Part shown: piece after piece, positions 1 through 64,000 of the stretch
Layout: each line of letters starts with the position of its first letter
Numbering within the stretch: the stretch's first letter is position 1
DNA from: Escherichia phage chee24
Strand: one strand, 5' to 3'
Length of the DNA stretch: 64,000 nucleotides
Sequence record: NC_047885.1
Position numbers and translations under genes: made by a program
Notes under the pieces: model-generated
The model's input: the letters and a program-made list of their open reading frames with translations, nothing else
What the model was told of the DNA's origin: nothing
The model's database searches: none

Positions 1-222
1 GTAAAACATCTTAAATATCGCTTAATCTATAACGGACGTATGGAAACTGAAGAGCTAGCTCAATTAGCTATTAACTCTAATGAGGTTATGGTGCGTGCGC
101 TGGCAATTGAAAAGTTGCGGGCTTCTTATGAAAGCCGTATTATGCGGCTGGAGGAAACCCTTTATGGACTTCTTGAATCAGAAGCTAAAAGCAACCCAGA
201 GGACAGGCCTACTAAGCAATAG
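1..222 (+). CDS. hypothetical protein, probably 3' end of a gene truncated by the window start (alternative ATG start at 40)
   Basis: Reading frame is open from position 1 with no stop before 222; no convincing RBS before the ATG at 40. Confidence 0.3.
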   Translation, partial: VKHLKYRLIYNGRMETEELAQLAINSNEVMVRALAIEKLRASYESRIMRLEETLYGLLESEAKSNPEDRPTKQ

Positions 223-276
223 AAGGTATGCATATAGGGAATAATTTTACTCCCAAAACATTATCGAAGGATTTAA

Positions 277-1116
277 GTGAGGAATTGTACAGTGCGTAGA
301 TTAATTATTATCAGTGGTGCAGGTTTGAGTGTTGAAAGTGGTGTACGAGCCTTCCGTACTGATACTGCTAGTGGTAAAGCATTGTGGGATGATTATGACT
401 TAGAAGAGGTATGTAATATTCATGCCTTTCGTGGTAACTTTTATCATAAAACCCATATGTTTTACAACAAGCGACGTGAAGAGCTAGAAACTGTTGAACC
501 TAACCTTGCGCATCTTCGTATTGGTGAGTGGTATAAGAAATATCCGGGTCAAGTAGTAAATTTGACTACTAACGTTGATGACCTTATTGAGCGTGCTGGT
601 GTTCCCCATAATGATATTCTCCACATTCATGGATACTTAAAGGAGGTTGTTGTAGCTGATAGCTATAATAGTAGCAATAAACGAGTTATTGATGTTGGGT
701 ATAGCTCTATTGACCCAGATGATTATAAATGGGTTAAACCTAATGTAATCTTCTTTGGTGAGCATGCTCCAGCGTACGCAGAAATGTACAATATTTTTGA
801 TGGTATTACTAGTCAAGATATGATCGTTGTAGTTGGTTGCTCTAACCAAGTAATTAATTTCTACTGGGAATTATTTCCTATTCTTAACCGTACTGCTGCG
901 AAACTTATGGTGGTTAACTACTACGATAGTGCCCTAGCGGCAGAACCAGGCTATCAAGGTATGACTCGTAGTGATATGTACCAGTTGGAAGATCGTGGTA
1001 TTCCTTACTGGAGTAAAGGTGCGGTAGATGCTTTCAGTGATCCTGGTTTTATTGCTCGTGTAGAAGCTCATCTAGAGGGTAGACCTTATATGCCGGGAAA
1101 ACAAATATGTCCATAG
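277..1116 (+). CDS. Sir2 (sirtuin)-family NAD-binding protein
   Basis: 279 aa with GTG start 5 nt after AAGGA. Rossmann motif GAGLSVESGVRAFR, TTNVDDL (sirtuin TQNID-like) and catalytic-type HG in LHIHGYL. No CxxC zinc-ribbon pairs, so deacetylase versus NADase cannot be decided. Confidence 0.7.
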   Translation: MRNCTVRRLIIISGAGLSVESGVRAFRTDTASGKALWDDYDLEEVCNIHAFRGNFYHKTHMFYNKRREELETVEPNLAHLRIGEWYKKYPGQVVNLTTNVDDLIERAGVPHNDILHIHGYLKEVVVADSYNSSNKRVIDVGYSSIDPDDYKWVKPNVIFFGEHAPAYAEMYNIFDGITSQDMIVVVGCSNQVINFYWELFPILNRTAAKLMVVNYYDSALAAEPGYQGMTRSDMYQLEDRGIPYWSKGAVDAFSDPGFIARVEAHLEGRPYMPGKQICP

Positions 1117-1289
1117 TTAAATCTGTATATACACATCCCGATGATATATTTGTATGGGCGGATGGTAGTTGGTGCTATCGATGTGAGCTATGGGAAATGG
1201 ACTATAAATCCGATGACTATGGTGTCATATATGTTGATACGGTTGAGTATGATACGTTCTTAGAAAGGGACAAAAATGGAAATAAGTAA
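1107..1289 (+). CDS. hypothetical small protein (60 aa)
   Basis: ATG ORF overlapping the end of the Sir2-like gene and the start of the next gene; compact phage-style packing; no recognisable motifs. Confidence 0.3.
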   Translation: MSIVKSVYTHPDDIFVWADGSWCYRCELWEMDYKSDDYGVIYVDTVEYDTFLERDKNGNK

Positions 1290-1782
1290 TACTCCAATTA
1301 TTTTTCTAGATATTGATGGGGTGCTCAACTCTAGCATCTCCCATCACCATGCACCTGATGATGAGAAGATTTTCTTCGGAAGTGACTGGGTTTTTAAGCC
1401 GCTTCTCAAGGCTTTTCAGGACTTTATTCGTCCTTCTCCAATAATGATTGTTGGGGTATCTTCATGGTTCTCTGTCAGGAATGAGATGGAGAACGTTCAG
1501 ATTATGACCGGATTAGATCTTATCGATCGTTTTCTTGGTACAACGGATTTTACTGGTGGTGGGCTATCTAGGGGTAATTCTGTTCTTCGCTTCGTTGAAA
1601 AGCATAAGCTCAAACATTGGTGTGTGCTGGATGACGCTGGTGCTATGATGTATCAGTATCCAACGGTTATAGTCAACGGTAGAACTGGAATAAATCTTCA
1701 AGATTTAAGAGCTGTTAGCTATATGTTAGAATTTAGTCCAGATCTTGAAATGTGTAAAGCCCTACAACAATTTAAGGTGTAA
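1276..1782 (+). CDS. HAD-superfamily phosphatase-like protein
   Basis: 168 aa; N-terminal FLDIDGVLN (HAD motif I, DxDGx) and C-terminal VLDDAG (motif IV-like); RBS AAGGGA upstream. Confidence 0.55.
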   Translation: MEISNTPIIFLDIDGVLNSSISHHHAPDDEKIFFGSDWVFKPLLKAFQDFIRPSPIMIVGVSSWFSVRNEMENVQIMTGLDLIDRFLGTTDFTGGGLSRGNSVLRFVEKHKLKHWCVLDDAGAMMYQYPTVIVNGRTGINLQDLRAVSYMLEFSPDLEMCKALQQFKV

Positions 1783-1784
1783 AT

Positions 1785-2213
1785 ATGTTCAATAATGTAT
1801 TTTCTAAAGAAGCTAACCCAATATTGGTTAATTTTTGGCGTACTCTTCCAGCCAATCTGTACAATGAGGCTATTAACTCCTTGAAAATATGGTGTGAGAA
1901 TAACGAAATCTCCTTTGCTTTTAAAGATGATATTGATGAGGCTCCCTGTATTGGTTTAATTGTTCAGGTAGAGGAGGGTCTTGAAGAAATTGTCGGTTGG
2001 AAAGAGTTAGATGAAATGGGCTTAGTTTTTGCGTTAAACTATAAGCTGTTTATGCCTGCTAAGCATCGCCTCGTTGTTAACTATAAAACTAGTGAATCTC
2101 CTGGTTTTCAGGTTAATGAACGTTATGGTTGGTCTTACTCACCGGAAGAAGTAAATGAGGGGATTCAGAAACTTCGACATTTCGGGTATATGATCCCAGG
2201 TTTAACTGCTTAA
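1785..2213 (+). CDS. hypothetical protein, member of a tandem paralog pair
   Basis: 142 aa; shares blocks with the next ORF (APCIG / DPCIG, MGLVFALN / MGLIVALN, GYMIPGL / GIYVPGL). Confidence 0.5.
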   Translation: MFNNVFSKEANPILVNFWRTLPANLYNEAINSLKIWCENNEISFAFKDDIDEAPCIGLIVQVEEGLEEIVGWKELDEMGLVFALNYKLFMPAKHRLVVNYKTSESPGFQVNERYGWSYSPEEVNEGIQKLRHFGYMIPGLTA

Positions 2214-2222
2214 GGAGGCAGA

Positions 2223-2615
2223 ATGGAACAAGTATATTGGCGTCAGATTGACCCTAGTTTGGTGAAACGTGCGGAGAAGCTGCTACAACGTTGGTTGGGG
2301 GTAAGACAAGTCTCCTTCACTTTTCCGGAGCAGCAAACGGATGATCCATGCATTGGCGTTTTCCTGTCTGGATATGCCGGGGAATGGGAATTGGATTGGA
2401 ATGAATTGTCTGCTATGGGCTTGATTGTTGCCCTAAACTTCTCTTTGTTCCATCCACGTGGTTTGGCCATATGTCGTGTGCCTGATGATGGTTGTTCGCC
2501 CCATCTTTTACAGGTGGAAGATGATATTTGGGAGTACACTCCAGATATTCTCACAGAAGCTAAAGAACAATTAAATCGTGTTGGGATTTATGTTCCGGGC
2601 TTAAATGATGAATGA
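2223..2615 (+). CDS. hypothetical protein, member of a tandem paralog pair
   Basis: 130 aa; strong RBS TAAGGAGG 6 nt before the ATG; paralogous to 1785..2213; followed by a terminator hairpin. Confidence 0.55.
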   Translation: MEQVYWRQIDPSLVKRAEKLLQRWLGVRQVSFTFPEQQTDDPCIGVFLSGYAGEWELDWNELSAMGLIVALNFSLFHPRGLAICRVPDDGCSPHLLQVEDDIWEYTPDILTEAKEQLNRVGIYVPGLNDE

Positions 2616-2639
2616 TTTTTATTAGCTGAACTCTGATTA

Positions 2640-2663
2640 CCGAGTCATTTTGGCTCGGTTTTA
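2640..2663 (+). terminator. rho-independent terminator
   Basis: Hairpin CCGAGTC-ATTTT-GGCTCGG followed by TTTTA, 25 nt after the stop of 2223..2615. Confidence 0.6.
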
Positions 2664-2706
2664 TCCGTACTCAAGACCAATGATAGCACCATCCGGAAAA
2701 TTTTAC

Positions 2707-2735
2707 TTGCATGATGCCCAAAATCTTGATATAAT
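2707..2735 (+). promoter_or_regulatory. sigma70-type promoter (TTGCAT-17-TATAAT, TG-extended -10)
   Basis: -35 TTGCAT about 2707-2712 and -10 TATAAT about 2730-2735 with TG two nt upstream; same downstream box (ATTTATATTGAATTGAGAG) as the other promoters here. Confidence 0.55.
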
Positions 2736-3234
2736 ATTTATATTGAATTGAGAGACATTAGTAAAAATTGATTTTGCTAATTTTTCTTGTTTACAATCCG
2801 CGATACGGAACAGTTAGGCTGCCCCATTAAGGGTTGTTTTAACTGTTACGTGTTAGTTTTTAAACAAATAGTTAATAGAATACTTAGCGATCTGCGTCCC
2901 GTAGGAACCCTGGTAAGGCCTCGAAGCAACCTAGATAGAGGTGGTTGTGAAGTGAGACGGGAGGAGTGAAAAACTCCGAGACGTGATTCTGTAAGTTATA
3001 TTGCATCTAGTATGAGCTAGTATATGAAGCATTAGGTGAGCAAATCTGGCTTAGCGGCCATCCTCAAGGATTTGTGCGGTATAGCAAAGCAGCAGCGCAG
3101 CGTGAAAGTGGAAGTTGCCACCCCACTTCAGTATTTGCGATTAATTTGTTGAGAAATTGACAGTAACAGTTGTTCTATTCTTTCTGAATAGTCCTAAAGA
3201 AAACTTATTTCATTTCCAACACAGGAGTATTGTT

Positions 3235-6024
3235 GTGTTTTCAATCCTACAAGGTCATGCAGGATTTCATCGCGATTTAGCCACAGGCAATTGGCGAGAA
3301 GTTAAAGCAGAAGATTATCTTTTTGCTAAAAGATTTTCCTCAAAGCATCCTGAAGGTAAACCAGCTTCAATGCCCTTCAAGTTTGATGTAATTGACGAAG
3401 TTGATCCTCAAACCCTAGTAGAAATGCTTCCTCTTATGAGACGTTTAACGTCTGACCCTCATATCGTTGCGGTACGAGGTCGATGTCTTGCACCTAAAAA
3501 TAATGTGCGACGTAAGAAGGGCAACTTTAATGTATCTAATCCAAGTCATATAATCGCAATGGATGTGGATGGTATTGTAGATACAGGAGGTTGTAACAAG
3601 TTTGATCTTGTTGGCATGGCGCGTCATATTATTAGGATGTTGAATAGTATTAGTGAGGATATGTTTCCTCTTGATGCAGGGTTTATTGCTCATGCATCAT
3701 CTTCGGCTGGACTAAAACCAGGTATCCGAATGCACTTAATACTAGAATCTAATGTTAAAGTTACACAGGGCCAGATCAAGTTCTTATTTACATCTATCAA
3801 CGAAAGTAGTAGACAAAAGTATGGTTTTGATATTGCCGACTTAGCTTATTACTCTTCCGTACAGCTCCACTATTTTGCAGATCCTTTATTTACTGATGGT
3901 ATAGTTGATCCGTTTAAAGCGGAGAGTGCTTCACGTCTGGTATTTGTTAAAGGCTCAAAAGTAAATTTACCTAATAATCTAGTTGACTATGAAACAACTA
4001 GAGGAGAGTTTAAAGAGGAATTCTACTCTTTACTCGATCAAATTAAAGGTAAAAAAGCTGCCTCTGATAAAGTAGAGGAAACTATCAGTGAGCTAGAAGA
4101 GGCTGATGATGGGGTATACTTACGTATTATTCCAAAGCTATATCACCGAGCGTTAGAGGATGGGGTAGATTTTGGTTGGCTAGAGAAAGAAATCCGCCCA
4201 GCTTTATCAGAATATATTGCAACTAAAGATAATAGCCGTAATATTCAGGATTATTTCAATAACGGACGGAAGCAGGCATTAAAAGCCTTTGTGAATAACT
4301 CTAAGCGTGAGATCCCTGAAGTATTAAAAGGTATCCCCCTTAAAAAGCTAGAAACTAACTCACTAGAGACCGACAACTTCTTGAAATTAAATACTGTACC
4401 ACCAGAAGGCTATATGACTTTTGTAAAAGCAAGTCTAGGTACAGGTAAAACCACGGCTGTTGTTCGTTGGCTGGATTCAGGGGTTATTAAAGGTAATTTC
4501 TTAGCAATTACCAATACTAGGGCACTAGTGTCTTCAAATGCTAAGAAATTTAGCGCAGGTCAATATGATAAATCTGTAGATATGCTCAACTTTAAACGTG
4601 GGGCTATTGATCGTATGTCCACAACCATTCACTCTTTGCATAAGTTTAAGAGTTTTATTGGTCAAATTGATGCAATCTTTATAGATGAATGTGATGCAGT
4701 AATGAATGACCTATTATTCGCCCCGGTTGTTAAGCAACGTCGCGAGTGTATTCAGGTTCTTCGAGATATTCTTGCAACTGCAAAAATAATTATATTATCT
4801 GATGGAGATATTAGTGCAGAAACAATTGAAGCATATGGTTCTTTGATTGAGTTTGATAAACCAGTTGCATTTTACAATCACCACCGTAAAATGTTATCAA
4901 AGGCTCATGCTTATGAGTTTCCTGATGAATCCAGTATTTGGGTTGCACTTCAAACATCACTAGAGATGGGTGAGAAATCTATTCTAGTATCTGATTGTGG
5001 CCCTGATGAGCTGAATGAGAAGGGTATGGCACTACGTCGTAATACTGGTGCGTTAGTTAAGGAAATCCATTCAAACTCTACCTCAGATGTGGATATTCGA
5101 CGTATTCTGGATTATACAACTAATGAGCTAATTGATCAACAAATTGATTGCTTATTATGTAGTCCATCCGTAACGAGTGGTGTTGACTTCAACTATTTTG
5201 ATAACGTATTCGTTATTACTAGAACCAGTAATCAAGCGCCAAACATGCGTTTTCAAGCAATCAGGCGCGACCGTGGTGCTCAGAACATCTATTATTTTAT
5301 TGATAAATCCACTAGTGGATTCTCCGCAGGTTCTGAACAATATAATATTGATGAAGGTTGGCTGGAGTTAGCACAGCAATTATACGCACGTCGCAGGGAG
5401 CTGGAATCTAGAAACTATACTAGTACCTTACGTTATTACTTGCTTGATCAGGGTGCAACTATTGATATTTTCAGCGAAAGCTGGGGAACTATTGAAGGTG
5501 CTGGTAAAGAGTACACAGAAGAGCGAATCAAAGCTATTCTACATTCAACCCCGGATTATTGTGCTCCACGTCATGCGGATGCGTATGAAGCTAAACTACT
5601 TCTTGTTCGCTATTATCATCTTGAGTCTATTAAAGATGTAACAGTTGAGCATGTTGAACAATATATCAAAGATAAACCGAATGATCGAGCTGCATTCTTC
5701 CATAAGATGCACGAGATGTTCTGGGAAGATATTAAGAAGTGTTCAAATATAACCATTAAACCATTCATAGAAGCTCTAAAAGGTAAGAAAAAGGACTTCT
5801 TCCTTAAAACAGGTCAGAGTGCTAACCCAAAATATGCTAGAATGTATCTTGGTATGATGGGTATCGGTAAGGATATGAACACTGAAAATATCGTAGACTG
5901 GTATAGAACCTACTGCAAAATCGAGTGTATGCCAATTCCTTATAAGTTCATGACTGATGAGGAAAAACATATGCACGATGAAGCAATGTCAGAACTAGGT
6001 GCTAGAAATGACAGTGAAGAATAA
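3235..6024 (+). CDS. replication protein: AEP primase-polymerase-like N-terminal domain fused to a P-loop helicase/ATPase (origin-binding-protein-like)
   Basis: Longest ORF begins at TTG 3157; the likelier start is GTG 3235 (AGGAG 7 nt upstream). N-terminal HIIAMDVDG (AEP DxD-like) and AHASSSAGLKPGIRMH; Walker A SLGTGKTT and Walker B IFIDECDAV mid-protein. Confidence 0.6.
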   Translation: MFSILQGHAGFHRDLATGNWREVKAEDYLFAKRFSSKHPEGKPASMPFKFDVIDEVDPQTLVEMLPLMRRLTSDPHIVAVRGRCLAPKNNVRRKKGNFNVSNPSHIIAMDVDGIVDTGGCNKFDLVGMARHIIRMLNSISEDMFPLDAGFIAHASSSAGLKPGIRMHLILESNVKVTQGQIKFLFTSINESSRQKYGFDIADLAYYSSVQLHYFADPLFTDGIVDPFKAESASRLVFVKGSKVNLPNNLVDYETTRGEFKEEFYSLLDQIKGKKAASDKVEETISELEEADDGVYLRIIPKLYHRALEDGVDFGWLEKEIRPALSEYIATKDNSRNIQDYFNNGRKQALKAFVNNSKREIPEVLKGIPLKKLETNSLETDNFLKLNTVPPEGYMTFVKASLGTGKTTAVVRWLDSGVIKGNFLAITNTRALVSSNAKKFSAGQYDKSVDMLNFKRGAIDRMSTTIHSLHKFKSFIGQIDAIFIDECDAVMNDLLFAPVVKQRRECIQVLRDILATAKIIILSDGDISAETIEAYGSLIEFDKPVAFYNHHRKMLSKAHAYEFPDESSIWVALQTSLEMGEKSILVSDCGPDELNEKGMALRRNTGALVKEIHSNSTSDVDIRRILDYTTNELIDQQIDCLLCSPSVTSGVDFNYFDNVFVITRTSNQAPNMRFQAIRRDRGAQNIYYFIDKSTSGFSAGSEQYNIDEGWLELAQQLYARRRELESRNYTSTLRYYLLDQGATIDIFSESWGTIEGAGKEYTEERIKAILHSTPDYCAPRHADAYEAKLLLVRYYHLESIKDVTVEHVEQYIKDKPNDRAAFFHKMHEMFWEDIKKCSNITIKPFIEALKGKKKDFFLKTGQSANPKYARMYLGMMGIGKDMNTENIVDWYRTYCKIECMPIPYKFMTDEEKHMHDEAMSELGARNDSEE

Positions 6025-6241
6025 AAAATGGGAAACAAGGAAGTTTCCAGTGAAAGAGCGTAAAGTTCCTGTTTATGATACTTCGGAAAAGCTATGTAGG
6101 GTGGTACCACATAGATTAGCTGGTATCCCTAACATATCCGAGTGGTTACTTAAACAACGGAGGACTAACGTATCTCTTCGCATAGGGTTTGAGTTAGATA
6201 AAGTATATGCTGAACTTTCTTCTTTGCTCAAGGAATCGTAA
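6008..6241 (+). CDS. hypothetical small basic protein
   Basis: ATG at 6008 preceded by AGGTG; overlaps the 3' end of the upstream gene; lysine/arginine-rich; ends just before the PN25-like promoter. Confidence 0.3.
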   Translation: MTVKNKKWETRKFPVKERKVPVYDTSEKLCRVVPHRLAGIPNISEWLLKQRRTNVSLRIGFELDKVYAELSSLLKES

Positions 6242-6249
6242 AAATTTAT

Positions 6250-6278
6250 TTGCTTTCAGGAAAATTTTTCTGTATAAT
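6250..6278 (+). promoter_or_regulatory. strong early promoter, T5 PN25-like
   Basis: AAAATTTATTTGCTTTCAGGAAAATTTTTCTGTATAATAGATTCATAAATTTGAGAGAGGAG: AT-rich UP, -35 TTGCTT, 17-nt spacer, TG + TATAAT; matches the PN25 promoter as I recall it. Confidence 0.75.
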
Positions 6279-6309
6279 AGATTCATAAATTTGAGAGAGG
6301 AGTTTAAAT

Positions 6310-7014
6310 ATGGCTGGTTCTCGCAGAAAGAAACATATCCATGAAATCCCTGATGAAGTCTTTAAAAAAGTTATAGAGCATCTGGAGAACGGTGGTACCA
6401 AGAAAGCAGCTTGTGAAATGCTCGGCGTATCATCCAATCCAACTATGGAAAGGATGATTGAAGAATGGCAAGATCGCCAAATTCAAGTTGCCGAGATGAA
6501 GAAAAAGAAACGTGGTACACTCATTGAAGGTATTGAGTTGGCCAACGTTATTGAACAGTATCTATCTGGCGATTCTTTTGAAGAGATTGCCGATCGTAAT
6601 TACCGCTCTGTAGCAATGGTTAAATCTGTTCTGGAACGATATGGTGCTCTACTTCGTTTGAACGATATTGTAGACCCATTGAATCCTCCAATTATCCCTG
6701 ACGATGCTGTAGCAGAAGAATTTGAAGTTGGAGAACTAGTTTGGGTTCCTGGATACCAGTGTATCGGTGAAATCAAAAAAGCAATGGATAATCCTGTTGG
6801 TTGTTATCGAGTCTGGTTACTATCGGAAGGAAAACAACAGAACGTTCATTATATGAATTACGAGCTGGCTTCTGTTAAACATCTGGAAAAGTTAGGGGTT
6901 GACGTAAAATCTCTGGGGTACAAGTGGACTCGTGAAGAAGTTATTACGTTGATTAATGAAGCTGTTAAGGCTGCCTTGAAACTTGATAAAGAAAAAGGAA
7001 AACGCCGTGAGTAG
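6310..7014 (+). CDS. putative DNA-binding early protein (HTH-like N-terminus)
   Basis: 234 aa directly downstream of the PN25-like promoter with RBS GAGGAG; N-terminal segment GGTKKAACEMLGVSSNPTMERMIEEW resembles a helix-turn-helix. Confidence 0.5.
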   Translation: MAGSRRKKHIHEIPDEVFKKVIEHLENGGTKKAACEMLGVSSNPTMERMIEEWQDRQIQVAEMKKKKRGTLIEGIELANVIEQYLSGDSFEEIADRNYRSVAMVKSVLERYGALLRLNDIVDPLNPPIIPDDAVAEEFEVGELVWVPGYQCIGEIKKAMDNPVGCYRVWLLSEGKQQNVHYMNYELASVKHLEKLGVDVKSLGYKWTREEVITLINEAVKAALKLDKEKGKRRE

Positions 7015-7258
7015 ACTAACTGATTTACTTAAAGATGGAGAAGTAAAAACTCTGTATCGTAGAAGCTGGGATAATGATAATAATGGCTTAGTGTTACTAA
7101 CTTTAGATGCTGACTCGGATGTAGCTACTCAGCATACCTGGGTAGCCGGTAACTATCCATATAGCGAGGTTGTTTCATTAACAGTATGCGAAGCTATTGC
7201 AGACGATTGGGAGGTTGCCAGCATCGAGGATATGCTCGCTGTTGGCCTGGTGGAGTAA
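7007..7258 (+). CDS. hypothetical protein
   Basis: GTG start overlapping the stop codon of 6310..7014 (translational coupling); acidic 83-aa product. Confidence 0.4.
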   Translation: MSRLTDLLKDGEVKTLYRRSWDNDNNGLVLLTLDADSDVATQHTWVAGNYPYSEVVSLTVCEAIADDWEVASIEDMLAVGLVE

Positions 7259-7275
7259 CTACTTAAAAATTTCAG

Positions 7276-7304
7276 TTGCTTAATCCTATAATTCTTGATA
7301 TAAT
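7276..7304 (+). promoter_or_regulatory. sigma70-type promoter (TTGCTT-17-TATAAT)
   Basis: TTGCTT AATCCTATAATTCTTGA TATAAT with TG-extended -10; about 55 nt upstream of the 7362 gene. Confidence 0.6.
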
Positions 7305-7361
7305 ATTCTCATAGTTTGAAAGAACTATTCTGTTTAATTCTTAATTAAGGAAATATAAAAT

Positions 7362-7772
7362 ATGACTACTCCAACTCAGTGGACTGATGAACTGTTCGAA
7401 AAAATGTCTTCCGAATACGTTGCTCGTATGGAGCAATTCCCAGAGGATGAACGTCCGGGTGTTAGCATGGAAATTGTTAGCGAAATTGCCCAGGAAAACG
7501 GTGTAACTCCGAACGGTTTTCGTATGAAGCTAACTAAAGCAGGTATGTATATCAAGAAAGCTGCTGGCTCCGCTTCTAAATCTAGCGCATCTGCTGGAGA
7601 AAAAGCTTCTGGTGGTTCTCGTACTTCCAAAGCCCAAGCTCATGCCGATCTTCGTTCAGCATTCTCTGATGCTGGCCTAGCACCAGATTTTCTGGATGAT
7701 GCAATTATCGACAAACTGACCGGTAAAGCGGCTGCCCATCTTGCAGAAGCAATCCGAGCTATCACTAAGTAA
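7362..7772 (+). CDS. hypothetical early protein, probably abundant
   Basis: 136 aa; promoter at 7276-7304 and RBS AAGGA; codon usage enriched for host-preferred codons (CTG, CGT, GCT, GGT) against an AT-rich background; Ala/Ser/Gly-rich linker. Confidence 0.55.
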   Translation: MTTPTQWTDELFEKMSSEYVARMEQFPEDERPGVSMEIVSEIAQENGVTPNGFRMKLTKAGMYIKKAAGSASKSSASAGEKASGGSRTSKAQAHADLRSAFSDAGLAPDFLDDAIIDKLTGKAAAHLAEAIRAITK

Positions 7773-7808
7773 TTTTTAGATAAATCCACCAACAAAAGGA
7801 ACACAGTT

Positions 7809-8105
7809 ATGACCAAAGCTGAAATTATCGCACAATGTGAAAAATTTGGTGAGTTTTATCTTCATTACGAGAAACTTCGTCAGAAAGGAACCACGTACCT
7901 TCAGGGTACGATGGAATTTGATCCAGCCCAAGATAAATATCTGGCTGAGCGTATTAAACGTGAACGTATTCGTAAAGCGAAAGATGATGAAATCCTTGTC
8001 TTCTCTCGTACTAATGATAGTTTCCGTTTTATTCCTGTCGAGAAAGTCCGTCGTGTGACTAGCCTCCAATCAGAGTTAGATCGTGCTTCTCCAGTAGGCC
8101 GATAA
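7809..8105 (+). CDS. hypothetical protein
   Basis: 98 aa; RBS AAGGA; followed by a rho-independent terminator at 8116-8137. Confidence 0.5.
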   Translation: MTKAEIIAQCEKFGEFYLHYEKLRQKGTTYLQGTMEFDPAQDKYLAERIKRERIRKAKDDEILVFSRTNDSFRFIPVEKVRRVTSLQSELDRASPVGR

Positions 8106-8115
8106 GAAACCAATT

Positions 8116-8137
8116 AGCCCCTATATGGGGCTTTTTG
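8116..8137 (+). terminator. rho-independent terminator
   Basis: AGCCCC-TATAT-GGGGCT followed by TTTTT, just after the stop of 7809..8105. Confidence 0.55.
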
Positions 8138-8155
8138 TGTATTTGGGATATGTAA

Positions 8156-8464
8156 ATGAGCGAACAGGTAAATCAAAACTATGAAGGACACGTTGATGAC
8201 CAGTCCATCATACTTTGGGAGAAGGAGGGAGAACAAGTAAGATTAACAGTATCTGAATTTCGTGGGAATCTATACATGGGTATTCGTTACTGGCTTCTTG
8301 ATATTAATGATGAATGGTTTCCAACGAAATCTGGCTTCTCTTTTCCTTACACCCTAGAAACAACATCACAGCTTTTCTATGCGTTTACACAGATTCTTAG
8401 CGAATCTGAGGTTTTACATGAAGTACAGAAACGAGCTGAAGAACTCAAAGCCAAGAATGCCTAG
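8156..8464 (+). CDS. hypothetical protein
   Basis: 102 aa; stop codon lies inside the terminator hairpin at 8450-8477. Confidence 0.5.
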   Translation: MSEQVNQNYEGHVDDQSIILWEKEGEQVRLTVSEFRGNLYMGIRYWLLDINDEWFPTKSGFSFPYTLETTSQLFYAFTQILSESEVLHEVQKRAEELKAKNA

Positions 8465-8477
8465 TTCTTGGCTTTTT
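8450..8477 (+). terminator. rho-independent terminator
   Basis: GCCAAGAA-TGCCTAG-TTCTTGGC followed by TTTTTCTTT; the stop codon of 8156..8464 is in the loop. Confidence 0.6.
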
Positions 8478-8491
8478 CTTTATAAATGTAT

Positions 8492-8520
8492 TTGCTTTCA
8501 ACTCAGTTTTGTTATATAAT
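8492..8520 (+). promoter_or_regulatory. sigma70-type promoter (TTGCTT-17-TATAAT)
   Basis: TTGCTT TCAACTCAGTTTTGTTA TATAAT then ATTTATATAAATTAATGAGAGG downstream box. Confidence 0.65.
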
Positions 8521-8549
8521 ATTTATATAAATTAATGAGAGGATCAATC

Positions 8550-8750
8550 ATGGCAATGACAATAACACTTCCCAAGATTCAAGCAAAACTTAATCTACTT
8601 TCCACAGCACGCATTAATTATCAAGATAGCATAGGCACAGTAAATCAAAAGGTGTACAAAGATGCGTTCCTGAAAGAATCTGCTGATTTGATGGATATGG
8701 TTACACAATATAATAAAGAACTCAAGATGGAAATCGCCGATGATGAATAA
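8550..8750 (+). CDS. hypothetical small protein
   Basis: ATG at 8550 with RBS GAGAGGA (the track ORF starts at 8535, inside the RBS); downstream of the promoter at 8492-8520; overlaps the ligase start. Confidence 0.4.
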   Translation: MAMTITLPKIQAKLNLLSTARINYQDSIGTVNQKVYKDAFLKESADLMDMVTQYNKELKMEIADDE

Positions 8751-9714
8751 TGTAAAAGGCTTTATTAAGCGTTGTCAAGAAGCATATTATCAGGGTATGT
8801 CTTTAATCTCTGATGAGGAGTATGATTGCCTGGTAAAACGCTTCCCGTTAGAAGAAGAGATCGGGCCTAAGGGTGATATTCCACATCTGTATCGTATGTA
8901 TTCTTTACAGAAAGTTTATTATAATCGTGGAGATAAACCCCCGTTTAACCCGTTAGGTCAAGTAGAAACTGATAAGTTAGATGGTTGTGCAATTTCTCTG
9001 CTATATATTAATGGCGAATTTGTTCAAGCACTAACTCGTGGTAACGGTATTCTGGGAAATGATGTCACAAGCAACGTAAGATTGCTGAACATCCCTAAAA
9101 AGATTTCCCAAAAAGTACCTACTCAAATCACTGGTGAAGTTCTAATTACAAAAGAAGTAGAAAATAAACGTAATTTTGCCTCTGGCGCTATTAACCTCAA
9201 AGATAGTGATGATTTCGTACAACGCATTGGAGAAGGCGGTTTAATCTTTGTTGCTTACGGTATCCAATGTTCTGCTGAATCTGTAGGTATTACAGAAGCA
9301 TATTTAAAAGATATGCTTTGGCTAGAGAATGAGAACTTCTTAACAGTTGTTAATGTGCGTTCCTTTTTTAAATGGATTCCGACGGACGGTAAAGTTGTTC
9401 GTATTAATGACAACAACAAATTCTTCCGTGAAGGCTGGACTAATAAATTCCCTCGTGGAGCATTCGCCATTAAAGAGGATGAAGAAGGCGAGATTACAAC
9501 TCTTACTAAAGTTGAATGGCAGGTAGGGGCTTCTGGTAAAGTAACTCCAGTCGGTTATTTTGAACCAGTAATTATTGATGATGCTACAATTGTTAAAGCG
9601 ACTCTTAATAACGTTGATTATATTAACTCTCTTGATCTAGAGATCGGTTGCCAGATTCGAGTGATTCGTGCTGGTGGTGTAATCCCGTGCATAGTAGAGC
9701 GAGTATACGATTAA
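8740..9714 (+). CDS. NAD-dependent DNA ligase, N-terminal subunit (adenylation and OB domains)
   Basis: Block KLDGCAISLLYINGEFVQALTRGNGILGNDVTSNVR aligns with the bacterial LigA KxDG adenylation motif region; OB-fold-like C-terminus (IRVIRAGGVIPCIVE). Confidence 0.85.
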   Translation: MMNNVKGFIKRCQEAYYQGMSLISDEEYDCLVKRFPLEEEIGPKGDIPHLYRMYSLQKVYYNRGDKPPFNPLGQVETDKLDGCAISLLYINGEFVQALTRGNGILGNDVTSNVRLLNIPKKISQKVPTQITGEVLITKEVENKRNFASGAINLKDSDDFVQRIGEGGLIFVAYGIQCSAESVGITEAYLKDMLWLENENFLTVVNVRSFFKWIPTDGKVVRINDNNKFFREGWTNKFPRGAFAIKEDEEGEITTLTKVEWQVGASGKVTPVGYFEPVIIDDATIVKATLNNVDYINSLDLEIGCQIRVIRAGGVIPCIVERVYD

Positions 9715-9764
9715 TACATAACCCTTTGCTACCCATCTACCATATCGGAATTATAAAGTGGTTA

Positions 9765-9793
9765 TTGACATTTCCGCCGCTTAGGTATATACT
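9765..9793 (+). promoter_or_regulatory. consensus-like sigma70 promoter (TTGACA-17-TATACT) inside the ligase inter-subunit spacer
   Basis: TTGACA TTTCCGCCGCTTAGGTA TATACT; no substantial ORF follows before the next promoter. Confidence 0.55.
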
Positions 9794-9857
9794 ATTATCA
9801 TTCAGTTGAGGGATAGAAAGTTATGGCGAGGGTAAGCAAAGTTAGTTAAAATTGTAG

Positions 9858-9886
9858 TTGCTAAATGCTTAAATACTTGCTATAAT
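9858..9886 (+). promoter_or_regulatory. sigma70-type promoter (TTGCTA-17-TATAAT) for the ligase C-terminal subunit
   Basis: TTGCTA AATGCTTAAATACTTGC TATAAT then ATTTATATAAATTGATAAGGAAG. Confidence 0.6.
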
Positions 9887-9916
9887 ATTTATATAAATTG
9901 ATAAGGAAGAAATTTG

Positions 9917-10696
9917 ATGAAAATCGAAATTCCAACACAATGTCCCTCTTGTGGTTCTAAGCTAGATCTTGTCAACGGACAATTATTCTGTCGTAATAAG
10001 TCCAACTGTCCAGCGCAATCAAGTAAGTTAATTGAGAACTTCTGTACAAAAATGAAGTTAAAGGGCTTTGGCCCAAAAACTATTGAGAAGCTGGAGCTGA
10101 CGAAGATTTCAGAACTATTTTACCTAACCGAAGAAGATTTGGTTAGAGCCGTGGGTAGCAAGGTTGCCGCTAAGTTAATTAGCGAATTAAATAATAAAGT
10201 TCGCGGAGACATTGACTTTGGTTCAGTTCTCGGTTCTTTAGGAATCCCTCTAATCGGAGAGGTTGCAGCAAAGAAATTGTCCCAAAATTGCACCAGTTTT
10301 CAAGATGTGAGAGCTGATGGCAGAGCTGGAGAAAATTATAAAGCCTGGCTAAATTCCCCACAAGGCAAGGATGTTATCGAATTACCGTGGAAATTCACAA
10401 CTGGTATTAAAGGTGCTAAAGCTGAGGTCATCATCACTGATGGTCTAGTAGCCCAACCAAACGGAATAACGGTATGTATTACCGGATCTTTGCAAGATTT
10501 TGCAAATAGAACGGATGCAACAAACTATTTAGAAGGTCTAGGATATACGGTTAAGAAATCCGTTACCAAAGACGTCAAATACCTAATCTGTGAGGATGAA
10601 TCGAAGCGTTCTTCCTCATCTTATAAGAAAGCCGAAACGAATGGGATAGAAATCCTGTCGATTAAAGAACTATTGGAGAAAAATAATAATGTCTAA
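9917..10696 (+). CDS. NAD-dependent DNA ligase, C-terminal subunit (Zn finger, HhH, BRCT)
   Basis: CPSCGSKLDLVNGQLFCRNKSNCPAQ matches the LigA Cys4 zinc finger; GFGPKTIEKL helix-hairpin-helix; BRCT-like C-terminus (ITGSL...ILSIKELLE). ATG at 9917 with RBS AAGGAAG. Confidence 0.8.
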   Translation: MKIEIPTQCPSCGSKLDLVNGQLFCRNKSNCPAQSSKLIENFCTKMKLKGFGPKTIEKLELTKISELFYLTEEDLVRAVGSKVAAKLISELNNKVRGDIDFGSVLGSLGIPLIGEVAAKKLSQNCTSFQDVRADGRAGENYKAWLNSPQGKDVIELPWKFTTGIKGAKAEVIITDGLVAQPNGITVCITGSLQDFANRTDATNYLEGLGYTVKKSVTKDVKYLICEDESKRSSSSYKKAETNGIEILSIKELLEKNNNV

Positions 10697-11456
10697 ACTG
10701 AACTGGAACGTAGAAGGTGTAACCGAGTCTCTGAAAGCAAAAGCCACTGCTCTGGGTGTTGCTGTAATCTCTCAAGAACAAGTAGCTGCTATCGCTGCTG
10801 AACTGGCTGCTGAAACTGGCAAAGACGTTACCGCTCGCTCTGTTGGCTCTAAGCTGCGTAAAGAAGGTTTCGAAGTACAGAAAGCTAACGAAGTACAGAA
10901 ATCCCCATGGACTCCTGAGCAGGAAGCTGAACTGGTTGATTTCCTGAACGCTCATGCTGGTCAGTATACTTATGCTGAAATCGCTGCTGCTGTAGCTGGT
11001 GGTCAGTTCGGTGCTAAGCAGGTACAGGGTAAAATCTTGAGTCTGGAAATGACCGCATCTGTTAAGCCGACCGAAAAAGCTGCTGCTGTTCGTTCCTTCA
11101 CTCCGGATGAAGAAACTGACTTTGTTAATCAGGTTGTTGCTGGAGCTACTATTGAAGCTATCGCTGCTCACTTCGGTCGTAATATCAAGCAGATCCGTGG
11201 TAAAGCTCTGAGTCTGCTTCGTGAAGGTCGTATCGCTGCTATGCCGGTACAGGAAACTTCAAGTGCTAAAACTCGTGAAGATCTGTTAGAAGGTCTGGAT
11301 CTGGCTAACATGACTGTTGCTGAGATCGCTGAGAAAACTGGTAAGTCTGAGCGCGGTGTTAAATCTATGCTGTCTCGTCGTGGTCTGGTTGCTAAGGACT
11401 ATGATGGTGCCGCTAAGCGTGCTAAACTGGATGCAAAAGCTGCGGCTGCTGAATAA
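10689..11456 (+). CDS. hypothetical early protein with four internal HTH-like repeats
   Basis: 255 aa; repeats of about 55 aa (AAIAAELAAETGKDVTARSVGSKLRKEG / YAEIAAAVAGGQFGAKQVQGKILSL / TIEAIAAHFGRNIKQIRGKALSLLREG / TVAEIAEKTGKSERGVKSMLSRRG); host-optimised codon usage. Confidence 0.5.
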   Translation: MSKLNWNVEGVTESLKAKATALGVAVISQEQVAAIAAELAAETGKDVTARSVGSKLRKEGFEVQKANEVQKSPWTPEQEAELVDFLNAHAGQYTYAEIAAAVAGGQFGAKQVQGKILSLEMTASVKPTEKAAAVRSFTPDEETDFVNQVVAGATIEAIAAHFGRNIKQIRGKALSLLREGRIAAMPVQETSSAKTREDLLEGLDLANMTVAEIAEKTGKSERGVKSMLSRRGLVAKDYDGAAKRAKLDAKAAAAE

Positions 11457-11475
11457 TCTGGTAAATTAAACCTAA

Positions 11476-11505
11476 GGGGAGGGGGCTATGCTCCTTCCCC
11501 TTTTT
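11476..11505 (+). terminator. rho-independent terminator
   Basis: G-rich stem GGGGAGGGGG / CTCCTTCCCC (with G-U pairs) followed by TTTTT, after the stop of 10689..11456. Confidence 0.6.
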
Positions 11506-11538
11506 GCATTTAGAAGGCACGAAAGCGTGCAAAGGAGA

Positions 11539-13011
11539 ATGACCTTGTTTAACGTGCAAGCTGTAGTGTTGAAGATGCTTCTAGCTTCCGAACAGAAGCA
11601 AATAGCATTGGAAACATTCTCAAAACTGCATAAAGATCATTTTAATGACGCTTTCTCCTCAATTTACCAAGCCGTCCAGAATTATTATAAAAAATATAAC
11701 ACAATGCCGTCCATTGACGCACTGATGCTTGAGGCTAATAGGAACGCCCGCCTTTCTCAAGCTCTAGTCGTTTTAGCTAACACTCAAATTCCAGAAGTTA
11801 GCATGGAACAGGCACTTGAAGTCCTAGAAGCCGAGTATACACAGGATTTATTCCTGAAGCTTCTAGAAACAGACGTGCTTCAAGATTTAACAATGCTGGA
11901 TCAGGGAGAAATTCTTAACCGAGTTGCCTCCCTTCACTTAAAATTAGAAGAGAAAGTAACGAATACTGGAAAAGTATTCAACGCAGATAACATGCGTATT
12001 TTCCAGAGAGAAGAAGATACCAAACTGAACTTAATCGCTCTTGGTATTTGTAATGAGTTCGACGCTCAAATTGGTTTAGCTCGCACAGAAACGTTACTGC
12101 TTGGTGGTTGGCGTGGTACTGGTAAATCCATTATCTGTTCAAACATACAGGTTCAGCAATATTTGAATGGAGATATTGCTCCATACTTCTCAATTGAGAT
12201 GAAAGAACATGAAGTATTTAGACGTAATCTAGCTATGTTAGCTGGTGTATCAGCACTAGCAATGCGTAATAATACTCTAGAAGGTGCAGCTCTGTTGAGA
12301 TTAGCCAGAACTAGAGCTAGGATGTTTAACGGTGGTGAAGAGCTTTTCGATAACTTCGTTAAACAGTACACAATGGCTAAGATGAGTGATTTCTACGATA
12401 TGGAAAGTAAGCTAATAGAAGGGTATGAATTACATACTCCTATGATTATTGTTTATGATCCTGAGCTGTCTATTACAACAGTTGACGTAGAATTAAATAA
12501 ATTAGTTGCTAGATATGGGGATAAAGTTACAGTAGCTTTACTGGACTATATTAACCAAACCCGACTTCCAGATTCTAAAACCATTGATATGTATGACTGG
12601 AAAGAACAGATGGTTGTTAGCTCGTCTTTCAAATCTATCTGCCAGAAACATAACGTGGCTGGTGTAGCTCCTTACCAGATTGATCAAGATGGTAGAACAC
12701 GTATGTCAAAGGGGATTCTTGATTCCGCAGACATGGCTGCTAATCTTAATGCTGCAAAAGCGGATAATGGTCAAGGTGCTATTATGTTTGACTTCGTTAA
12801 GACTCGTTCTTCTGATAGCGTGAAGTTTATGCCTAAAATGAACTGGGAAACCCTGCGGATGGATAACACTACCAACCTAGCAATGGAAGATATATCTCAA
12901 ATGGAAGCTGAGTTCGTTATCCCTATTGAGAAGGATAAGCCGGCTCAATCTAAACGTGCTAAGAAAGACAAAGCTGAAAATTCAACAGGTGAACAGGCCA
13001 GCGATATATGA
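11539..13011 (+). CDS. putative replicative DNA helicase (RecA-fold ATPase)
   Basis: Start moved to ATG 11539 (RBS AAAGGAG); the track start at 11488 lies inside the upstream terminator loop. P-loop GGWRGTGKS; position immediately before the primase. Confidence 0.55.
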   Translation: MTLFNVQAVVLKMLLASEQKQIALETFSKLHKDHFNDAFSSIYQAVQNYYKKYNTMPSIDALMLEANRNARLSQALVVLANTQIPEVSMEQALEVLEAEYTQDLFLKLLETDVLQDLTMLDQGEILNRVASLHLKLEEKVTNTGKVFNADNMRIFQREEDTKLNLIALGICNEFDAQIGLARTETLLLGGWRGTGKSIICSNIQVQQYLNGDIAPYFSIEMKEHEVFRRNLAMLAGVSALAMRNNTLEGAALLRLARTRARMFNGGEELFDNFVKQYTMAKMSDFYDMESKLIEGYELHTPMIIVYDPELSITTVDVELNKLVARYGDKVTVALLDYINQTRLPDSKTIDMYDWKEQMVVSSSFKSICQKHNVAGVAPYQIDQDGRTRMSKGILDSADMAANLNAAKADNGQGAIMFDFVKTRSSDSVKFMPKMNWETLRMDNTTNLAMEDISQMEAEFVIPIEKDKPAQSKRAKKDKAENSTGEQASDI

Positions 13012-13898
13012 GTAGAATAACAGAACTACTTGATCTGAAAGGCATTGAATATAAAGACACAGGTGGGGACATCCTCATCTGTTGTCTCAATCCAGATCAT
13101 GATGATAAACACCCAAGTTTGCGTATTGACCCTGAAACAGGTATTATGCACTGCTTGAGTTGTGGCTTCGGTAAAGGTATACCGAGCATTTACCATTATT
13201 TTAATGAGACTCAGTACCGACAGTCCCCAAGGCTATCGCAAGTACGTAAAAAGATTTCAGAGATTAGGAATGGATCAACGAATCTTGCAATTCCTGAATC
13301 TGCTTGCCTTTTCGAAGGTGATTTCCGAGGTATAAGTTCTAAGACCTTGAAGAAATATTTTGCTTTCCAACACCAAGCAGACTGGGAAGGCAGAATTGTA
13401 TTCCCAATCACAGATGCTGTTGGACGCAATATCCTATTTTTGGGTCGTTCTATAAACAGTTCTGCCCCTCCTAAATACTTAGTAAAACCAAAACAAGTTT
13501 CACCACCAATTTTTCCTGTACGATATAATACTCCAGTTCTTATTCTAGTTGAAGGCATCTTTGATATGCTGAACCTAGAGGATAATGGTATAGACTATAC
13601 TTCTTGCTGCTTTGGTACACATCAGTTTACTTCGGATAACATTGCAGATAAGTTCAGTCCTTATATTATTGCCGGTGTAAAAGTTGTTGTTATCTTACTA
13701 GATAATGATGCTTCTGGTAGTAAAGCTGCACAAGCATTGGCCAAGCTAATTCGTACAAAAACGCGTTTAACACCTGTAGTTGCTAACTTTCTTCTGCCTG
13801 AAGGTAAAGACCCTGGTGACTTAAATAAAGAAGAGATTGATATGTTAGCAAAACGTATTGAAATTTTAGTTGCTGAATCGCTTAAAGATTTGGTATAA
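13008..13898 (+). CDS. DnaG-type DNA primase (zinc ribbon and TOPRIM)
   Basis: CCLNPDHDDKHPSLRIDPETGIMHCLSCG zinc-binding motif; TOPRIM-like LILVEGIFDMLNL and VVILLDNDASG; ATGA overlap with the helicase stop. Confidence 0.8.
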   Translation: MSRITELLDLKGIEYKDTGGDILICCLNPDHDDKHPSLRIDPETGIMHCLSCGFGKGIPSIYHYFNETQYRQSPRLSQVRKKISEIRNGSTNLAIPESACLFEGDFRGISSKTLKKYFAFQHQADWEGRIVFPITDAVGRNILFLGRSINSSAPPKYLVKPKQVSPPIFPVRYNTPVLILVEGIFDMLNLEDNGIDYTSCCFGTHQFTSDNIADKFSPYIIAGVKVVVILLDNDASGSKAAQALAKLIRTKTRLTPVVANFLLPEGKDPGDLNKEEIDMLAKRIEILVAESLKDLV

Positions 13899-13899
13899 T
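13870..13899 (+). promoter_or_regulatory. sigma70-type promoter (TTGCTG-18-TATAAT, TG-extended) for the polymerase gene
   Basis: Located inside the 3' end of the primase gene; TGGTATAAT extended -10. Confidence 0.5.
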
Positions 13900-13960
13900 A
13901 TATTGGTAAGTTAGAGAAGAAACACTGAAGTTATACTTGCTTACCAAGAGGAGATTAAAT

Positions 13961-16528
13961 TTGAAAATCGCAGTAGTTGATAAAGCTCTAAATAATACTC
14001 GTTATGATAAACATTTCCAGCTATACGGCGAGGAAGTTGATGTATTCCATATGTGTAACGAGAAGTTATCCGGTCGTTTGCTCAAAAAGCATATTACTAT
14101 CGGGACTCCGGAAAACCCATTTGACCCGAATGATTATGATTTTGTTATACTGGTAGGTGCCGAACCTTTTCTGTACTTTGCAGGTAAGAAAGGTATTGGT
14201 GATTATACCGGTAAACGTGTAGAGTATAATGGATATGCTAACTGGATTGCGAGTATCAGCCCAGCCCAGCTACACTTTAAACCTGAAATGAAACCAGTTT
14301 TTGATGCAACAGTAGAGAATATCCACGATATTATTAATGGTCGTGAGAAGATTGCAAAAGCTGGTGATTACCGTCCTATTACTGACCCTGATGAGGCAGA
14401 AGAATATATCAAGATGGTGTATAATATGGTTATCGGACCTGTCGCATTCGACTCCGAAACCTCAGCACTATACTGTCGAGATGGTTATCTGCTTGGTGTT
14501 TCTATTTCTCACCAAGAGTATCAGGGTGTATATATCGATTCTGATTGTCTCACAGAGGTTGCAGTATACTATCTCCAGAAAATTCTGGATAGTGAAAACC
14601 ATACTATTGTTTTTCACAACTTGAAGTTTGATATGCACTTTTATAAGTACCATCTGGGACTTACTTTTGATAAAGCGCATAAAGAACGCAGGCTCCATGA
14701 TACCATGTTGCAGCACTATGTTCTAGATGAACGTCGGGGTACTCATGGCTTGAAATCTCTAGCAATGAAGTATACCGATATGGGTGACTATGACTTCGAA
14801 CTAGATAAGTTCAAAGATGATTACTGCAAAGCACATAAAATCAAGAAAGAAGATTTCACCTATGATTTAATTCCGTTTGATATTATGTGGCCTTATGCTG
14901 CGAAAGATACAGATGCTACCATACGTTTGCACAACTTCTTCTTACCAAAAATTGAGAAGAATGAAAAACTTTGCAGTCTGTACTACGATGTTTTGATGCC
15001 TGGTTGCGTATTCTTGCAACGTGTTGAGGATCGTGGAGTACCTATCTCTATTGATCGTTTGAAAGAAGCTCAGTATCAACTGACTCATAATTTGAATAAA
15101 GCCCGTGAGAAACTGTACACTTATCCAGAAGTTAAACAGCTAGAACAAGATCAGAATGAAGCATTTAACCCGAACTCTGTTAAACAACTTCGTGTTCTTC
15201 TGTTCGATTATGTTGGTTTGACTCCAACTGGTAAGTTAACAGATACTGGTGCAGATTCTACAAACGCAGAAGCTCTGAATGAACTGGCTACGCAGCATCC
15301 AATTGCTAAAACTCTACTAGAGATTCGTAAGCTTACTAAGCTAATCTCTACTTATGTTGAGAAGATTCTTCTGAGTATTGATGCAGATGGTTGCATTCGT
15401 ACTGGTTTCCATGAACATATGACTACTTCTGGTCGTCTGAGTTCTTCTGGTAAGCTGAACTTACAACAGCTACCCCGTGATGAATCTATCATTAAGGGTT
15501 GTGTAGTTGCACCACCTGGATACCGTGTAATCGCATGGGACTTAACAACTGCGGAAGTTTATTATGCTGCTGTTCTATCTGGTGATAGAAATATGCAACA
15601 AGTATTTATCAACATGAGAAATGAACCTGATAAATACCCTGACTTCCACTCTAACATCGCCCACATGGTATTTAAATTGCAATGTGAACCTCGTGATGTT
15701 AAGAAGCTGTTCCCAGCTCTACGTCAGGCAGCTAAGGCAATTACCTTTGGTATTTTGTACGGTTCTGGCCCGGCTAAAGTAGCACATTCTGTTAACGAAG
15801 CATTGCTAGAACAAGCAGCCAAAACTGGTGAACCGTTTGTTGAATGTACTGTTGCAGATGCTAAAGAGTACATTGAGACTTACTTTAGTCAATTCCCACA
15901 GCTTAAGCGTTGGATTGATAAGTGCCACGATCAGATCAAGAATCATGGGTTTATCTATAGTCACTTTGGTCGTAAACGTCGTCTGCATAATATCCATTCC
16001 GAAGACCGTGGCGTTCAGGGTGAAGAAATTCGTTCTGGATTTAACGCAATCATTCAGTCTGCTTCTTCTGATAGTCTCCTTTTAGGTGCTGTAGATGCAG
16101 ATAATGAAATCATTTCTCTTGGTTTAGCACAAGAGATGAAGATTGTTATGCTGGTTCATGACTCCGTAGTTGCTATTGTTCGTGAGGATTTGATCGACCA
16201 ATACAATGAAATTCTGATTCGTAATATTCAGAAAGACCGGGGTATCAGTATTCCTGGCTGTCCGATTGGTATTGATTCAGATTCTGAAGCTGGAGGTTCT
16301 CGTGACTATTCTTGTGGTAAGATGAAGAAACAGCACCCATCAATCGCTTGTATTGATGATGATGAATATACTCGTTACGTTAAAGAAATGCTTCTTGATT
16401 CTGAATTCGAGTATAAGAAGTTAGCAGCAATGGATAAAGAGCATCCAGACCACAGCAAGTACAAGGATGATAAGTTTATTGCTGTATGCAAAGATCTGGA
16501 TAACGTGAAAAGGATTCTCGGTGCTTAA
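13961..16528 (+). CDS. family-A DNA polymerase with 3'-5' proofreading exonuclease
   Basis: TTG start at 13961 (RBS AAGAGGAG) gives 855 aa. Exo motif FDSETSAL; pol motif B LRQAAKAITFGILYGSG; motif C LVHDS. Confidence 0.9.
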   Translation: MKIAVVDKALNNTRYDKHFQLYGEEVDVFHMCNEKLSGRLLKKHITIGTPENPFDPNDYDFVILVGAEPFLYFAGKKGIGDYTGKRVEYNGYANWIASISPAQLHFKPEMKPVFDATVENIHDIINGREKIAKAGDYRPITDPDEAEEYIKMVYNMVIGPVAFDSETSALYCRDGYLLGVSISHQEYQGVYIDSDCLTEVAVYYLQKILDSENHTIVFHNLKFDMHFYKYHLGLTFDKAHKERRLHDTMLQHYVLDERRGTHGLKSLAMKYTDMGDYDFELDKFKDDYCKAHKIKKEDFTYDLIPFDIMWPYAAKDTDATIRLHNFFLPKIEKNEKLCSLYYDVLMPGCVFLQRVEDRGVPISIDRLKEAQYQLTHNLNKAREKLYTYPEVKQLEQDQNEAFNPNSVKQLRVLLFDYVGLTPTGKLTDTGADSTNAEALNELATQHPIAKTLLEIRKLTKLISTYVEKILLSIDADGCIRTGFHEHMTTSGRLSSSGKLNLQQLPRDESIIKGCVVAPPGYRVIAWDLTTAEVYYAAVLSGDRNMQQVFINMRNEPDKYPDFHSNIAHMVFKLQCEPRDVKKLFPALRQAAKAITFGILYGSGPAKVAHSVNEALLEQAAKTGEPFVECTVADAKEYIETYFSQFPQLKRWIDKCHDQIKNHGFIYSHFGRKRRLHNIHSEDRGVQGEEIRSGFNAIIQSASSDSLLLGAVDADNEIISLGLAQEMKIVMLVHDSVVAIVREDLIDQYNEILIRNIQKDRGISIPGCPIGIDSDSEAGGSRDYSCGKMKKQHPSIACIDDDEYTRYVKEMLLDSEFEYKKLAAMDKEHPDHSKYKDDKFIAVCKDLDNVKRILGA

Positions 16529-16730
16529 TTTCAAATTGCCCGTCTATGCGTTACGGGCGTTTGTATCAATTGAGCAAGAAGGTGATTATTCCGTAATTAC
16601 AACAAGATATAATAAATATGTGCTAGATAACAGGAAGTTGCCTGGCACGTTTTCTCAGCGTAGGCTTATTCTATTTGAGAAACGGAAAGAATTACCATAC
16701 AAGCTCTATCCTATTAGGGGTAGAATATCA

Positions 16731-17018
16731 ATGTTGTCTCAATTAGTTGGGTCAAAGCGTAACCAATTTATAGATTCTGATGGAAATCTTATTAATTGGA
16801 AGAAAACTACGTTCTATGATGTTGTCACCTCTAAAGTTTTGCATTCAGCTAGAATTTATAATGGAAAATACCAATGCTATGTGGCTAAAGTTCCTTATCC
16901 ATTTGTATTATCCTATGTTCCAGCTTATATAAGCTATATTCTGGTAAATAATAGCCCTGTTATTTATCAAGTCCATCAAGAGGAGCCTGAAATTCCTAGA
17001 CTTAGAATAAAATTATGA
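16731..17018 (+). CDS. hypothetical protein
   Basis: ATG at 16731 with AGGGG upstream (the track ORF begins at 16521 right after the polymerase stop); ATGA overlap with the next gene. Confidence 0.3.
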   Translation: MLSQLVGSKRNQFIDSDGNLINWKKTTFYDVVTSKVLHSARIYNGKYQCYVAKVPYPFVLSYVPAYISYILVNNSPVIYQVHQEEPEIPRLRIKL

Positions 17019-18367
17019 AGGTTGTTATATCTAATAAAGCCTATTTCAAGCCCGATGATGAACTTTGGGATTATTGTAGTAAGCAAACCACTTATCACAT
17101 AGAGACAATGACTAGTAAATACCCTATTATGTATAAGAATAGTGGTGTTGTTGCCAAAGAGATTAAGTGGATTCCTATTACGCGTCTGGACTTACTAGAT
17201 GCTAAAGGAGTAAAATACGAATTAGTCGATAAACGCACATTAGCTCCGGTAGATATACCAAAACCTAAGTTCAAGCTGCGTGAAGAAGATCAGCTTCCAA
17301 TATATGAAGAATGCGATGATACCTGTATTATTAATGGTAAGCCTGGGTTTGGTAAAACTATCCTAGCTCTTGCACTTGCATATAAATTTGGCCAGAAAAC
17401 TTTGGTAATCTGTACGAATACATCCATTCGTGAAATGTGGGCGGCAGAAGTTCGTAAATGGTTTGGGTTTGAACCAGGCATCATAGGTTCTGGGAAATAC
17501 AATATTGATCCACCAATTGTAGTCAGTAATATTCAAACAGTGAATAAACATGCGAATAATCTTTCTAAAGTATTCGGTACTGTTATAGTTGATGAAGTTC
17601 ACCATTGTGTGGCTACAACTTTCACTAATTTCCTAGAAATATCATGTGCTCGCTATAAAATTGGACTATCCGGTACACTAAAACGAAAAGATGGTTTACA
17701 AGTTATGTTCAAAGATTTCTTTGGATATAAGATATTTAGCCCGCCGGTTAATAATACTGTTGCACCTACAATCCATAGGTACTCAGTGCCTGTTGAACTA
17801 TCGGGAAACCAAAACGTACCGTGGGCATTACGTGCTAACGATGTGTATAATCATCCTGAATATCGAGAGACTATTGTAAACCTAGCACATTTATATGTGA
17901 ATATGGGACATAAAGTACTCATTGTAAGTGATAGAACAGAGTTAATCCAAACAGTACTAGAAGCACTATCTCAGCGAGGCGTCACAACCTATGAGATTAT
18001 TGGCGCAACCCCACTTGATGATCGATTAAAAATTCAGGAAGATATAGCAAAAGGTGGGCCTTGCGTACTTGCAGCCGCTCAAAGTATCTTCTCTGAAGGT
18101 ATTTCCCTTAATGAGCTGTCTTGTTTAATAATGGGAAGTCTTATTAATAATGAATCTCTCATTGAACAGCTTGCAGGTCGTGTTCAACGTATTGTCGATG
18201 GTAAACTCGACCCTATTGTTGTAGATCTAATTATGAAAGGTGGTACTGGGCTAAGACAGGCTTCTGGACGTATGGCAGTATATCGTAACAACGGGTGGAA
18301 AACTATTACTATGACTCCGGAAAAAGCAGTTCAGTTAGCTAAAATTGCATTTGGCAACAGCTCATAA
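17015..18367 (+). CDS. SF2 (DEAD/DEAH-like) ATP-dependent helicase
   Basis: Walker A GKPGFGKT; Walker B/DExH VIVDEVHH; motif III SGT; C-terminal helicase-domain arginine finger (QLAGRVQR). Confidence 0.7.
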   Translation: MKVVISNKAYFKPDDELWDYCSKQTTYHIETMTSKYPIMYKNSGVVAKEIKWIPITRLDLLDAKGVKYELVDKRTLAPVDIPKPKFKLREEDQLPIYEECDDTCIINGKPGFGKTILALALAYKFGQKTLVICTNTSIREMWAAEVRKWFGFEPGIIGSGKYNIDPPIVVSNIQTVNKHANNLSKVFGTVIVDEVHHCVATTFTNFLEISCARYKIGLSGTLKRKDGLQVMFKDFFGYKIFSPPVNNTVAPTIHRYSVPVELSGNQNVPWALRANDVYNHPEYRETIVNLAHLYVNMGHKVLIVSDRTELIQTVLEALSQRGVTTYEIIGATPLDDRLKIQEDIAKGGPCVLAAAQSIFSEGISLNELSCLIMGSLINNESLIEQLAGRVQRIVDGKLDPIVVDLIMKGGTGLRQASGRMAVYRNNGWKTITMTPEKAVQLAKIAFGNSS

Positions 18368-18379
18368 ATGATGTATAAT
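18351..18379 (+). promoter_or_regulatory. sigma70-type promoter (TTGGCA-17-TATAAT)
   Basis: Overlaps the stop of the SF2 helicase gene; downstream box ATATACATAAATTTGAGAGAG. Confidence 0.5.
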
Positions 18380-18450
18380 ATATACATAAATTTGAGAGAG
18401 AAAGTTTAGGATTGATAAGAAAGTCCGAAGCAGAAAAATAAAAATTTTAG

Positions 18451-18480
18451 TTGCTAAATTCTCTCGAAATCTAGTATAAT
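18451..18480 (+). promoter_or_regulatory. sigma70-type promoter (TTGCTA-18-TATAAT)
   Basis: Second of two tandem promoters about 100 bp apart; downstream box ATATACATAAATTCGAGGAG. Confidence 0.6.
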
Positions 18481-18587
18481 ATATACATAAATTCGAGGAG
18501 AAAACAAAAATTAAATTCTTCGATTATGAAAAGCTATACTTACTAGCTAGAGGAAATTCCGACTTAATTATTAAGCTATTCAAAAGA

Positions 18588-18872
18588 ATGCTTACAGAGC
18601 CTGATGCTCACCAATTACTGGTCGGTTCCTCATTCATTTTGAATGAATCAACAATAGTTGATAATCCAAATAAATTGTCTAATAGACAACTGGCAGAATA
18701 TCTAGGAATTTTAAGTCTACGAAATTATGCCGAATACAAGTTTACAAACGATCCTAGTTTGGACATACAATATGTTCCAGTATGGATACCACGTTTAGTA
18801 ATCGACACTAACCCACTAATCGCAATTAACAAATCGAAATTAATCTTTAAAGAGGAAATAAAATATGGCTAA
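18588..18872 (+). CDS. hypothetical protein
   Basis: 94-aa ORF downstream of tandem promoters; weak RBS; overlaps the start of the next gene. Confidence 0.3.
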   Translation: MLTEPDAHQLLVGSSFILNESTIVDNPNKLSNRQLAEYLGILSLRNYAEYKFTNDPSLDIQYVPVWIPRLVIDTNPLIAINKSKLIFKEEIKYG

Positions 18873-19638
18873 GTCTTGGGGCGAAACTACTGGCGGTTCT
18901 AACGATAAAATCGAATTCCTGAAGTTCAACAACGGTATCACTCGTGTTCGTATCGTTTCTGGTGTTCTTCCACGTTATGTCTACTGGCTGACTAATAAAG
19001 AGGGTAGCGTAGCTCCTTTCGAATGTCTCCGTTTTAACCGCGACAAAGAGAGCTTTGTTCGTGGTAAAGCTGATCCGGTTCATGAGATGGGCTTCTTTGA
19101 GAAAGAGCTGGATAAAGATGGTAATCGCGTTCCGCTGAAACCGAAGAAAAACTATATCGCTTTTGTTATCGACCGTTCTGATAACAAACTGAAAGTAATG
19201 GAAGTCAAAGCTACTATTCTGAAAGGCATCCAGTCTATCATGAAGCAGTTGAATCTGGCAACTCCGTTTGATATTGATATTTCTATTGAGAAAAAAGGCA
19301 AAGGTTTCGATACTGAGTATGATGTACAGCAGATTGCTGCTATGCAGTTCCAGATTAAGCTGCAAGATCCTAACAGTGCAGAATCTAAGCAATATGCTGC
19401 GGATGTAGATCTGATTGGTGAAGCTATGTGTGACGAAGATGGCGACATCATTAAGTTCGAAAAAGTTCCTTCTCTGGAACAAACCTATCCGGTTCCTACC
19501 TATGAAGAGCAGAAAGAAGCAATTCAAGCCTTCATGGAAGGTCGTGAGAATAAAGATGATGATGCCAAATCTGGTAACAGCAATGCTGGTTCCCAGAAAG
19601 GTATTGACCAAGAAGCTGCAAGCGATCTGGACGATTAA
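18865..19638 (+). CDS. putative single-stranded DNA-binding protein
   Basis: 257 aa; strong RBS AAGAGGA; host-optimised codons; acidic C-terminal tail (DQEAASDLDD) typical of SSBs; sits between helicase and SbcCD-like genes. Function inferred, not proven. Confidence 0.4.
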   Translation: MAKSWGETTGGSNDKIEFLKFNNGITRVRIVSGVLPRYVYWLTNKEGSVAPFECLRFNRDKESFVRGKADPVHEMGFFEKELDKDGNRVPLKPKKNYIAFVIDRSDNKLKVMEVKATILKGIQSIMKQLNLATPFDIDISIEKKGKGFDTEYDVQQIAAMQFQIKLQDPNSAESKQYAADVDLIGEAMCDEDGDIIKFEKVPSLEQTYPVPTYEEQKEAIQAFMEGRENKDDDAKSGNSNAGSQKGIDQEAASDLDD

Positions 19639-19644
19639 TAAATA

Positions 19645-19669
19645 GAGGGGCCGAAGCCCCTTTCTTTTT
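19645..19669 (+). terminator. rho-independent terminator
   Basis: GAGGGGC-CGAA-GCCCCT followed by TTCTTTTT, right after the SSB-like gene. Confidence 0.65.
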
Positions 19670-19674
19670 AACCA

Positions 19675-20652
19675 ATGAGAATATTATTTAGTGCTGATCA
19701 TCATATCAAACTAGGACAAGATAAAGTTCCAAAGGAATGGCAGAAGCGTCGCTTCCTGATGCTAGGAGAACGGTTAAATGATATATTCCATAATCATAAC
19801 TGTGATCTTCATATTGCTGGTGGTGATATACTTGATGTTGCCGACCCGTCGTCAGAAGAAATAGAACTGCTTGAACAGTTCATGTCAAGACTTGACCATC
19901 CAGGCAAAATCTTTACTGGAAATCATGAAATGTTAACTAAAACCATTTCATGTCTGTACCATTATGCGGGAGTTATTAATAAAGTAACTAGTGGGAAGTG
20001 GGAAGTAATTACCAAACCATATCGTTCCCCTGAATTTGATATTGTTCCGTATGATGAGATTCATAAACCCAAGTGGAAACCTGCTGAATCAAAACTATGT
20101 TTCACGCATGTTCGTGGTGAAATCCCTCCACATGTAAAACCAGAAATTGATCTAACTAAGTACAACTGTTATGATACTGTAATTGCTGGTGATTTACATT
20201 CTTATACTAATAGCCAGACTATCGGGTCTACTAGACTCCTCTACCCAGGGTCTCCATTAACTACATCGTTCCATAGAGAACGTACAAAAGGTACAAATGG
20301 TTGTTTCATTGTTGATACCGATACATTAAAAGTAGAATGGATTGAACTTGGCGATCTACCTCAGTTGATTCGTAAGACAATCGAGGTTGGAGAAGAAATG
20401 GAACCGAGTGATTATGATCGTGTAGTCTACGAAGTTACTGGTGACGTTGTTCAATTAAAGTCTATCAAAGACTCTGATTTATTAGACAAGAAGATTAACC
20501 ATCGAGTTACTAAAGATGCTAAGTTAAATCTTGTTGATCTTGATATGTTGGGCGAACTTGAACTTTACTTCCATGAAGTCGAGAAGCTATCTCAAGGCGA
20601 CATTGATAGAATCTTGGCTAGAGCTGCGAAATATGTCAAAGATTATAATTAA
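19675..20652 (+). CDS. SbcD/Mre11-like nuclease (calcineurin-like metallophosphatase)
   Basis: Motifs ADHH (I), GDILD (II) and GNHE (III); paired with the downstream SbcC-like ATPase. Confidence 0.8.
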   Translation: MRILFSADHHIKLGQDKVPKEWQKRRFLMLGERLNDIFHNHNCDLHIAGGDILDVADPSSEEIELLEQFMSRLDHPGKIFTGNHEMLTKTISCLYHYAGVINKVTSGKWEVITKPYRSPEFDIVPYDEIHKPKWKPAESKLCFTHVRGEIPPHVKPEIDLTKYNCYDTVIAGDLHSYTNSQTIGSTRLLYPGSPLTTSFHRERTKGTNGCFIVDTDTLKVEWIELGDLPQLIRKTIEVGEEMEPSDYDRVVYEVTGDVVQLKSIKDSDLLDKKINHRVTKDAKLNLVDLDMLGELELYFHEVEKLSQGDIDRILARAAKYVKDYN

Positions 20653-22471
20653 GACACTAAAATTTAGTAACGTTATGTCTTACGGTAAGGACATCGTAAT
20701 TCATTTCGATAAGAATCCAGTTACTCAACTAATTGGGGGCAATGGGCTAGGGAAATCCACCATCGCTACGGTTATCGAGGAATTGTTTTATAACAAGAAC
20801 TCTCGAGGTATCAAGAAGGATGCATTATTCTCTTGGAATGCCCCTAAGAAAGAATACGATATGCACGCTTACTTTTCAAAAGATGATGATGAGTATGAGC
20901 TGCATAAAGTTGTCAAGTCAACTGCTAAAGTAACGTTGATTAAGAACGGGGAAGATATTAGCGGGCATACTGCAACCCAAACATACAAGATGATTGAAGA
21001 GATTATGGGTGGTGACTTTCAAACATTCACCAAACTGATTTATCAATCAGTGGGTTCCAACCTAGACTTTCTAAAAGCAACGGATGCAACACGTAAAGCG
21101 TTTCTTGTTAACCTGTTTAACCAGGAACAGTACAAAGAAATGTCTGAGACTATCAAAGCTGATCGTAAAGAAGTGGCAGCCACATTAAGTAATCTGCAGG
21201 GCCAAATGGCTGTAATTACGAAAATCCTTAATGGAAAGAATAATCTGGGAACTTTGCAGGAACCTGTAGAAGTACCGGAGTTTGATGAAGAGCCATTAGC
21301 ACAAGAACTTACTGAATCGAAAATTAAGGCGGCATTAGCCAAGTCTCAAGAGGCTAATATTACTAAATTGCGTAATTTGGACAAAGCTGTACAAGTTGCC
21401 GAACAATCTTTCGAGCCTTTCAAAAATTTGCCCGCGCCCACTGACCAAAACGAAGAGATCTCAAGTGTTACGCGTGACCTAACGATTGTGACCTCACGTG
21501 CGGGCGAAGTTAAGAAACGTTATCAGAAGTTCAAGCAAGAGGCTTCAAATACTGAATGCCCTACTTGTGGTACTCATCTGGATACAACTGCTGCTCAAAA
21601 AGCAATGGATATGGCTAGAATAGAATATGATCCTCTGTTCAAAGAGAAGCAATCTCTTGAAGCTAAGCTAGAACAGTTGAAGAAAGAACAACTTGAGTAC
21701 GTTGCGTATACTAGAGCAAAGGATGCTTTGGATAAAGCGGTGGTAGCTAGAGACGAGTTCAAAAATTCAATGAGTGATGCTTCTTTTGAAGAACTCAATG
21801 TGCAAATCCTACAGGTGCAAATCCGACAATTAGAACAGGCAATCGCTGATGGACGTTCTAAGGTTGCAATTGCCAAAGAGCATAATGCAAATGTCGAATT
21901 AGCTAATGCAAAATATAAAGCGAAACTAGAACAGATTGAGAAAGCTGAAGCAGAAATGTCTGAGATTACTTCCAAACTGAATGGAGTATCAGAAGCTGTA
22001 GCTGATCTTGATATTCTAATTGCTGCTTTGAAAAATCTGGTGGGATATAAATTAGAGCATAGTGTGAAAGTATTTGAAGAACTAATTAATAAATACCTTT
22101 CCATTATGACTGGAGGTAAATTCGCACTTGGATTTGAACTTGATGAAACAAAATTACAAGTAGTAATCTTCAATGATGGAAACCGTACCAGTATGGAGAA
22201 CTGCTCTACTGGTCAGCAAAGTCGAATTAATTTAGCAACATTGTTAGCGATTCGTATGCTGTTAACATCTATTAGTAAAGTTAATATTAATCTTCTATTC
22301 CTTGATGAAGTAATTAGCTTTATTGATACGAAAGGACTTGATACTCTCGTTGAACTATTAAATGAGGAAGAAAGTCTAAATTCTATCATTGTTTCTCATG
22401 GGCATACGCATCCATTAGCTCATAAGATTACTGTCAAAAAAGATGCAGAAGGATTTTCCTACTTAGAATAA
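20633..22471 (+). CDS. SbcC/Rad50-like ATPase
   Basis: ATG at 20633 overlapping the SbcD-like 3' end; Walker A GGNGLGKST; long coiled-coil middle with CPTCG zinc hook; C-terminal LLFLDEV Walker B/D-loop. Confidence 0.8.
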   Translation: MSKIIIKTLKFSNVMSYGKDIVIHFDKNPVTQLIGGNGLGKSTIATVIEELFYNKNSRGIKKDALFSWNAPKKEYDMHAYFSKDDDEYELHKVVKSTAKVTLIKNGEDISGHTATQTYKMIEEIMGGDFQTFTKLIYQSVGSNLDFLKATDATRKAFLVNLFNQEQYKEMSETIKADRKEVAATLSNLQGQMAVITKILNGKNNLGTLQEPVEVPEFDEEPLAQELTESKIKAALAKSQEANITKLRNLDKAVQVAEQSFEPFKNLPAPTDQNEEISSVTRDLTIVTSRAGEVKKRYQKFKQEASNTECPTCGTHLDTTAAQKAMDMARIEYDPLFKEKQSLEAKLEQLKKEQLEYVAYTRAKDALDKAVVARDEFKNSMSDASFEELNVQILQVQIRQLEQAIADGRSKVAIAKEHNANVELANAKYKAKLEQIEKAEAEMSEITSKLNGVSEAVADLDILIAALKNLVGYKLEHSVKVFEELINKYLSIMTGGKFALGFELDETKLQVVIFNDGNRTSMENCSTGQQSRINLATLLAIRMLLTSISKVNINLLFLDEVISFIDTKGLDTLVELLNEEESLNSIIVSHGHTHPLAHKITVKKDAEGFSYLE

Positions 22472-22474
22472 AAC

Positions 22475-22957
22475 ATGGCTGTAGATAGTAGAGAGAAAGG
22501 TAAACGTGGTGAATATCAGGTAAGAGATATTCTACGTGAGCGTACAGGTCTTGAGTGGGAACGTGTTCCTGGCTCTGGTGCTTTTGGCCAGAGCCACGGA
22601 CTGAAGGGTGACATCTACCTTCCACCACAAAGCGGACACATTAGTAAATACTGCTTCGAGGTTAAGTGGTATAAAGATGATAATATATCAAGTAATTTAT
22701 TTAATGTTGGTGAATCCACTCTAGAGAAGTGGTGGCAGCAGTGCTCACGTGAAGGCGAGCAGATGAACTCCAAGCCTGCATTAATATTCAAAAAAGACAG
22801 AGGACAGTGGTTAATAGCTTTAGATAGCTCAGACCCGATGGTTGACAACTTAATGAGTCGTACCCATATGGTGTTAAATAAGAAAGGCATGGAAATCGTA
22901 ATCGGTTTATTTGAGCCGTGGCTACATAATGCATCTGTTGAGGACTTAATTAAATAA
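22475..22957 (+). CDS. putative Hjc-like Holliday junction resolvase / PD-(D/E)xK-fold nuclease
   Basis: 160 aa; pattern KGKRGE...RVPGSG...GDIYL...FEVKW resembles the archaeal Hjc catalytic arrangement (E, D, E-x-K); located in the recombination cluster. Confidence 0.4.
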   Translation: MAVDSREKGKRGEYQVRDILRERTGLEWERVPGSGAFGQSHGLKGDIYLPPQSGHISKYCFEVKWYKDDNISSNLFNVGESTLEKWWQQCSREGEQMNSKPALIFKKDRGQWLIALDSSDPMVDNLMSRTHMVLNKKGMEIVIGLFEPWLHNASVEDLIK

Positions 22958-23832
22958 TGAGCAAATCCTGGGGAAAATTTATTGAAGAAGAGGAAGCTGA
23001 AATGGCTTCCCGTCGTAACCTAATGATTGTCGATGGAACTAACTTAGGCTTTCGCTTCAAACATAACAACAGTAAAAAACCATTTGCCTCAAGTTATGTT
23101 TCAACTATTCAATCTTTAGCAAAATCCTACTCCGCAAGAACTACGATTGTTCTAGGTGATAAGGGGAAATCTGTATTTCGTCTAGAACATCTACCAGAGT
23201 ATAAAGGTAATCGTGATGAAAAGTATGCACAACGTACAGAAGAAGAGAAAGCACTGGACGAACAGTTCTTTGAGTATTTGAAAGATGCTTTCGAGTTGTG
23301 TGAAACTACATTCCCAACTTTTACCATTCGTGGTGTAGAAGCAGATGATATGGCAGCTTATATTGTTAAGCTCATCGGGCATCTTTATGATCACGTTTGG
23401 TTGATTTCTACCGATGGTGACTGGGATACGTTATTAACGGATAAAGTTTCTCGTTTTTCTTTCACAACACGTCGTGAATACCATCTTCGTGATATGTATG
23501 AGCATCATAATGTGGATGATGTTGAGCAGTTTATCTCTCTGAAAGCAATTATGGGAGATCTAGGGGATAATATTCGTGGCGTTGAAGGTATTGGGGCAAA
23601 ACGCGGATATAATATTATTCGTGAGTTTGGTAACGTACTAGATATTATTGATCAGCTTCCCCTGCCTGGAAAACAGAAATATATACAGAATCTGAATGCA
23701 TCGGAAGAACTACTTTTCCGAAACTTGATTCTGGTTGATTTACCGACGTATTGTGTAGATGCTATTGCTGCCGCAGGGCAAGATGTATTAGATAAATTTA
23801 CAAAAGATATTTTGGAGATTGCAGGACAATGA
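22957..23832 (+). CDS. 5'-3' exonuclease / flap endonuclease
   Basis: 291 aa; N-terminal NLMIVDGTNLGFRF and acidic-residue clusters typical of FEN/5'-nuclease domains; H3TH-like GIGAKRG. Confidence 0.85.
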   Translation: MSKSWGKFIEEEEAEMASRRNLMIVDGTNLGFRFKHNNSKKPFASSYVSTIQSLAKSYSARTTIVLGDKGKSVFRLEHLPEYKGNRDEKYAQRTEEEKALDEQFFEYLKDAFELCETTFPTFTIRGVEADDMAAYIVKLIGHLYDHVWLISTDGDWDTLLTDKVSRFSFTTRREYHLRDMYEHHNVDDVEQFISLKAIMGDLGDNIRGVEGIGAKRGYNIIREFGNVLDIIDQLPLPGKQKYIQNLNASEELLFRNLILVDLPTYCVDAIAAAGQDVLDKFTKDILEIAGQ

Positions 23833-24275
23833 TTAAAATTAAATTAACTCACCCAGATTGTATGCCTAAGATTGGCTCTGAAGATGCCGCAGGTATGGAT
23901 CTGCGAGCATTCTTTGGTACTAACCCTGCCGCAGATTTACGTGCTATTGCACCAGGCAAATCCTTAATGATTGACACCGGTGTCGCGGTGGAAATTCCGC
24001 GAGGTTGGTTCGGTTTGGTAGTTCCGCGTAGTTCTTTAGGAAAGCGCCATTTGATGATTGCAAACACCGCAGGTGTGATCGACTCAGATTATCGTGGGAC
24101 TATTAAGATGAACCTGTTTAACTACGGTTCTGAAATTCAAACATTAGAAAATTTCGAGAGACTTTGTCAGCTAGTGGTACTACCACACTATTCAACTCAT
24201 CATTTTGAAATCGTTGACGAACTAGAGGAGACTGTACGTGGAGAAGGTGGATTTGGAAGCTCAGGAAGTAAATAA
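23829..24275 (+). CDS. dut: dUTP diphosphatase (dUTPase)
   Basis: All five dUTPase motifs present: AGMDLRA, GLVVPRSSLG, GVIDSDYRG, and C-terminal RGEGGFGSSG. Confidence 0.85.
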   Translation: MIKIKLTHPDCMPKIGSEDAAGMDLRAFFGTNPAADLRAIAPGKSLMIDTGVAVEIPRGWFGLVVPRSSLGKRHLMIANTAGVIDSDYRGTIKMNLFNYGSEIQTLENFERLCQLVVLPHYSTHHFEIVDELEETVRGEGGFGSSGSK

Positions 24276-24507
24276 GCATGATTATTCAGATCCTAAAATG
24301 ATAGGTAACTTTGAACATTCAAAAAACTACCACATTGCGGTTGCTGAACCTAACCTAAATAATGTAGTTCTGAAAGTAGATAATGAAGGCAATGTAATCC
24401 ATTGGAATGAAGAAGCTTTTGTTGAGCTATGTAGCAAGTCTCAAGATCCTACGCTTAGAGCTATGTTAGCAGTATTTAACTTAGGTATTATTGCTGGAAA
24501 CAGATAA
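24238..24507 (+). CDS. hypothetical protein
   Basis: 89-aa ORF overlapping the dUTPase 3' end (GTG start; internal ATG at 24298 possible); last + strand ORF before the bidirectional terminator. Confidence 0.3.
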   Translation: MEKVDLEAQEVNKHDYSDPKMIGNFEHSKNYHIAVAEPNLNNVVLKVDNEGNVIHWNEEAFVELCSKSQDPTLRAMLAVFNLGIIAGNR

Positions 24508-24514
24508 TAGTAAA

Positions 24515-24544
24515 CCCCAGTGGATTGCCCACTGGGGTTTTCTT
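24515..24544. terminator. bidirectional terminator between convergent early (+) and late (-) units
   Basis: 9-bp stem CCCCAGTGG / CCACTGGGG flanked by an A-run on one side and a T-run on the other; + genes end at 24507 and - genes end at 24545. Confidence 0.65.
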
Positions 24545-26632
24545 TTATTTATCAAGTAACTGTTTTACCAGTTTCTTAAGCTCATCAATCTCTTGTTGCT
24601 GCTTTTCAACAACTTCATTAAGCTCGTTAAAAGCATTAACTAGAAGAGCATTGACACCTGCATGGGAGACACCAAGCATACTGTCTTCTTTTTGTGGCTC
24701 AATCTTGTACACTGCTTCTGGGAGGACAGATTGCACATCTTGAGCGATAACACCAGCCTCAGTACTGTAAACAGTATCTTTTTCCTCTTTAAGAGTATTT
24801 CTCTTATAATATGTATAGCCTACTAGAGATTTAACCTTATCACGAGCATTCTCAATTTCCTTAAGATCGGCTTTCATGCGAATATCAGAACTGCTTACCC
24901 AGTTACCACCAACAGCATTACCAGCGCTATCAAAACGAAACTCAGCCCCCCTGCAATACATGTTTAACTGTGCACCGCCGGCACTCCAGCCTACTACATC
25001 CATACCGGCTAACCAGTCTACACCCCACATTACGCTTTTAAATACAGAAGATGCAGCATCCAATCCAGTATGTTCTACTAGCATTCCTGTAGGTCTTGAT
25101 CTCCAATCAGTAAATGAACCACCACTAATAGCACCGCTTATTAGTGACCCAGATTCCCCACTTGCAGCCCCCTGTACTCTAATGGCACCTCGATTAGATA
25201 TTGCATTAACTAATTGCCCCAAAGCTCCATGAGCTTGCTGCCATACACCCCAAGTACCACCCTCCATAATGCGTACGCTTACTGAACCTTTCCAAGTTCC
25301 TGTAAACATGGTGGCTCTTTGCATTCTATAGTTAGGATCTGGGTGTACTAGAGTCTCTAGGAAAAACCAAGCGTCTTCCAACCCGTTTATTTGTTGGTAT
25401 GGTCGGGTACCAACAATATTTCCTCCAGTAGGTGGAACAGTAAACCTACAAGTTACAGCAAGAGTATCAAAGTTAAATCCATTTGGGTACTTACCATCCA
25501 TAGAGGACAAGAGGTCCCACTCTGTTAATTCTAGATTTTTTCTAGCTTGGCCAGCAGAATTAGCCCCCGTACCCCCAGCTGCAATAGCCAAAGGAACCCA
25601 AGTATCAGTATCCTCTTTCCAGCTACCCCATTCCCCATTAGGCCTAGCAGTGATTCTGAATCCAGACCCTGGAGCATACATCATAGTCTCAGTAGCACTT
25701 TGTTTGAATCTGTCAATATCTAGGTTAGTTCTGGCACCATCCTTAGAATTTGCCCCCGTACCACCGTTAGAGAATTGAACAGTAGTTTGATCATTGAACT
25801 GCTCCTGCCAGCCCCTCCAGTTGCCTGTACCGTCAAGAACGTTAACCCAAGAACTACCAGACGAGCCAACCGCATGTAGTACCCCGTATTGGGCAGCACC
25901 ATTTATATCTATACCGTGGCAGTGAAAATTATATGTCCACCAACCTTCTTGCTTAGAAGGCCCGTTAACTATTAATCCACCAGATGAATAATACCCGCTT
26001 TGACCTGCAACTGCAACATGGTTTAGAACATCTTCTCCATCAGCTATTTTTTCAGCTAAGGCACCAACCGGAACATTAAGATTTTTTCTTGCTACTTTTG
26101 GAGTAGTTCCTCCAGTACCACCAAATGCAACTTTTAGTGATTGTACTACTGTCGTAGAACTGTCAATTAGACCAAAATCCCCATTATCATATATAAATAA
26201 AGAATACTTACCATTTGGAGAAGTAACAAAAGTTCCACTATCTTGCTGCCGTAGGCGTTCAACTTGTAAGGCTTTCTTAGCACCCTCTAACGTAGTAGCA
26301 CCAGTACCACCCTGAGCAATAGTAATAGCTTTAGTCAGTGCATTTAATTCTGTAATATCGTTATTAGCACCTTTAGCAGCTTTAGTACCTAAAGTAGTAT
26401 TAATACCACCTAATGCAGTATTAATATTACCAATTGATTCATTAATACTATTAATAGATGCATCAGTAGCAGCTTTATCAGTAGTATATTTAGAAATTTG
26501 TAGATATTTGGAAGTTAGTACAACAGCACCAGCCTCTCCATCGACAGAGAAAACACCAGCAACTGCAGCGTCTCTGTTAACTACTACGTAAGGCGCCATT
26601 GCGCCAGATTTAGGCATTAAATTACGTGACAT
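24545..26632 (-). CDS. tail fibre protein (LtfB-like) with C-terminal intramolecular chaperone (S74-type) domain
   Basis: 695 aa, G/S/T/N-rich; C-terminal SDIRMKADLKEIENA...GVIAQDVQ...coiled-coil tail matches auto-cleaving intramolecular chaperone domains of phage fibres. Confidence 0.75.
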   Translation of the reverse strand: MSRNLMPKSGAMAPYVVVNRDAAVAGVFSVDGEAGAVVLTSKYLQISKYTTDKAATDASINSINESIGNINTALGGINTTLGTKAAKGANNDITELNALTKAITIAQGGTGATTLEGAKKALQVERLRQQDSGTFVTSPNGKYSLFIYDNGDFGLIDSSTTVVQSLKVAFGGTGGTTPKVARKNLNVPVGALAEKIADGEDVLNHVAVAGQSGYYSSGGLIVNGPSKQEGWWTYNFHCHGIDINGAAQYGVLHAVGSSGSSWVNVLDGTGNWRGWQEQFNDQTTVQFSNGGTGANSKDGARTNLDIDRFKQSATETMMYAPGSGFRITARPNGEWGSWKEDTDTWVPLAIAAGGTGANSAGQARKNLELTEWDLLSSMDGKYPNGFNFDTLAVTCRFTVPPTGGNIVGTRPYQQINGLEDAWFFLETLVHPDPNYRMQRATMFTGTWKGSVSVRIMEGGTWGVWQQAHGALGQLVNAISNRGAIRVQGAASGESGSLISGAISGGSFTDWRSRPTGMLVEHTGLDAASSVFKSVMWGVDWLAGMDVVGWSAGGAQLNMYCRGAEFRFDSAGNAVGGNWVSSSDIRMKADLKEIENARDKVKSLVGYTYYKRNTLKEEKDTVYSTEAGVIAQDVQSVLPEAVYKIEPQKEDSMLGVSHAGVNALLVNAFNELNEVVEKQQQEIDELKKLVKQLLDK

Positions 26633-26675
26633 AGTATTTCCTTAGTAAATAGGGGAGAATTACTCCCCTATACTC

Positions 26676-29600
26676 TTACTTATTTACCAGAGTAGCCACT
26701 AGAGCTTTTAACTCTGCCAGCTCTGCCTTAACGGATTTCAGTTCTTCCTGGGACTCTTCGAACTTTAGAGATAAGTAACGAACTGCTAAAGCTGTATCAA
26801 TAGCAATTGGGTTGATATCTAAGGCTAGAGTATCATCATTGTAATCAATGATCTTACCTTCTACGTTCTCAGTTTCTTCGTCACAGCAATGATGTTCTGA
26901 AGTTTCTATGATAGGAGAACCAGGAACCAGTTTTACGTACTCAGGGTCAATTTTATAAAGATCTTGAGCAATAACACCACGGCGTACACGATTATACTTA
27001 TCTAGTTTATAGATAAATGTGGTAGGTTTAAATTGCTTTATATTCTCATAGGAGGCTAACCCATCATCATAATTAATATCTCTTTTGATATCTCTATCTG
27101 AAGAAGGGTTCATAGCAATGTCATAGTTACCTCCCCAAGGATCATTACCCCAAGTATATATGCTACCATTTGTTCTAAAGGTGAATGAACGGTGGAACTG
27201 GCCATCCCCATTTAACTTAAGAGCAGCATCAGGCCATGCAGCGTTACCATTAGAAATACATCCAAGCCCAACACGTAGTGAGTAGCCTCCTGTAGATACA
27301 GTACCACCAGAAACAAATGGAGACCAACCACCATCATTATTTATTACAGACTCTGCATGAAATGGGGCACCCATGTAATTCCACTCTAAGCCCCAAGATC
27401 CTTGGATACACTGACCACGAAAACCTCTTTGAGCAGTTATGTGCCCACCGAAAGAGTTATAGAAGTTAAACTCTTTCCAATCTGTACCACTATTATTAAC
27501 TCCAATACGGAGGCAGTCTAAGTCCGGTCCACTACCACGGATACCACCTACTTGCCAGTAACCGTTATACCAGTTACCCTGTAGTAAGTTAACCCAAGAA
27601 CCAGCACCAGGGTCATTATTAGGAGTAGGTACAACCATACTAATTTCCCTGTTGCCCCCACCTGTTTGCTGTATATAGATTTTTTCCCCGCCTTTGATCC
27701 ATCCCTGGGCTGTAACATAACCACTTGCAAGGTAGTTAACTGCATGTACATTCTGTAGCCCAGTTAAATCACCATTTTCTACAAACTGTATATAACGGTT
27801 TGCACCATTTAAAGTATTGTTAATATGAAGGGTAATTTTAGCCAAGCCTGATTGCATCTCATGATAGATTCTACCCTGAGTAATAACATTTTGATCAGAT
27901 TCCTTTAGCCTATTTAGGTTAAGGATACCACTATAGGGTATACTTTCGGGGTTAGATAGATCTACCCCAGTAAATCTAGTAGTATTATGATACCCCAATC
28001 CAAAGTTATCACGTGCAGCAACTTTATCAGTAGCTCCCGTACCTCCAGAGCCTATAGGCAACGCAGCTACCGTTTCTTCACCCCTCTTCCAGACACCCCA
28101 TGTTCCATCATTAGTTATTCTAAACTCATGAATACCAGCAGGGCTCTGGAGGGAATTGAAAGCAGCATCAGCGGGACTATCATTACAGAAAACTCCACCA
28201 ACTTCTAAAGCTTTCTTAGCGGCACCAACTGTGGTAGCTCCAGTACCGCCTTTAGCTAGACTTAAGACACCTTGAGTATCCCCATTTAAATCCGGCTTAT
28301 TAACAGTACCATAAAGAATATTAGTATGAACAGTAGGGTTTTCACCATCTAAACCACCATCATTGATTGCGGCTACAAATACTGAGGCACTACCATACGC
28401 TGGACAGATAAATGAGTTAGTATCTGCTACTCTGGAATAGAAACCTGCAGCATATGCAGGCAAGCCGTCAAATCCAGTGTCATTGCGATAATACCCAGAA
28501 CCAAAGGCTCTCATAGCCTTGAAAAATGATACTATATCAGGTTCATTTAATGCAATACCAGTACCACCTAAACCAAAAGCACCTCTTAATAAAACCTCGC
28601 CATCAGTACCATTCCAAACGTTTTTAGTTACTACATTACCTAGTGCAAGATTTCCATTCTCATCAGGTATAATAGCACCATTAACCATCGCTACGTAAGG
28701 AAGTTTAATAGCACCAGTATCATCAGCAGGACCAACCCCATTCACAGTAGTAATATAAGGGATTTGTTCTTTGATAGCACCAGCATCTTCTTCACCTTTA
28801 GTTGGTGCACGGAATGCCTGTCCTTGCATCATATCTGGTAGACGGAAGGTTGTGGAACCATCACCGGTGGAGAAGTAGAGTGTTGCACCAGCCTGCCATT
28901 GTTCTTCCGTAACAGAGGGGATTAAGCCAGCCTCAATAGCTTCCCAAGTATCTGGATAGTCTACACGAAGAACTTCACGGCCATCAGCAGGTAGAACACC
29001 AGGGTAACCAACACCTGAATCCTTGTTATAAGGGAACCAAGTAACTTCACCTAGCCATAGAGATGGGTTACCACCAGGAAGGGTGATCTGTACGTTACCT
29101 GCATCGTCTGCATGAACGTTGTTAATAGAAACTAGCTTTTGCTCTATTTCTACTAACTCTAGAACAGGAGCTTCAGCAGTACCAGCAACTTTATACCAAC
29201 CGTACTTTGAATCAGTTTGATTCCAGACTAGAACCTTTTCGTCTAGCACACGGTTTACAACATCAGCATCAGCTTCTGCTTTAGTCTTATAAACTTTGAT
29301 AAAACCAGAAATATCTACTTTATCAAGTTTACTATCAACAATCTGAGTTGCACGATCTGCCTCAGCTTTAGCACGATCTGCCTCAGTAGTAGCATCGATA
29401 GCTTTATCACCGGCTTCAGTAGCAGAACCAGCAGCATTAGTTTCAGAAATCTTAGCGTTTAGTTCTGATTGCTTTGCAGCAGCAGCATGTTCGCCAGCAG
29501 TGGTAGCAGCAGCATCAGCTCCATCTTTAGCTGTTTCAGCACCAGTCTTAGCAGCTTCTGCAGCTGTTTGAGCTTGTTGCGCAGCTGTTTTAGCTTGTTC

Positions 29601-30026
29601 TGCAAGTCTACGACTAGTTTCAGCATTTTGAGCCGCTAATTCAGCAGAATCTCTAAATCCTTTAGACTCTTCCGCCGATGTAGCAGATGCTTCAGCACTC
29701 TTTTGAGATAAACCAGCTTGTTTTTTAGCTTCGGCCGCAGATGCCGCTGATTGGGTTGCAGATGTTTCAGAAGAAGTAGCATAGATACTAGCCATGTTTT
29801 CTGAATCTTTTGCCTTATTCTCAGAATCTTTAGCAGCAATTTCAGAACCTTTTGCTGCTGCCGCAGAAGCAGCGGTGGCTTCTACAGCAGCAGTTAATTC
29901 ACCAGCAGTAATAGAACTAATAGAACTTCCTAAAACTACTGTATATTTAGGATACTTACTAGCAGTAGTTGTAGTGTCATCTATGTTCAGGATCTGCTGT
30001 ACAATAATTTTAGTTTTAAGTGCCAT
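26676..30026 (-). CDS. L-shaped tail fibre protein (LtfA-like) with C-terminal intramolecular chaperone domain
   Basis: 1116 aa; N-terminal Ala-rich coiled coil; C-terminal SDRDIKRDINY...GVIAQDLYK...coiled-coil tail. Confidence 0.75.
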   Translation of the reverse strand: MALKTKIIVQQILNIDDTTTTASKYPKYTVVLGSSISSITAGELTAAVEATAASAAAAKGSEIAAKDSENKAKDSENMASIYATSSETSATQSAASAAEAKKQAGLSQKSAEASATSAEESKGFRDSAELAAQNAETSRRLAEQAKTAAQQAQTAAEAAKTGAETAKDGADAAATTAGEHAAAAKQSELNAKISETNAAGSATEAGDKAIDATTEADRAKAEADRATQIVDSKLDKVDISGFIKVYKTKAEADADVVNRVLDEKVLVWNQTDSKYGWYKVAGTAEAPVLELVEIEQKLVSINNVHADDAGNVQITLPGGNPSLWLGEVTWFPYNKDSGVGYPGVLPADGREVLRVDYPDTWEAIEAGLIPSVTEEQWQAGATLYFSTGDGSTTFRLPDMMQGQAFRAPTKGEEDAGAIKEQIPYITTVNGVGPADDTGAIKLPYVAMVNGAIIPDENGNLALGNVVTKNVWNGTDGEVLLRGAFGLGGTGIALNEPDIVSFFKAMRAFGSGYYRNDTGFDGLPAYAAGFYSRVADTNSFICPAYGSASVFVAAINDGGLDGENPTVHTNILYGTVNKPDLNGDTQGVLSLAKGGTGATTVGAAKKALEVGGVFCNDSPADAAFNSLQSPAGIHEFRITNDGTWGVWKRGEETVAALPIGSGGTGATDKVAARDNFGLGYHNTTRFTGVDLSNPESIPYSGILNLNRLKESDQNVITQGRIYHEMQSGLAKITLHINNTLNGANRYIQFVENGDLTGLQNVHAVNYLASGYVTAQGWIKGGEKIYIQQTGGGNREISMVVPTPNNDPGAGSWVNLLQGNWYNGYWQVGGIRGSGPDLDCLRIGVNNSGTDWKEFNFYNSFGGHITAQRGFRGQCIQGSWGLEWNYMGAPFHAESVINNDGGWSPFVSGGTVSTGGYSLRVGLGCISNGNAAWPDAALKLNGDGQFHRSFTFRTNGSIYTWGNDPWGGNYDIAMNPSSDRDIKRDINYDDGLASYENIKQFKPTTFIYKLDKYNRVRRGVIAQDLYKIDPEYVKLVPGSPIIETSEHHCCDEETENVEGKIIDYNDDTLALDINPIAIDTALAVRYLSLKFEESQEELKSVKAELAELKALVATLVNK

Positions 30027-30448
30027 TATTGAGTTACCCCGTCACTTACATAAACCTTTCCTTCCATAATACGGAAAGAACTGACTTCTGAACCAATAAC
30101 ATCGCGAGTCATTAGAATATCGTAATAACCTGCGAAACGTTGTCTTGGGTTATATTTATCACGCTCTTTGGATGCCTTAATACCGATATTATTAACATCT
30201 CCAACACTAAGGCTAATAGCAGCAGCTCCTTGAGCCGCATCGATTATACGAGTTTTAAAAGTAGCTAAAGTTTCCGCATCCTCGTCAAGACTTGCTTTAA
30301 TCGTTCCACGGAGTGAATAACCTGTTAGATTAACAGGTATTTCAGAGGGAGGGTATACACTATCATCAACATCCATAAACTGCATGATAAGACCATAAGG
30401 CACTTTCTCATCAACAACAATATCAATTACTCTATTTTCTGTACTCAT
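30026..30448 (-). CDS. tail collar protein (T5 p132-like)
   Basis: 140 aa, located between the fibre and tail-tip genes; assigned by size and synteny with T5 p132. Confidence 0.45.
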
Positions 30449-30454
30449 TATTTA

Positions 30455-32527
30455 TTACCTTATATGGATATACCCACTATTTAGGTCTATCTTCATCTTG
30501 TAGTATGCCTCAGGATTCCCGGATAGCGCAGCATTTCTATCATAAATGATATTAACACCAATTTGAGACAAGAAAGCATTTCCGGCTACAATTTTATCCG
30601 CCGTCACCGTCCCATTAACAATCATGTTCCCATGAAGAACCATTGCAGGGTTAACCCACCCAGATCCATTCCATTGTCTGGTAAATGCTGATTGTGGAGA
30701 ATTACTATTAAATTCGGTTAATACATCATATCTAACAGGAGGACTACCAAAGTTATTCTGGAAGAAGGCATTAGCCTGCCCATCATCCCAGCCTCCAAGA
30801 CCAGGAATACCTAAGGAGTACATTCCAGGACCACGTTGTCCATCATGTCCTATAGTACCTTCAGTACCACTCCACTGAACTACATCAGACCAGCTAGTAC
30901 CTTCAAGAAGTTTGTTAGTAACGGGATCAAGTGTACCCGTAGTCGCATAGATATTTTGAGTCATATCTGTACGATTAGGTGGAGTTTTCGACCAACCAGG
31001 AGGCGGATAATCTTGCTCTAGTGGTTTTGCTGGAAGTGAGGTTGCTAACTTATAAACAAATACTGTCTGTTTACCTTGTAATCCAGTTCCAATATCTACG
31101 TCACCATTTGGTGTTCCAATGACTACACCACTAGAGATACGCAAAGTAGTACCATCATAACGTATCCATTGTGTAGCGTTACCAATGTCTAATTTAGCTT
31201 TGGCAGAGGTATTATCCATACCCATCCAAATACCAGAGTTATTATCCCCCCAAGATTTACCTTGAGTATAAATTGCTGGATTATCCTTACCAGATAAATT
31301 AGTCATGATAAAGTTCGCAGCATTAATATCTCTAGTAATTACTTTACCGTCAACGTTAACAACACGGTTTATAGGGTCAAAAGAAATAGGTGCTTTTCCT
31401 TCTTCATCTAGCAGACCAATGTTAATAGCACCAGTAGCTGCGTCGATTAAGAATGTCTGTCTCCAGATTTCTCCATCTTTCATACTGCCCTTAATAAAGG
31501 CGTAATTAACATCAATACCCGTCTCATTGACAAAGCTGTTGTCTAGAGGAGTATCTTCATTCAATATAAATGTTACAGGAGCTGATTCTGTTATATCTTG
31601 CTTATTTGGTCCCCAGGCAATTGATGATACCTTAAAAGTATGCTCAACTTTCCATGGGAATGATATAATTGTTGCAGCTCTAGCCGCCCCAACGTTTATC
31701 TTTTGAGCTTTAGCCCAACCAGTCTTAGCGTATTCTTCAGAGTTTATATAAGTAACCAGAAATTCACGGACATTAGCACCAGCACCACGTTCCCAGTCCC
31801 ATTCTATTCTAACATCATATCGTTCCTTACCGTCTGCGATTCGTGCAGCTTTAAAGGCAATGTTAGTAGGTGCAGTAGGCGGTACGAAATTATAAGCTAC
31901 AGTGAAAACGCTAGGATATTCATAATATCCAGATGAGTCAACTGTAACACCATCTGGCATCGTAACTTGACCAGATATTCTGATCTTATAGTCTCCAACA
32001 GGAACACCACCAAATTTGATAGTAGGTCCCAGCGCACCTATATAATACTTAACCCATTCACTTTCTTCTGATGCAGTACTTTTTAATTCAATAGTGCAGT
32101 AACTAGCTTCACCAGCAGTCTCTACAACAACTATTGGAGCACCAACACCAACATCAACGGGTTCTGATTCAGATCTTGCTGCAGTAATTATTGGCTTTTC
32201 CTTTGTTCTAAAATTAGTTTCATTAGAGAGGTTGATACCAATTTTTGCATTTAAAAGCTCTGAGTCAATAATTGAGTCATAGAAAGCCCCCTGAATCTCA
32301 TAGGAGGTAGAGGGGGTTAGATTATTAATCATTACGAAGAAAGTATCTATACCGGTGTAATCACGTCTATCTATACTTTCTCCTATTTTTAACCAAAAAG
32401 ATCTACCAATAACATCATAATCAGTATAAATGGAGTGCTGGACATAAGCCAAAGTATATCCAGTCATTATACTATTTAAGACCATTTTGGCTGGTGCATT
32501 ATTTGAAATCATTAAATGGATGCCCAC
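30455..32527 (-). CDS. tail-tip central fibre / baseplate protein (T5 pb4-like)
   Basis: 690 aa; synteny and size match T5 pb4 (about 688 aa); beta-rich G/T/N composition. Confidence 0.55.
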   Translation of the reverse strand: MGIHLMISNNAPAKMVLNSIMTGYTLAYVQHSIYTDYDVIGRSFWLKIGESIDRRDYTGIDTFFVMINNLTPSTSYEIQGAFYDSIIDSELLNAKIGINLSNETNFRTKEKPIITAARSESEPVDVGVGAPIVVVETAGEASYCTIELKSTASEESEWVKYYIGALGPTIKFGGVPVGDYKIRISGQVTMPDGVTVDSSGYYEYPSVFTVAYNFVPPTAPTNIAFKAARIADGKERYDVRIEWDWERGAGANVREFLVTYINSEEYAKTGWAKAQKINVGAARAATIISFPWKVEHTFKVSSIAWGPNKQDITESAPVTFILNEDTPLDNSFVNETGIDVNYAFIKGSMKDGEIWRQTFLIDAATGAINIGLLDEEGKAPISFDPINRVVNVDGKVITRDINAANFIMTNLSGKDNPAIYTQGKSWGDNNSGIWMGMDNTSAKAKLDIGNATQWIRYDGTTLRISSGVVIGTPNGDVDIGTGLQGKQTVFVYKLATSLPAKPLEQDYPPPGWSKTPPNRTDMTQNIYATTGTLDPVTNKLLEGTSWSDVVQWSGTEGTIGHDGQRGPGMYSLGIPGLGGWDDGQANAFFQNNFGSPPVRYDVLTEFNSNSPQSAFTRQWNGSGWVNPAMVLHGNMIVNGTVTADKIVAGNAFLSQIGVNIIYDRNAALSGNPEAYYKMKIDLNSGYIHIR

Positions 32528-35361
32528 TCCACAGACTGTTCTCCATCATCTCCTTCAGCCCTAATACGAAAATACAATTTTCTATTTATACCTAGAGCAC
32601 CACTGTTGTGGAGAGCAAAATCTGCCTTATTATATGTTAGTAAATAGTCATAAGTATACTGATTTTCAATACGTACACTTCTTAACATCCTATTTTGTGA
32701 ATCGTGTATTTCAAGGGTATAAAATATACTCTCTATTATATCTTCTTCCGGTATCCTATCCCAAGCTAGTTTTACATCTGGGCCGACAAACTCAGTTACA
32801 TCCCCAGAGGCCGTATTAGTTACTCTAAAATTAGATACTACGCTTAGGTTTTTAGCAGAGTTAAGCTCTATAGATAATGTTACTGGAGAACTTCTTCTAC
32901 CATTAATATCTACTGCCCTTATCTCAAATATAGCCAGACCTGCTGGTTCCCCAATTATTTCTTGGATCATACGTTCGTTAGGATTGGTCTCTAACTGTTG
33001 TATTATGTAAGGTTCGGCATGGCCTGAGTGCACAATAGAGTAGTAAACTACATTATTGGTTAGACTCGGAAGCCAGGATAACTCACCATTTTTACCTATA
33101 GAACCAACTAAGCCGCCGGGTGTAGGAGTATACTTAAAATCTCTAGGAGGAAGAACATTGTTACTAATATCTGGTATATCATTACCGCTATTATCAACCT
33201 GCTCAGAGTTGATGAATACATCTTCTCCATACTCCTGTAGAGTAACATTAATCTTACCCTCTCTAGAGTTTTCAACCTCATCAACTAGGAAATACTTTTT
33301 GTCCCATCCATAACGATCATATGTGAATGCAATAGCATCATTAGGCTCAATACCAATGAATTGATATGGCAATGAGAAAGAAAGTGTTCTTGAGTATCTG
33401 GATTTCTTAAGTTCTCTATCCGCAAAACTTCTTGCAGTATAGTAATTAGTAATATTAGCAAAAGATAGTTGTAATTTTTTATCCAGGTTCTTGTCCTGTT
33501 CCTTATACCTGGAGTTATAGAATGTAATGGAATTAGTTTTCCAGCTAAGGGCTGGATCTACGATAGATGCTTGAACTGAGTTGAATTTATTTCTACCAGT
33601 AGTATCAGATAGCTCCAAATCACCGTAAGTATCTAGAAAATTAATCTCTAATGGAGTATTAGAGTATTTTTCTACAGTAACCCTGTACTGGCCAGATAAG
33701 TTGTTAATAGCCCCACCGTAGGACTCTAATAAACCTTGCACATTTTTAAATACTGATTCAGATGTATCCAGAATAGTATTCATTTGTACTATTTGTCTAT
33801 TTTCTGCTAGTGGATCAGTCCACCCAACGTATCTCCAATATGGCTGCCAAGATACCTGATAGGATTCATCTATAATATCTAAAATAGCTGCTTCCTGTAT
33901 TAATTGCTGAAGGGGGAACTGATCAATGGTAATACTAGCGCCATATCTATCAGAGGTTAAGTAATCAAGTGTTTGCCAAATACCATTTAAACTAGTACTA
34001 TTAGCAGTTACTCTACCATCAGAATGATAGACTTTTACTTTTTTACCTTGAATTTCAGCACTAACTTCAGGAATCTCAGTCCTATTTTCATTAATAGTGA
34101 AGCGCACCACTGCGTATGCAGTATCTAGTAGTTTATACCTAGCATCCCAGTACTCCGGTCCATTGCCATTCATATTCTGAAGGTAGAACCCACGTTCTTT
34201 AGCTATATCTACTAGTACTTCAGAAGCCGTTTGGTCAGGTTTTCCATGATACGTCCAAATTCTTATATCACCATTACCATCATTATATTTATATTCCTGG
34301 CCATGCACAGAAGGACTACTAGAAGATATTCCTGATGCTATTCTTTGCATGGTGTCTCCGGCTACTTTTTTAACACCGAAACAGGTTCTAGCAGAGCTAT
34401 CATTAGAGTCCATACAAATCATAGGGTTATCCCCAAAGGAAAAGTCAAGAAAACCGTCTATCTCTCCTTCAGCAAAAGCATATACTACGTAAACTATATT
34501 AGGATTGTGTAATTCCGTATCCGCAAAAATAGGTATTCCCGGTACTTTCTGTACACCATAAACTACTGGTAGATACTTAGCAGCAAGGTTAAAATCTATA
34601 TCTACTTCTTTAGTAACAGTCTCATAATACTTTTTAAGACTATAACTTCTAGATAGTCCAAATAGCTTTTTCTTAGACTTTAGCTTGTATCTTTCTTCCT
34701 GTACCTGATACTTTGCTAGAATAGAGATACTTTTATTGGCATGAAAGAAACCGTAGTCTTCTTGGTACTCAAGTCTTTTAGCCCCGTTAGATGGAAGTAA
34801 TTGTCCTGCTACAACTTCAAGCCCTCTATGAGAAGCATCATCAGTAAATCTACCATTAACCCTATCAAAATCATAGAATTGGTTAGAACAATTCCAAGTA
34901 ATTGTGGAGGTTCCAACTCCCGAAGTGCTAATATTATCCTTAATACCTCCACCAGTAATTCTACCTCTAAAGTATAATAAAGGCCCATTTGTGTCTGGGT
35001 CTACAGGTAAAATAGAACCATCTTCTGTAATAATTGCTTGGTGAATTGATACTAATCTATCTAAAAAAGACACACCATTCTGCACTAATTTCAGTACTTC
35101 ATCCTGCGCTGTACCTGTAATAGTAAAAGATAGGCTGCCAATAGATAAATCTCTATTTTGTTTATGTGTGCTAATAGACTTAACTTTACCGGCCTGGTAC
35201 AAAATACCATTATATAGTACATCTCTAAAATAGTCAGTTAAGTAAATAAAAGCAGTACTAGTACCAGTAGAGCCGGGTAATTCTAGAGAAATTAGACTAG
35301 CAGTTTTTATTCTGCTATTATTTTTTAAGTAGTTTCTAGCACTATCTAATATTTTTTTCAT
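32512..35361 (-). CDS. baseplate hub protein (T5 pb3-like)
   Basis: 949 aa, same length as T5 pb3; lies between the Dit-like and pb4-like genes. Confidence 0.55.
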   Translation of the reverse strand: MKKILDSARNYLKNNSRIKTASLISLELPGSTGTSTAFIYLTDYFRDVLYNGILYQAGKVKSISTHKQNRDLSIGSLSFTITGTAQDEVLKLVQNGVSFLDRLVSIHQAIITEDGSILPVDPDTNGPLLYFRGRITGGGIKDNISTSGVGTSTITWNCSNQFYDFDRVNGRFTDDASHRGLEVVAGQLLPSNGAKRLEYQEDYGFFHANKSISILAKYQVQEERYKLKSKKKLFGLSRSYSLKKYYETVTKEVDIDFNLAAKYLPVVYGVQKVPGIPIFADTELHNPNIVYVVYAFAEGEIDGFLDFSFGDNPMICMDSNDSSARTCFGVKKVAGDTMQRIASGISSSSPSVHGQEYKYNDGNGDIRIWTYHGKPDQTASEVLVDIAKERGFYLQNMNGNGPEYWDARYKLLDTAYAVVRFTINENRTEIPEVSAEIQGKKVKVYHSDGRVTANSTSLNGIWQTLDYLTSDRYGASITIDQFPLQQLIQEAAILDIIDESYQVSWQPYWRYVGWTDPLAENRQIVQMNTILDTSESVFKNVQGLLESYGGAINNLSGQYRVTVEKYSNTPLEINFLDTYGDLELSDTTGRNKFNSVQASIVDPALSWKTNSITFYNSRYKEQDKNLDKKLQLSFANITNYYTARSFADRELKKSRYSRTLSFSLPYQFIGIEPNDAIAFTYDRYGWDKKYFLVDEVENSREGKINVTLQEYGEDVFINSEQVDNSGNDIPDISNNVLPPRDFKYTPTPGGLVGSIGKNGELSWLPSLTNNVVYYSIVHSGHAEPYIIQQLETNPNERMIQEIIGEPAGLAIFEIRAVDINGRRSSPVTLSIELNSAKNLSVVSNFRVTNTASGDVTEFVGPDVKLAWDRIPEEDIIESIFYTLEIHDSQNRMLRSVRIENQYTYDYLLTYNKADFALHNSGALGINRKLYFRIRAEGDDGEQSVEWASI

Positions 35362-35972
35362 AGACTTTCCCGTAAATTTAATGAGATGTTGGAATATGTT
35401 CCGTTATTATTTAGTGTAGATCCAAAAGCATCACCATTCATGAGTTTTGTTCTAAATAGTATTCCATTAAATACTGGCTTCTCCGCTCCAGTAGTAGTTA
35501 TAAATAAATCAGGATATAAGTTTATAGACCATGTATTACCTGATTTGTTAAATGATGTTATTTTATATACTTTTGGGTGGTTAGACAGCTTAAATAGATC
35601 CCCCGGTTTTGGAGTACCTGTAAGAAGTCCTTTTGTATCCATAGTTATATTAGAACCCTTCTGTCCAGCAGGTATATTTACTAGACTAGTATTACCTCTA
35701 ACTCTAAAAGCTTCGTATTGGGGTAATATAACATCTATATAACCACCAGTCCTTTTGTATTCTAGAATAAAAGCATCTAGAACACTATATTCATCTGGAA
35801 ATAATTCTGGATAAGAAATATTTATACCCCAGTATTGAGCAGATACCTTAACTTCGTTAACTTTACCATTTGGTAACTCATCACGAATTACTGGGTCATT
35901 ATCAATCAGGTTAACACTTTCGAATCCTAAGCCTGAAAGTTCTGGATTCGTGTATGGGTCTGGTAATCTCAT
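35358..35972 (-). CDS. distal tail protein (Dit; T5 pb9-like)
   Basis: 204 aa, immediately downstream (- strand) of the tape measure gene; RBS AAAGAGGAG. Confidence 0.5.
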   Translation of the reverse strand: MRLPDPYTNPELSGLGFESVNLIDNDPVIRDELPNGKVNEVKVSAQYWGINISYPELFPDEYSVLDAFILEYKRTGGYIDVILPQYEAFRVRGNTSLVNIPAGQKGSNITMDTKGLLTGTPKPGDLFKLSNHPKVYKITSFNKSGNTWSINLYPDLFITTTGAEKPVFNGILFRTKLMNGDAFGSTLNNNGTYSNISLNLRESL

Positions 35973-36043
35973 AGTTAATTTCTCCTCTTTAATAACAATA
36001 TTATAATAGTATTAGAAAATTTTATCAAGAAATTTTTATTTTT

Positions 36044-36074
36044 CCATAAAGAAAAGGAGGACTCAAAGTCCTCC
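36044..36074 (-). terminator. rho-independent terminator after the tape measure gene
   Basis: - strand hairpin GGAGGAC-UUUGA-GUCCUCC followed by UUUUCUUU; the RBS AAAGAGGAG and start of the Dit-like gene follow. Confidence 0.55.
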
Positions 36075-36081
36075 TCCAGTT

Positions 36082-39000
36082 TTAAGAATTTCCTAATGTT
36101 TTCAGACTAGCACCGTTCTCATTCAGAGCTAATTCTACTGCGTCTCTTAGAGCACCACTATTACTAGAAGCAAACTCTCTAAAACTTGCAGCATCCATAG
36201 CACTAATATTCAAGATGATAGGTCTTCCTGAAGTTGAGTTAGATGAGGTTTTTAGCTCATCATTAGGTGTAGCTTTCATAGGAACCATAGGGGTAACTAC
36301 TTCTGTACCATGCTCACCCATTTGATAGCTAACCCCAGGGTACATATTACCACCCTCAGCACGAGGAACGAAAGAGTTAGCACCGCCTATGCCTTTATCA
36401 CCACGGATATAAGATAATTCACCAGCATTAGCAGACATAGACACATCTATATTCTTCTGACGCTCTCCTAAGGTTAGGTAACTAGTTGTATCCGCTCCAG
36501 AATCAGCAATACTTGACATACCAGATGCAGAAGATGCTTGTGCTAATGCCAATGCACCCGCTAAACCTGCCGCAACCATTAGTGGAATAGAGAACGGATA
36601 TGGAACAGCGGTGGCTGCCTGCATTACAGCTACTGCAGTTTGGATGATAATCTGCTTCTTAGCTGCGTCTTGTTGAATCTTCAGCTTTTCAGCTTCCAAC
36701 TTCTTCAACTTAGCTTTAGATGCTTCTGATTTACCATCACGCTTCTGTTCAGCTGCAATAGCCTGATCAATTGCACTAACCTGCTGACTAGCACTATACT
36801 GAATCACAGAAGATACAGCTTGCATACCTGCTGCGATCGTGGAAGTAGTATCTAGTGATTTCATTGAGAACTGAATCATAGCATTAGTTAAATTACCCAT
36901 GCTTTGAGCCACAGCAGTTGCTTCGGAGTTTAGCTCAGATAACTTAGAGATTGCCTGATCATAAGAAGCCATTCTATTTCCCATATCAGCAAAATCTTTA
37001 TCTTCTCCAGATAGTCCAGTTGTAGGAGTGTACACAGCACCTAAAGAAGATCCAACAGAAGCTTGCATCTCCGCATTTCTCTGTGCCCTTAAACCTGCTA
37101 GTTGTGCCCTAGTTTCAGCTATCTTTTTATTATATTCTGCTTGTGCCGCAGCATTACCTAATGTTTTCTGCTTTAAGTCTTCATATAATTTTAGCTGTTC
37201 CTGTAAGCGCTCCGCATTTCCCATTAATGGTTTAGTAGTAAATTGTCTTTGCTGTTCTTCCTCTCTACCAGCAGCCATTGAAGCAATCTGATCTTGGCGG
37301 AATTTCCAGATTTCACGTTCAATTTGGGCTTGAGCACGTCTAGACTGTTCCGCCTCCTTCTGTTTATCAGCTTGTTTTGTATACCATTCGTACTTCTCTT
37401 TTTCAATGGTCAATTCAAGATTTAACTGTGCTAGACGATACTGAGTATCTGTCATAGTACGGTTATTTAAGAGAGCTATCTCACGATCTACACCCAGGAT
37501 TTTATCTGTATAATCCTTAACCTTCTTCTGGGCCTCCATACCCTGATTGGTAAGTTTAAGTTTCTCCAGCTGAATTTTTTCAATTTCTTTCTCAACAGCT
37601 TTATTTCCCTGGTTTGTTTGAAGAACACGGCGTAAAGCAGCTTCTTGCTCTTCTAACTGTTGGAGTTCTAAACGCCTACCGGCTTCCTGTGCTTTTTCTT
37701 TATCCTTAGTTTGGTTATATACATCAGCTATCTTCTGTTGAACTGCTAACTGGTTCTTAGTCTCATTACCGGTTAGTTTAACGTACTCAGATAAGGCCTG
37801 AGACGCAGTTTTCATTTCGGACAGAGTATTGTAGCCTAGGTTAAGATTTTTAACGTATTCATCAGCACTCTTACCAGTACCTAGAGATAGAGATTCTATA
37901 TTTTTTATAGCATCTGCTAAAGTAGCACTAGTTTTAGCAGCAGTATCTGTATTCTGAGCAACGTTCTGTATGTCATTAGCTAAGTCACTAGCCGTTTTCT
38001 TAGTCTGATTGTACGCTTTCTGCTGCTCAGTTAGTCCTTTTAATACAGTAGAGTTAAAATCGTATACAGCATCAGGATCAGTAGTATCTCTCTGTAGATT
38101 AATTTGCTTCTGAAACTCTGGACTAGCCTTTGCAGCAGCGGCACCAGCAGCTTGATACGCTGATTTCCAAGCATTGAGATTCTCTGTAGAATCCTCTACT
38201 TCCTTACCAAGTCTAGTTACTTGTAGACCCATAGCTGCAGTTTCTGCTACAAATTGCTTATTGGCCTCCGAAGCACCTGCTGCTGCAAGACCAACAGGAA
38301 TACCTTCACCAACTTGACGTATAGCTAATTTTGTATAGAAATCTGCTTGTTCCATTCGTTTATCAAACTCAGATTTTAGCTTATTACGCTTATCAAGAGA
38401 TTCCTTATACATATCTAGAGCTTTATTATAGCCTTCTTCAGAAGCAGCTAAACTTAAAGCAACAGCACCAACGTTGGTAGGGTCTATCTGTCTATTAGTT
38501 TTTTCTTGAGCTCTAGCTGCTTCGGCAGATATAGAAGCCTGAGATGTATAAAATACTGTGTTGATAGCGTCAATTACTGGCCCTAAATACTTAGCAGCAG
38601 CTTGTTGTATTTTTCTTAGTGCAGCATCTGCATTAGCAGCAAATTGCTCCCATGGAGTTGCACGTAGTACTTCGTCTAGGTAGCCAAACCGCTTAGTAGA
38701 TTCAGCAATTACCGCGTTAGCGTATGCTTGTTGTTTCTGGAAAGTGGTAAGACTATTAACATTATATGTTATACCTGTGTTTGCAGCATTTAACTGTTTA
38801 ACATAATCAGCGTATGCGTCATTAAGACGGATGGTGACACCAAGTTCATCCAGAAGTTCGATTTCTTGTTTAGATACACCCTTAATTACACGGTTAAGTG
38901 CATCAGTCATATCAACGCCAAGAACAGCAGCAGCACGACGAGCTACTAAACCAAATTTATTAAGTTGTTCGGCATCAAATCCATAAGCAGATGCTGAAGA

Positions 39001-39762
39001 TGCCTGTCTCATTGCTTCCTCAAAAGAAATAGCATATCCAGCAGCTTCTTGTAGTGATCTAGCAAGGGTCTGAACAGGAGTACCTGTCTGAGTACCTACT
39101 ATAACACCAAATTTTTCTAGACGATTTAGCTGATCACCTAGTTTAAGTTGTTCAAATGCTGATTGCAAAACGAAGATGTTGGAAGCAAGAGCTGCGTACA
39201 TAATAGGTAGACTACCACCGATCTTAGCCATTGCCGCAAAATCACGAGTTGCACCACGTGCTGAACCAGAAGTATTACCAATAGCTCTAGAAGCTCTACC
39301 AGCGGCACCAGCAGTATCATTAAAACCTCTAGCTGTACCGCCTAAAACTCTATTGGTGTCATACAATCTATCTTGAACTTTTTCTGTTGCAGCTGCAACA
39401 TCATTACCCATTGCTTTAACAGATCTAGAAACTCCATCGAATCCAATCTCTAGTTTATCTGTTACTTCAATAAGCTGGATAGCCAGGTAGTCTAGCTTAT
39501 CACCAATACCATCAATGGATTTAGTGATACCAGTCATACCCCTACTAGCTTGCATTTTAGTAAGACTTTTCGCTGCTCTGTCTGCTGCCCTCTCAATGGA
39601 ATAAAGAGTTCTGGGCATTTTACCTAACTGCTCATTTGTCAGTTCGGAAGCAGCAGCAGCATTTTCCAACGCATCAGATACGTTTTCAATAGACTTTGCA
39701 GTACGAGTTGCCCCCTTCTGTTTAACGTCTATTAGTAATTCTCGTATTAGCTTATCAGTCAT
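36082..39762 (-). CDS. tail tape measure protein (T5 pb2-like)
   Basis: 1226 aa; long Ala/Gln/Lys-rich coiled-coil regions; hydrophobic stretch (PFSIPLMVAAGLAGALALA) followed by a C-terminal globular domain. Confidence 0.8.
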   Translation of the reverse strand: MTDKLIRELLIDVKQKGATRTAKSIENVSDALENAAAASELTNEQLGKMPRTLYSIERAADRAAKSLTKMQASRGMTGITKSIDGIGDKLDYLAIQLIEVTDKLEIGFDGVSRSVKAMGNDVAAATEKVQDRLYDTNRVLGGTARGFNDTAGAAGRASRAIGNTSGSARGATRDFAAMAKIGGSLPIMYAALASNIFVLQSAFEQLKLGDQLNRLEKFGVIVGTQTGTPVQTLARSLQEAAGYAISFEEAMRQASSASAYGFDAEQLNKFGLVARRAAAVLGVDMTDALNRVIKGVSKQEIELLDELGVTIRLNDAYADYVKQLNAANTGITYNVNSLTTFQKQQAYANAVIAESTKRFGYLDEVLRATPWEQFAANADAALRKIQQAAAKYLGPVIDAINTVFYTSQASISAEAARAQEKTNRQIDPTNVGAVALSLAASEEGYNKALDMYKESLDKRNKLKSEFDKRMEQADFYTKLAIRQVGEGIPVGLAAAGASEANKQFVAETAAMGLQVTRLGKEVEDSTENLNAWKSAYQAAGAAAAKASPEFQKQINLQRDTTDPDAVYDFNSTVLKGLTEQQKAYNQTKKTASDLANDIQNVAQNTDTAAKTSATLADAIKNIESLSLGTGKSADEYVKNLNLGYNTLSEMKTASQALSEYVKLTGNETKNQLAVQQKIADVYNQTKDKEKAQEAGRRLELQQLEEQEAALRRVLQTNQGNKAVEKEIEKIQLEKLKLTNQGMEAQKKVKDYTDKILGVDREIALLNNRTMTDTQYRLAQLNLELTIEKEKYEWYTKQADKQKEAEQSRRAQAQIEREIWKFRQDQIASMAAGREEEQQRQFTTKPLMGNAERLQEQLKLYEDLKQKTLGNAAAQAEYNKKIAETRAQLAGLRAQRNAEMQASVGSSLGAVYTPTTGLSGEDKDFADMGNRMASYDQAISKLSELNSEATAVAQSMGNLTNAMIQFSMKSLDTTSTIAAGMQAVSSVIQYSASQQVSAIDQAIAAEQKRDGKSEASKAKLKKLEAEKLKIQQDAAKKQIIIQTAVAVMQAATAVPYPFSIPLMVAAGLAGALALAQASSASGMSSIADSGADTTSYLTLGERQKNIDVSMSANAGELSYIRGDKGIGGANSFVPRAEGGNMYPGVSYQMGEHGTEVVTPMVPMKATPNDELKTSSNSTSGRPIILNISAMDAASFREFASSNSGALRDAVELALNENGASLKTLGNS

Positions 39763-39779
39763 GTTTTATTTTTCCCAAT

Positions 39780-39810
39780 AAAAAAGGCTCTGGGCAAATC
39801 ACCCAGAGCC
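39780..39810 (-). terminator. rho-independent terminator fused to the tape measure gene start
   Basis: - strand GGCUCUGGG-loop-CCCAGAGCC followed by UUUUUUAUUGGGAAAAAUAAAAC and then the ATG of the tape measure gene. Confidence 0.6.
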
Positions 39811-39845
39811 AAGCCTCATCGTGGAACGCCCATTGGAGGAAACTT

Positions 39846-40214
39846 TTACCGTGCACGAGATCTAGCATGTGGCTTAACGTTAGGAATCCTTCCGTTTTGC
39901 GGTTTATGCTTCTCAGCACGTTTACGTGCAGCATCTACAGCTTTAGCATCAAATATATTGATAATGTGTAGAACAAATTCTTTCTCTATAGGATCAGTAA
40001 TCCCATAAATATCAAATAAAACACCTAGAGCAGCCTTATCTTTACCTATAAAGATAGGAAAGTCACCTGGTATGAAGCAGTCAATTAGACTGTTATAAAT
40101 ATTCATACTAGTAGCTACAATAGGTGGAAAGTCTTCAAGTTCAACAGGCATGGCCTTAGGATCAGGCTCTATACCCATTGATTCACAAAGTATTAAATAT
40201 TGTTGTTTAGTCAT
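39846..40214 (-). CDS. putative tail assembly chaperone
   Basis: 122 aa; located between tail tube/p140-like genes and the tape measure gene, the usual chaperone position; no motif evidence. Confidence 0.35.
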   Translation of the reverse strand: MTKQQYLILCESMGIEPDPKAMPVELEDFPPIVATSMNIYNSLIDCFIPGDFPIFIGKDKAALGVLFDIYGITDPIEKEFVLHIINIFDAKAVDAARKRAEKHKPQNGRIPNVKPHARSRAR

Positions 40215-40275
40215 TTTAGATGCTGAGCTTTTAATACACTTATCTGCAAAATCAGCAACAGCATCTAGGAGTTCT

Positions 40276-40695
40276 TTACGCTTTTGGGCTACGAAAAGTG
40301 TCTAAATGGAACACTGTTTGGTTGATCCAAGAATCAAACGCAGCAGAGTTCTGCATAAGCATTACAGCATTGTCACGACTAAATGGAACTTCAGTATCAG
40401 GATCCGCATCTGTTTCAATCAGCATCAGTTTCTCAACATCACCAACTGTTAGACCAGTCCAACCTTTAATAGCTGCATCAACAAATGCTTCAATGAACTT
40501 GTCATCATCCTGTACTTGAATTAGAGTACCATTAACCCATTCATCACGTTTAGCAGAAGAAATAACACGTTTAGAAGTAGCGCGAGACATATAATTGAGT
40601 TCTAATTTAAAGTTCGGCATACCTGGGTAGGAAAGAGTAATAGTACGGGTATCAAGAGTAATATCTTTTAAGTTAATCATTTTTAATTTCTCCAA
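40276..40695 (-). CDS. putative tail assembly protein
   Basis: 139 aa; synteny only. Confidence 0.35.
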   Translation of the reverse strand: MEKLKMINLKDITLDTRTITLSYPGMPNFKLELNYMSRATSKRVISSAKRDEWVNGTLIQVQDDDKFIEAFVDAAIKGWTGLTVGDVEKLMLIETDADPDTEVPFSRDNAVMLMQNSAAFDSWINQTVFHLDTFRSPKA

Positions 40696-41575
40696 AGAAA
40701 TCTATTCTCACTGGGTCTGAAGAAGCAGTAGGTATAATATCCCACTCAACTCTATACACATCTGAGAAATCTAGGCGTTTTGTAATACGTGCTAAAGGAA
40801 AATCTATAGAAATATTATTATTTCTTATATTTAAAGGTACATCGGTTTCTGGTTCGATATTGTAAACCATATCTCCAGCAAAACGTTTTAAGTAGTATAG
40901 AGAAATGGTTGCCGAAGCATTCATTTCATTTACATAAGCTCTTTTATTATTATAAATTTTATTTATATCAAAAACACTCTTATCTTCTCTCCAAGAGCAC
41001 TGCTGCTGGAAGGATAAAGAGGCAGAAATAAGACCAGGTAAGATACTACCATTAGTAGAAGCTATTACTGGGCTATAAGACATAACTTCACCCTGTATAA
41101 TAGAAGCTGCTTCTCTATATGTAGATACTTCGGAGAATTTCCCTGACTCAATACCAACGTTAAGAATTGGTATATTCTTATCTAAAGAAAAATCTACTGT
41201 AGATACATAACAGTTTTCAAAATATACACAGTTGTTATCTTTATTTACTATATAGATATTAAACATAATAGGTTCAATATTGTTACTATATAGTGGTAGT
41301 AAGAAAGTATTACCTTTTCTGTCAAAACCTAGCCATTCAAAAAAGTTAGCTTCAGTAAGTGTATTACTAAAATTTATTGCTAATGATATAGAAGAAGGGG
41401 TTTGAGCATTTATAATAGAGTCTGCATAGTTAGTTCTACGATGAATAGTCCTACGAAGGGTCTTAAATTCTTCGTAGGAGGTTTGTACATCATAGTTTGA
41501 TAGGGCATCAAAATGAAATGCCCTACCATCATACTCAACTATAACTTTTGACTCTCGCATTAGAGAGTAGTACAT
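40673..41575 (-). CDS. minor tail protein (T5 p140-like)
   Basis: 300 aa; directly downstream (- strand) of the tail tube gene; synteny and size. Confidence 0.4.
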   Translation of the reverse strand: MYYSLMRESKVIVEYDGRAFHFDALSNYDVQTSYEEFKTLRRTIHRRTNYADSIINAQTPSSISLAINFSNTLTEANFFEWLGFDRKGNTFLLPLYSNNIEPIMFNIYIVNKDNNCVYFENCYVSTVDFSLDKNIPILNVGIESGKFSEVSTYREAASIIQGEVMSYSPVIASTNGSILPGLISASLSFQQQCSWREDKSVFDINKIYNNKRAYVNEMNASATISLYYLKRFAGDMVYNIEPETDVPLNIRNNNISIDFPLARITKRLDFSDVYRVEWDIIPTASSDPVRIDFFGEIKND

Positions 41576-41579
41576 TTAT

Positions 41580-42986
41580 TTAACCACCAGCACTAACTGT
41601 GATAGTTTTAGTACCTTCTACACCAGAACCGTCTTTAGCTACAGCCTTCACAGTAACTGCACCAGTTTTAGAAGCATCAGCTGTTAATAACCCAGATTCT
41701 GCATCAATCGTAGCTGCGTTACCACTAGAAATAGACCAAGTTACAGCCTTATTAGTAGCTTCTGGAGGTGTTACCTCAACAGACATCTGTAAAGTATTAC
41801 TATTTGTTACAGAAACAGCCTCACCTGCCGATTTAACTGTAATGGATTTAACGGGAACTGGAGGAGTTTTAGCACCATCTCCGGTAGCAATTAGATTCGC
41901 TATTGTAGTTTTGGTATACTTGTTAGAGAAGCCTAAGTATCCTTCGTCACCAGTATCCAAATCAGTAGGAATAGCTTTAAACTCTACTGAAGTACCAAGT
42001 ACATCATCAGTCTCAATAGTAGGGATGTTAACGTGCGCCTGTTTAGCAACTAGCACAGCTGCCGGTCGCTCATCATCGTATTCACCACCCAAAATAAGTG
42101 CAATTTCAAAACGGTTAACTACCTTAAGGGTTTTGACAAGATCTTTGTATAGTTCCATAGAACCAAGAGCTTTATCGTTAAGGTATGCTGTTAGAGAACC
42201 AGTTAATTCAAATGCACCTGTAAATGAGCCGATTGGAATATTTACACGTGACATAATATTCGGGGTTAGGTACGTGATGTTGTTATTAATGGTAAAAGTA
42301 CCGCCAGTAATAGGAATATCATATGCCTTATCAGAATCCATATCCTTAATTTTTAGGATAGTTAACTTGTTCTTTATATAAGAACTCTGAATAGTCATAT
42401 AGGTTTCATCATCAATACCTAATGCATCTGGATCAAATGGTTGGCTATCTAACGGGATGAGCTGATTACCATTACCAGACCAAGTTACACGACCAATATC
42501 CTCAATATCAACGTTAACTTCTGCCTGGTTGATCTGGCAAGAGTCAATATAGCTCCATGCTTTGTCAGTAAGAATGTAGATGTGCAGCATAGCCAACTCA
42601 TGATAAGAGTTATCTTTAAAGTTAACCATGAAGTTAGCTTCATTATTATGCGCACCTGTGTCTCCCTCAAGGTTTAATGCTTTACCACTAGAAAGAGCAT
42701 GCCATAACATGTAGTCGGGAACAATCTGTTTATTAGAGGTTTTATCCTTGTATGGCAGGATATAGGTGGAGAAGCTCCACTCAGCCGCGTTTAAGGAATC
42801 GTTAAAACGTTTAGAACCACGAGTAGGACGCGGACCAGCTTCGTTAACAGTAATATCTGTTGAGTTACTGTCCTGACCCCAAGAAATATCATCCTGAACT
42901 AGAATCTCTTGCGTGTTGGTCTTATTGTGACCAGTCTTAACCGTAGACACGAAGATTCGAGTATTACGTAATAGTTGTAAAGACAT
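41580..42986 (-). CDS. tail tube protein (T5 pb6-like) with C-terminal Ig-like domain
   Basis: 468 aa; C-terminal about 90 aa resemble a bacterial Ig-like (Big_2) domain (VTVKSAGEAVSV...VTWSISSGNAATIDAESGLLTA...). Confidence 0.65.
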   Translation of the reverse strand: MSLQLLRNTRIFVSTVKTGHNKTNTQEILVQDDISWGQDSNSTDITVNEAGPRPTRGSKRFNDSLNAAEWSFSTYILPYKDKTSNKQIVPDYMLWHALSSGKALNLEGDTGAHNNEANFMVNFKDNSYHELAMLHIYILTDKAWSYIDSCQINQAEVNVDIEDIGRVTWSGNGNQLIPLDSQPFDPDALGIDDETYMTIQSSYIKNKLTILKIKDMDSDKAYDIPITGGTFTINNNITYLTPNIMSRVNIPIGSFTGAFELTGSLTAYLNDKALGSMELYKDLVKTLKVVNRFEIALILGGEYDDERPAAVLVAKQAHVNIPTIETDDVLGTSVEFKAIPTDLDTGDEGYLGFSNKYTKTTIANLIATGDGAKTPPVPVKSITVKSAGEAVSVTNSNTLQMSVEVTPPEATNKAVTWSISSGNAATIDAESGLLTADASKTGAVTVKAVAKDGSGVEGTKTITVSAGG

Positions 42987-43012
42987 TTAATTATTTTCTC
43001 CTAATCTGTAAC

Positions 43013-43498
43013 TTATCTGCGAAGTGACCTACGTGGAGGCTGATACCTCACTGTTACATTTATTTCTGCTAAACCATATGGGGCCAGTAGACCCTCATCT
43101 GTACTAACTGATGTAATGCTCATATCAGTCGCCTCACATGGGAAGGTCGATCCATTAGGTTTACTAACAGTATATTCTAAATTTCCACCTGTGTCAATAA
43201 CGGTTTTTATATCCGCTACGAGTTTTTCAAGTTGCTCTTGAATGTCTGTTTTCTCTTTATCATACACCAGGATTGGAAGTTCTAAAAACATCCACTGTTG
43301 GCCTGAAGGAAGATACTGCCCAGTTTCAGTTCCGATATGAACTGCAACATAAGGAAACTCTCGTATCTCCTCAAACTTATAAGTTTGACGTGAGACGTTT
43401 CCATACAAGTTATTAAAATATTCATCTGGTTGAGAGCCATCCATTTGTTTGGCTATTCGGTCAACCAGAGCTTGTGCTATACTTGTTCTGTGATCCAT
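43013..43498 (-). CDS. putative tail completion protein (T5 p142-like)
   Basis: 161 aa; synteny and size. Confidence 0.4.
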   Translation of the reverse strand: MDHRTSIAQALVDRIAKQMDGSQPDEYFNNLYGNVSRQTYKFEEIREFPYVAVHIGTETGQYLPSGQQWMFLELPILVYDKEKTDIQEQLEKLVADIKTVIDTGGNLEYTVSKPNGSTFPCEATDMSITSVSTDEGLLAPYGLAEINVTVRYQPPRRSLRR

Positions 43499-43501
43499 TT
43501 A

Positions 43502-44269
43502 TTAGGTTCCTTGATTAACCTTAATTTTGTATCTGGAGTGAATTAAGTCTCTTGCAGCTTTAGCTATCGCCTCTCCAATTAGTCTTTGAGGGTTTCTAGC
43601 ACCTGGGTAGGGTCGTAAGGACAATCTTCGATATGTAGATACTGCAGGATTAAATACTGAATATGGACGTACCATATAATTATATGTAACATTTAATTCA
43701 GGAGCACCTTTGCTAGTTCCAGCATCTCTAAGCATAACATCTTTAACTTTTAGAGAATTTGCAAAACGACCTGTTCTAAATTTAAGTGGAGCTCCTGCTT
43801 TTTTCATATCCTTTATTAAGTATTCTTTAGCAACCAACTCCAGAATAACCTTCATATTACTATTTGATACAAAACGACCAGAAGCACCTGTTACTGCACC
43901 AGAATATCCATCTTCTACGTCTCTAGGATCCCCAAAGTTTACTTGAACTCTCCCAGTAGAACGTTTTTTACCTACAGAGGATTTTTTACCGGCAGTTGCC
44001 TGTATGAGACTTTCTAAAGCCCCTAAATCTCCAGAAAGATCCAAGCTAGAGGATACAGCTTTTAGTATAGAAGCTGTTCTAACATTAAGGAGATCTTGGG
44101 ATACAGGTTTTGAGAACTTAAAAGATACCTGAGCAACAGTACCATCCCTAGTAGGATCTTTTAGTCCTGTTTCAACAGAATATACAACGGTATTCTTATT
44201 GTTCTCGGAACGCCCAACATTATCTAGCTGCTCCTTAATAATTTGTGTAGCTAAATCAGAAAGAGACAT
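43502..44269 (-). CDS. putative neck / tail terminator protein
   Basis: 255 aa between head and tail gene blocks; synteny only. Confidence 0.35.
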   Translation of the reverse strand: MSLSDLATQIIKEQLDNVGRSENNKNTVVYSVETGLKDPTRDGTVAQVSFKFSKPVSQDLLNVRTASILKAVSSSLDLSGDLGALESLIQATAGKKSSVGKKRSTGRVQVNFGDPRDVEDGYSGAVTGASGRFVSNSNMKVILELVAKEYLIKDMKKAGAPLKFRTGRFANSLKVKDVMLRDAGTSKGAPELNVTYNYMVRPYSVFNPAVSTYRRLSLRPYPGARNPQRLIGEAIAKAARDLIHSRYKIKVNQGT

Positions 44270-44781
44270 TATACTCTCCTGTAAACTTCAATAATAGTAC
44301 GAATATGCTCTGGAATACCAGATTTAGTATTATTAAAGGTAACTGTTTCACCACCAATTGTTTTAGCTTGGCGATAATCCTGTTTATGCCAATGATCTAC
44401 TAGCATACATGCTGCAAGTTTGAGATCTTCAGGAATTGGATTAAATCCACCTTGTGTGTATTCTACATCCATATAACCTTCTGGAGGATTAAATTTAAGA
44501 AGTATAACCCCATCAGAATACAACTTATACTGTTCGGGATCTATCTCCTTATCATTAATAGTCATTTTGGTTACTGAAGTAGCTGAGGGAGAACTTAAAA
44601 AGTATTTTTTACGAGTAGGTTTTGTATTGATTAACTGGTCTACCGCATCAGCATCATCCATACCTAAAAGGCTAGTAATCAGCGCATTGGCAGCAGTAAT
44701 CATCATCTCTACTCCAGATTCTAGTTCCGGTCGTTTTAACCCGCCGTATAATCTATAGTCTTCAGCTGTGATTATTTGCAT
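44269..44781 (-). CDS. putative head completion / head-tail adaptor protein
   Basis: 170 aa; ATG start immediately after the capsid-gene terminator; synteny only. Confidence 0.35.
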   Translation of the reverse strand: MQIITAEDYRLYGGLKRPELESGVEMMITAANALITSLLGMDDADAVDQLINTKPTRKKYFLSSPSATSVTKMTINDKEIDPEQYKLYSDGVILLKFNPPEGYMDVEYTQGGFNPIPEDLKLAACMLVDHWHKQDYRQAKTIGGETVTFNNTKSGIPEHIRTIIEVYRRV

Positions 44782-44794
44782 TTATTTTTCCCAA

Positions 44795-44826
44795 TAAAAA
44801 AAAAAAAAGGAGAGCCGAAGCTCTCC
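44795..44826 (-). terminator. strong rho-independent terminator after the major capsid gene
   Basis: - strand GGAGAGC-UUCG-GCUCUCC followed by a 14-nt U-run; same UUUUUUAUUGGGAAAAAUAAA module precedes the next ATG. Confidence 0.7.
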
Positions 44827-44847
44827 TTATCGGCTGAAAAGCCTGTA

Positions 44848-46224
44848 TTAAGATGCAGCGTAAGCACCAGATACAACGCCATTTGCAAAGTAACGTTGCA
44901 GGTTAACACGCTGAGTAACGTAGTATGCGTCACGCTGTTTACCAGCTTGGCGCTCACGTTCAACAGTAACAGCACGCTGGCGTGGCATTACGAAGTTATC
45001 TTTATAAACAATAACTGCGAACTCTGCAGAAGTAGCTTTAGCTGGGAAGTACTCAGAAACTACAACCGGCAGACCATAAATACGACCAACCTGACCCTGC
45101 AGTTTAACAGCATCATTACCAACCTGGGCAACATCCTGCCATTCTTCATCTTCCAGCAGATCGTAGTAAGCATCCATAGATACGATCAGTACCAGTTTGC
45201 TCAGCTTCAGACCATGACGACCTAGTTTACGACGCAGTTTAGAGATAGTTTTAGCAGTTACCAGTACGGAACCATCAGCTTTAGCTTCAGTAATAACTTT
45301 AGCACTATCTTCACTAGCAAGAGTCAGCAGACCTTTCGGCTTACCGGAACCATCACCAGTCATGAAGGCTTCTTCAATAGAAACAGCGTGTGCCTCAATC
45401 AGACGCTTACGAAGTAGTGGCAGCAGAGAGAAGATTGCATCTTCTTCGGTTTCATCAGTAATGAAGGACTTAGCAGCCAGTTTATAAGTACTGAAGTGGA
45501 TTTCTTTAAGAGCGCCTTTAACTTCATCACCAGTAGTTGTATCAGTACCATAAGTAGAAGCAGCAACCCAAGTAGCTTTACCGGCATCCGGTTCAACCAG
45601 CATAGTAAGAATCTTACTGGACATCGGCAGTTCTTCGAACAATGCGCCAACTACCAGCTCTTTCTGCAGGTCACGGATAATACGCTGAGAGAAAATAGTT
45701 TCATAGCTTTCACTAGAAACTTCTACAGAAGAAGACTGATTCACTGCTTTCAGGTGTCTCTGACCATGCTCGGTCTCGAATACGCCTTTTTCCATTACAT
45801 AAGATAACAGAACCAGTTTTTCAACTTCATCTTCAAAGTTTTCCTGAGTACCGTACAGTGCTTTAGCAACACTATCACCAACGAAGGAACGCCCTTCACG
45901 AGCTGTTAGCAGAGATTTGATCTCATCCTGAAGACCAACAATAGTTTCCTGTTGTTTTTCTACAGTTTGTGCAAATAGTTCTGCGCTCTTCTTAGATTTC
46001 TCATCCAGGGACTTAACCAGATCCAGAGCCTCTTCCAGACGCTTACGGTCTTCACCAACAGCTTTAGAAACCAGGTCATTCATACGAGCCAGTTCTTTTT
46101 CTTCCTGCTCTTTACGCATACGTTCAGCTTCCTGAGCTTTCTGAGCAGCGGTCAGACCTTCCAGAGATTTAGCCAGATCACCCAGACCAAGTTCTTCTTT
46201 CAGCTTATTAATATCAATAGTCAT
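44848..46224 (-). CDS. major capsid protein precursor (T5 pb8-like)
   Basis: 458 aa; N-terminal coiled-coil delta-like region; host-optimised codon usage; strong UUCG-loop terminator immediately downstream; follows the prohead protease gene. Confidence 0.75.
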   Translation of the reverse strand: MTIDINKLKEELGLGDLAKSLEGLTAAQKAQEAERMRKEQEEKELARMNDLVSKAVGEDRKRLEEALDLVKSLDEKSKKSAELFAQTVEKQQETIVGLQDEIKSLLTAREGRSFVGDSVAKALYGTQENFEDEVEKLVLLSYVMEKGVFETEHGQRHLKAVNQSSSVEVSSESYETIFSQRIIRDLQKELVVGALFEELPMSSKILTMLVEPDAGKATWVAASTYGTDTTTGDEVKGALKEIHFSTYKLAAKSFITDETEEDAIFSLLPLLRKRLIEAHAVSIEEAFMTGDGSGKPKGLLTLASEDSAKVITEAKADGSVLVTAKTISKLRRKLGRHGLKLSKLVLIVSMDAYYDLLEDEEWQDVAQVGNDAVKLQGQVGRIYGLPVVVSEYFPAKATSAEFAVIVYKDNFVMPRQRAVTVERERQAGKQRDAYYVTQRVNLQRYFANGVVSGAYAAS

Positions 46225-46241
46225 TTTTAAATAATTCTCCG

Positions 46242-46874
46242 TTATTCTTTAACGTAGCCTAAAGCTATCGCAAGTTTTTCTAGTTCAGAAAGATTACGTT
46301 CTTGAGCTGGGACAGCTTTAGAACTTATTGCAGTAAAAGATTTACGCCATTCAGTATAATCATGACCATTCATGCTCTTAGCGAGATTGAATGTTGAGTC
46401 CTGATTACAAGGTACAGAAACTACCGAGACTTCGTATAGTTCTAAATCTTTAATAATAAATATATCAGTAGCTTCATCCCACTCTGCATCTAGGCAGCGG
46501 AATCCGATACTAAAAGTTTTCAGTACACCGTTTTTAATTAGTGAAAAGATAGCCGGGTCAGAACTTTCATAGATCTCGCATTCGATTTCGAGACCCATTT
46601 CAGTAGGGTTAAGATCAATACACTTACCGATTGGACGACGATGATCGTGTCCGAAAAGAATAATCGGGTTTTTCATATAGTTAGTAAGTGCATTAGATGT
46701 TTTCCACGCAGAAGCAGGAATTACATCACCAGCGCGATCTTTACTAATTGTATTAGCGAATCCACGGATTTTTACAACGCCCTCTTTGGATTCACTATCA
46801 ATAGATTTAATATAAGCATCTAAATGAACGGGTGCTGATTTTAACTTGTTATAGTCAATAGCAGCTTGTGTCAT
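46242..46874 (-). CDS. prohead maturation protease
   Basis: 210 aa between decoration/portal and capsid genes; contains His and Ser candidates (GHDHRRP, SIGF) as in HK97-type proteases. Confidence 0.55.
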   Translation of the reverse strand: MTQAAIDYNKLKSAPVHLDAYIKSIDSESKEGVVKIRGFANTISKDRAGDVIPASAWKTSNALTNYMKNPIILFGHDHRRPIGKCIDLNPTEMGLEIECEIYESSDPAIFSLIKNGVLKTFSIGFRCLDAEWDEATDIFIIKDLELYEVSVVSVPCNQDSTFNLAKSMNGHDYTEWRKSFTAISSKAVPAQERNLSELEKLAIALGYVKE

Positions 46875-46877
46875 TTA

Positions 46878-47372
46878 TTAGCCTCCAGGAACAGTAGGAT
46901 TAACTGTCACAGCACATGCAGTAGAATCCTTACTTACTTGCTTACTATCTGTTACAGTTACTTTATAAGAACCGGCATCCTCAGCTGCTGCTGTAGGCTT
47001 AGTATAGGTAGCTCCTGAAGCATCCGGAATAGGAGAACCATCTTTAGTCCACGCATAAGTATATGGACCAGTACCACCAGCTGCAGTAACAGAAAGTGTT
47101 AATGCTGCTCCCTCTTCAACCGACATGCTAGCAGTTAAATCTTTAGAAAGAGTTAACGGTGGGGCCGGTGGAGCAGGAGGAACTGCTTTACCATAAGCCT
47201 CTACAAATTTCTTCCATACTTTACGGTTAGTATGCGCAGATGAAAGTCCTAGTTCTCTACGCAGAAAAGCATAGCTAGGAACATATTTATGTGCAGCAAC
47301 CGTAGCAAAGAAGATATGAGATTCTGGCAGTTTTTCACCAAAAATGGTCTTTAGACCATTATAATCAATCAT
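46878..47372 (-). CDS. capsid decoration protein with Ig-like domain (T5 pb10-like)
   Basis: 164 aa; proline-rich linker (PPAPPAPP) followed by an Ig-like beta domain (LTLSVTAAGGTGPYTYAWTKDGS). Confidence 0.5.
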   Translation of the reverse strand: MIDYNGLKTIFGEKLPESHIFFATVAAHKYVPSYAFLRRELGLSSAHTNRKVWKKFVEAYGKAVPPAPPAPPLTLSKDLTASMSVEEGAALTLSVTAAGGTGPYTYAWTKDGSPIPDASGATYTKPTAAAEDAGSYKVTVTDSKQVSKDSTACAVTVNPTVPGG

Positions 47373-48586
47373 TCTTTATCTCCCTCGGTGGAACCTTGAG
47401 GTCTACCACCTTCTTGACCAGATACACCTGTTGCAGAACCAGCAACGTTAGCAGGAATACGAATCCTATCCATCTGCTCATCATCTAAAGGTTCAAGGTT
47501 CAGCTCTAAACGAGCTTCGTTACCAGTCATAATACCATTATTAACCAATGAGGTTAAATGTTTAGCCTCAGCTTCTTTATCTGGTGTTAATGCAGCTACC
47601 TCCTTAGTATTAGGGGTAATCTTATAACCAAAAAAGAAAGTAAGAGAACTAGTCAGTTTGTTCAGCATAGGAATGATAGTCATATAATAGAACAATTCGA
47701 TGTTTGGTCGAATATTCGCATTATTACCACCATCAAGCAGTACTTGCGGAACTCCAAAGGCTAGACAAATAGATTTATTAAATCCTTCGATGTCTTCCTT
47801 AAAGTCTAGATCTTTAAAAGAGGATATTTGGGAGTACGGTTTAGCTTTCATACCACCATCTAGAATCAGGACAGAAGACTGACCAGTACTAGGATTATAA
47901 TCGAGTTGTAATTCTTCTTGTTTACGCTCACGCAATTTCTTGTTCAGGATTTCATCCGTCTCAAGAATAAGACCAATCACGGTTCCGTTATCGAGGAATT
48001 TCTCTTTAAAGTTAAGCATCTTAGAACGCTTCTCGAGGGAATCAATAACAGTAGCAACACGAGATTGTCCAGAAATTTGAGAATTTGTGCCACACACGTA
48101 ACTGTTATCCTTTATAAAGATAATCTCATCTACGCGATAGTCTATCTGATTATTAAATATAAATTTTTTGATAAACTTATTGGCATCTGCCTCGACCTGC
48201 ATAAGAGCAGCCGGGACATGGTAAAGCGATGTGCCATCCCAATAGATGTATGCACAACCTTCAAAAAGTAGGTCAGTGACTACAAGTCTACGGAATGTGC
48301 TTATATCCATGAATGGATTAGGTCGTACATTTAAGAGAGTGTCTAGAGTCTTTGTTTTGACGCCATTAGCGTACGTAACAATATTATATTTATCTCCGAC
48401 AGTATAAGAACACTCCGCCGCACTATCTATAACCATATTGGCAGTTCTATTGAGAATCTCAATTTTACTGTAGGCTTGTCCAGTGGTAAAAGGCTTACGG
48501 TTAGTGCGATGACTAACTGGTTCCATGTCTCTTATAATACGTTGACCCGGATTTAGCTTTTCAGTAATCCAGCTTTTAAAACCCAT
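47369..48586 (-). CDS. portal protein
   Basis: 405 aa, downstream (- strand) of terminase/HNH genes; size matches T5 portal (about 403 aa). Confidence 0.7.
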   Translation of the reverse strand: MGFKSWITEKLNPGQRIIRDMEPVSHRTNRKPFTTGQAYSKIEILNRTANMVIDSAAECSYTVGDKYNIVTYANGVKTKTLDTLLNVRPNPFMDISTFRRLVVTDLLFEGCAYIYWDGTSLYHVPAALMQVEADANKFIKKFIFNNQIDYRVDEIIFIKDNSYVCGTNSQISGQSRVATVIDSLEKRSKMLNFKEKFLDNGTVIGLILETDEILNKKLRERKQEELQLDYNPSTGQSSVLILDGGMKAKPYSQISSFKDLDFKEDIEGFNKSICLAFGVPQVLLDGGNNANIRPNIELFYYMTIIPMLNKLTSSLTFFFGYKITPNTKEVAALTPDKEAEAKHLTSLVNNGIMTGNEARLELNLEPLDDEQMDRIRIPANVAGSATGVSGQEGGRPQGSTEGDKE

Positions 48587-49023
48587 TATAAGAACCTTGC
48601 GAATCCTGATTTTGTTTCAGTCTTGACTTGTGTCTTTTCTTGAGGATTCTGTAATTTGTCTTTCTGCTTTTGAACCCATGCTTTCTGTTTATTAGCAGAA
48701 AATAAAGGAGGTTCTTTCGTGTAAACCTTATGTAATAGTTGGTGATGGTGTACACAAAGGGTAACAGTGTCTTCTACTAGCTCATGCCTATATCGATCAT
48801 AGAATGCCGTCCTATTTGAAAGGACTGTTTCTTCGTCAGTGAAATCCAATTGGAGTTCTTTAGCAAATTTTTTAACTAGTAGAGACACCGTATGGTAATG
48901 ATGAAGCTCTAATTCTTCAGCACAACCGCAGATAGCACATTGAGAGTCTTTTTTATATTGACTTTTTATTCCGTCTCTCATAAGGGATATAGCATCGCGT
49001 TTATATTTTATATTGCTTGCCAT
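48586..49023 (-). CDS. HNH endonuclease
   Basis: Start at ATG 49023 (RBS GAGGAG); the track ORF extends to 49110. HNH-type motifs CAICGC...ELELHHYH...CVHHHQLLH; adjacent to the terminase. Confidence 0.7.
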   Translation of the reverse strand: MASNIKYKRDAISLMRDGIKSQYKKDSQCAICGCAEELELHHYHTVSLLVKKFAKELQLDFTDEETVLSNRTAFYDRYRHELVEDTVTLCVHHHQLLHKVYTKEPPLFSANKQKAWVQKQKDKLQNPQEKTQVKTETKSGFARFL

Positions 49024-49137
49024 AGTGTTCTCCTCAACTGTATGAATATAGTATACATAATCGTATCGAATTTGTAAAGGGGATTTTAAAATACAGGAAT
49101 GGGATACCAACTGAGTAGTATCCCATCCTATACTTAT

Positions 49138-50454
49138 TTATTTACCACGGGAAATAGAGTAAATTCCATAGCGGAGCGCATCACAAAGGTGAGAATTAGC
49201 ATCATGACGTGGTTTTTCACGTGATAATTTCTCTTCACCTTCTTGGAAATCCCACTTATAGTTCTGCAATGCATGGATTAATGAGGAACATGAAGCATCT
49301 ACAATAATCTTGCCCTGCTGGAATAGCGCTTGCAGACATGCTAGGCCATCTAGGACAGATTTTTTAGCTGGAGCTGATGCAATTTCATGCTCGTAGGCTA
49401 AATCCTGGCGGAACTGAGCGGCGGCAGAGTCAACAAAAATACGATCAACTTTGTAACGATCTATACAATGCTGAATATAAGCAGCATGCTGGGCTGTAGT
49501 TTTTTCCGCCTGCTGGTACTCTTCTAATACATAGTAAGTATCCGTATCATAGTGATATTTAATAGTAAGAACTGCTGTAGGATCACGATAACCAACGTCA
49601 ATACCAAGCAACGTTTCGAATGCTTCATCATCTTTAAAGAAGTGACGCATACCTTTGAGGTCTTTAACATGATCTATAGCATTGAAGGTATCAAATATCT
49701 GTCCTTCAAATACAGAGAAGTCAGCCTCGTATTCTTGGCGGAAGTAGTTTTTACTAACTGTACGACGTGCTTCCTCAATATCATTCAAGTCGGCACGTGG
49801 GTTATCACGATATGTACCATGAATAGATACCCAGTTAGGCAACGTATCATCAAATCCGTAGGCGTAAAACTCTTTAAACCAGTTACCTCCACGAGGGGTA
49901 GAAATAAATAGAGCCTTAGAATTAGGTTTATCTAGAGTAGGACGCAGCTGAACCCTGAAGGCATCACCACCCACATCAGAAATTGCCGCCTCGTCAAAAA
50001 TGATAAAGTCATATGAACGTCCAACCGCGGAGTCAGCCTGAGCCGCGGAAGCTAGTTTAAATAGAGAACCATTAGCTAACTCAATCTCTTTATCTTTAGC
50101 GTTTTCACGTTCGGTTTGTAGGCCGTACTTCTTAATAAGACCACGAATCTGAGACCATCCGATATTGGCCAGTGAGTAGTTAGGGGCAACTACTAGTACC
50201 TTCACATTAGGTTCCAGCAATTTTAGGAACCCAAGTGTATACGCTATAAAAGATTTACCTACACGGCGTGATACACACGCCGTTACAAAACGATGTCTAG
50301 GGTCTTCTAGGGCATTGATAATTGCTATTTGAGGGCCATTAGGCGTGATACCCTCTTGTGCTAGTATTCCGGAAACAGGTAGACGAAAGAAACGTTTGTC
50401 TATTCCGAAATCAATAACATCTACTGTGTTAACATAGGGTCTTGACACTTCCAT
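49138..50454 (-). CDS. terminase large subunit
   Basis: 438 aa; N-terminal ATPase P-loop-like VSRRVGKSF and Walker B-like FIIFDEAA; C-terminal nuclease-like acidic residues. Confidence 0.8.
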   Translation of the reverse strand: MEVSRPYVNTVDVIDFGIDKRFFRLPVSGILAQEGITPNGPQIAIINALEDPRHRFVTACVSRRVGKSFIAYTLGFLKLLEPNVKVLVVAPNYSLANIGWSQIRGLIKKYGLQTERENAKDKEIELANGSLFKLASAAQADSAVGRSYDFIIFDEAAISDVGGDAFRVQLRPTLDKPNSKALFISTPRGGNWFKEFYAYGFDDTLPNWVSIHGTYRDNPRADLNDIEEARRTVSKNYFRQEYEADFSVFEGQIFDTFNAIDHVKDLKGMRHFFKDDEAFETLLGIDVGYRDPTAVLTIKYHYDTDTYYVLEEYQQAEKTTAQHAAYIQHCIDRYKVDRIFVDSAAAQFRQDLAYEHEIASAPAKKSVLDGLACLQALFQQGKIIVDASCSSLIHALQNYKWDFQEGEEKLSREKPRHDANSHLCDALRYGIYSISRGK

Positions 50455-50936
50455 TACTTCTTACCTCCAGTAGCTAGGGAAGTAATTAAGTCCATGTAGT
50501 TTTGATCCCCAGCTCCAGCAATAATGTTATTCTGGATATTGGTCTGATTAGCAGGAGCACGGACAGCAGCTTTAGCTTTCTCTAACTCTACCATCATCTT
50601 CATTTCTTCCATCTTCATTTTGTGAGCCTTCCAGAGAATATCCATAATATCCTGGTCAGAACCCATGCCAGTTTCTTCTAGCTCCTCTAGCTTACGCTTA
50701 ATAACTTCATCCAGAACACCAAATAAACGATCTCTATTACGGAACCCACTCTCCATAAAAATATCATTTAAGTAGTTCTTAACTTCACTACGATTCATAA
50801 TATCTCGGAAAGCAATTTCAGACATTCCAAGACTACGTGCTGCGGCAGGCACATCGCTGCCACACTGTAAATAAGCTTCAATCACATCCATCCCTTCAGG
50901 GGACATAAGATCTGGTACTAATACATCATTTGCCAT
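50454..50936 (-). CDS. terminase small subunit (putative)
   Basis: 160 aa immediately upstream of the large terminase with overlapping stop/start; HTH-like [17 protein letters not shown]. Confidence 0.5.
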
Positions 50937-50946
50937 ATTTCCTCCT

Positions 50947-52704
50947 TTAGGTAAGGCGTTGAACTGTTACTCTTAATCTAGGTAGGAAAACTGCGCTACC
51001 CAAACTCACGTGCATAACTACTCCTAACTCCACATTTCCATTTCCTAAATTTTTAATAGTGTATATAAAACTGTTTCTACTTAGAGCATTGTTAGGTGTA
51101 TATCTAAAAGCAGATGTAGTATGAAAAGGTACTAGATAGCCCACAGGTAGCGTTAAAATCTGGTGGAATATTGCATCCCCGCCGCTATAGCTATATGCTC
51201 TTCTTCCTTGCACTTGAAACACACCATTATTCCATGTATTAGCTGGAACACCCGCACAATTAAGATTACCTGATATAACTTCAGTAGTAAGAATTACTGT
51301 AGCATTTCCGCCTGGTATACCTAGCCCAATAGTTGATAAACCAACGTATCTATCACCCGTTCCTGGGTAGCTGGGAGTAATATCATCTCCCATATAAGAA
51401 CTACCTACATTTCCACCAAAAAGTCGCAGTGGAACTGCTGAGGGTCCCCAAACAACTCCATGCTCATTACCAATAGTATTATCGTTAGAGTTTACATACC
51501 ACTGTTTACCTACTCCGAATCTATAAATACTAATTTGAGATTTAGCTCCTCCATAATCTACAGGAGACCACAACCCTCCATTACTAGACCCTACAAGTTC
51601 ACATCTTGCCGTGGTATCACCAAAAACCCCGGTATACGCTGCGTTATTTCCTATATACTCCATATCAGGACGGTAACCTAGGTTACCAAAAGCATTCTGA
51701 TTTATAAATTTATATCCGGTATTAGGGAGACTCACCCCTTTAATTATGAAGTTAGAAGGCGATATAAGAATATCAGAACCAGTAAAGGGGTTGCCTGAAA
51801 TACTCATTCCACCATTAGAGTACCTTAAATTAAGAACATACCAAATAACCTTAGTAGGAGTTATATTATACCAGTCCTGTATTACCGTAGGATTGCCAGA
51901 CTGGTTGGCCAGATTAGTAGTAGATCCCCTACAAACAAATCTGTTCCCACCGTCGTGGTACATAGTATTTACATTACCTGGGAGCCCTTGCCTAACCCCA
52001 CCATATCCACGTATATTAGAATTGCAGACATAAAACCAATCATGCCCTCTATGCGCTGCTCCTAGAGGTGACATCCATCCAGGATCCCAATAGTACGGGT
52101 TATTGCCATCTATAGGTACTGTGCTACTATTAGTAGGAAAACCTAATTGTGCAAAAGCTTCTGCAACAGTAATACCTACAGGAGCTCCCGCACCGGGCCT
52201 AACTATCCCATGGTAGGTACTATGTAACGTAGTACCCCCTGTACCACTCCTAGAGATAGATTCTTCGTGCCCTAGAGAGGGATTATAATTATAAGTGCCG
52301 GATGCTAGACTATTACCAAAGGCAAATCCACTGGTTTGAGAAACACTAGCAAAAGATCTAAAGGGATCTGCTTGAGTGGCAACTATAGTTTGACCAACCT
52401 TACTCTGAGTACCATTAAGAAAAGCTCTGTGAGTGCCGTTAATTTCAATAGCAGTTAGTATAACTCTACCAGGATCATTAGATTTAATATTTACTATATC
52501 AGGAGGCATCTGACATACGAAAAACCCATTTCCGGCATCACCTAATCCTACCTCATAAGTACCATCAACTAGAACAAATGGCATATCACTATGAAAAATA
52601 CTATTGGCATTTGGACTATAGTGACGATTAATGTCACCACCAGATTCAGTATTTAAAGATAGTACGGTCTTACCATCGCTATATTTTCCAGCGAAAAAAC
52701 CCAT
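50947..52704 (-). CDS. receptor-binding tail protein (T5 pb5-like)
   Basis: 585 aa, Gly/Asn/Ser/Thr-rich beta protein; divergently adjacent to the llp-like lipoprotein gene, the conserved RBP/llp arrangement of T5-like phages. Confidence 0.55.
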
Positions 52705-52729
52705 ATAATCTCCTATTATAAAAATGTAT

Positions 52730-52758
52730 TTGCTTTCATCTCTCTATTTTGCTATAAT
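52730..52758 (+). promoter_or_regulatory. sigma70-type promoter for the llp-like gene
   Basis: TTGCTT TCATCTCTCTATTTTGC TATAAT then AGATTCATAAATTAGAAATGGAGAG; near-duplicate of the PN25-like promoter. Confidence 0.7.
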
Positions 52759-52789
52759 AGATTCATAAATTAGAAATGGAGAGATAAAT

Positions 52790-53056
52790 ATGAAAAAGTT
52801 TGTGATTGCACTAGTTGCCACAGTTATGTTATCTGGTTGTGCACCTGCCCCCAAACCATTTTGTATGGGATTTGTAAAATCTTTTGGTGGTGCGGGAGAG
52901 GAACATTACGGCCTCAAGGTTCAAAAAGTTCGTATTAAGGGAGATCGCTTTCCAGTAGTACAGCTCCGTACTAAGTTTGGGTGGTGGGATCTCAGTCAGT
53001 TTGACCTTAAATATGGTGATTGTAAATTTAAACTAGAGCAATCTAATTACCTGTAA
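52790..53056 (+). CDS. llp: Llp-like lipoprotein (candidate receptor-blocking superinfection-exclusion protein)
   Basis: 88 aa; signal peptide with lipobox MKKFVIALVATVMLSGC; strong T5-type promoter and RBS GGAGAG; adjacent to the RBP gene. Confidence 0.7.
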   Translation: MKKFVIALVATVMLSGCAPAPKPFCMGFVKSFGGAGEEHYGLKVQKVRIKGDRFPVVQLRTKFGWWDLSQFDLKYGDCKFKLEQSNYL

Positions 53057-53232
53057 TTAGTATAAAACAAAAAGACATCCAAGTAAACTAAATTTTTTAT
53101 TTCTTGGACGGTATACTGGCAGAAAACACTATATAAGAAAAGTAGAAGTCCTTCTAGGAGTTCATAGGCACGGTTGGTTGTGCACAAGTTATAGGATATT
53201 TCAAATACCACACTTATAGGAGCATGAAAGAT

Positions 53233-53361
53233 ATGTCAAACAAAAGAAAGAGCAGACGCGGAGAGGTGTACGATAGCTGGATTAATAGTTTTGGACTTGG
53301 GACTATCCTATTCTTTATTTTCGTAGGTTTTTGGTTAGCAGCTATGGCGGGGTGGATTTAA
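53233..53361 (+). CDS. small single-pass membrane protein (42 aa)
   Basis: Not in the >=60-aa ORF track. ATG at 53233 (alternative in-frame ATG at 53224) after TAGGAG; basic N-terminus then a hydrophobic helix (ILFFIFVGFWLAAMAGWI); stop overlaps the next start (TAATG). Confidence 0.4.
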   Translation: MSNKRKSRRGEVYDSWINSFGLGTILFFIFVGFWLAAMAGWI

Positions 53362-53468
53362 TGGAATGGGTAATTATTGCATTACTAGGGGTTGTGATTA
53401 TTGGGCAATGTATTTTAGATAATCACTTAGCTAGAATTGAAACTTTATTAACGGAGAAACGTAAATGA
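53361..53468 (+). CDS. small single-pass membrane protein (35 aa)
   Basis: Not in the ORF track. N-terminal hydrophobic helix MEWVIIALLGVVIIG; translationally coupled to flanking ORFs. Confidence 0.4.
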   Translation: MEWVIIALLGVVIIGQCILDNHLARIETLLTEKRK

Positions 53469-53659
53469 TGGAAGTAGTAGCTACACTAATAGTAATACTA
53501 GTCTGGGCAACTTTCATTGTTTCTTATAACGCGTATGTTCGCCTAAAAACCCTAGAGGCTCAGGTAAAACAGCAACAATTTGCTATAGAAAAAGTAGTAG
53601 AACTGCAACGTTGTGATAGTATCCGTATTCTGCAAATTGAGAGGGAGTTAGATGTTTAG
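53465..53659 (+). CDS. small membrane protein (64 aa)
   Basis: N-terminal TM helix (VVATLIVILVWATFIV) then a coiled-coil-like tail; ATGA overlap with the upstream stop. Confidence 0.45.
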   Translation: MMEVVATLIVILVWATFIVSYNAYVRLKTLEAQVKQQQFAIEKVVELQRCDSIRILQIERELDV

Positions 53660-53897
53660 TATTGTAATTGCTTTTATTATCGGGGTAATCGCGGGAGTTT
53701 TCGGGACGACTGCGGCAATCAATAAGCATCGTAAATATATTGCGGAAGTATCGCGGGAGATTGCGGAAAGGGAGCGGAAGTTTGACGAGAAACGTGAGAA
53801 GTTTGAGCGGGAGTGGTCGGATGGATCTCGGGCGTCGCGGAAGAGATTCCGTGAGTTCAGACCAGAACACAGGTTTGATGACCCTTCTATGCGCTAA
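53652..53897 (+). CDS. small membrane protein (81 aa) with charged C-terminal tail
   Basis: N-terminal TM helix (MFSIVIAFIIGVIAGVFG) then an Arg/Glu/Lys-rich segment; GC-rich codon usage unlike the early/late regions. Confidence 0.45.
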   Translation: MFSIVIAFIIGVIAGVFGTTAAINKHRKYIAEVSREIAERERKFDEKREKFEREWSDGSRASRKRFREFRPEHRFDDPSMR

Positions 53898-53954
53898 TTT
53901 GACTTTTGCCAAATTTCATAAGATTACACATGGAGGTGTGTCCAGTGGCCCTCC

Positions 53955-54000
53955 AGATGAGAATGAGTCTCATTACCGCCCGGTACTTAGCAGGCTAATA
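53955..54000. repeat. about 45-bp element (ATGAGAATGAGTCTCAT palindrome + TTAGCAGGCTAA), homologous to 63183..63235
   Basis: About 80 percent identical by eye to the element at 63183-63235, same orientation, about 9.2 kb away. Confidence 0.45.
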
Positions 54001-54048
54001 GTCACGGCATGTTATCATTACACACCGTGACTATTTCAACTTTAATTA

Positions 54049-54783
54049 TTACGCAACTTTTAATTTCTCAATATATTGTTGCGGGCTGCAACTATATTCT
54101 GCGCGTTCTTCTTCGGTCATACCTTCCCAACATAATTGCAGGCGGTCGGCTAGGAACTGATAATCATTATCATCCTCAAGAGATTCATCAATAAAGGTTT
54201 CACCTATCAATGTCACGCCGATTGATAGAATATCGTTAACGGCTTGTGCGTCCAGCGTTTTAAATCCGTATGACGCTGCCGCTGATAGCACGCCTTTATG
54301 ATCATCAATCATTGTAAAATCAGCGTTCGGATATAATTGTTTGAATAGCCCAAAATAGTAACTTTTATAAACTGCGTCTTTGCTGTGGTATATCTCGCTA
54401 ACTTTATCAGCCTCAAAATATTTGTGTAGTGTATCGCGGGAAAATACACGGATATTACTATCACCACGACCGCGCAAGCCTTGTTTGCGCAAATAATAAT
54501 AGTCCGACTTGCTCATCAGTCGAGCGGTGCAAATAATGTTTAATGTATTTGCGTCATTCATGCACTGGCGCATATATGTAACAAGGGGCAATAAAGTATC
54601 TTGCATTATTAAATCATGTTTGCAGGCTTCATTTTTATACTTATTTAAATCTAAATTGCCCTCGCTATCAAAGCAAGGCGCTACACGATGGAAAGAATTA
54701 ATGATAGTGCCGTCCAGATCCCAAATCATGACGCGGGAAATATGCGGGAAATTACGGGTAATATTCATTTTAACTTGATTCAT
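54049..54783 (-). CDS. HAD-superfamily phosphatase, candidate 5'-deoxyribonucleotidase (T5 Dmp-like)
   Basis: 244 aa; HAD motif I IWDLDGTIINS; pre-early position next to the A1-like gene. Specific substrate is inferred from T5 knowledge. Confidence 0.5.
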   Translation of the reverse strand: MNQVKMNITRNFPHISRVMIWDLDGTIINSFHRVAPCFDSEGNLDLNKYKNEACKHDLIMQDTLLPLVTYMRQCMNDANTLNIICTARLMSKSDYYYLRKQGLRGRGDSNIRVFSRDTLHKYFEADKVSEIYHSKDAVYKSYYFGLFKQLYPNADFTMIDDHKGVLSAAASYGFKTLDAQAVNDILSIGVTLIGETFIDESLEDDNDYQFLADRLQLCWEGMTEEERAEYSCSPQQYIEKLKVA

Positions 54784-54863
54784 TTTGTTACGTTCTCCAT
54801 TAAAGGGATTAGATTAATTCAGCATTACCCGCTATTTATAAGCGGGTAATAATAAATTAACTA

Positions 54864-55256
54864 TTAAAGACCATACGCCAACGCATCAGCAATAAAACTA
54901 ATATCTTCACCAGATACACCGGAACGAATCCCCGCACAAGTATATACCTTTGCGCTGGTCAATTGATCATCGAGGCAAGCGGGGCAAGGTGCGACTACTG
55001 CGAAAGCTAAACCAGATTTTACCGCGTCAATAATGATGGTTTCTTGTTTCACCGTATCAACATAAACGCCTGCGGCCTTAATGTAACTACTTGCGCGGCC
55101 TTGCGTATAGGCAAAGGTAGTAACCTGCAAAGCGTCATTGAAATCTAATAGGTCATCAATAACGTGCCCCGCCTCGACGTGGTAACGTTCGCCATTAGAA
55201 TAAACCAGAACAATTGAGGATTGAGCGCGATCGAATGGAATATTTTGCTTTTTCAT
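54864..55256 (-). CDS. hypothetical protein with a possible zinc-deaminase-like signature
   Basis: 130 aa; contains HVEAGH and APCPAC, reminiscent of the H-x-E ... PCxxC zinc ligands of cytidine/dCMP deaminases, but with atypical spacing. Confidence 0.4.
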   Translation of the reverse strand: MKKQNIPFDRAQSSIVLVYSNGERYHVEAGHVIDDLLDFNDALQVTTFAYTQGRASSYIKAAGVYVDTVKQETIIIDAVKSGLAFAVVAPCPACLDDQLTSAKVYTCAGIRSGVSGEDISFIADALAYGL

Positions 55257-55294
55257 ATTTATAAAACTCCAATTAGTTTAATAAGGGGTTTAAT

Positions 55295-55585
55295 TTACTT
55301 GATAATAATTTGCATTTGATACGGCGTTAATTCACCGTTTACGGGTAAATTATTATCGCTTAGCCACTCATAAAAAGCACCATCATCATCAAAAGGGACA
55401 ATATCGTTATCACGGGAATCGACGGAAATAATACCATCCGTATTAGTTTTGGCGGCTAGGATAGGCCCGAAGCTGTAAACTTTATCAGATTCCATTTCAT
55501 CCGGTGAAATGAATACTTTTTCGTCCAATGTTTTGGGTAATGTAACTTTCATTTTTTGACTCCTATAATAGCGGCTATATTTCAA
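55295..55585 (-). CDS. hypothetical protein
   Basis: 96-aa ORF between the A1-like gene and 54864..55256; no motifs recognised. Confidence 0.45.
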   Translation of the reverse strand: MKYSRYYRSQKMKVTLPKTLDEKVFISPDEMESDKVYSFGPILAAKTNTDGIISVDSRDNDIVPFDDDGAFYEWLSDNNLPVNGELTPYQMQIIIK

Positions 55586-55605
55586 GCCGCTAGGGTATTA
55601 ATTAT

Positions 55606-57270
55606 TTACGCGAAAAATTTACCGTTTTTAAAGTCGATCAAAGTGCGCTGACCGTTTGCATAGGTAATAACATGCGTTTGCGTCCAGCTTGACGCGCCAA
55701 CGTTGTAACCCATGTCCAGACTACCAGACACGCCAGCGGTGTATACGCCGCCGTAAATGCTGGCGGTATGAGTGTGCCCCGTGTTTAATTTGCCCAATTT
55801 CTTAAACTGTTTCGGATTGCCACGGCTCCCGTTTATGCCATTGTGACCGTGTACGCCGCATTCAATACCTGCAATCTTGAAAGATTGATCAGTGGTCAGA
55901 AAAATGGCGTTAAATTCACAACCTGCAACCTTGCGCAGCGCATAATCTAGCACGTTGAAAGTATCGTCATGATCACCGATTGCCGCGTAAATTGCAGCAT
56001 TTAGGCGGTGATATAGTTCCGCGTTTGCTGGATCGTCTTTAATGTTAGCATTACGATCATCTAACCAGCGGGATAGCGCCAGATCATGATTAGACTCAAC
56101 AATGATTGTTTGCGAAAAATCGCGCTCCATTGACTCCAGCACGCGACCGGTATCGATAAGATCATCCAGAACTTTATCACGTCCGGCGGCATACTGTTTT
56201 GCTAGGAATACACCCGAAGCGCGGTTGTGATGGTTGCGTGATGTAAAGTCGTGAACGTCATGGATAAACTGATATTTTGGTTTAAGAATATCAAGCAAGC
56301 TATTTTCGCCAGCCCATGACGCAACGGCGCAAGCGTCATCCAATTTTTCGGCGTGTACGTCGCCATATTGTAAACCTAAAACGTGCCCCGTTGTTTCATA
56401 ACATCCGGCGGGAGTGGCGCAAACATTCAGATCATAAAACACCCCGCTTTCGTCCATTGTTTCAAGCTGGCGCACAAAAAACTCACCGTCTTCGTCGAAC
56501 TCAACAATCAGCGCCCCGAAATTATGCAGTGCTTCCGCTTTCTGTCCTGCTTTCTGCTGAATGTAGTTTTTAAGCGTTGCCGTTCCGGTTGAATACATAC
56601 GGCGCACAATTTCACCTTTTAAAGCTGGAACGCTTTCGGCGGTAATTTTTGCCGCTCCAATTGCCAGACCTTCGATATTTAAAGCCGTTGCAGTTTCTGC
56701 AAATCCAGAAAGCGGATAATCTGCGGTTGGCAAAACATTAATTTCAGCCATGAAAGCAAAGCGGCGGTTATTTAAAAACACGTTTTTGCTGCAAATATAT
56801 TTATCGAACGCGGAATCATATTTGATTCCGTCGGCGCCCTCGCCATTTTGAAAACCGTTTTTATTATAAATATACTTGCTAACTAGCAAATCAGCACCAA
56901 TAAATTGGGCGTATTGTTCAAGCGAGGCTAAAAAGTTTTTATGAGGGAACGTATTATTCTGAATCGATGTAATAATAAAGCGTTTACCCTGCTTTACTTC
57001 CCATTGTTCAACCGTGCTAGAAACAATCCCCGCCGCTTCTGGGCGCTCATCGTTTTTAATGGCTTTTGCTACTTTCGCCGCTTTCGGTTTCGCTGGTTTA
57101 TTTGCTTCCAGCCAATCGCAAATTGCGGTGGAGTGTTTTGTTGTATCATAAACCGCTTTAGAAATATCGTCGCACACTTCCAGCTTAGTAGCGCGCAGGC
57201 GTTTACCGTAGAAATTGAAATCAGCGGCCATTTTCAGGATAACGGTTTGTTTTTCTGCGGAAATAACCAT
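55606..57270 (-). CDS. A1-like pre-early protein with calcineurin-like metallophosphatase motifs
   Basis: 554 aa; metallophosphoesterase motifs LQYGDVHAE, IVESNHD and GHTHTASIYGG; size and context match T5 A1 as I remember it. Confidence 0.65.
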   Translation of the reverse strand: MVISAEKQTVILKMAADFNFYGKRLRATKLEVCDDISKAVYDTTKHSTAICDWLEANKPAKPKAAKVAKAIKNDERPEAAGIVSSTVEQWEVKQGKRFIITSIQNNTFPHKNFLASLEQYAQFIGADLLVSKYIYNKNGFQNGEGADGIKYDSAFDKYICSKNVFLNNRRFAFMAEINVLPTADYPLSGFAETATALNIEGLAIGAAKITAESVPALKGEIVRRMYSTGTATLKNYIQQKAGQKAEALHNFGALIVEFDEDGEFFVRQLETMDESGVFYDLNVCATPAGCYETTGHVLGLQYGDVHAEKLDDACAVASWAGENSLLDILKPKYQFIHDVHDFTSRNHHNRASGVFLAKQYAAGRDKVLDDLIDTGRVLESMERDFSQTIIVESNHDLALSRWLDDRNANIKDDPANAELYHRLNAAIYAAIGDHDDTFNVLDYALRKVAGCEFNAIFLTTDQSFKIAGIECGVHGHNGINGSRGNPKQFKKLGKLNTGHTHTASIYGGVYTAGVSGSLDMGYNVGASSWTQTHVITYANGQRTLIDFKNGKFFA

Positions 57271-57368
57271 AATAATAAAACTCCATTAAAGGGATTAAAA
57301 AACGTTTGTTATTGGCAAATATTGCCAAATATAACGCCGCTCATTTACAGCGTTATAATTTGCAACAT

Positions 57369-57566
57369 TTAACTAATTGGCACTAGGCTAGAACTAACAC
57401 CACAAACAACGGCAGCAATAAAACAAAGTAAGCCCAAACGCTTTGCTAATTTAGATTTACGTTTAAAATAATACGAATCTAAATCATTTTGAAAATAAGC
57501 GAACAATAGGGAGGCCGCTACAATAAATAAGCCTAAAATTAGCGATTCAGTGGGAAAGAAAACCAT
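57369..57566 (-). CDS. small membrane protein (two predicted TM helices)
   Basis: Start moved to the ATG at 57566 (RBS GGAG); the track ORF extends to 57614. Hydrophobic segments LILGLFIVAASLLFAYF and LGLLCFIAAVVCGVSSSL. Confidence 0.4.
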   Translation of the reverse strand: MVFFPTESLILGLFIVAASLLFAYFQNDLDSYYFKRKSKLAKRLGLLCFIAAVVCGVSSSLVPIS

Positions 57567-57623
57567 TTTAATAACTCCAGTCAAAGGGAAATTATAGTGG
57601 GGAATATTCCCCACTAATTAAAT

Positions 57624-58031
57624 TTATTCGCCTGCGGCTTGTTTTACTTCATCGGCAACGCCTAACAGTTGCGCCACGGCGTCCAGCGTTTCTAATTTTG
57701 CGCTTTCCAGCGATGCCAGATCGTCGGCGTCTTTGATAATGCCGGAATCAATAGCATGTTTAGCGATAACGCGCACATAGTGAGCCTTACGAATTGAACT
57801 GCCGCCGCCAACTTTGCGCGGCTTATCGCTTTTCTGGTACGCTTTTGCGCTGGTCAATTTTGAGCGAACAGACACGGGAGAAGCCGCACCAACTGTTTTT
57901 GCGATCTCTTTCAGGCCGTCGCTGTTGGCGAACTCCAAGCCGTTTTCATTGATCAACTGTTGATACATGGTAACAGCCTGCTGGGTGTTTTCTTCATTCC
58001 AAGAGAATTTTGCGGTTTTAGCGTTAGTCAT
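57624..58031 (-). CDS. hypothetical pre-early protein (A2 position in T5-like phages)
   Basis: 135 aa immediately upstream (- strand) of the A1-like gene; GC-rich codon usage; identification as A2 is by synteny only. Confidence 0.45.
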   Translation of the reverse strand: MTNAKTAKFSWNEENTQQAVTMYQQLINENGLEFANSDGLKEIAKTVGAASPVSVRSKLTSAKAYQKSDKPRKVGGGSSIRKAHYVRVIAKHAIDSGIIKDADDLASLESAKLETLDAVAQLLGVADEVKQAAGE

Positions 58032-58129
58032 GATTATAACTCCTATTGATTTAATTTAAGGGATAAGATTAACATAATGTTAATCGTTATATACCCCGAA
58101 CTACTGGGGTATATAAAGTTAACACTAAA

Positions 58130-58381
58130 TTATAAAACAGCTTCCCATTTTTCGTTGCGCTGGGCAACCTTTACAACGTCGCCGGATTTAACCCGAACGC
58201 TATAAATAGTTTTCCCGTTGTTACTCCGTTCCGTTTCAGCGTATACCGCATCAATTACATCAAACGGCATAAGCGCCGCGCCTTTAATGCGTTCGGCCTT
58301 TCCGGTTAATTCGTCCGTTTTAGTAACGAAAGGAATAAAAACGGATTGACCAATTTTTGGCGCATTAGTAACGTTTTTCAT
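58130..58381 (-). CDS. hypothetical protein
   Basis: 83 aa; RBS GGAG; preceded by a 52-bp composite palindrome and followed by a GC-clamped hairpin. Confidence 0.45.
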   Translation of the reverse strand: MKNVTNAPKIGQSVFIPFVTKTDELTGKAERIKGAALMPFDVIDAVYAETERSNNGKTIYSVRVKSGDVVKVAQRNEKWEAVL

Positions 58382-58405
58382 GGTATAAACTCCAGTTTAT
58401 TCAGT

Positions 58406-58457
58406 GGATTGTTCCGCATTACCTGCTAGAAAGTAGCAGGTAATAAGCAACAATCCG
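58406..58457. promoter_or_regulatory. 52-bp composite palindrome (operator-like or 5'-UTR structure)
   Basis: GGATTGTT-CCGC-ATTACCTGCTA-GAAAG-TAGCAGGTAAT-AAGC-AACAATCC: perfect 11-bp inner arms and 8-bp outer arms, about 25 bp upstream of the start of 58130..58381. Confidence 0.55.
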
Positions 58458-58609
58458 CTCGCCATTATAATCAATTTAAAGAACTCCACTCAGGCCGCTA
58501 TATCCCAGTTAGGGGGCGGGACACATTATGGTAAGTGCCGACCGTCAAATTTTATCAAGTTATCGCTCTCATCGAACTGGGTACATCTTAAAGCCTATCG
58601 GCTAGGGTG

Positions 58610-58813
58610 TCAAACAGTTTTTTGCAGTTTTTTATGATTTTCTTTCAGGTCAATCATAATATTGCGCCAGATCATTTCCAAACCTTGCTGGCGGCCTTTC
58701 TTGTACTGCATGAATCTGAATTTTACGGATTGTTGAGCTATTGTCAACAGCTTTCTAGTATTGCCATCCAATTTTTTGGCGGGTTTACCAGTGATTAATA
58801 AAGTTTGTTTCAT
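58610..58813 (-). CDS. hypothetical small basic protein
   Basis: 67 aa, Lys-rich; start overlaps the stop of an upstream 52-codon ORF (ATGA). Confidence 0.35.
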   Translation of the reverse strand: MKQTLLITGKPAKKLDGNTRKLLTIAQQSVKFRFMQYKKGRQQGLEMIWRNIMIDLKENHKKLQKTV

Positions 58814-58968
58814 TCCACGCCCTCCAGTGCATACAGACCTTTACCATCATTACAGAATACAACCGCTTCTGAATGGTTGGCGTGATATTCGTTTGCCGCT
58901 TTTACCCATTGCTCGATCTTTTCGATCGTGTCATGGGTTGCTGGATGATCGTTATATATTGTTTGCAT
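58810..58968 (-). CDS. hypothetical small protein (52 aa)
   Basis: Not in the ORF track. ATG with AAGGA 9 nt upstream; translation MQTIYNDHPATHDTIEKIEQWVKAANEYHANHSEAVVFCNDGKGLYALEGVE; coupled to 58610..58813. Confidence 0.3.
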   Translation of the reverse strand: MQTIYNDHPATHDTIEKIEQWVKAANEYHANHSEAVVFCNDGKGLYALEGVE

Positions 58969-59763
58969 ATCTGCGATTCCTTATAATGAATAAGTTTACC
59001 GCCGATAGACTTTAAGATATACCCAATTTTTAAAGAGCGCGGCGGTAAACTTCCCGCCGTGTAGTTCGTCATTGCCGCCCTACGTGATAAATAATAGGGT
59101 ATTCCCGAAAATGGCGCAACCTTATTTTTGTAAAGAAACGTAAAGAAAGCAACACGTTCGGCGCTCACCTAAGTTTAAAGGAAACGGGCGCGCGAATACC
59201 ATAAAACCAAGCAGATAGGCAAGTAATTTTTTCATTTATATTTGCCTTGCCCTACTTGACAAAATCTAAAAAGCTCGTGGTAGCGATAAACGGCTTATCC
59301 CCTTATGATGGGATGGCTAAAAACTTCATCGCGTTCTAGGACGTTTTAGGCGCATTCTAGCCTTGTTGATAACTTATCCCCAAAAGCAAAAATGAAATTT
59401 TCCTAGTTATCCACTTGACTTTTATTTTCCAGTGGATAACTACTTATTTTATAAAATTAATTAATTGACTTTTATTTGTTAGTGTGTATCGGAAAGATAG
59501 CAGACTAATAATTGTTAGGATTATAATCATGCTGGTGGATTGTAACAGCCTGAACTATTAGCAGACTATTAATCTCGGAAAATCTCATTAGCCAACTAAC
59601 TATTTCATATTATATAATATACATATAAATTAATGAGAAATAATAATTATAAGAAATCGTAACCGATAGAAATAATAACTACAAAAATAATCACCGTTAT
59701 AATAATAACGATAAGAAACTATCGGCCTAAGTGAGAACCACTATCATTTAAGTTATTCACAAA

Positions 59764-59833
59764 GTTATCCACAGCACAAAATGATTTGACACGATAGGCG
59801 GCGATATAAGGACTTATCCACAGACTTATCCAC
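59764..59833 (+). promoter_or_regulatory. cluster of three consensus DnaA boxes (TTATCCACA)
   Basis: Perfect 9-mers at about 59764, 59813 and 59825; further near-matches TTATCCACT / AGTGGATAA as an inverted pair at about 59407 and 59431. Confidence 0.5.
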
Positions 59834-59841
59834 ATGTTATC

Positions 59842-59861
59842 CTACTGTATATTTATACAGG
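59842..59861. promoter_or_regulatory. LexA (SOS) box-like palindrome
   Basis: TACTGTATATTTATACAGGG fits CTGT-N8-ACAG with AT-rich spacer; immediately downstream of the DnaA boxes. Confidence 0.45.
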
Positions 59862-60126
59862 GTAAAAAGGTAGTGTTAACAACTGCAATCAATTTTAAGC
59901 GGCCTAAAACGCTTTCTAACGAGCAAAACGCTATAGGGTAATATTAAAGTAAAGCCTCAACGCGTCGCCCTGGTGACTTCGCCGTGTTTTGCTCTTTACT
60001 ATACCGCTGCGCGTTTAACATAAAAATAAGCGTTAGGCAAGGAAAATAAAAAGGTAAAATAATATTTGCCCCTAGAAAGAAAATACCTTTATCATTCACT
60101 CACCGATTAACGAGGGAGGCCAACAA

Positions 60127-61119
60127 ATGCGGCTATATAAACCAGATAACGCAACCGTCTTAAAAGGTGCGTTGCGTAACCTGCTGGATGGTAGCAGAAC
60201 AACCAGCATTAAACATTTTGTTTTCAATATTGAAACACTTCATCGTAATTTTCTTGATGATTACGATGCTTATAATATGAATAGTTTTCTACCGTTATAT
60301 AATCAAGGGGCAACGCTTGTTTTATATAATCAGGAATCTCACTTGCTTACTAGTCGAGGGCCAGATACTGATTTTATTATAGTGAAAGGCAGTACAGTAA
60401 AAGCCTATGATGCGGGGGCGGGCTTAGAAGTTTTCACGATAGAAAATTATGAGCCTTATGATAAGGATCTTTATGACGTAGAAAATTTTCTCGATTCATT
60501 TTGGCGTTATTTATCAATTGGGTGGAATCGATCAGATTATCACGGGTATCGTTTTGCGGCTATAATGGCTTTTGATGATAACGGTAATTTTTTGCTACCG
60601 TCGGAATTATACCCGTATGTATATAATGATTTAATAGAGGAGGCTGGTTTTACTTTCTGGAAAGATGAAGATCAGCCTATTGACAACACGGAAAAACATG
60701 CTGTAAATTCTAACACTCAAAGCGTTAACACTCAAATTACTGAAAACAAAGGAAAAAATACCATGACCAAGATCGCTAATATCGTTGCCGCCAATAAGTC
60801 TGCTGTTGTAAATGCTGCAAAACTGGAAGCGGGTAAAATTGCATTAACTCAAATCACGAAAGTAGCGGCTAAAAAAGCGCCGTTTATGATTAAAGGTTAT
60901 ATTGATACGCCGATTGGTCGGGTAGTTATTGCCAACCTGCTGAGCGTAGCGGTTGACCAGTACGCCCCAGCTAACCAGAAAGCGAAAGCGGTAGCAGGTG
61001 CAGCTATGGAAGCGGCTATGTTAGAAATGGTGCAAAGTTTTAACATCGCTGAAATGATCGATGAAATGGTGAAAGGTATTGATATTTCTACTTTTACCAC
61101 TAGCACCGAAAGCGAGTAA
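60127..61119 (+). CDS. hypothetical protein (330 aa)
   Basis: Strong RBS GAGGGAGG before the ATG; first gene of the + strand operon leaving the DnaA/LexA-box control region; Ala/Lys-rich helical C-terminal third; no motifs recognised. Confidence 0.6.
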   Translation: MRLYKPDNATVLKGALRNLLDGSRTTSIKHFVFNIETLHRNFLDDYDAYNMNSFLPLYNQGATLVLYNQESHLLTSRGPDTDFIIVKGSTVKAYDAGAGLEVFTIENYEPYDKDLYDVENFLDSFWRYLSIGWNRSDYHGYRFAAIMAFDDNGNFLLPSELYPYVYNDLIEEAGFTFWKDEDQPIDNTEKHAVNSNTQSVNTQITENKGKNTMTKIANIVAANKSAVVNAAKLEAGKIALTQITKVAAKKAPFMIKGYIDTPIGRVVIANLLSVAVDQYAPANQKAKAVAGAAMEAAMLEMVQSFNIAEMIDEMVKGIDISTFTTSTESE

Positions 61120-61128
61120 TAATATTAA

Positions 61129-61150
61129 GCGGGGATTGTTACCCCGCTTT
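61129..61150 (+). terminator. putative terminator
   Basis: GCGGGG-ATTGTTA-CCCCGC followed by TTT ACTATT; weak U-tract. Confidence 0.45.
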
Positions 61151-61183
61151 ACTATTCCCTTGTTAATTAATAGGAGGCTAATT

Positions 61184-61678
61184 ATGCCAGAAGAAAAATA
61201 TGGCTTCTCACTGGGAGAAGTGAGTACGGCTAAACATGATATGATTGTTTTAGTCGATTGCCATACCGGTTATTGCGGGGAAGGGAATACTGAGGAATAT
61301 TTTGTTCCTGCTGGTACGGATCTCGACGCTTTCGCCCATGAAATGGCTGTTGATAATGCTTCTCGTTTTGGTAGCGATGGTTACGAAGACGAAGAAACGG
61401 GCGATTGGTATGAGAATGATAATGTATATGCAAGCCTTTATCATTATCAATTAAGTAAATCCGGCACATATGTAAACGGCGGTGATCCTATTAATTCCGT
61501 CATGAAATTAATTATTAAATATGGCGGCGTCGAGATAGTCGATAACAAAGCGGTAATATATGCAAACCGATTAAAACAGCTTGTTTATATCCCTGATAGT
61601 ACCCGATGGGAGGAATATGCTGTTTTGCATGATGAATTAAAACGATGTTTCAATATTGAAACCTTACAAGTAGTTTAA
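61184..61678 (+). CDS. hypothetical acidic protein (164 aa)
   Basis: ATG at 61184 with RBS TAGGAGG (track ORF starts at 61079); followed by a rho-independent terminator. Confidence 0.55.
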   Translation: MPEEKYGFSLGEVSTAKHDMIVLVDCHTGYCGEGNTEEYFVPAGTDLDAFAHEMAVDNASRFGSDGYEDEETGDWYENDNVYASLYHYQLSKSGTYVNGGDPINSVMKLIIKYGGVEIVDNKAVIYANRLKQLVYIPDSTRWEEYAVLHDELKRCFNIETLQVV

Positions 61679-61693
61679 TGTAAAGTTTTGTAA

Positions 61694-61722
61694 AGGCCGC
61701 CTCTTATGGTGGCCTTTTTTGT
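61694..61722 (+). terminator. rho-independent terminator
   Basis: AGGCCGCC-TCTTAT-GGTGGCCT followed by TTTTTTTG. Confidence 0.6.
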
Positions 61723-61786
61723 TATAATGCCTTTACACCGTTTAAGGACGGTTGAAAATTTTCCCAAAAAATTTTGGAGGCTTATA

Positions 61787-62017
61787 ATGGTTGCTTATTC
61801 TTCTTCTGACGCTCTTTTCACTGGAAAAGGCTGGGTATCAAATCGCTGGATCATTCAAGAAATGGTGCAAGAATATGGCATTGCTAAAACTTACACTACC
61901 ATTCAGGCGCTTTATGATAATGATCAAATTGATCAGCAAACGGCGGGCTTTTTGCTGGATACCCTAAAAGCGGAACACTGCACCAAAAAACAAGCTGCAA
62001 AAATTGTTTTAATGTAA
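61787..62017 (+). CDS. hypothetical protein (76 aa)
   Basis: ATG at 61787 with RBS GGAGG (track ORF starts at 61706, inside the terminator). Confidence 0.45.
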   Translation: MVAYSSSDALFTGKGWVSNRWIIQEMVQEYGIAKTYTTIQALYDNDQIDQQTAGFLLDTLKAEHCTKKQAAKIVLM

Positions 62018-62064
62018 TTAATAAAGGGGGATACTATATCCCCCACTAACTAGAGAGAATAAAA

Positions 62065-62211
62065 ATGGTTATTTTTCGAGCTATTCTAGCAGGTATCTTG
62101 GGCGCTATTTTATCACTTTTTGCAATAGCTTTCGGCGTTCACGCGGTTATTATTGGCGCGGGGATTGCCGTTTTTTCTTATCTGCTGGGCTGCATGAATA
62201 AAGGAGAATAA
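62065..62211 (+). CDS. small membrane protein (48 aa, two hydrophobic segments)
   Basis: Not in the ORF track. Translation MVIFRAILAGILGAILSLFAIAFGVHAVIIGAGIAVFSYLLGCMNKGE; stop closely followed by the RBS of the next gene. Confidence 0.35.
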   Translation: MVIFRAILAGILGAILSLFAIAFGVHAVIIGAGIAVFSYLLGCMNKGE

Positions 62212-62213
62212 AA

Positions 62214-62426
62214 ATGATCCGCAACGTTTCCCTTGCCCGCTCCAAAGGCTTTAAGCTGGTGGACGTTAACACGTTTGAGCGGGAGGATTGTAAAATCGAA
62301 TATGTAGCACGCAACAAAAATGCCTTTCGTGTTACAGAAAAGAAATTTGACAAGCGCGGCAACGTGATCGCTGAAACGGTTAAACACTTTGCCACCTTTT
62401 ACGCTGCGTTTCGTGGGGTGTTATAA
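62214..62426 (+). CDS. hypothetical protein (70 aa)
   Basis: RBS AAAGGAG 8 nt before the ATG. Confidence 0.45.
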   Translation: MIRNVSLARSKGFKLVDVNTFEREDCKIEYVARNKNAFRVTEKKFDKRGNVIAETVKHFATFYAAFRGVL

Positions 62427-62427
62427 A

Positions 62428-62772
62428 ATGGTTATTTATGAGGGCAATCGTTTTGTTGCTAATTGCCGTCCGGCATTACTAGCAAACTATTTAAATCAGG
62501 TTTCACCTGAATATAAAGGCGTCATTAATATTTACGAGGGTAAGGCGCACTATAAAATTAATGCGGTCGTTGCCCGTGAATTAGCATTTCAATTTTTGAC
62601 CTTTGCATCTTGTGACGTTCAGGTTATGGGTGAAGCATTAATTGCAGAAAATGAAGATGATTTTATTAATATTTTCCGCAAGATATGCACCGAGCGCCTG
62701 ATCATGAAAGGCGCATATATTCAATCCACTGCGGATAGCATTGAAACAGCGTTTCGAAAGGTGGCGCAATGA
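62428..62772 (+). CDS. hypothetical protein (114 aa)
   Basis: ATG at 62428 directly after the stop of the previous gene (track ORF starts at 62389). Confidence 0.5.
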   Translation: MVIYEGNRFVANCRPALLANYLNQVSPEYKGVINIYEGKAHYKINAVVARELAFQFLTFASCDVQVMGEALIAENEDDFINIFRKICTERLIMKGAYIQSTADSIETAFRKVAQ

Positions 62773-62927
62773 AAAAGTTTTTAATAGCTGGTATGTTTCC
62801 TTTGTTGCCTTATGTAATTTGCTGGGCTTTATACGCTCATGGTGCTAGTGTTCCCGGTGTGGCCTCGTTTGGTGTATCGGCTGGTTTTCTAACCGGACTA
62901 TTGGCAAGCGTATATCTGCGCAAATAA
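62769..62927 (+). CDS. small membrane protein (52 aa)
   Basis: Not in the ORF track. ATGA overlap with the upstream stop; translation MKKFLIAGMFPLLPYVICWALYAHGASVPGVASFGVSAGFLTGLLASVYLRK. Confidence 0.35.
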   Translation: MKKFLIAGMFPLLPYVICWALYAHGASVPGVASFGVSAGFLTGLLASVYLRK

Positions 62928-62945
62928 TTAATAACGGGAGTTATT

Positions 62946-63140
62946 ATGAGCAATAAAATTGTTGTAACCAAAATCAGTACAATGGTTGACGTTTTTTATG
63001 TGCCCGATACGCCGGAAAACCGGCAAGCGGTCGAGCGTGGCGAGTATGATAAAGTGATTTATGATCACGATGGTTACTATCAACATTTGGTGGATTCCTA
63101 CGGGGAGGGGGAAAAAATCACGCATCGACTACCAGACTAG
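62946..63140 (+). CDS. hypothetical protein (64 aa)
   Basis: RBS GGGAG; last ORF before the repeat-rich non-coding region. Confidence 0.45.
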   Translation: MSNKIVVTKISTMVDVFYVPDTPENRQAVERGEYDKVIYDHDGYYQHLVDSYGEGEKITHRLPD

Positions 63141-63180
63141 TAATCACGGGGGCGCAACTACCAGGGAGTGCCCCCAATTC

Positions 63181-63205
63181 TCAAATGAGAATGATTCTCA
63201 TTTGA
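63181..63205. repeat. 25-bp near-perfect palindrome TCAAATGAGAATGATTCTCATTTGA
   Basis: 12-bp arms around one central base; arm sequence AATGAGAAT recurs in the tandem repeats at 63520-63715 and in the element at 53955-54000. Confidence 0.6.
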
Positions 63206-63397
63206 CCGCGCCCGCGATGGTTAGCCTGCTAATGATTAGGGTGTTACGTGTCGCCTTGTGTGATCGTTAGCAGGCTAACTAATTTTTAAGCCTCCTCCAA
63301 TTTTGCCCTTGTTTTAGTATCCCCATCAAAATTAAACGCGTTAGAATGCGATTCAGGACGTTTTAGGCCTATATTAGAATTATTCACTACATAGGAG

Positions 63398-63417
63398 TAC
63401 TGTATATTTATACAGTA
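63398..63417. promoter_or_regulatory. LexA (SOS) box-like palindrome
   Basis: TACTGTATATTTATACAGTA: one mismatch to the E. coli LexA consensus TACTGTATATATATACAGTA as I recall it. Confidence 0.45.
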
Positions 63418-63425
63418 GAATAACC

Positions 63426-63508
63426 TGGGGATAAGTCTGTGGATAACGCCTCAAAATGGCTAGGATTCTGTCAAGTCAAATCGTGCTGTTGATAAGTCTG
63501 TGGATAAC
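63426..63508 (-). promoter_or_regulatory. DnaA boxes in inverted orientation
   Basis: Two copies of GATAAGTCTGTGGATAAC (reverse complement contains TTATCCACA) at about 63429 and 63491; the 18-mer TTATCCACAGACTTATCC is shared with 59813-59830 in opposite orientation. Confidence 0.45.
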
Positions 63509-63519
63509 TTAAATAACAG

Positions 63520-63715
63520 TGTTTCTCACTTCCATTTTTAAATGCGAATCATTATCATTTGCATTTCACTGTCTAACTGATAATCATTTCACTTTTTAAA
63601 TGAGAATCATTTCACTTTTTGAATAGTTCTCATTCCGCTTTTTAAATGAGAATAATTATCATTCGCATTTCACTTTTTAAATGAGATTGATTCTCATTAT
63701 CATTCGCATTTAGGC
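63520..63715. repeat. tandem direct repeats (core CTTTTTAAATGAGAAT) interleaved with ATTATCATTCGCATTTCACT units
   Basis: Five core copies at about 63535, 63593, 63616 (diverged), 63639 and 63673; three copies of the second unit. Confidence 0.6.
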
Positions 63716-63740
63716 GAGCAGGGCAATTGCCCTGCGCTTT

Positions 63741-63964
63741 TGTGCAAATCCGACATTGCTCCACGGGTGTTACGTGCGGGCGTGTATGTGCGAATCCGAC
63801 AATTTTTGGTAGTGTGCGAATCCGACCCGAAAAATTTTTATAGTGTGCAAATCCGACAATGAATTTTCCCAAAAACTCCAGCAATCTCGAACTGCGTTCG
63901 AATCCTGTGGAATTAGCTAGAATATGTGCAAATCCGACATGTGTTGAGATGTGCGAATCCGACA
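63741..63964 (+). repeat. iteron-like array: six direct copies of TGTGCRAATCCGACA
   Basis: Copies at about 63741, 63787, 63813, 63844, 63925 and 63950, all in the same orientation with irregular spacing; array reaches the window end. Confidence 0.65.
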
Positions 63965-64000
63965 AGATTTTTGTGACTTCGATTGGAGGGTGTGTGATTG

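Follow-up and report, generated by a model that had tools for sequence, protein, structure and literature searches.

The injection of T5 DNA stops after 8% of the genome has entered the cell and later restarts, an open problem since the 1960s. Because the stop does not require new protein synthesis, suspicion falls naturally on a host factor that is already present; the candidate in the literature is DnaA, put forward solely on the basis of its boxes. In 2026, the mechanism of the injection stop was still called poorly understood, and the features listed for it were DnaA boxes, repeats, and palindromes. The first-step-transfer (FST) repeat regions of T5, annotated in AY587007 and defined in the Davison 2020 preprint, comprise an IRC-spacer-IRD arm with an inverted IRD'-spacer-IRC' partner, DnaA pairs 3 bp apart, a nested inverted repeat (IRB, 5285-5310; IRB', 6184-6209), and repeat arrays to the right. 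The DnaA boxes, including the proximal set, have already been described in detail there, and those of the region considered here are not new. At the end of IRD lies a palindrome that the T5 annotation carries as the misc_feature 'palindrome D' (9330-9349), without further label. The published descriptions of T5 consulted here call it either 'PalD' or the end of IRD, suggest that it may be a restriction site, and leave LexA and SOS unmentioned. In the T5, Tequintavirus, and Demerecviridae literature that we found, this palindrome is not read as a LexA box, although an earlier mention is possible in Davison 2015, Heusterspreute 1987, or Wang 2005.

Two further systems are close enough to be instructive. 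LexA operators of Escherichia coli and its mobile elements, such as those of phage 186 tum, CTXphi, and the colicin genes, share with the locus presented here the 16-bp CTGT-N8-ACAG palindrome, the AT-rich center, and the TA flanks. In contrast to them, the sites here belong to a strictly virulent phage, overlap no promoter, and form an inverted pair 3.5 kb apart, each member of which is fused to an array of DnaA boxes and one of which faces no gene. DnaA arrays, including the oligomerization regions of oriC, datA/DARS, and DnaA/DnaA-box roadblocks to transcription, share the 9-mers in a single orientation, the 11-12 bp periodicity, and the placement of weak boxes beside strong ones. Unlike these arrays, the module lacks a conserved unwinding element, replication genes are absent from its vicinity, a LexA site directly abuts it, and a degenerate third box overlaps that site.

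The untranslated region of the terminal repeat

The window, that is, the whole stretch of 64,000 nt from Escherichia phage chee24 (NC_047885.1) that was analyzed, is the right end of a T5-like phage and is approximately 100% identical to the T5-like phage pork27, whose left terminal repeat (1-9967) equals window positions 54033-64000. The untranslated central region of the right terminal repeat, at 58975-60126, is 100% identical to pork27 4943-6094, annotated as 'left terminal repeat'. It is flanked by the leftward dmp-A1-A2 pre-early operon and a rightward operon of unknown genes, which bears out the setting in a T5-family terminal repeat given in a preliminary description of this DNA. BLAST places the region on T5 at 4896-5418, 5942-6030, and 6022-6416; compared with T5, it is thus Repeat Region 1 and Repeat Region 2 fused, without the HNH-gene insert. 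Small open reading frames of 37, 88, 35, 51, and 30 aa within it were rejected as genes because they are broken by stops and frameshifts in relatives, and the region is therefore effectively non-coding. A scan of 58000-64000 at E <= 1 returned no Rfam family match, only sub-threshold noise.

All features listed in the preliminary description are present, with coordinates within 1 nt. Direct reading recovers the perfect 11-bp inverted repeat GTTTACCGCCG / CGGCGGTAAAC (58994-59004 / 59040-59050), which encloses a loop of 35 nt and lies immediately upstream of the leftward 52-aa ORF. The equivalent of the T5 inverted repeat B' maps from the T5 annotation to 59893-59918, with its partner near 59335-59360 (coordinates approximate). 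A divergent pair of variant DnaA boxes occupies 59364-59382, made up of TGTTGATAA (reverse complement TTATCAACA), a single C, and TTATCCCCA; the same variants are called DnaA* in the Davison 2020 preprint. Further right, the repeat search confirms the inverted pair of one-mismatch DnaA boxes, TTATCCACT (59407-59415) and AGTGGATAA (59432-59440), within the element 59404-59442, whose 15-nt arms (59404-59418 / 59428-59442) are 93% complementary. The same search finds an AT-rich block of approximately 32-nt repeats at 59636-59717, which is of low conservation in close relatives; in the alignments, BF23 has a shorter version and T5 none.

Promoter-like sites are also present. A predicted T5-type site (TAGCCA, 18 nt, TATAAT) lies on the + strand at 59589-59618 with 10/12 matches in a consensus scan; its TATAAT, noted earlier, is at 59613-59618, and it is directed rightward into the DnaA/LexA module. 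Conservation of the block containing it reaches at least 90% across 25 close relatives, and T5 and BF23 have it as well. Two more promoter-like sites found by the scan (60034-60063 and 60066-60095, + strand) precede the first rightward gene, which starts at 60127, and correspond to the T5 'putative pre-early promoter T5P4', annotated at 6331-6420 upstream of gene 011. A 2026 preprint counts a promoter upstream of gene 011 among those characterized by experiment. A promoter on the conserved TTGACA of the 'spacer' was considered and rejected, inspection by eye revealing no acceptable -10 at 16-18 nt in any lineage.

Twin modules of DnaA boxes and a LexA-type box

The right third of the block is a composite module at 59729-59862, in which two pairs of DnaA boxes are followed by a LexA-type palindrome. 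Perfect DnaA boxes, TTATCCACA, start at 59765, 59814, and 59826 on the + strand and correspond to the three proposed earlier. They are far above chance in a shuffled background, the whole window containing five against 0.63 expected, a number reached in none of 100 shuffles. Pair 1 (59753-59773, +) consists of TTATTCACA, AAG, and TTATCCACA, and pair 2 (59814-59834, +) of TTATCCACA, GAC, and TTATCCACA, as established from the sequence, box counts, and the repeat search; the pairs have the same orientation and are 61 nt apart from start to start. A third, degenerate DnaA-like 9-mer, TTATCCTAC, is discernible at 59837-59845 (+), and its last 3 nt would overlap the LexA-type 20-mer. The GGTTATCC preceding the palindrome is conserved in the module alignment.

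The proximal LexA-type (SOS-box) palindrome, TACTGTATATTTATACAGGG at 59843-59862, begins 8 bp after pair 2, matches TACTG(TA)5CAGTA at 17 of 20 positions, and contains the core CTGTATATTTATACAG (59845-59860). An identical core recurs at 63400-63415 within the distal palindrome TACTGTATATTTATACAGTA (63398-63417), which matches the consensus at 19 of 20 positions and is the T5 'palindrome D'. This second core is absent from the preliminary description. A heterology index was derived from a set of 19 E. coli SOS boxes; these boxes themselves score 0.3-9.8, the proximal site 3.79, and the distal site 1.08. The next best sites outside both modules score 8.6 in the window and 8.75 in pork27 9900-57000; each terminal repeat thus has exactly two LexA-like sites, with no comparable site elsewhere in the genome. 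When the 1152-bp region was simulated 5000 times with a Markov-1 model, a site as good as the proximal one appeared in 0.02% of the runs; for the 64-kb window, this happened in 1 of 200 runs. The LexA-consensus palindrome is accordingly real and non-random. With the CTGT-N8-ACAG palindrome, an AT-rich center, and scores within the range of these genuine boxes, both are putative LexA sites that appear as good as the strongest chromosomal SOS boxes.

The two palindromes mark the inner ends of a 132-nt inverted repeat. Its proximal arm (59729-59860, +), identified by the repeat search and BLAST to T5, is the T5 IRC-spacer-IRD and aligns with T5 6022-6152 and, inverted, with 9332-9463. Its distal arm (63400-63531, -), supported in addition by the Davison preprint, is IRD'-spacer-IRC'. 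The arms are 78% complementary, and each holds four DnaA boxes, in two pairs with 3-bp gaps, and one LexA box. In the distal arm, the DnaA-type boxes are on the - strand at 63426-63434, 63438-63446, 63487-63495, and 63499-63507, of which those at 63438 and 63499 are the remaining two perfect boxes of the window. Together with its box, the distal arm forms an inverted twin at 63398-63531, 3.5 kb to the right of the proximal module, and the two LexA boxes face the rightward pre-early gene cassette between them. The proximal DnaA/LexA arm is itself nested inside the larger IRB/IRB'-equivalent inverted repeat. Its position in the terminal repeat, its inverted partner of approximately 131 bp, and its DnaA pairs 3 bp apart place the locus among the FST repeat regions of the T5 family. 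A separate palindrome, AATGAGAATCATTCTCATT, is located at window 63177-63203.

The twins differ in what can be removed. The published T5 'hegG to 017' deletion, which spans approximately 5393-9081 by primer mapping, removes the whole proximal module, and the deletion phage is viable with small plaques; the proximal module is therefore not essential, and the whole rightward operon is likewise dispensable in T5 by the same deletion. The distal twin falls within the classical injection-stop region, approximately 0.6 kb inside the repeat as measured from its inner end; the distal box is 523-1030 bp inside the terminal-repeat boundary in BF23, T5, pork27, My1, and phi3. The proximal copy is accessory and the distal copy the universal one. 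The distal arm is plausibly part of the injection-stop candidate region, with which position is consistent for the distal copy only.

Conservation in relatives and occurrence elsewhere

In 37 of the 38 T5-like loci found through A2, exactly two sites with a heterology index of <= 7 occur at the same two places, the 38th locus having too little upstream flank. The distal palindrome is nearly invariant in the 38 related loci, whereas the proximal one is kept in close relatives, with one half-site weakened to TTGT in several, and is kept in distant lineages too. LexA-type boxes beside DnaA-type boxes are also found in Pectobacterium My1, Klebsiella Sugarland, Proteus phage 1, and Aeromonas AhSzw-1, as well as in Vibrio phi3, ABurr, and 70E37-5. 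A1 identity in these seven distant phages (My1 to AhSzw-1) ranges from 32% to 72%, and the module is retained even in Demerecviridae with A1 identities of only 32-45%. Their DnaA-type boxes are perfect TTATCCACA or, in My1 and Proteus phage 1, one-mismatch variants; Vibrio phi3 has the distal module alone. In the six distant loci simulated (all but Sugarland), 1-3 LexA-type sites are observed per locus against 0-0.007 expected. The boxes of both kinds are therefore kept in related phages, and the relatives in question have hosts that share the gammaproteobacterial LexA motif.

When 13 modules are aligned, 10 of the 14 invariant columns make up the ACTG..T..TACAG of the LexA core, which is the most conserved element of the module across Demerecviridae. 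The arms do not vary, but the two center bases may freely be either AA or TT, which fits a dimer that does not read the center. The center dinucleotides of the two boxes of a genome show no co-variation, since AA/TT, AA/AA, TT/TT, and TT/AA all occur. The phage proteins diverge, yet the cis-sequence does not change and coincides with host consensus sites, a pattern that points to constant, host-encoded readers. The Rhizobium phages RHph_N1_10 and RHph_X3_9, whose hosts have another LexA motif, carry A1 inside replication modules and have no T5-like pre-early repeat; lacking that architecture, they are uninformative as a natural motif-swap test.

Modules of the order DnaA pair, LexA box, DnaA pair are not confined to cultured phages. 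They occur in uncultured phage contigs of IMG/VR (loci L073, L075, L049, L120, and L082), which share with the T5-type module TTATCCACA-GG-TTATCCACA adjoining CTGTAT....ATACAG, in an intergenic position beside early-looking genes. These contigs differ in genome size (approximately 35-60 kb where known), in having no A1 or A2 in the fetched loci, and in terminases distantly related to those of cultured phages, and one group of them encodes a protein consisting of a LexA DNA-binding domain only. L120 and L097 also carry the AATGAGAATCATTCTCATT palindrome of the window. The likeness of the IMG/VR modules to the T5-type module may be either homologous or convergent. In bacterial genomes, the arrangement of a DnaA pair and a LexA box is rare, with 15 matches across 185,579 species.

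Alternative readings of the modules

The preliminary description suggested that host DnaA and LexA could gate pre-early expression, replication initiation, or first-step DNA transfer, and the evidence bears on these roles unequally. LexA operators are widely used by mobile elements, as in phage 186 tum, CTXphi rstA, and the colicin genes, and LexA at 59843-59862 could in the same manner repress a pre-early unit, for example, one whose transcript runs from the TATAAT at 59613 into the rightward operon, with DnaA as a second control layer and de-repression following from host DNA breakdown and RecA-dependent LexA cleavage. The quality of the box equals that of strong SOS operators, the conserved T5-type promoter-like site points into the module, which in T5 starts within a few tens of bp of that TATAAT, and P2/186-like contigs are caught by the same pattern search. 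Nevertheless, no sigma-70-like promoter overlaps either LexA box, lies within approximately 60 nt of one, or occurs in 59800-59900 by consensus scan, and neither box overlaps or abuts a -35, -10, or +1. The proximal box is situated approximately 230 nt downstream of the candidate promoter and approximately 200 nt upstream of the gene-011-type promoter, and LexA is not known to block elongation efficiently. Moreover, the distal twin faces no gene, and the proximal module can be lost from T5 with the whole rightward operon. Gating as a classical operator is accordingly quite unlikely. Unlikely too, though slightly less so, is a phage protein as the reader of the palindrome in place of LexA: A2 might bind it alone or with A1, or A1/A2 might cut it to release the arrested DNA or to join two repeats, and its SOS-box likeness would then be incidental or a means to compete with LexA. 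A2 is cited in the literature as essential for second-step transfer, a dimer, and dsDNA-binding; its homologs (33-64% identity) have an invariant S..SVR.KL helix (S51, V55, R56, K58, L59) resembling an HTH recognition helix, and PalD is among Davison's candidate cleavage palindromes (the 'restriction site' idea). That phage proteins targeting LexA boxes exist follows from the LexA-DNA-binding-domain-only protein of an unrelated phage group, which is encoded approximately 1 kb from the same kind of module. On the other hand, it is difficult to account, other than by LexA, for a 19/20 match to the host LexA consensus that persists from Escherichia to Vibrio and Aeromonas, and the same module stands in contigs in whose fetched loci, with limited flanks, neither A1 nor A2 is found. 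As for A2 itself, the idea that it mimics LexA was rejected, there being no BLASTP similarity to E. coli LexA and no Pfam match. The A2 family profile has no relative among solved structures, and tblastn detects no LexA-like gene in the window or the rest of pork27.

A role in replication, as a DnaA-dependent origin or a replication-control element with LexA as modulator, is barely credible. It would draw on the four or five DnaA-type boxes in one orientation, with 11-12 bp periodicity, beside the AT-rich repeats. This AT-rich block is poorly conserved, however, so that the cluster is present without a conserved AT-rich unwinding element, and the proximal module is deletable in T5. The T5 origins lie mid-genome by electron microscopy, and replication genes are not on the first-step DNA (Davison 2020 preprint). 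It is also very improbable that the inverted repeats are recombination linkers or scars that flank an exchangeable cassette and are homogenized by gene conversion, with the motifs as by-products. Within the repeat, variability is indeed greatest in the cassette between the arms, whose transcription in some lineages runs from the other strand, and the arms are just 78% complementary. Yet the motifs persist where the surrounding non-coding DNA no longer aligns, and it is precisely at the LexA core and the DnaA 9-mers that conservation is highest.

A putative landing pad for DnaA and LexA

The best explanation, to which we assign a probability of about 0.5, is that the modules serve as landing pads on first-step-transfer DNA, to which DnaA and LexA, both already present in the host, would bind. 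We infer from sequence comparison that DnaA and LexA, rather than a phage protein, are the readers of the sites, and every functional step proposed here has the same footing. The two proteins would load once the first-step DNA enters, for which new protein synthesis would be unnecessary, and the resulting nucleoprotein complex would hold or organize this DNA. In one version, which extends Davison's DnaA-anchor idea with LexA, the complex would clamp the last-entered segment near the membrane and thereby contribute to the transfer pause; in another, it would act as a roadblock keeping RNA polymerase inside the pre-early cassette. Of the roles suggested earlier, a link to first-step transfer is plausible because in five phages the twin occupies the mapped injection-stop region, within the terminal repeat at 523-1030 bp from its inner boundary, whereas replication initiation and a classical operator are unlikely. 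Against the clamp, it is not obvious how a complex bound to DNA already inside the cell would halt the DNA that follows, and the idea requires membrane tethering and a short, stiff linker. The text of one genome-wide E. coli screen that included T5 mentions neither lexA nor dnaA, and such screens detect resistance only.

Restart of transfer in T5 needs both A1 and A2, and A2 amber mutants, although they break down host DNA, go no further; therefore, the loss of LexA alone is not the restart signal. A much bolder proposal, in which we place little credence, is that LexA and DnaA are the long-sought pre-existing host component of the T5 two-step transfer checkpoint, which would load at the inner repeat end and help arrest the DNA. 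A1-driven destruction of host DNA, leading through RecA to LexA self-cleavage, would then serve as a timer that permits the second step jointly with A2, and the composite would have been recruited or exchanged by several unrelated virulent lineages as a general means to read the state of the host on first-entering DNA.

Implications for T5-like phages

The T5 repeat region and its DnaA boxes were known; what appears to be new is the LexA-type reading of the adjoining palindrome and its family-wide conservation. Even if LexA does not bind, the analysis sharpens the annotation of a much-studied region and, by re-mapping the deletion, establishes the dispensability of the proximal copy. It also draws attention to a DnaA-box/LexA-box composite that recurs among other phages that are uncultured, and the LexA core offers a precise 16-bp target for phage engineering. 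For the stop and restart of T5 injection, the near-consensus putative LexA operator adds a second, easily manipulated host protein as a candidate beside DnaA.

Setting of the interval and what is already published

The 1152-bp non-coding interval at 58975-60126 is 100% identical in pork27, pork29, saus47N, saus111K, and poul124 ("T5-like" meat phages; Tequintavirus chee24) and 88-92% identical in many other Tequintavirus and Epseptimavirus genomes, with 449 phage records matching it. Base 1 of the window corresponds to base 56622 of pork27, and window 54033-64000 matches the 9967-bp terminal repeat at 99.99% identity; thus, the window is the genome's right-hand end, and the interval belongs to the right terminal repeat. 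It is flanked on the left by the leftward pre-early genes (a 52-aa ORF, DUF7416, DUF7177, A2, A1, and dmp), among which the DUF7177 gene occupies the position of T5 hdi, and on the right by eight rightward ORFs, the first encoding a DUF7566 protein that is the equivalent of T5 gene 011. Small ORFs within the interval are disrupted in relatives, and an Rfam search of the region gave no match.

When mapped to the annotated T5 genome, Repeat Region 1 corresponds to window 58975-59469 and Repeat Region 2 to 59730-60126, with T5 IRC at 6022-6060 and IRD at 6112-6152. These regions have been compared across 25 T5-like phages in a preprint that described eight DnaA boxes, paired 3 bp apart, in both arms and proposed that membrane-bound DnaA arrests injection (Davison 2020); the region and the DnaA part of the finding are therefore already known. 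The terms "LexA" and "SOS" are absent from the text of that preprint, which treats PalD only as one among several possible restriction sites. Repeats, inverted repeats, palindromes, and DnaA boxes are likewise given as stop-signal features in a 2026 PNAS paper, in which the stop mechanism is called "poorly understood". Outside Davison 2015, Heusterspreute 1987, and Wang 2005, a literature search turned up no relevant link between T5, Tequintavirus, or Demerecviridae and LexA or the SOS box. Naming palindrome D and the end of IRD a putative near-consensus LexA operator appears to be new, and so do the standing of the LexA-type site as the most conserved element family-wide and its recurrence in a DnaA/LexA composite.

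Anatomy of the DnaA/LexA module

The preliminary description, which reported DnaA boxes beside a LexA-like palindrome in this interval, is confirmed in its observation, all of its listed features being located within 1 nt of the positions given. The cluster forms one of the two arms of a 132-nt inverted repeat (59729-59860/63400-63531, 78% complementary). Each arm consists, in order, of a DnaA pair, a spacer, a second DnaA pair, about 8 bp, and the LexA-type box; the two boxes of a pair are 3 bp apart, and the pairs are 61 bp apart, start to start. The proximal arm also has a degenerate third DnaA-like 9-mer, TTATCCTAC (59837-59845), which shares three bases with the start of the LexA 20-mer. 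The distal twin (63398-63531), some 0.6 kb short of the terminal-repeat end, corresponds to T5 IRD'/IRC' (9332-9462) and carries four minus-strand DnaA-type boxes and a LexA-type box that the T5 record labels only "palindrome D" (9330-9349). Both LexA boxes point inward to the 3.5-kb rightward cassette.

Upstream lies a T5-type promoter-like site (59589-59618; TATAAT followed by ATACATATAAATTAATGAG), well conserved and directed rightward into the proximal arm; it is also present in T5 and BF23, with no matching plus-strand annotation in either record. Further to the left, two variant DnaA boxes diverge from each other at 59364-59382, two one-mismatch DnaA boxes form an inverted pair at 59404-59442, and an 11-bp inverted repeat is located at 58994-59050. 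A short motif belonging to T5 IRB/IRB', AGGACGTTTTAGGC/GCCTAAAACG, adjoins each DnaA-box cluster (59338-59351 and 63355-63368, direct; 59902-59911, inverted), and the Vibrio modules have a similar CTAAAACGC in their spacer. At 63741-63963, in the final 260 bp of the terminal repeat, TGTGC(G/A)AATCCGAC (T5 'direct repeat D') is present six times. The stop region also has a cluster of Fur-box-like palindromes, such as AATGAGAATGATTCTCATT and GAGAATAATTATCATTC (63177-63203, 63538-63562, and 63642-63707; also 53959 and 54153-54177); seven sites with at most five mismatches to GATAATGATAATCATTATC lie within about 660 bp vs 0.05 expected, these sites overlapping repeat units and not being independent.

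The DnaA boxes exceed a shuffled background, and the LexA-type sites a Markov-simulated one. The DnaA box TTATCCACA is present in 5 copies in 64 kb (0.63 expected), a number reached in none of 100 shuffles of the sequence, and all five are confined to two small clusters. The LexA-like core CTGTATATTTATACAG is found twice, at 59845-59860 and 63400-63415. On a heterology index rebuilt from an approximate list of 19 E. coli SOS boxes, the 20-mers score 3.79 (proximal, 59843-59862) and 1.08 (distal, 63398-63417), within the 0.3-9.8 of the genuine SOS boxes on that list; the runner-up in the window scores 8.6. Of the 20 positions of the textbook consensus TACTG(TA)5CAGTA, the two 20-mers match 17 and 19, respectively. 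Among 5000 Markov simulations of the region, 0.02% contained a site at least as good as the weaker box, as did 1 of 200 runs that simulated the whole window. Since a scan of pork27 9900-57000 found no site better than 8.75, LexA-type boxes are limited to the terminal repeats, two per repeat.

Conservation within and beyond the family

The A2 protein was used to recover 38 IMG/VR loci; wherever the flank is long enough, a locus has exactly two sites of index ≤7, always in the same two places, the distal site being near-invariant and the proximal one having a weaker outer half. The centre bases of the palindrome (59852-59853 and 63407-63408) vary freely between AA and TT, from copy to copy and from phage to phage (loci L004-L041), while its 7-bp arms are fixed. 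All of Repeat Region 2 is conserved among close relatives, so comparison with these alone is uninformative. More distant Demerecviridae (Pectobacterium My1, Klebsiella Sugarland, Proteus phage 1, Vibrio phi3, ABurr, 70E37-5, and Aeromonas AhSzw-1), whose A1 proteins are 32-72% identical to that of the window, nevertheless retain both box types: all seven have LexA-type boxes (index 1.1-5.6) adjoining perfect or one-mismatch DnaA boxes in non-coding DNA of the terminal region, with 1-3 LexA-type sites per locus against 0-0.007 expected in the six loci simulated (Sugarland left out). In a 13-module alignment, 14 columns are invariant, and 10 of these make up ACTG..T..TACAG, so that the LexA core is better conserved than any other element, the DnaA boxes included. 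In the five phages whose repeats are annotated, the distal box is located 523-1030 bp within the inner boundary of the repeat. Vibrio phi3 has the distal module only, in agreement with Davison's "Type 4" phages, which indicates that the distal copy is universal and the copy in the interval optional.

Outside the family, the composite TTATCCACA-N(5-35)-CTGTAT-N4-ATACAG matched 79 stretches in IMG/VR, about half of the viral matches being Demerecviridae, and with a gap of 2-25 only 15 stretches in 185,579 bacterial species (one genome each). P2/186-like elements also match in IMG/VR, and their box is presumably a conventional SOS operator. DnaA-pair/LexA-box/DnaA-pair modules are carried as well by several groups of uncultured phage contigs whose terminases are only distant kin of those of cultured phages and whose fetched loci have neither A1 nor A2. 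In such contigs (L073:5354, L075 (minus strand) 2191, L049:12271, L120:6705, L079, L082, and L121), TTATCCACAGGTTATCCACA directly adjoins CTGTAT....ATACAG, DnaA pairs often flank both sides, and the modules sit in intergenic DNA between late genes and early-looking ones. About 1 kb from its module, L082 has a 76-aa ORF (6321-6551, +) whose product is a bare LexA DNA-binding domain (PF01726, E=2e-11) lacking a peptidase domain and may be a non-cleavable LexA mimic. The Fur-box-like palindrome AATGAGAATCATTCTCATT is common to the T5-type stop region and two uncultured groups, where it adjoins the DnaA/LexA modules of the unrelated contigs L120 and L097.

Possible roles of the module

A published deletion bears on the proximal copy. 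A 2026 preprint, whose authors say nothing about the repeats, describes a viable, small-plaque T5 mutant that carries a "hegG to 017" deletion. Mapping its Supplementary Table S1 primers onto AY587007 in this analysis places the end of the left arm near 5392 and the start of the right arm at 9082, so that about 5393-9081 is deleted (window about 59445-63150); the whole of Repeat Region 2 is thereby lost, together with its proximal DnaA/LexA arm and the gene-011 promoter, while palC, palindrome D, and IRD' are retained. The module in the interval is thus non-essential for two-step transfer or laboratory growth.

Of the roles suggested in the preliminary description, gating of pre-early expression by a classical SOS operator is disfavored, because the promoter scan found no promoter overlapping either LexA box; nor does the module resemble a replication origin, and the AT-rich repeat block upstream of the proximal arm (59636-59717) is poorly conserved. 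The reading we prefer, to which we give a probability of about one half, is a landing pad for host factors: DnaA and LexA would be the readers, since the cis-elements equal their consensus sites and stay constant while phage proteins diverge to about one-third identity. The two proteins would assemble on first-step DNA, where the distal copy would have a part in the pause or in insulating the cassette, and the proximal copy would be accessory. Both are already present in the host cell before infection, in line with the classical finding that injection arrest does not depend on protein synthesis. The main rival is that the palindrome is read by the phage protein A2 (57624-58031, minus strand), an essential dimeric DNA-binding protein whose putative HTH recognition helix, S..SVR.KL, is invariant from Escherichia to Aeromonas phages at 33-64% identity, although A2 has no detectable sequence relation to LexA, any Pfam family, or any solved structure. 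Any specific downstream mechanism is less likely than the landing pad itself. A timer for restart based on LexA cleavage is attractive but cannot suffice alone, because A2 mutants degrade host DNA yet do not proceed. Neither lexA nor dnaA is mentioned in the text of a genome-wide screen in which T5 was included. Reading the box as a putative near-consensus LexA operator, a call based on motifs, gives a direct experimental handle on an old problem.

Follow-up and report, generated by a model that had tools for sequence, protein, structure and literature searches.

The eight-gene block in the terminal repeat of Escherichia phage chee24 corresponds to T5.011-T5.017 and includes a candidate two-product gene

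The block of eight small genes near the right end of phage chee24 is an already known system. It corresponds to T5.011-T5.017 of phage T5 and very probably makes up the right-hand arm of a Tequintavirus pre-early (first-step-transfer) region, encoding small accessory host-takeover effectors. The window, by which we mean the whole stretch of 64,000 nucleotides analysed from record NC_047885.1, is 100% identical in its DNA to the T5-like phage pork29 and, inside the annotated terminal repeat, also to saus47N, saus111K and poul124. Its positions 59400-64000 equal positions 5368-9968 of pork29, inside the annotated terminal repeat of 9968 bp, and the copy in the window is the right terminal repeat, running to the genome end. 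The assignment to a T5-like pre-early block, which the first-pass annotation had proposed, is supported by this DNA identity and by synteny with T5. The T5 counterpart (NC_005859, 6495-9157) has the same position in the terminal repeat, the same orientation and the same promoter region. In both phages the genes lie between a divergent promoter region and a downstream iss, bracketed by inverted repeats, and six of the eight proteins (O1, O3-O6 and O8) are 71-100% identical. A homolog of A2 is encoded at 57624-58031 on the minus strand, divergent from the block (ORF list; OSYSP annotation). Unlike T5, the window phage has O2 inserted between its 011 and 012 homologs, O7 in place of T5.016 and lacks hegG upstream of the block; by tblastn, O2 and O7 have no counterparts in T5, and T5.016 is absent from the window phage. 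The same layout is seen in other Demerecviridae genera. Over the 28 loci compared, the content of cassette genes is mosaic.

Table 1. Features of the block and its surroundings (positions are those of the window).
Feature	Position	Strand	Description
Inverted repeat, left arm	59729-59860		132 nt, arms 78% complementary; Davison's IRC-spacer-IRD
Promoter P11 region	60043-60121	+	aligned to annotated T5 promoter 6411-6489
O1	60127-61119	+	330 aa, ATG; T5.011 ortholog (77% identity, tblastn), Pfam DUF7566
Sigma-70 promoter-like element in O1	60680-60709	+	TTGACA-18-TAAATT, 10/12 consensus positions
Trough of synonymous variation in O1	60691-60736	+	minimum of the gene; holds the tandem 11-mer TAACACTCAAA twice
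O1C, putative nested in-frame ORF	60763-61119	+	118 aa, starts at O1 Met213; AAAGGA SD 9-10 nt upstream
G+C-rich hairpin after O1	61127-61149	+	T5 terminator annotated at the equivalent site, 7534-7559
O2	61184-61678	+	164 aa, ATG; acidic, 29 D/E vs 12 K/R; cassette gene, not in T5
Intrinsic terminator after O2	61692-61717	+	10-bp stem, then T-run
O3	61787-62017	+	76 aa, ATG; T5.012 ortholog (98.7% identity)
G+C-rich hairpin after O3	62026-62044	+	hairpin scan
O4	62065-62211	+	48 aa, ATG; two-helix membrane protein; T5.013 ortholog (71% identity, 11-aa indel)
O5	62214-62426	+	70 aa, ATG; basic, pI 10; 100% identical to T5.014
O6	62428-62772	+	114 aa, ATG; T5.015 ortholog (94.7% identity)
O7	62769-62927	+	52 aa, ATG; two-helix membrane protein; phrog_35622; cassette gene, not in T5
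O8	62946-63140	+	64 aa, ATG; T5.017 ortholog (87.5% identity)
Inverted repeat, right arm	63400-63531		Davison's IRD'-spacer-IRC' (10.1101/866236); T5 iss annotation

The gene calls themselves, when re-derived, agree with the eight plus-strand ORFs and lengths given previously (Table 1). These are real genes and not chance ORFs: each matches a PHROG family (E = 1e-30 to 1e-172), and the DNA of the block is conserved across 448 phage records. The absence of motifs that give a function was likewise borne out, as curated families name none, the sole Pfam match is that of O1 to DUF7566, and searches of NCBIfam, PADLOC and PDB sequences returned zero matches for the eight ORFs. The genes are indeed tightly packed, with successive gaps of 64, 108, 47, 2, 1, -4 (an ATGA stop/start overlap) and 18 nt. 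The good ribosome-binding sites ascribed to all of them are present at O1, O2, O3, O5 and O8, as clear GGAG/AGGA-type SD motifs; those of O4, O6 and O7 are weaker, and the three genes look translationally coupled. Internal terminators were also correctly recognised, with a strong intrinsic one after O2 and G+C-rich hairpins after O1 and O3. The cluster is single and co-oriented, but because of these internal attenuators its description as one eight-gene operon is a simplification, and it may not be one transcript.

Upstream of the block, the reported DnaA/LexA control region is in place. The left arm of the inverted repeat holds paired DnaA boxes at 59753, 59765, 59814 and 59826 (span 59753-59834) and a perfect LexA-type palindrome, CTGTATATTTATACAG, at 59845-59860; a second LexA-type palindrome lies in the right arm at 63400-63415. 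The right arm marks the injection-stop-signal region, which begins at about 63400 with iss-type repeats. The inverted repeats and box pairs bracketing the block are conserved, and the spacing between them varies. The conserved LexA palindrome (CTGT-N8-ACAG) precedes the O1 ATG by ∼282 nt and the P11 region by ∼185 nt; a LexA (SOS)-regulated operon was considered and is not supported, since the putative box does not overlap the promoter. The last ∼100 nt before the O1 ATG align with T5 without gaps and are near-identical, and a consensus scan of P11 places TTGCCC-18-TATCAT at 60066-60095. In T5, P11 was found to be pre-early by primer extension (PMC7472727), and proteomics of the relative Bas33 detected pre-early proteins (PMC13250531). 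The block would be transcribed from P11 by the sigma-70 RNA polymerase of the host once the identical copy in the left repeat has entered the cell, and expression would run until the A1-dependent shut-off, a timing established for T5 and inferred for the window phage.

The genes had been flagged as uncharacterised and undescribed, which does not hold. Each T5 gene of the region was singly expressed in two toxicity screens, the segment hegG-017 was deleted from T5, and T5.015 is a biochemically characterised Ung-dependent nickase acting at AP sites (Mahata et al. 2021, PMC8201957). Host-takeover activity is nevertheless a fair description of the region, on the basis of over-expression toxicity of T5 orthologs: E. 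coli suffers from expression of T5 genes 011, 013 and 015, all three being toxic (PMC8201957; 10.64898/2026.04.02.716235). T5.015 binds Ung and cleaves the abasic sites that Ung generates, leaving 3'-OH and 5'-dRP ends (PMC8201957). O6 is its positional ortholog, with the same length and 94.7% identity over 114 aa, and belongs to a UniRef 90%-identity cluster named AP endonuclease, the T5 protein being in a neighbouring cluster of the same name. T5.015 binds the host uracil-DNA glycosylase and nicks the abasic sites it makes, and so arrests host replication and division; from the identity we infer that O6 may do the same. Family and structure searches revealed no recognisable nuclease fold or family in O6, for which there is no solved structure.

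The first-pass annotation was right that at least two products are small membrane proteins, as hydropathy fits two TM helices each in O4 (GRAVY 1.73) and O7 (GRAVY 1.06). Expression of T5.013 caused lysis-like damage in one screen (10.64898/2026.04.02.716235), whereas it was not toxic in the other (PMC8201957); O4 may be able to compromise envelope integrity. T5.012 was non-toxic in both screens (PMC8201957; 10.64898/2026.04.02.716235). O3, O5 and O8 are conserved. O2 and O7 are absent from T5 and carried by many relatives, and the slot of O7 is elsewhere that of T5.016, with O7 in 8 of the 28 loci, T5.016 in 7 and never both. O2, and O7 or T5.016, are interchangeable cassette genes. The whole block is dispensable on a laboratory host and its effectors are accessory, not essential: T5 from which hegG-017 was removed still grows on a laboratory host that carries no added defence systems, and the effect of the deletion, seen in a minimal mutant also missing dmp, is mild and consists of smaller plaques (10.64898/2026.04.02.716235).

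T5.011 is toxic in E. coli and disturbs nucleoid organisation (PMC8201957; 10.64898/2026.04.02.716235). In its homolog O1, an N/Q/T-rich linker joins a variable N-domain (residues 1-185) to a conserved C-terminal helical module (213-330). It matches DUF7566 with 376.8 bits (gathering cut-off 27) over model positions 5-336, and distant members of this family mostly match only the C-terminal ∼120 model positions. The N-domain is ∼64% identical between O1 and T5.011 and the C-module 97%; within the same phages, N-domain identity falls to 31-36% while that of the C-module stays at 92-99%. Strong purifying selection acts on the C-module, whose synonymous turnover is normal. The module is common to ∼680 phage protein clusters (50% identity), where it is fused to many unrelated N-domains (HIRAN, kinase-like and others of no assigned type, differing by lineage), and truncated contigs or gene calling may have produced some of the "stand-alone" module proteins of 120 aa as artefacts. 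O1 would be a toxic nucleoid disturber with a fast-diversifying N-terminal "head" on an almost invariant C-terminal helical module. Polymorphic effector and toxin families also combine one constant and one variable domain, and O1 resembles them in its near-invariant module, many unrelated partners and halves of sharply discordant identity among close relatives. It differs from them in having its constant module at the C terminus and its variable domain at the N terminus, in being an intracellular phage early protein and not a secreted toxin, and in that no immunity gene is evident.

The conserved internal SD and ATG at 60763, together with the upstream trough of synonymous variation, suggest that O1 also encodes a nested product of ∼118 aa, not described before. 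The internal SD and ATG are invariant in 23 of 23 distinct T5-like sequences and recur in 5/5 distant GenBank loci (one weak) and in 3/3 high-GC metagenomic phage contigs, against a background rate of 7% for an SD-like motif ahead of internal ATGs in this window. A methionine stands at the domain boundary in 125 of 133 fusion proteins in one set and 28 of 33 in another. In the trough, which lies upstream of the internal ATG, the ratio of observed to expected synonymous variation is 0.05-0.35, compared with ∼1 elsewhere in the gene. Both features looked for in a nested two-product gene, a conserved in-frame SD with ATG and nucleotide-level selection upstream of it, were thus found. The promoter-like element is mostly kept in the 23 T5-like sequences (TAAATT becomes TACAAT in L029), and Pseudoalteromonas phage J2-1 has a comparable one, TTGACA-16-TAATAT; such a match is weak alone in AT-rich DNA (23 matches vs 14.9 expected by chance). 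Nested in-frame phage genes giving a full-length and a C-terminal product include lambda C/Nu3, phiX174 A/A* and T7 gene 4A/4B, and in lambda C/Nu3 it is through the shared domain that the short form can co-assemble with the long one. O1 is like them in having an internal SD and ATG in the same frame and a C-terminal domain common to both forms; it is unlike them in that both of its products are predicted only and that the N-domain of the long form is hypervariable between lineages. Probably the C-module is made separately as well, from the SD and ATG at 60763 and possibly via the internal promoter, and full-length O1 and short O1C would then share one assembly or targeting domain. According to a wider model, T5.011/O1 is a two-product gene whose short form comes from the internal promoter and the SD with ATG, its module is a widespread phage early scaffold or targeting domain with interchangeable N-terminal effector heads, and at the host nucleoid the short form co-assembles with, or regulates, its longer, toxic partner. 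We regard the chances for and against this model as evenly balanced.

A different explanation of the same junction, which we consider rather unlikely, is that it is a recombination linker for N-domain swapping and not a promoter or leader, the Met and SD being relics of an ancestral separate gene. The discordance between the two halves in the same phages and the many unrelated N-domains carried by the module speak for it. Yet a relic SD and ATG should decay, and an SD-like motif is kept even when the peptide encoded there is a different one, as AAAGGA, GGAG, GAGGA, AGGAG or AAGGA (a weaker AAGAG only in Serratia Kamaji), in genomes of ∼39% to 65% G+C; the trough, too, sits upstream of the ATG and is not symmetric about the junction. 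The linker and the nested product are not mutually exclusive. The identity of the nickase gene also has a competing version, namely that the 70-aa O5 (T5.014) and not O6 is the Ung-dependent nickase. That product name is borne by the 70-aa gene in RefSeq (YP_006842.1) and by phrog_4227, and another T5 record names the 70-aa protein "ORF015" (UniRef Q5DMS9_BPT5). However, Mahata et al. list T5.002,.003,.005,.007-.009 and.011-.017, which are exactly the NC_005859 tags minus dmp (.001), A1 (.004), A2 (.006) and hegG (.010), and Annor et al. cite NC_005859 and give 013 as the two-TM protein, fitting that numbering. In UniProt the 114-aa protein goes by the name "DNA-(apurinic or apyrimidinic site) endonuclease", and arithmetic on the accessions of contemporaneous PGAP assemblies puts the example of Mahata et al., EFG4537521.1, on the 114-aa gene. 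A nickase role for O5 is, in our estimate, highly improbable, and RefSeq and PHROG have probably put the label on O5 (70 aa) when it belongs to the adjacent O6 (114 aa).

For the block as a whole, it is very unlikely that the genes are largely passengers while the arrest and restart of injection are governed by DNA acting in cis, namely the iss repeats and the inverted repeats that carry DnaA boxes and LexA-type palindromes. It is true that the bracketing repeats and box pairs are conserved despite their varying distance (Davison), and that the authors who obtained smaller plaques with minimal T5 suggest that missing DNA sequences may matter. Against this, the O5 and O6 proteins are 87-100% identical over all 28 loci, the C-module of O1 is held by purifying selection, and three products have specific cellular phenotypes. 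Somewhat less doubtful, but still unlikely, is an anti-defence island, in which the small proteins, especially the swappable O2 and O7/T5.016, inhibit restriction-modification, RecBCD or CRISPR; this would explain the nuclease insensitivity of T5-like phages, which withstand CRISPR and type I/II/III restriction except in their first-step-transfer DNA, a resistance ascribed to a pre-early function (PMC10644984; 10.1101/866236). O2 is strongly acidic, with a confident structure prediction whose modelled fold is unlike any known, presence or absence of cassettes among relatives is typical of counter-defence genes, and the possibility is explicitly left open by Annor et al. Nevertheless, neither experiments nor homology were found to back such a role for any of the eight genes, comparison of the eight ORFs with characterised defence inhibitors gave no family, PDB or fold match, and the literature found reports no defence-dependent phenotype for genes of the block. 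The known anti-retron gene of the T5 family, Rad, maps elsewhere, in the tRNA region, and the three genes with phenotypes target host DNA, nucleoid or membrane and not defence proteins. T5 itself is restriction-insensitive without O2 and O7, which means that the general mechanism must lie outside this pair. An anti-defence role of the block is pure conjecture.

The block as flagged adds little, the T5.011-017 region having already been screened twice for toxicity and deleted from T5. A probable off-by-one error has spread the name "Ung-dependent nickase" to the wrong gene in RefSeq, PHROGs and labelled phage records. The analysis of O1 maps the domains of a phage early-protein family of large size. 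The cassette genes O2 and O7/T5.016 make a short list of first candidates for host-specific or counter-defence roles, and this list bears on an old unsolved question, the escape of T5-like phages from restriction.

The region holding the block of eight plus-strand ORFs (O1-O8) is 100% identical to that of four food-derived T5-like phages (pork29, saus47N, saus111K and poul124), is near-identical in a fifth (pork27, about one base different) and shares 90-92% identity with many further Tequintavirus genomes. In pork29 the counterpart lies inside an annotated 9968-bp terminal repeat. A second probe placed window position 52500 at position 109122 of the record, which identifies the window copy as the right terminal repeat and the end of the window as the end of the genome. 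On the map of the T5 reference genome, the block corresponds to the rightward arm of the first-step-transfer DNA, with the divergent promoter region on one side and the injection stop signal on the other, and its ORFs match T5 pre-early genes (NC_005859 tags) as tabulated below; by tblastn, O2 and O7 have no counterpart within the T5 repeat. The last ~100 nt 5' of the O1 ATG are near-identical to the annotated T5 promoter P11, for which primer extension showed pre-early behaviour (PMC7472727). Iterons and DnaA boxes had hinted at a replicon of plasmid or prophage type, a reading rejected because there was no plasmid match and the sequence is that of a T5-like terminal repeat. In pork27 (MF431731.1) the region is one base shorter and a truncated 253-aa O1 is annotated in both repeats, the cause being either a sequencing error or a natural frameshift, the latter in keeping with dispensability.

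Features of the block and its flanks (positions in the window; T5 identities by tblastn)
Feature	Position	Strand	Length	T5 counterpart	Identity
O1	60127-61119	+	330 aa	T5.011	77%
O2	61184-61678	+	164 aa		
O3	61787-62017	+	76 aa	T5.012	99%
O4	62065-62211	+	48 aa	T5.013	71%
O5	62214-62426	+	70 aa	T5.014	100%
O6	62428-62772	+	114 aa	T5.015	95%
O7	62769-62927	+	52 aa		
O8	62946-63140	+	64 aa	T5.017	88%
Inverted repeat bracketing the block	59729-59860 and 63400-63531		132 nt		
Perfect LexA-type palindromes, one per repeat arm	59845-59860 and 63400-63415				

The first-pass annotation had described tightly packed ORFs with good ribosome binding sites, internal terminators, overlapping stop and start codons and at least two small membrane proteins, and this description held. 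All eight ORFs were recovered with the lengths it gave, each beginning with ATG and most preceded by a good Shine-Dalgarno sequence, with spacings of 2, 1, -4 and 18 nt from O4 to O8. A strong intrinsic terminator (61692-61717) follows O2 and G+C-rich hairpins follow O1 and O3, while O4 and O7 are each hydrophobic enough for two membrane helices. Because each ORF matches a PHROG family (E 1e-30 to 1e-172), O1-O8 are real genes; the NCBIfam and PADLOC family libraries gave no meaningful matches. A candidate promoter for O3 at 61761-61788 was discarded, its -10 hexamer overlapping the O3 ATG.

The same annotation called the proteins uncharacterised and judged the block the likeliest site in the window for undescribed anti-defence or host-shutoff factors. 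The words uncharacterised and undescribed have to be corrected, since the block is the T5.011-017 region, for which toxicity screens, a deletion and biochemistry are published. Mahata et al. cloned T5.002-.017, leaving out dmp, A1, A2 and hegG, found 008, 011 and 015 to be toxic, and identified T5.015 as an Ung-binding protein that nicks the abasic sites made by Ung, resulting in replication and division arrest (PMC8201957). Annor et al. found toxicity for 011 (uneven nucleoids), 013 (lysis-like damage) and 015 (elongation and guillotined nucleoids), noted that 011 'resists functional predictions', and showed that a T5 mutant lacking hegG-017 and keeping only 009, hdi, A2 and A1 is viable, with smaller plaques (bioRxiv 10.64898/2026.04.02.716235). 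Given these two studies, the block is neither undescribed nor wholly uncharacterised, and as a find it is already known; what stands of the interpretation is a pre-early, host-toxic and poorly annotated gene set. An anti-defence role for the block is conjecture. Rad, an anti-retron protein and the one named T5-family anti-defence protein whose position was compared, is ORF75 in the tRNA region and not part of the block.

Database names conflict on which gene encodes the nickase. RefSeq and phrog_4227 use 'endonuclease nicking abasic sites generated by host Ung' for the 70-aa T5.014 (O5), and in UniProt/UniRef it is the 114-aa T5.015 (O6) that is called 'DNA-(apurinic or apyrimidinic site) endonuclease'. 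Another T5 record calls the 70-aa protein 'ORF015', which is a likely source of the label slip. The tags in both experimental papers follow the NC_005859 numbering, under which the numbers left out (001, 004, 006 and 010) correspond exactly to dmp, A1, A2 and hegG, and '013' is the two-TM protein. As an example homolog Mahata et al. give EFG4537521.1 (PMC8201957), and EFG4537524.1 is an O2 homolog. PGAP assemblies from that period leave the 48-aa O4 unannotated (EBX: O3 ...979, O6 ...977; EFQ: O3 ...420, O8 ...417); by this indirect accession arithmetic, the spacing without O4 makes ...521 the 114-aa gene. O6 is very probably the nickase ortholog, with the RefSeq/PHROG label one gene off. The off-by-one label has apparently been carried into many phage records.

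The content of the block is mosaic. O5 and O6 are present and adjacent in all 28 related loci; O3 is found in 27, O4 in 26, O8 in 24 and O2 in 12 of them. O7 (8/28) and T5.016 (7/28) occupy one shared slot and never co-occur, and the upstream HNH endonuclease gene hegG is variably present. The same layout, with an O1 homolog heading a rightward arm of small ORFs, occurs in Sugarlandvirus, Priunavirus and Serratia phage Kamaji. Since T5 lacks O2, this gene cannot account for traits shared by every T5-like phage. The protein is acidic (29 D/E against 12 K/R), its AlphaFold2 model is confident (pLDDT 87.9, pTM 0.82), and its homologs form only 18 clusters, whose named members all come from T5-like Salmonella/Escherichia phages. 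A T-G-x-C-G motif (usually TGYCGE) is invariant in all members of our O2 alignment (A1), some of which (P0095, P0096, P0098 and P0100) carry an insertion of ~17 residues with a zinc-ribbon-like CPEC...C(E/P)DC pattern.

The inverted repeat on either side of the block corresponds to the IRC-spacer-IRD / IRD'-spacer-IRC' pair of Davison, which has paired DnaA boxes; LexA is absent from the discussion of the repeats in that paper (10.1101/866236). CTGT-N8-ACAG sites number only four in the 64-kb window. Nearly all T5-like loci, Sugarlandvirus and Serratia Kamaji among them, keep the LexA-type palindrome, CTGTATATTTATACAG, both about 282 nt 5' of the O1 start and at a second site downstream. Between the palindrome and P11, the non-coding stretch ~59905-60040 is ~99% identical to T5, far more conserved than the neighbouring coding sequence of the O1 N-domain (residues 1-185); it matches no Rfam family and its folding is unexceptional on both strands. 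Two direct-repeat families lie 3' of the block in the injection-stop-signal region (63523-63700 and 63739-63971), one with six partly palindromic ~27-nt units resembling CATTTCACTTTTTAAATGAGAATCATT, Fur-box-like in style, the other with six copies of TGTGC(A/G)AATCCGAC.

An exhaustive HMMER search for O1 relatives, clustered at 50% identity, returned 680 clusters, most of which align only to O1 residues ~200-328. In these proteins the conserved module (the C-terminal part of DUF7566) is always C-terminal, preceded by unrelated N-terminal parts of 50-420 residues that include a kinase-like one and HIRAN domains, the latter in more than 30 separate clusters. Among T5-like phages the module averages 96% pairwise identity (minimum 85%) and the N-domain 66% (minimum 31%); at one locus (L027) the values are 99% and 36%. 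Profile searches of PDB sequences with O1, O2 and the module had no match below E = 0.5, and the AlphaFold2 model of O1, built on an alignment limited to sequences at least 86% identical to it, was too poor to use (pLDDT 42). IMG/VR scans with three distant fusion proteins found no relatives; distant module loci were reached by GenBank tblastn and contig look-ups. On three metagenomic phage contigs unrelated to T5 (L038, L039 and L040; 52-93 kb, 58-65% G+C), HIRAN-module fusions lie in long arrays of small ORFs, alongside DnaJ-domain (L038, L040), acyl-carrier-like (L038, L039) and RdgC genes. The O1 homologs of JLBYU43 (NC_105512.1) and vB_Kpn_3 (MZ079855.1) are named 'putative DNA N-6-adenine methyltransferase' and 'replication protein / putative head morphogenesis protein', respectively, names for which our analysis gave no support. 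Taken with the nucleoid phenotype of 011, the HIRAN fusions suggest that the module may act at DNA or the nucleoid.

A methionine stands at the module boundary in 125 of 133 fusion representatives (~34% expected by chance; naive binomial probability 1e-47, ignoring relatedness), and in 28 of 33 in the HIRAN set. Proteins of ~120 aa beginning at this methionine exist, some of them possibly truncation or gene-calling artefacts. In O1 the corresponding ATG (60763, Met213) lies 9-10 nt downstream of AAAGGA, and both are unchanged across 23 distinct T5-like sequences. In distant loci a Shine-Dalgarno sequence persists despite changes in the peptide (Sugarlandvirus, GGAG; Providencia PR1, GAGGA; the Pseudoalteromonas myovirus J2-1, AGGAG; Kamaji, a weaker AAGAG), and AAGGAA-N6-7-ATG occurs in three unrelated phage contigs of 58-65% G+C; the background rate of such a motif before in-frame internal ATGs is only 7% across the window. 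A synonymous-site scan of O1 found its deepest trough at 60691-60736 (observed/expected 0.05-0.35), a stretch that takes in the -10 hexamer of a TTGACA-18-TAAATT element at 60680-60709 plus the ~20 nt that follow, where the encoded linker residues are variable. These sequence features argue for a regulatory element embedded in O1 together with internal initiation of translation, which would yield a putative ~118-aa protein, O1C (60763-61119). The conserved junction can also be read as a recombination linker for N-domain swapping, a reading compatible with a nested start. That O1/T5.011 is both nested and modular we consider about an even bet. A tandem 11-mer, TAACACTCAAA, lies within the trough at 60711-60737 (two copies, 16 nt apart; a single copy only in some relatives) and possibly serves as a leader element or is bound by a protein.

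Nested genes are known in phages, lambda C/Nu3 being an example. By analogy with that pair, O1C and full-length O1 may share an assembly or targeting domain. An internal start in 011 is not mentioned by Mahata et al. or Annor et al., and we found no TSS map covering the site in the literature. Annor et al. failed to clone wild-type 011 in pBAD24 and succeeded with a recoded version (10.64898/2026.04.02.716235); in the lower-copy pBAD33, wild-type 011 was cloned by Mahata et al. (PMC8201957). If true, the embedded element and internal start would also explain this cloning result.

Follow-up and report, generated by a model that had tools for sequence, protein, structure and literature searches.

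The window, that is the whole 64-kb stretch that was analysed, is the final 64 kb of the genome of a T5-like phage (Tequintavirus). Its positions 62900-64000 match the annotated terminal repeat of pork27/29 at 100% identity and other T5-like phages at 90-94%, and the T5 sequence can be aligned with the region element by element: it lies at the right-hand end of the ~10-kb terminal repeat and has T5 9194-10409 as its orthologue. Within it, positions 63181-63715 are the orthologue of the T5 interval annotated as "Repeat Region 3", the injection-stop (iss) region (AY587007), a non-coding stretch at which the transfer of DNA pauses once about 8% of the genome is in the cell (10.1101/866236); papers of 2023 and 2026 also describe the T5 iss as a repeat-rich non-coding region. 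In T5, Repeat Region 3 contains palindromes E-J, direct repeats C, D and E, and inverted repeats C' and D' with DnaA boxes (AY587007; 10.1101/866236).

The elements follow one another in the same order as in T5. Two pairs, each of a DnaA and a DnaA-like box (GGGGATAAgtcTGTGGATAA, TTGATAAgtcTGTGGATAA), occupy 63425-63508 and are equivalent to IRD'/IRC' of T5 (T5 annotation; Davison preprint); they are followed by the array of direct repeats and palindromes (63527-63710), by a palJ-like hairpin (63718-63735), and by six DRD-like repeats (63734-63964), equivalent to the TGTGCRAATCCGACA repeats of T5 DRD. The GC hairpin (GCAGGGCAATTGCCCTGC, plus strand), which together with the GCGC after it ends the array at 63718-63738, is the equivalent of T5 palindrome J and of the major 7.9% nick site. 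The order of DnaA-box pairs, DRC/palindrome array, palJ hairpin with the 7.9% nick motif, and TGTGCRAATCCGACA repeats is common to T5 and the phage studied here, as is the location in the terminal repeat, at its right-hand end; the two differ in that T5 itself is without two palindromes found in this phage and many of its relatives, one at the left terminus and one at 63184, the latter in the place of the T5 terminator palC. The repeats themselves are already known: they are the published T5 iss repeats. What appears to be new, from sequence comparison, is that the palindromes match Fur boxes: the published descriptions of the T5 iss name the repeats and give no binding protein for palindromes E-I, and Fur and iron are absent from their text.

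The initial annotation had described a family of palindromes and tandem repeats with a common core. The 25-bp palindrome at 63181-63205 is indeed present, with perfectly complementary arms (12-1-12), and so is the palindromic variant that had been placed at 63678-63697, which is located at 63680-63698 and has one mismatch. The five tandem CTTTTTAAATGAGAAT repeats that had been counted are instead six degenerate copies of a ~23-nt direct repeat (CATTTCACTTTTTAAATGAGAAT; 63527-63692, plus strand; periods of 35, 23, 23, 23 and 35), equivalent to the T5 direct repeats C and 66-bp DRE unit, and the exact 16-mer CTTTTTAAATGAGAAT is present in just two of the six. The window contains the exact core AATGAGAAT 6 times (1.43 expected), with five of the six inside 63184-63698, and the density of TGAGAAT in 63150-63720 is ~42-fold above that of the remainder of the window; this enrichment is far above chance, the alternative that had been raised for the core. 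The 19-bp palindrome (with 3 or fewer mismatches) and TTAGCNNGCTAA were not found outside these elements in ~94 kb of unique phage DNA. Palindromes and A/T tracts are dense here, in a segment of 28% GC. The description of the pre-early block as GC-rich did not hold, its GC content being 40.4% vs 39.2% for unique DNA.

Two related elements, A and B, bracket the two divergent pre-early operons. Element A consists of a palindrome (GATGAGAATGAGTCTCATT, 53956-53974) and a second, 5-2-5 palindrome of the form TTAGC-NN-GCTAA (TTAGCAGGCTAA, 53987-53998) that it shares with element B. Element B opens with a GC-rich inverted repeat, GGGGGC...GCCCCC (63148-63175, plus strand), directly after the stop codon of the last rightward pre-early ORF (62946-63140), and continues with the palindrome TCAAATGAGAATGATTCTCATTTGA (63181-63205) and with two TTAGC-NN-GCTAA palindromes (63221-63232 and 63267-63278), which form a 17-nt inverted repeat followed by a T-run (63220-63279). 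The resemblance that had been noted between 53955-54000 and 63183-63235 extends over ~80 nt, the GC-rich inverted repeat included: 53955-54000 aligns with 63166-63246 with a score of 60, as compared with 21 ± 4.4 (maximum 45) for shuffles, so that the copy at 53956-53998 is truly homologous to the 63184 element. Only three copies of the TTAGC-NN-GCTAA palindrome TTAGCAGGCTAA occur in ~104 kb surveyed, all of them within elements A and B; variants of it are present at the left ends of all T5-like phages, and in the two TTAGC-NN-GCTAA palindromes of element B the central dinucleotide differs among phages with no compensating change. The claim that related sites lie at both borders of the pre-early block stands insofar as the elements bracket the operons, but the distant one is probably inside the terminal repeat rather than outside the block: the recorded ends of T5 and of five related phages fall at 53939-53942, with the T5-type left terminus at ~53939/53940, which puts element A (53956-53998) 17-60 nt from the genome end.

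Both the palindrome and TTAGCNNGCTAA are kept in related phages. The element A palindrome is invariant across 13 loci despite variable flanks, and that of element B is retained in most relatives; others have a Fur-type palindrome in an operator-like position upstream of the same ORF (in L011, L019, L032 and L034-36 it comes after a TACAAT hexamer and before a pre-early ORF and its ribosome-binding site). Since elements A and B are missing from T5, they cannot be essential.

The Fur matrix was learned de novo, with no seed, by searching 11 Fur-regulated intergenic regions of K-12 for palindromic motifs, although its width (19 bp) and palindromic constraint were picked with the literature model known. 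Its consensus is AATGATAATCATTATCATT; information peaks at AATG/CATT and is lowest at position 6, where the phage motif has a G. The eight top matches of this matrix in the 64-kb window are the palindromes described above, with scores of 15.6-23.4 bits; for natural E. coli Fur sites the leave-one-out median is 15.6 bits and the maximum 20.1. The window has 12 matches above 12 bits, all inside the 10-kb terminal repeat; the 93.6 kb of unique phage DNA contain 1, and the 43.1 kb of E. coli DNA from outside the training set contain 0. When the matrix columns were permuted symmetrically 3000 times, just 0.1% of the permutations reached 8 matches of at least 15 bits.

In the array, the Fur-type boxes overlap at an offset of 6 bp: a pair at 63541-63565 (63541, 22.6 bits; 63547, 17.1 bits), equivalent to T5 palindrome E, a pair at 63645-63669 (63645, 23.4 bits; 63651, 18.8 bits), equivalent to palindrome G, and a triplet at 63680-63710 (63680, 20.3; 63686, 18.3; 63692, 9.6 bits), equivalent to palindrome I, to which the T5 FST shear point, estimated at 9618, also maps (Davison preprint 10.1101/866236). 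This spacing is the same in all relatives, secondary matches at a 6-bp offset are likewise seen in natural E. coli promoters, and neighbours exactly 6 (or 3) bp apart are a published hallmark of Fur site clusters (PMC2189734). Single boxes are found in element B (63184-63202, 23.0 bits) and element A (15.6 bits). A weaker one (59730-59748, 14.9 bits) lies in the central promoter region by a second DnaA-box cluster, the IRC/IRD equivalent at 59754-59840; it recurs in most relatives and has its T5 counterpart at 6022-6040, the start of IRC. Another lies in the dmp coding sequence (54156-54174, 14.2 bits, with a perfect 7-1-7 TGATAATCATTATCA at 54158-54172) and is kept in 25 of 27 loci. The synonymous variability of its codons is 0.015 vs a gene mean of 0.15, yet this is only the 7th lowest value among 240 windows, and DDNDY codons yield the box at p ~0.17 when 70% of codons end in T; because these codons and codon bias can explain it, the dmp box was dropped as independent evidence.

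The likeness to E. coli Fur operators (ryhB, exbB, fhuA, fepB-entC; consensus GATAATGATAATCATTATC, 7-1-7 TGATAATNATTATCA) is one of detail: both have the 19-bp inverted repeat, and they agree in which positions are informative and which are not. ATTCTCATT, with which the ryhB site ends, is AATGAGAAT in reverse complement, so that the half-site of ryhB is AATGAGAAT/ATTCTCATT, and the half-sites of exbB and fhuA are close variants. At position 5, which is free in the phage pattern, base frequencies are A 0.67/C 0.22 in the phage and A 0.69/C 0.23 in E. coli. The pattern AATG..AAT.ATT..CATT is invariant in the phage sites, with variation limited to the two bases after the G. Structural readout by Fur involves a conserved G, thymines and an AT-rich centre, with degeneracy at the remaining positions (PMC4506495), and a phage motif with an invariant G, an AT-rich centre and free neighbours is consistent with it. 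There are also differences: the commonest phage half-site is TGAGAAT, the Fur optimum TGATAAT; the phage sites are away from host iron-uptake promoters, and most are without an evident promoter in this phage (promoter-like matches in the array are weak, 5 vs 2.9 expected by promoter scan); and the array of putative Fur boxes is denser and higher-scoring than the natural Fur sites sampled. P1 parS-like ATTTCAC boxes and the IHF, CRP and ArgR consensus sequences were also compared by eye, and were dropped because spacing or bases did not fit.

The array is present in all 25 T5-like genomes examined, always adjoining paired DnaA boxes, and each of them has 7-15 matches above 12 bits in the repeat vs 0-1 in the adjacent ~10 kb. 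In T5 the matches coincide exactly with palE, palG and palI. Relatives whose A2 protein is only 53-76% identical still carry strong sites beside the DnaA boxes, and some orthologous copies are perfect Fur boxes, the copy of L032/L035/L036 being identical to the ryhB operator at 19 of 19 positions. Site position and sequence are kept across 25+ phages. The two halves of a site vary independently: at the variable positions they are complementary in 15/37 and 16/37 instances (18.6 and 17.9 expected), and just 6 of the 37 distinct instances are internally symmetric.

These observations can be interpreted in terms of the protein for which the sites are intended. The invariant AATG..AAT.ATT..CATT, the independent half-sites and the conservation across 25+ phages support the view that the sites would be targets of a dimeric, sequence-specific DNA-binding protein. 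To this extent the suggestion of the initial annotation, a dedicated regulator that recognises half-sites, is borne out; its 'dedicated' part is not the best reading, because the match to the host Fur box includes secondary base preferences and 6-bp clustering. Fur-box sequence identity, specificity, clustering, conservation and placement are matters of direct observation, and the best explanation, to which we give a probability of about one half, is that the AATGAGAAT palindromes would be host Fur operators; that Fur binds them is what we would, on balance, expect.

Such a mechanism might work as follows. First-step DNA enters ahead of any phage protein synthesis, so that only host proteins are available to act on it. 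The main array of candidate Fur boxes (63541-63710; three groups of 2-3 overlapping sites) would correspond to the palE/palG/palI-DRC part of Repeat Region 3, with single accessory boxes at 53956 (17 nt from the left end) and 63184 (past the last rightward pre-early ORF), and weaker ones within the dmp gene and next to the second cluster of DnaA boxes. Iron-loaded Fur dimers would fill the sites, two dimers per 6-bp-offset pair, assembling on the palE/G/I array during its entry into the cell; with DnaA on the neighbouring paired boxes they could form a host-protein/DNA complex helping to hold transfer at 8% until A1 and A2 are made and act. It is not obvious, though, that a protein on DNA already in the cell would halt further entry, and a causal part for Fur in the injection pause seems unlikely to us. 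T5-like phages enter via Fur-regulated TonB-dependent receptors; that Fur, probably with DnaA, would be the trans-acting factor of two-step injection, with delivery responsive to host iron, is a decidedly unlikely extension. No host-factor screen is known to have reported fur as a requirement for T5, which counts against the Fur reading as a whole. The logic is that of the DnaA-box model (Davison 2020), in which pre-existing host site-specific DNA-binding proteins occupy clustered iss sites, and Fur-type boxes adjoin both DnaA-box clusters (63541 that at 63425-63508, 59730 that at 59754-59840); that model differs in protein and sites, and it either offers no explanation for the palindromes or takes them as possible A1/A2 cleavage sites. 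The combination of many strong Fur boxes, high-copy DNA and two repeats per genome also recalls Fur titration (FURTA). The principle of FURTA is that multicopy Fur boxes titrate Fur, and a 'sponge' that derepresses host iron genes was considered and set aside on reasoning: T5 destroys host DNA within the first minutes, so there is no evident benefit in drawing Fur off host genes.

A phage protein of overlapping specificity would give the same picture. The sites may be operators for a phage-encoded dimeric binder, the best candidate being pre-early A2, alone or with A1, which would shut off pre-early transcription and/or release the pause, with the likeness to Fur as mimicry or coincidence; we regard this as doubtful but a real possibility. 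The A2 gene lies in the same repeat (57624-58031, minus strand); its product, annotated as 'DNA binding protein' by PHROG, is the only annotated DNA binder there; A2 and A1 are needed for second-step transfer (Davison preprint 10.1101/866236), the palindrome between TACAAT hexamer and ribosome-binding site in some relatives is operator-like, and the dominant half-site TGAGAAT is unlike the Fur optimum. The predicted structure of A2 is confident and all-helical and may weakly resemble small HTH/Myb-like domains, but a fold search against the PDB gave no match below E = 0.9, the best value, and Pfam finds in the 10 ORFs of the terminal repeat only domains of unknown function, with no recognised DNA-binding domain, Fur-like or HTH. 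The motif is unchanged while A2 diverges down to 53% identity, and the Fur-matrix match takes in the secondary base preferences as well as the 6-bp clustering and is stronger than for natural Fur sites. Moreover, the pause precedes any phage protein, so a phage-encoded binder cannot set it up. According to the classical view of the injection stop signal, no sequence-specific protein is required: palindromes and phased T-tracts would act as DNA structure (cruciform or bending), hindering passage through tail or channel or marking the stop. The dense palindromes and A/T tracts of a 28% GC segment, and the end of the region at a GC hairpin and the 7.9% nick, are in keeping with this, and repeats and palindromes are the candidate signal of the literature; but half-to-half complementarity is not under selection, with 6/37 distinct instances symmetric and variable positions pairing at chance, and what is conserved is a specific base pattern rather than pairing potential. 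Independently varying half-sites thus argue against a hairpin or cruciform role. In addition, T5 ejects its entire genome into FhuA proteoliposomes in vitro with no stop at 8%, which indicates a cellular factor. All this makes a structural signal very unlikely.

The remaining explanations concern the ends of the genome and of the transcripts. Element A is close enough to the T5-type left terminus, and the combination of DnaA boxes, ~23-nt direct repeats and an AT-rich segment resembles a plasmid-type origin enough, for the elements to be read as terminase sites at the repeat borders or as an iteron/DnaA-box origin. However, T5 and many relatives share the terminus but are without palindrome A, element B and the array are separated by 0.5-1 kb from the right-hand border of the repeat, and among the terminal-repeat ORFs no Rep-like gene was found with Pfam or PHROG; T5 origins are near the genome centre according to literature that Davison cites (10.1101/866236). 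A partition site or origin had also been suspected, and a search of 72,556 plasmids in PLSDB gave no match; overall we find a role in end processing or replication extremely improbable. Elements A and B might instead act at the RNA level, as 3'-end modules that terminate or stabilise the transcripts of the two divergent pre-early operons: each follows closely on the final gene of one operon, the T5 annotation has rho-independent terminators in the corresponding places (69-105, and palC at 9196-9212), and the inverted repeat at 63220-63279 is followed by a T-run. Yet the two elements have the same plus-strand orientation while transcription runs in opposite directions, the 19-bp palindromes are AT-rich rather than GC-rich stems, and the TTAGC-NN-GCTAA centres change with no compensation. 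The terminator scan flagged only the palJ-like hairpin (63718-63735) and none of the AT-rich palindromes, Rfam gave nothing for 53600-64000, and the array would be left unexplained; we give such modules hardly any credence.

How T5 stops injection after exactly 8% of its genome has been a question since the 1960s, and its cis region has been sequenced and catalogued since 1987. The Fur-box match offers a testable candidate for the host factor at the pause: if the palindromes are Fur boxes, the question becomes approachable with standard tools, and if Fur does not bind them, the search is still narrowed to a protein of defined 19-bp specificity. If the reading as Fur operators is true, a strictly lytic phage would be keeping, in the DNA that enters first, a conserved operator array for a global regulator of its host.

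The 3'-terminal part of the window (62900-64000) matches the terminal repeat annotated in pork27, pork29, saus47N, saus111K and poul124 (Tequintavirus chee24) at 100% identity, and many T5-like phages of Escherichia, Salmonella and Klebsiella at 90-94%; no similarity to it was found among 72,556 plasmids. Positions 54033-64000 are identical to record 1-9968 of pork29, its left terminal repeat. The window therefore corresponds to the final 64,000 nt of that genome, and the palindromes discussed here belong to the right-hand copy of the ~10-kb terminal repeat. The pre-early genes dmp, A1 and A2, those of first-step transfer (FST), are encoded in this repeat. The order of elements is the same in the window and in T5: DnaA-box pairs come first (63425-63508), then an array of repeats and palindromes (63527-63710), a GC hairpin with GCGC behind it (63718-63738) and, last, TGTGCRAATCCGACA direct repeats in six copies (63734-63964). 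At the orthologous place, the T5 entry AY587007 lists palindromes C-J, direct repeats B/C/D, inverted repeats C'/D' and the major 7.9% nick; a preprint by Davison (10.1101/866236) names the region Repeat Region 3, considers it the probable injection stop signal (iss), and emphasizes the paired DnaA boxes, and a 2023 paper on BF23 describes experimental work on sites in the iss region as lacking. Palindromes and repeats are already catalogued in T5, and their observation is not new as such. The TGTGCRAATCCGACA repeats, which correspond to T5 'direct repeat D' and are unrelated to the motif discussed below, occupy the final 270 nt of the window and extend into the unique region, with two further copies past the annotated repeat end in pork27 (L001 4387-4445). 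The record's 'hypothetical protein' P29_0014 (9610-10143; window 63642-63965, minus strand) spans the array and these repeats, starts inside non-coding repeat DNA and runs past the boundary annotated for the repeat; this gene call is very likely spurious.

The initial annotation had recognized here a family of palindromes and tandem repeats sharing a core. The 25-bp palindrome at 63181-63205 is indeed built of two 12-nt arms, fully complementary, with a single base between them, and the core is enriched beyond chance: AATGAGAAT occurs 6 times in the window versus 1.43 expected, 5 of these within 63184-63698, and the heptamer TGAGAAT is ~42-fold denser in 63150-63720 than elsewhere in the window. 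What had been counted as five tandem repeats are six degenerate ~23-nt units (63527-63692; periods 35, 23, 23, 23, 35), only two of which carry the exact 16-mer originally quoted. The proposed homology of a distant element holds: 53943-54014, containing the copy at 53956-53998 (element A), aligns to 63166-63246, in the palindrome region that begins at 63148 (element B), with a score of 60 versus 21 ± 4.4 for shuffles. Both elements contain a GC-rich segment, the palindrome, ACCGC..CCG and a second small palindrome, TTAGC-NN-GCTAA, and in ~94 kb of unique DNA (record 9969-50000 and window 1-54032) neither the 19-bp palindrome (≤3 mismatches) nor TTAGCNNGCTAA is present outside these elements. 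The suggestion that the pre-early block they border is GC-rich is unsupported (40.4% vs 39.2% GC in the unique DNA). The small palindrome (53987-53998, 63221-63232, 63267-63278) is restricted to elements A and B in the ~104 kb surveyed, and in every T5-like genome variants of it (TTAGTCTGCTAA, ATGCTAAC) lie in the initial ~100 nt. Since its central dinucleotide varies freely without compensating change, it has the look of a further protein site, which may have to do with end recognition.

The core of the larger palindromes, TGAGAAT-N-ATTCTCA, is one symmetric base removed from TGATAAT-N-ATTATCA, the canonical 7-1-7 motif of Fur, the host ferric uptake regulator. Allowing two mismatches to the canonical motif, six sites are found in the window, all in the repeat; one, inside dmp at 54158, is perfect. 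This box (TGATAATCATTATCA, 54158-54172, minus strand, codons DDNDY) is near-invariant in 27 distinct dmp sequences with variable flanking synonymous sites, a pattern for which codon bias could account. As a matrix for the comparison we used the motif learned by an unseeded palindromic Gibbs search of 11 E. coli K-12 intergenic regions upstream of known Fur-repressed genes (fepA-fes, fepD-entS, fepB-entC, fhuA, fecA, cirA, tonB, exbB, fiu, fhuE, ryhB). The search converged on AATGATAATCATTATCATT, with an information peak at AATG/CATT and a minimum at position 6, which is the position of the G in the phage motif. At ryhB the site finishes with ATTCTCATT, which is the core first reported in reverse complement; near relatives occur at exbB (GTTCTCATT) and fhuA (ATTCTCGTT), and the ryhB operator AATAATAATCATTCTCATT is identical at 19/19 positions to the palindrome of three T5-like loci (L032, L035, L036). 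The top eight matrix matches in the window all fall on these palindromes, at 63645 (23.4 bits), 63184 (23.0), 63541 (22.6), 63680 (20.3), 63651 (18.8), 63686 (18.3), 63547 (17.1) and, in element A, 53956 (15.6); the natural E. coli sites have a leave-one-out median of 15.6 bits and a maximum of 20.1. The next-ranked matches (59730, 55298, 54156, 57470) are also in the repeat, where 12 matches exceed 12 bits in 10 kb versus 1 in 93.6 kb of unique phage DNA. The box at 59730 adjoins the second DnaA-box cluster, and thus the inverted duplication of the DnaA module also carries a Fur-type box. In both clusters (59754-59840 and 63425-63508) the DnaA boxes are paired 3 bp apart, e.g. TTATTCACAaagTTATCCACA, and a Fur-type box lies on the outer side, so that the two kinds of site travel together in the duplication.

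Several controls were applied to the match. E. coli DNA outside the training set (43.1 kb) gave no match above 12 bits, and mononucleotide shuffles of the 28%-GC array gave 0.16 matches above 8 bits versus 8 observed. Among 3000 symmetric column permutations of the matrix, 0.1% gave ≥8 matches of ≥15 bits and none exceeded the observed maximum. At position 5, unconstrained in the phage search pattern, base usage is A 0.67/C 0.22 in the phage and A 0.69/C 0.23 in E. coli. The strong matches occur in pairs or triplets with an exact 6-bp offset (63541/47, 63645/51, 63680/86/92), as they do in natural E. coli Fur promoters; Chen et al. (PMC2189734) regard such offsets as a signature of Fur site clusters. 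The phage pattern of one invariant G, thymines, an AT-rich centre and degenerate neighbours also agrees with the readout in Fur-DNA crystal structures (PMC4506495), in which the conserved G, thymines and AT-rich centre are read and the neighbours are degenerate.

Conservation, which the first reading had left to be checked, is extensive: the array is found in every T5-like genome examined, and in 25 of 25 genomes the repeat contains 7-15 matches above 12 bits, compared to 0-1 in the adjoining ~10 kb. Strong sites are kept beside DnaA boxes even in Yersinia phage phiR2-01 and three metagenomic relatives (A2 53-76% identical). In T5 the matches coincide with palE (9473, 20.1 bits), palG (9577, 23.7) and palI (9612, 20.3), with a weaker one at the start of inverted repeat C (6022); the rough estimate of the FST shear point, 9618 (10.1101/866236), falls in palI. 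Across copies AATG..AAT.ATT..CATT is fixed, with variation at the two positions that follow the G (AG, AT, CG, CA). In 36 loci from ~28 T5-like genomes, gathered via dmp, the left end comes as two module types, that of T5 without the palindrome and that of pork29 with it; GATGAGAATGAGTCTCATT is unchanged in 13 loci of the latter type, in which the flanks differ. T5 also has no element B, an ordinary terminator (palC) taking its place; since T5 does without them, elements A and B are accessory. In six loci of more distant phages (L011, L019, L032, L034-L036) the element-B region is non-homologous. These loci still have a palindrome of this family ~520-620 nt ahead of their arrays: it directly follows a TACAAT hexamer and has a terminator-like hairpin on one side and, on the other, the ribosome-binding site of the ORF homologous to 62946-63140. 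The arrangement suggests possible Fur-type control of this small ORF, a pre-early one, in those phages.

In the record annotation the repeat starts at window position 54033, which leaves element A outside. The T5 repeat starts with TGTCCACTG and those of five other records with the equivalent GTCCAGTGG, TGTCCAGTGG or GCCCAGTGG, and the starts of T5 and five relatives map to 53939-53942. By a T5-type start, element A is probably within the repeat, its palindrome beginning ~17 nt in from the physical left terminus, which in a T5-like genome is first into the cell. The source record's terminal repeat (54033-64000) is probably annotated too short, in which case the deposited genome would lack ~94 nt on the left and ~207 nt on the right of each repeat copy. 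The T5 repeat ends in ...TTCTGTGGATC, and the equivalent in pork27 is ~207 nt past the annotated end (L001 4102-4309). Read inward, the T5 ends (L041 1-12; L002 ~1325-1340) are TGTCCACTG... and GATCCACAG..., with a common TCCAC, possibly a short inverted motif of the termini where terminase cuts; this motif is less marked in the phage of the window (53939-53948; TGTCCAGTG and GAGCCACAG). T5 promoter annotation places two divergent pre-early operons outward from mid-repeat: element A lies past the terminator of the leftward one (dmp), and element B directly after the last ORF (62946-63140) of the rightward one, so that the two flank the coding part of FST DNA. Their + strand orientation is the same, though transcription would traverse them oppositely, which argues for a role at the DNA rather than the RNA level.

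For the palindromes as a family, the variation among copies points to a protein site. In 37 distinct instances, of which 6 are internally symmetric, complementarity at variable half-site positions (15 vs 18.6 expected; 16 vs 17.9 expected) is not above chance, a result that gives no sign of selection for pairing, whether as hairpin or as cruciform; each half appears to act like an independent half-site of a dimeric protein. Rfam gave no match, and a terminator scan flagged a palJ-like hairpin as the sole feature, passing over the AT-rich palindromes. From the sequence match we conclude that the palindromes are putative Fur-type operators, with host Fur as their most likely ligand (probability about 0.6). 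The regulator envisaged in the initial annotation is borne out as far as a family of protein-binding sites is concerned; that it be a dedicated phage protein is less probable than host Fur. A phage binder could conceivably be the pre-early protein A2, which belongs to a PHROG with the annotation 'DNA binding protein' and for which AlphaFold gives a confident (pLDDT 85), all-helical model. This model has no match in the PDB better than E = 0.9 and none that is Fur-like, and no DNA-binding Pfam domain was found in any of 10 terminal-repeat ORFs. Moreover, because the pause precedes synthesis of any phage protein, A2 could not establish the stop; release or shut-off would be the only steps open to it. 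Titration of Fur by the sites is also unlikely, since T5 destroys host DNA early in infection.

With host Fur as the ligand, Fur on the palindromes and DnaA on the neighbouring boxes could build a host-protein complex at the pause, although we consider it rather doubtful that such a complex marks or holds it: it is not evident how a complex on DNA already in the cell would halt further entry. Alternatively, a roadblock might bar host RNA polymerase from transcribing into, and thus pulling in, the remaining genome, or iron status might feed into the timing of second-step transfer. In the literature open to searching, older subscription papers aside, nothing was found that links Fur to T5-like phages, and the Fur-box identity of the palindromes appears to be new. 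This identity makes the old question of the injection stop testable.
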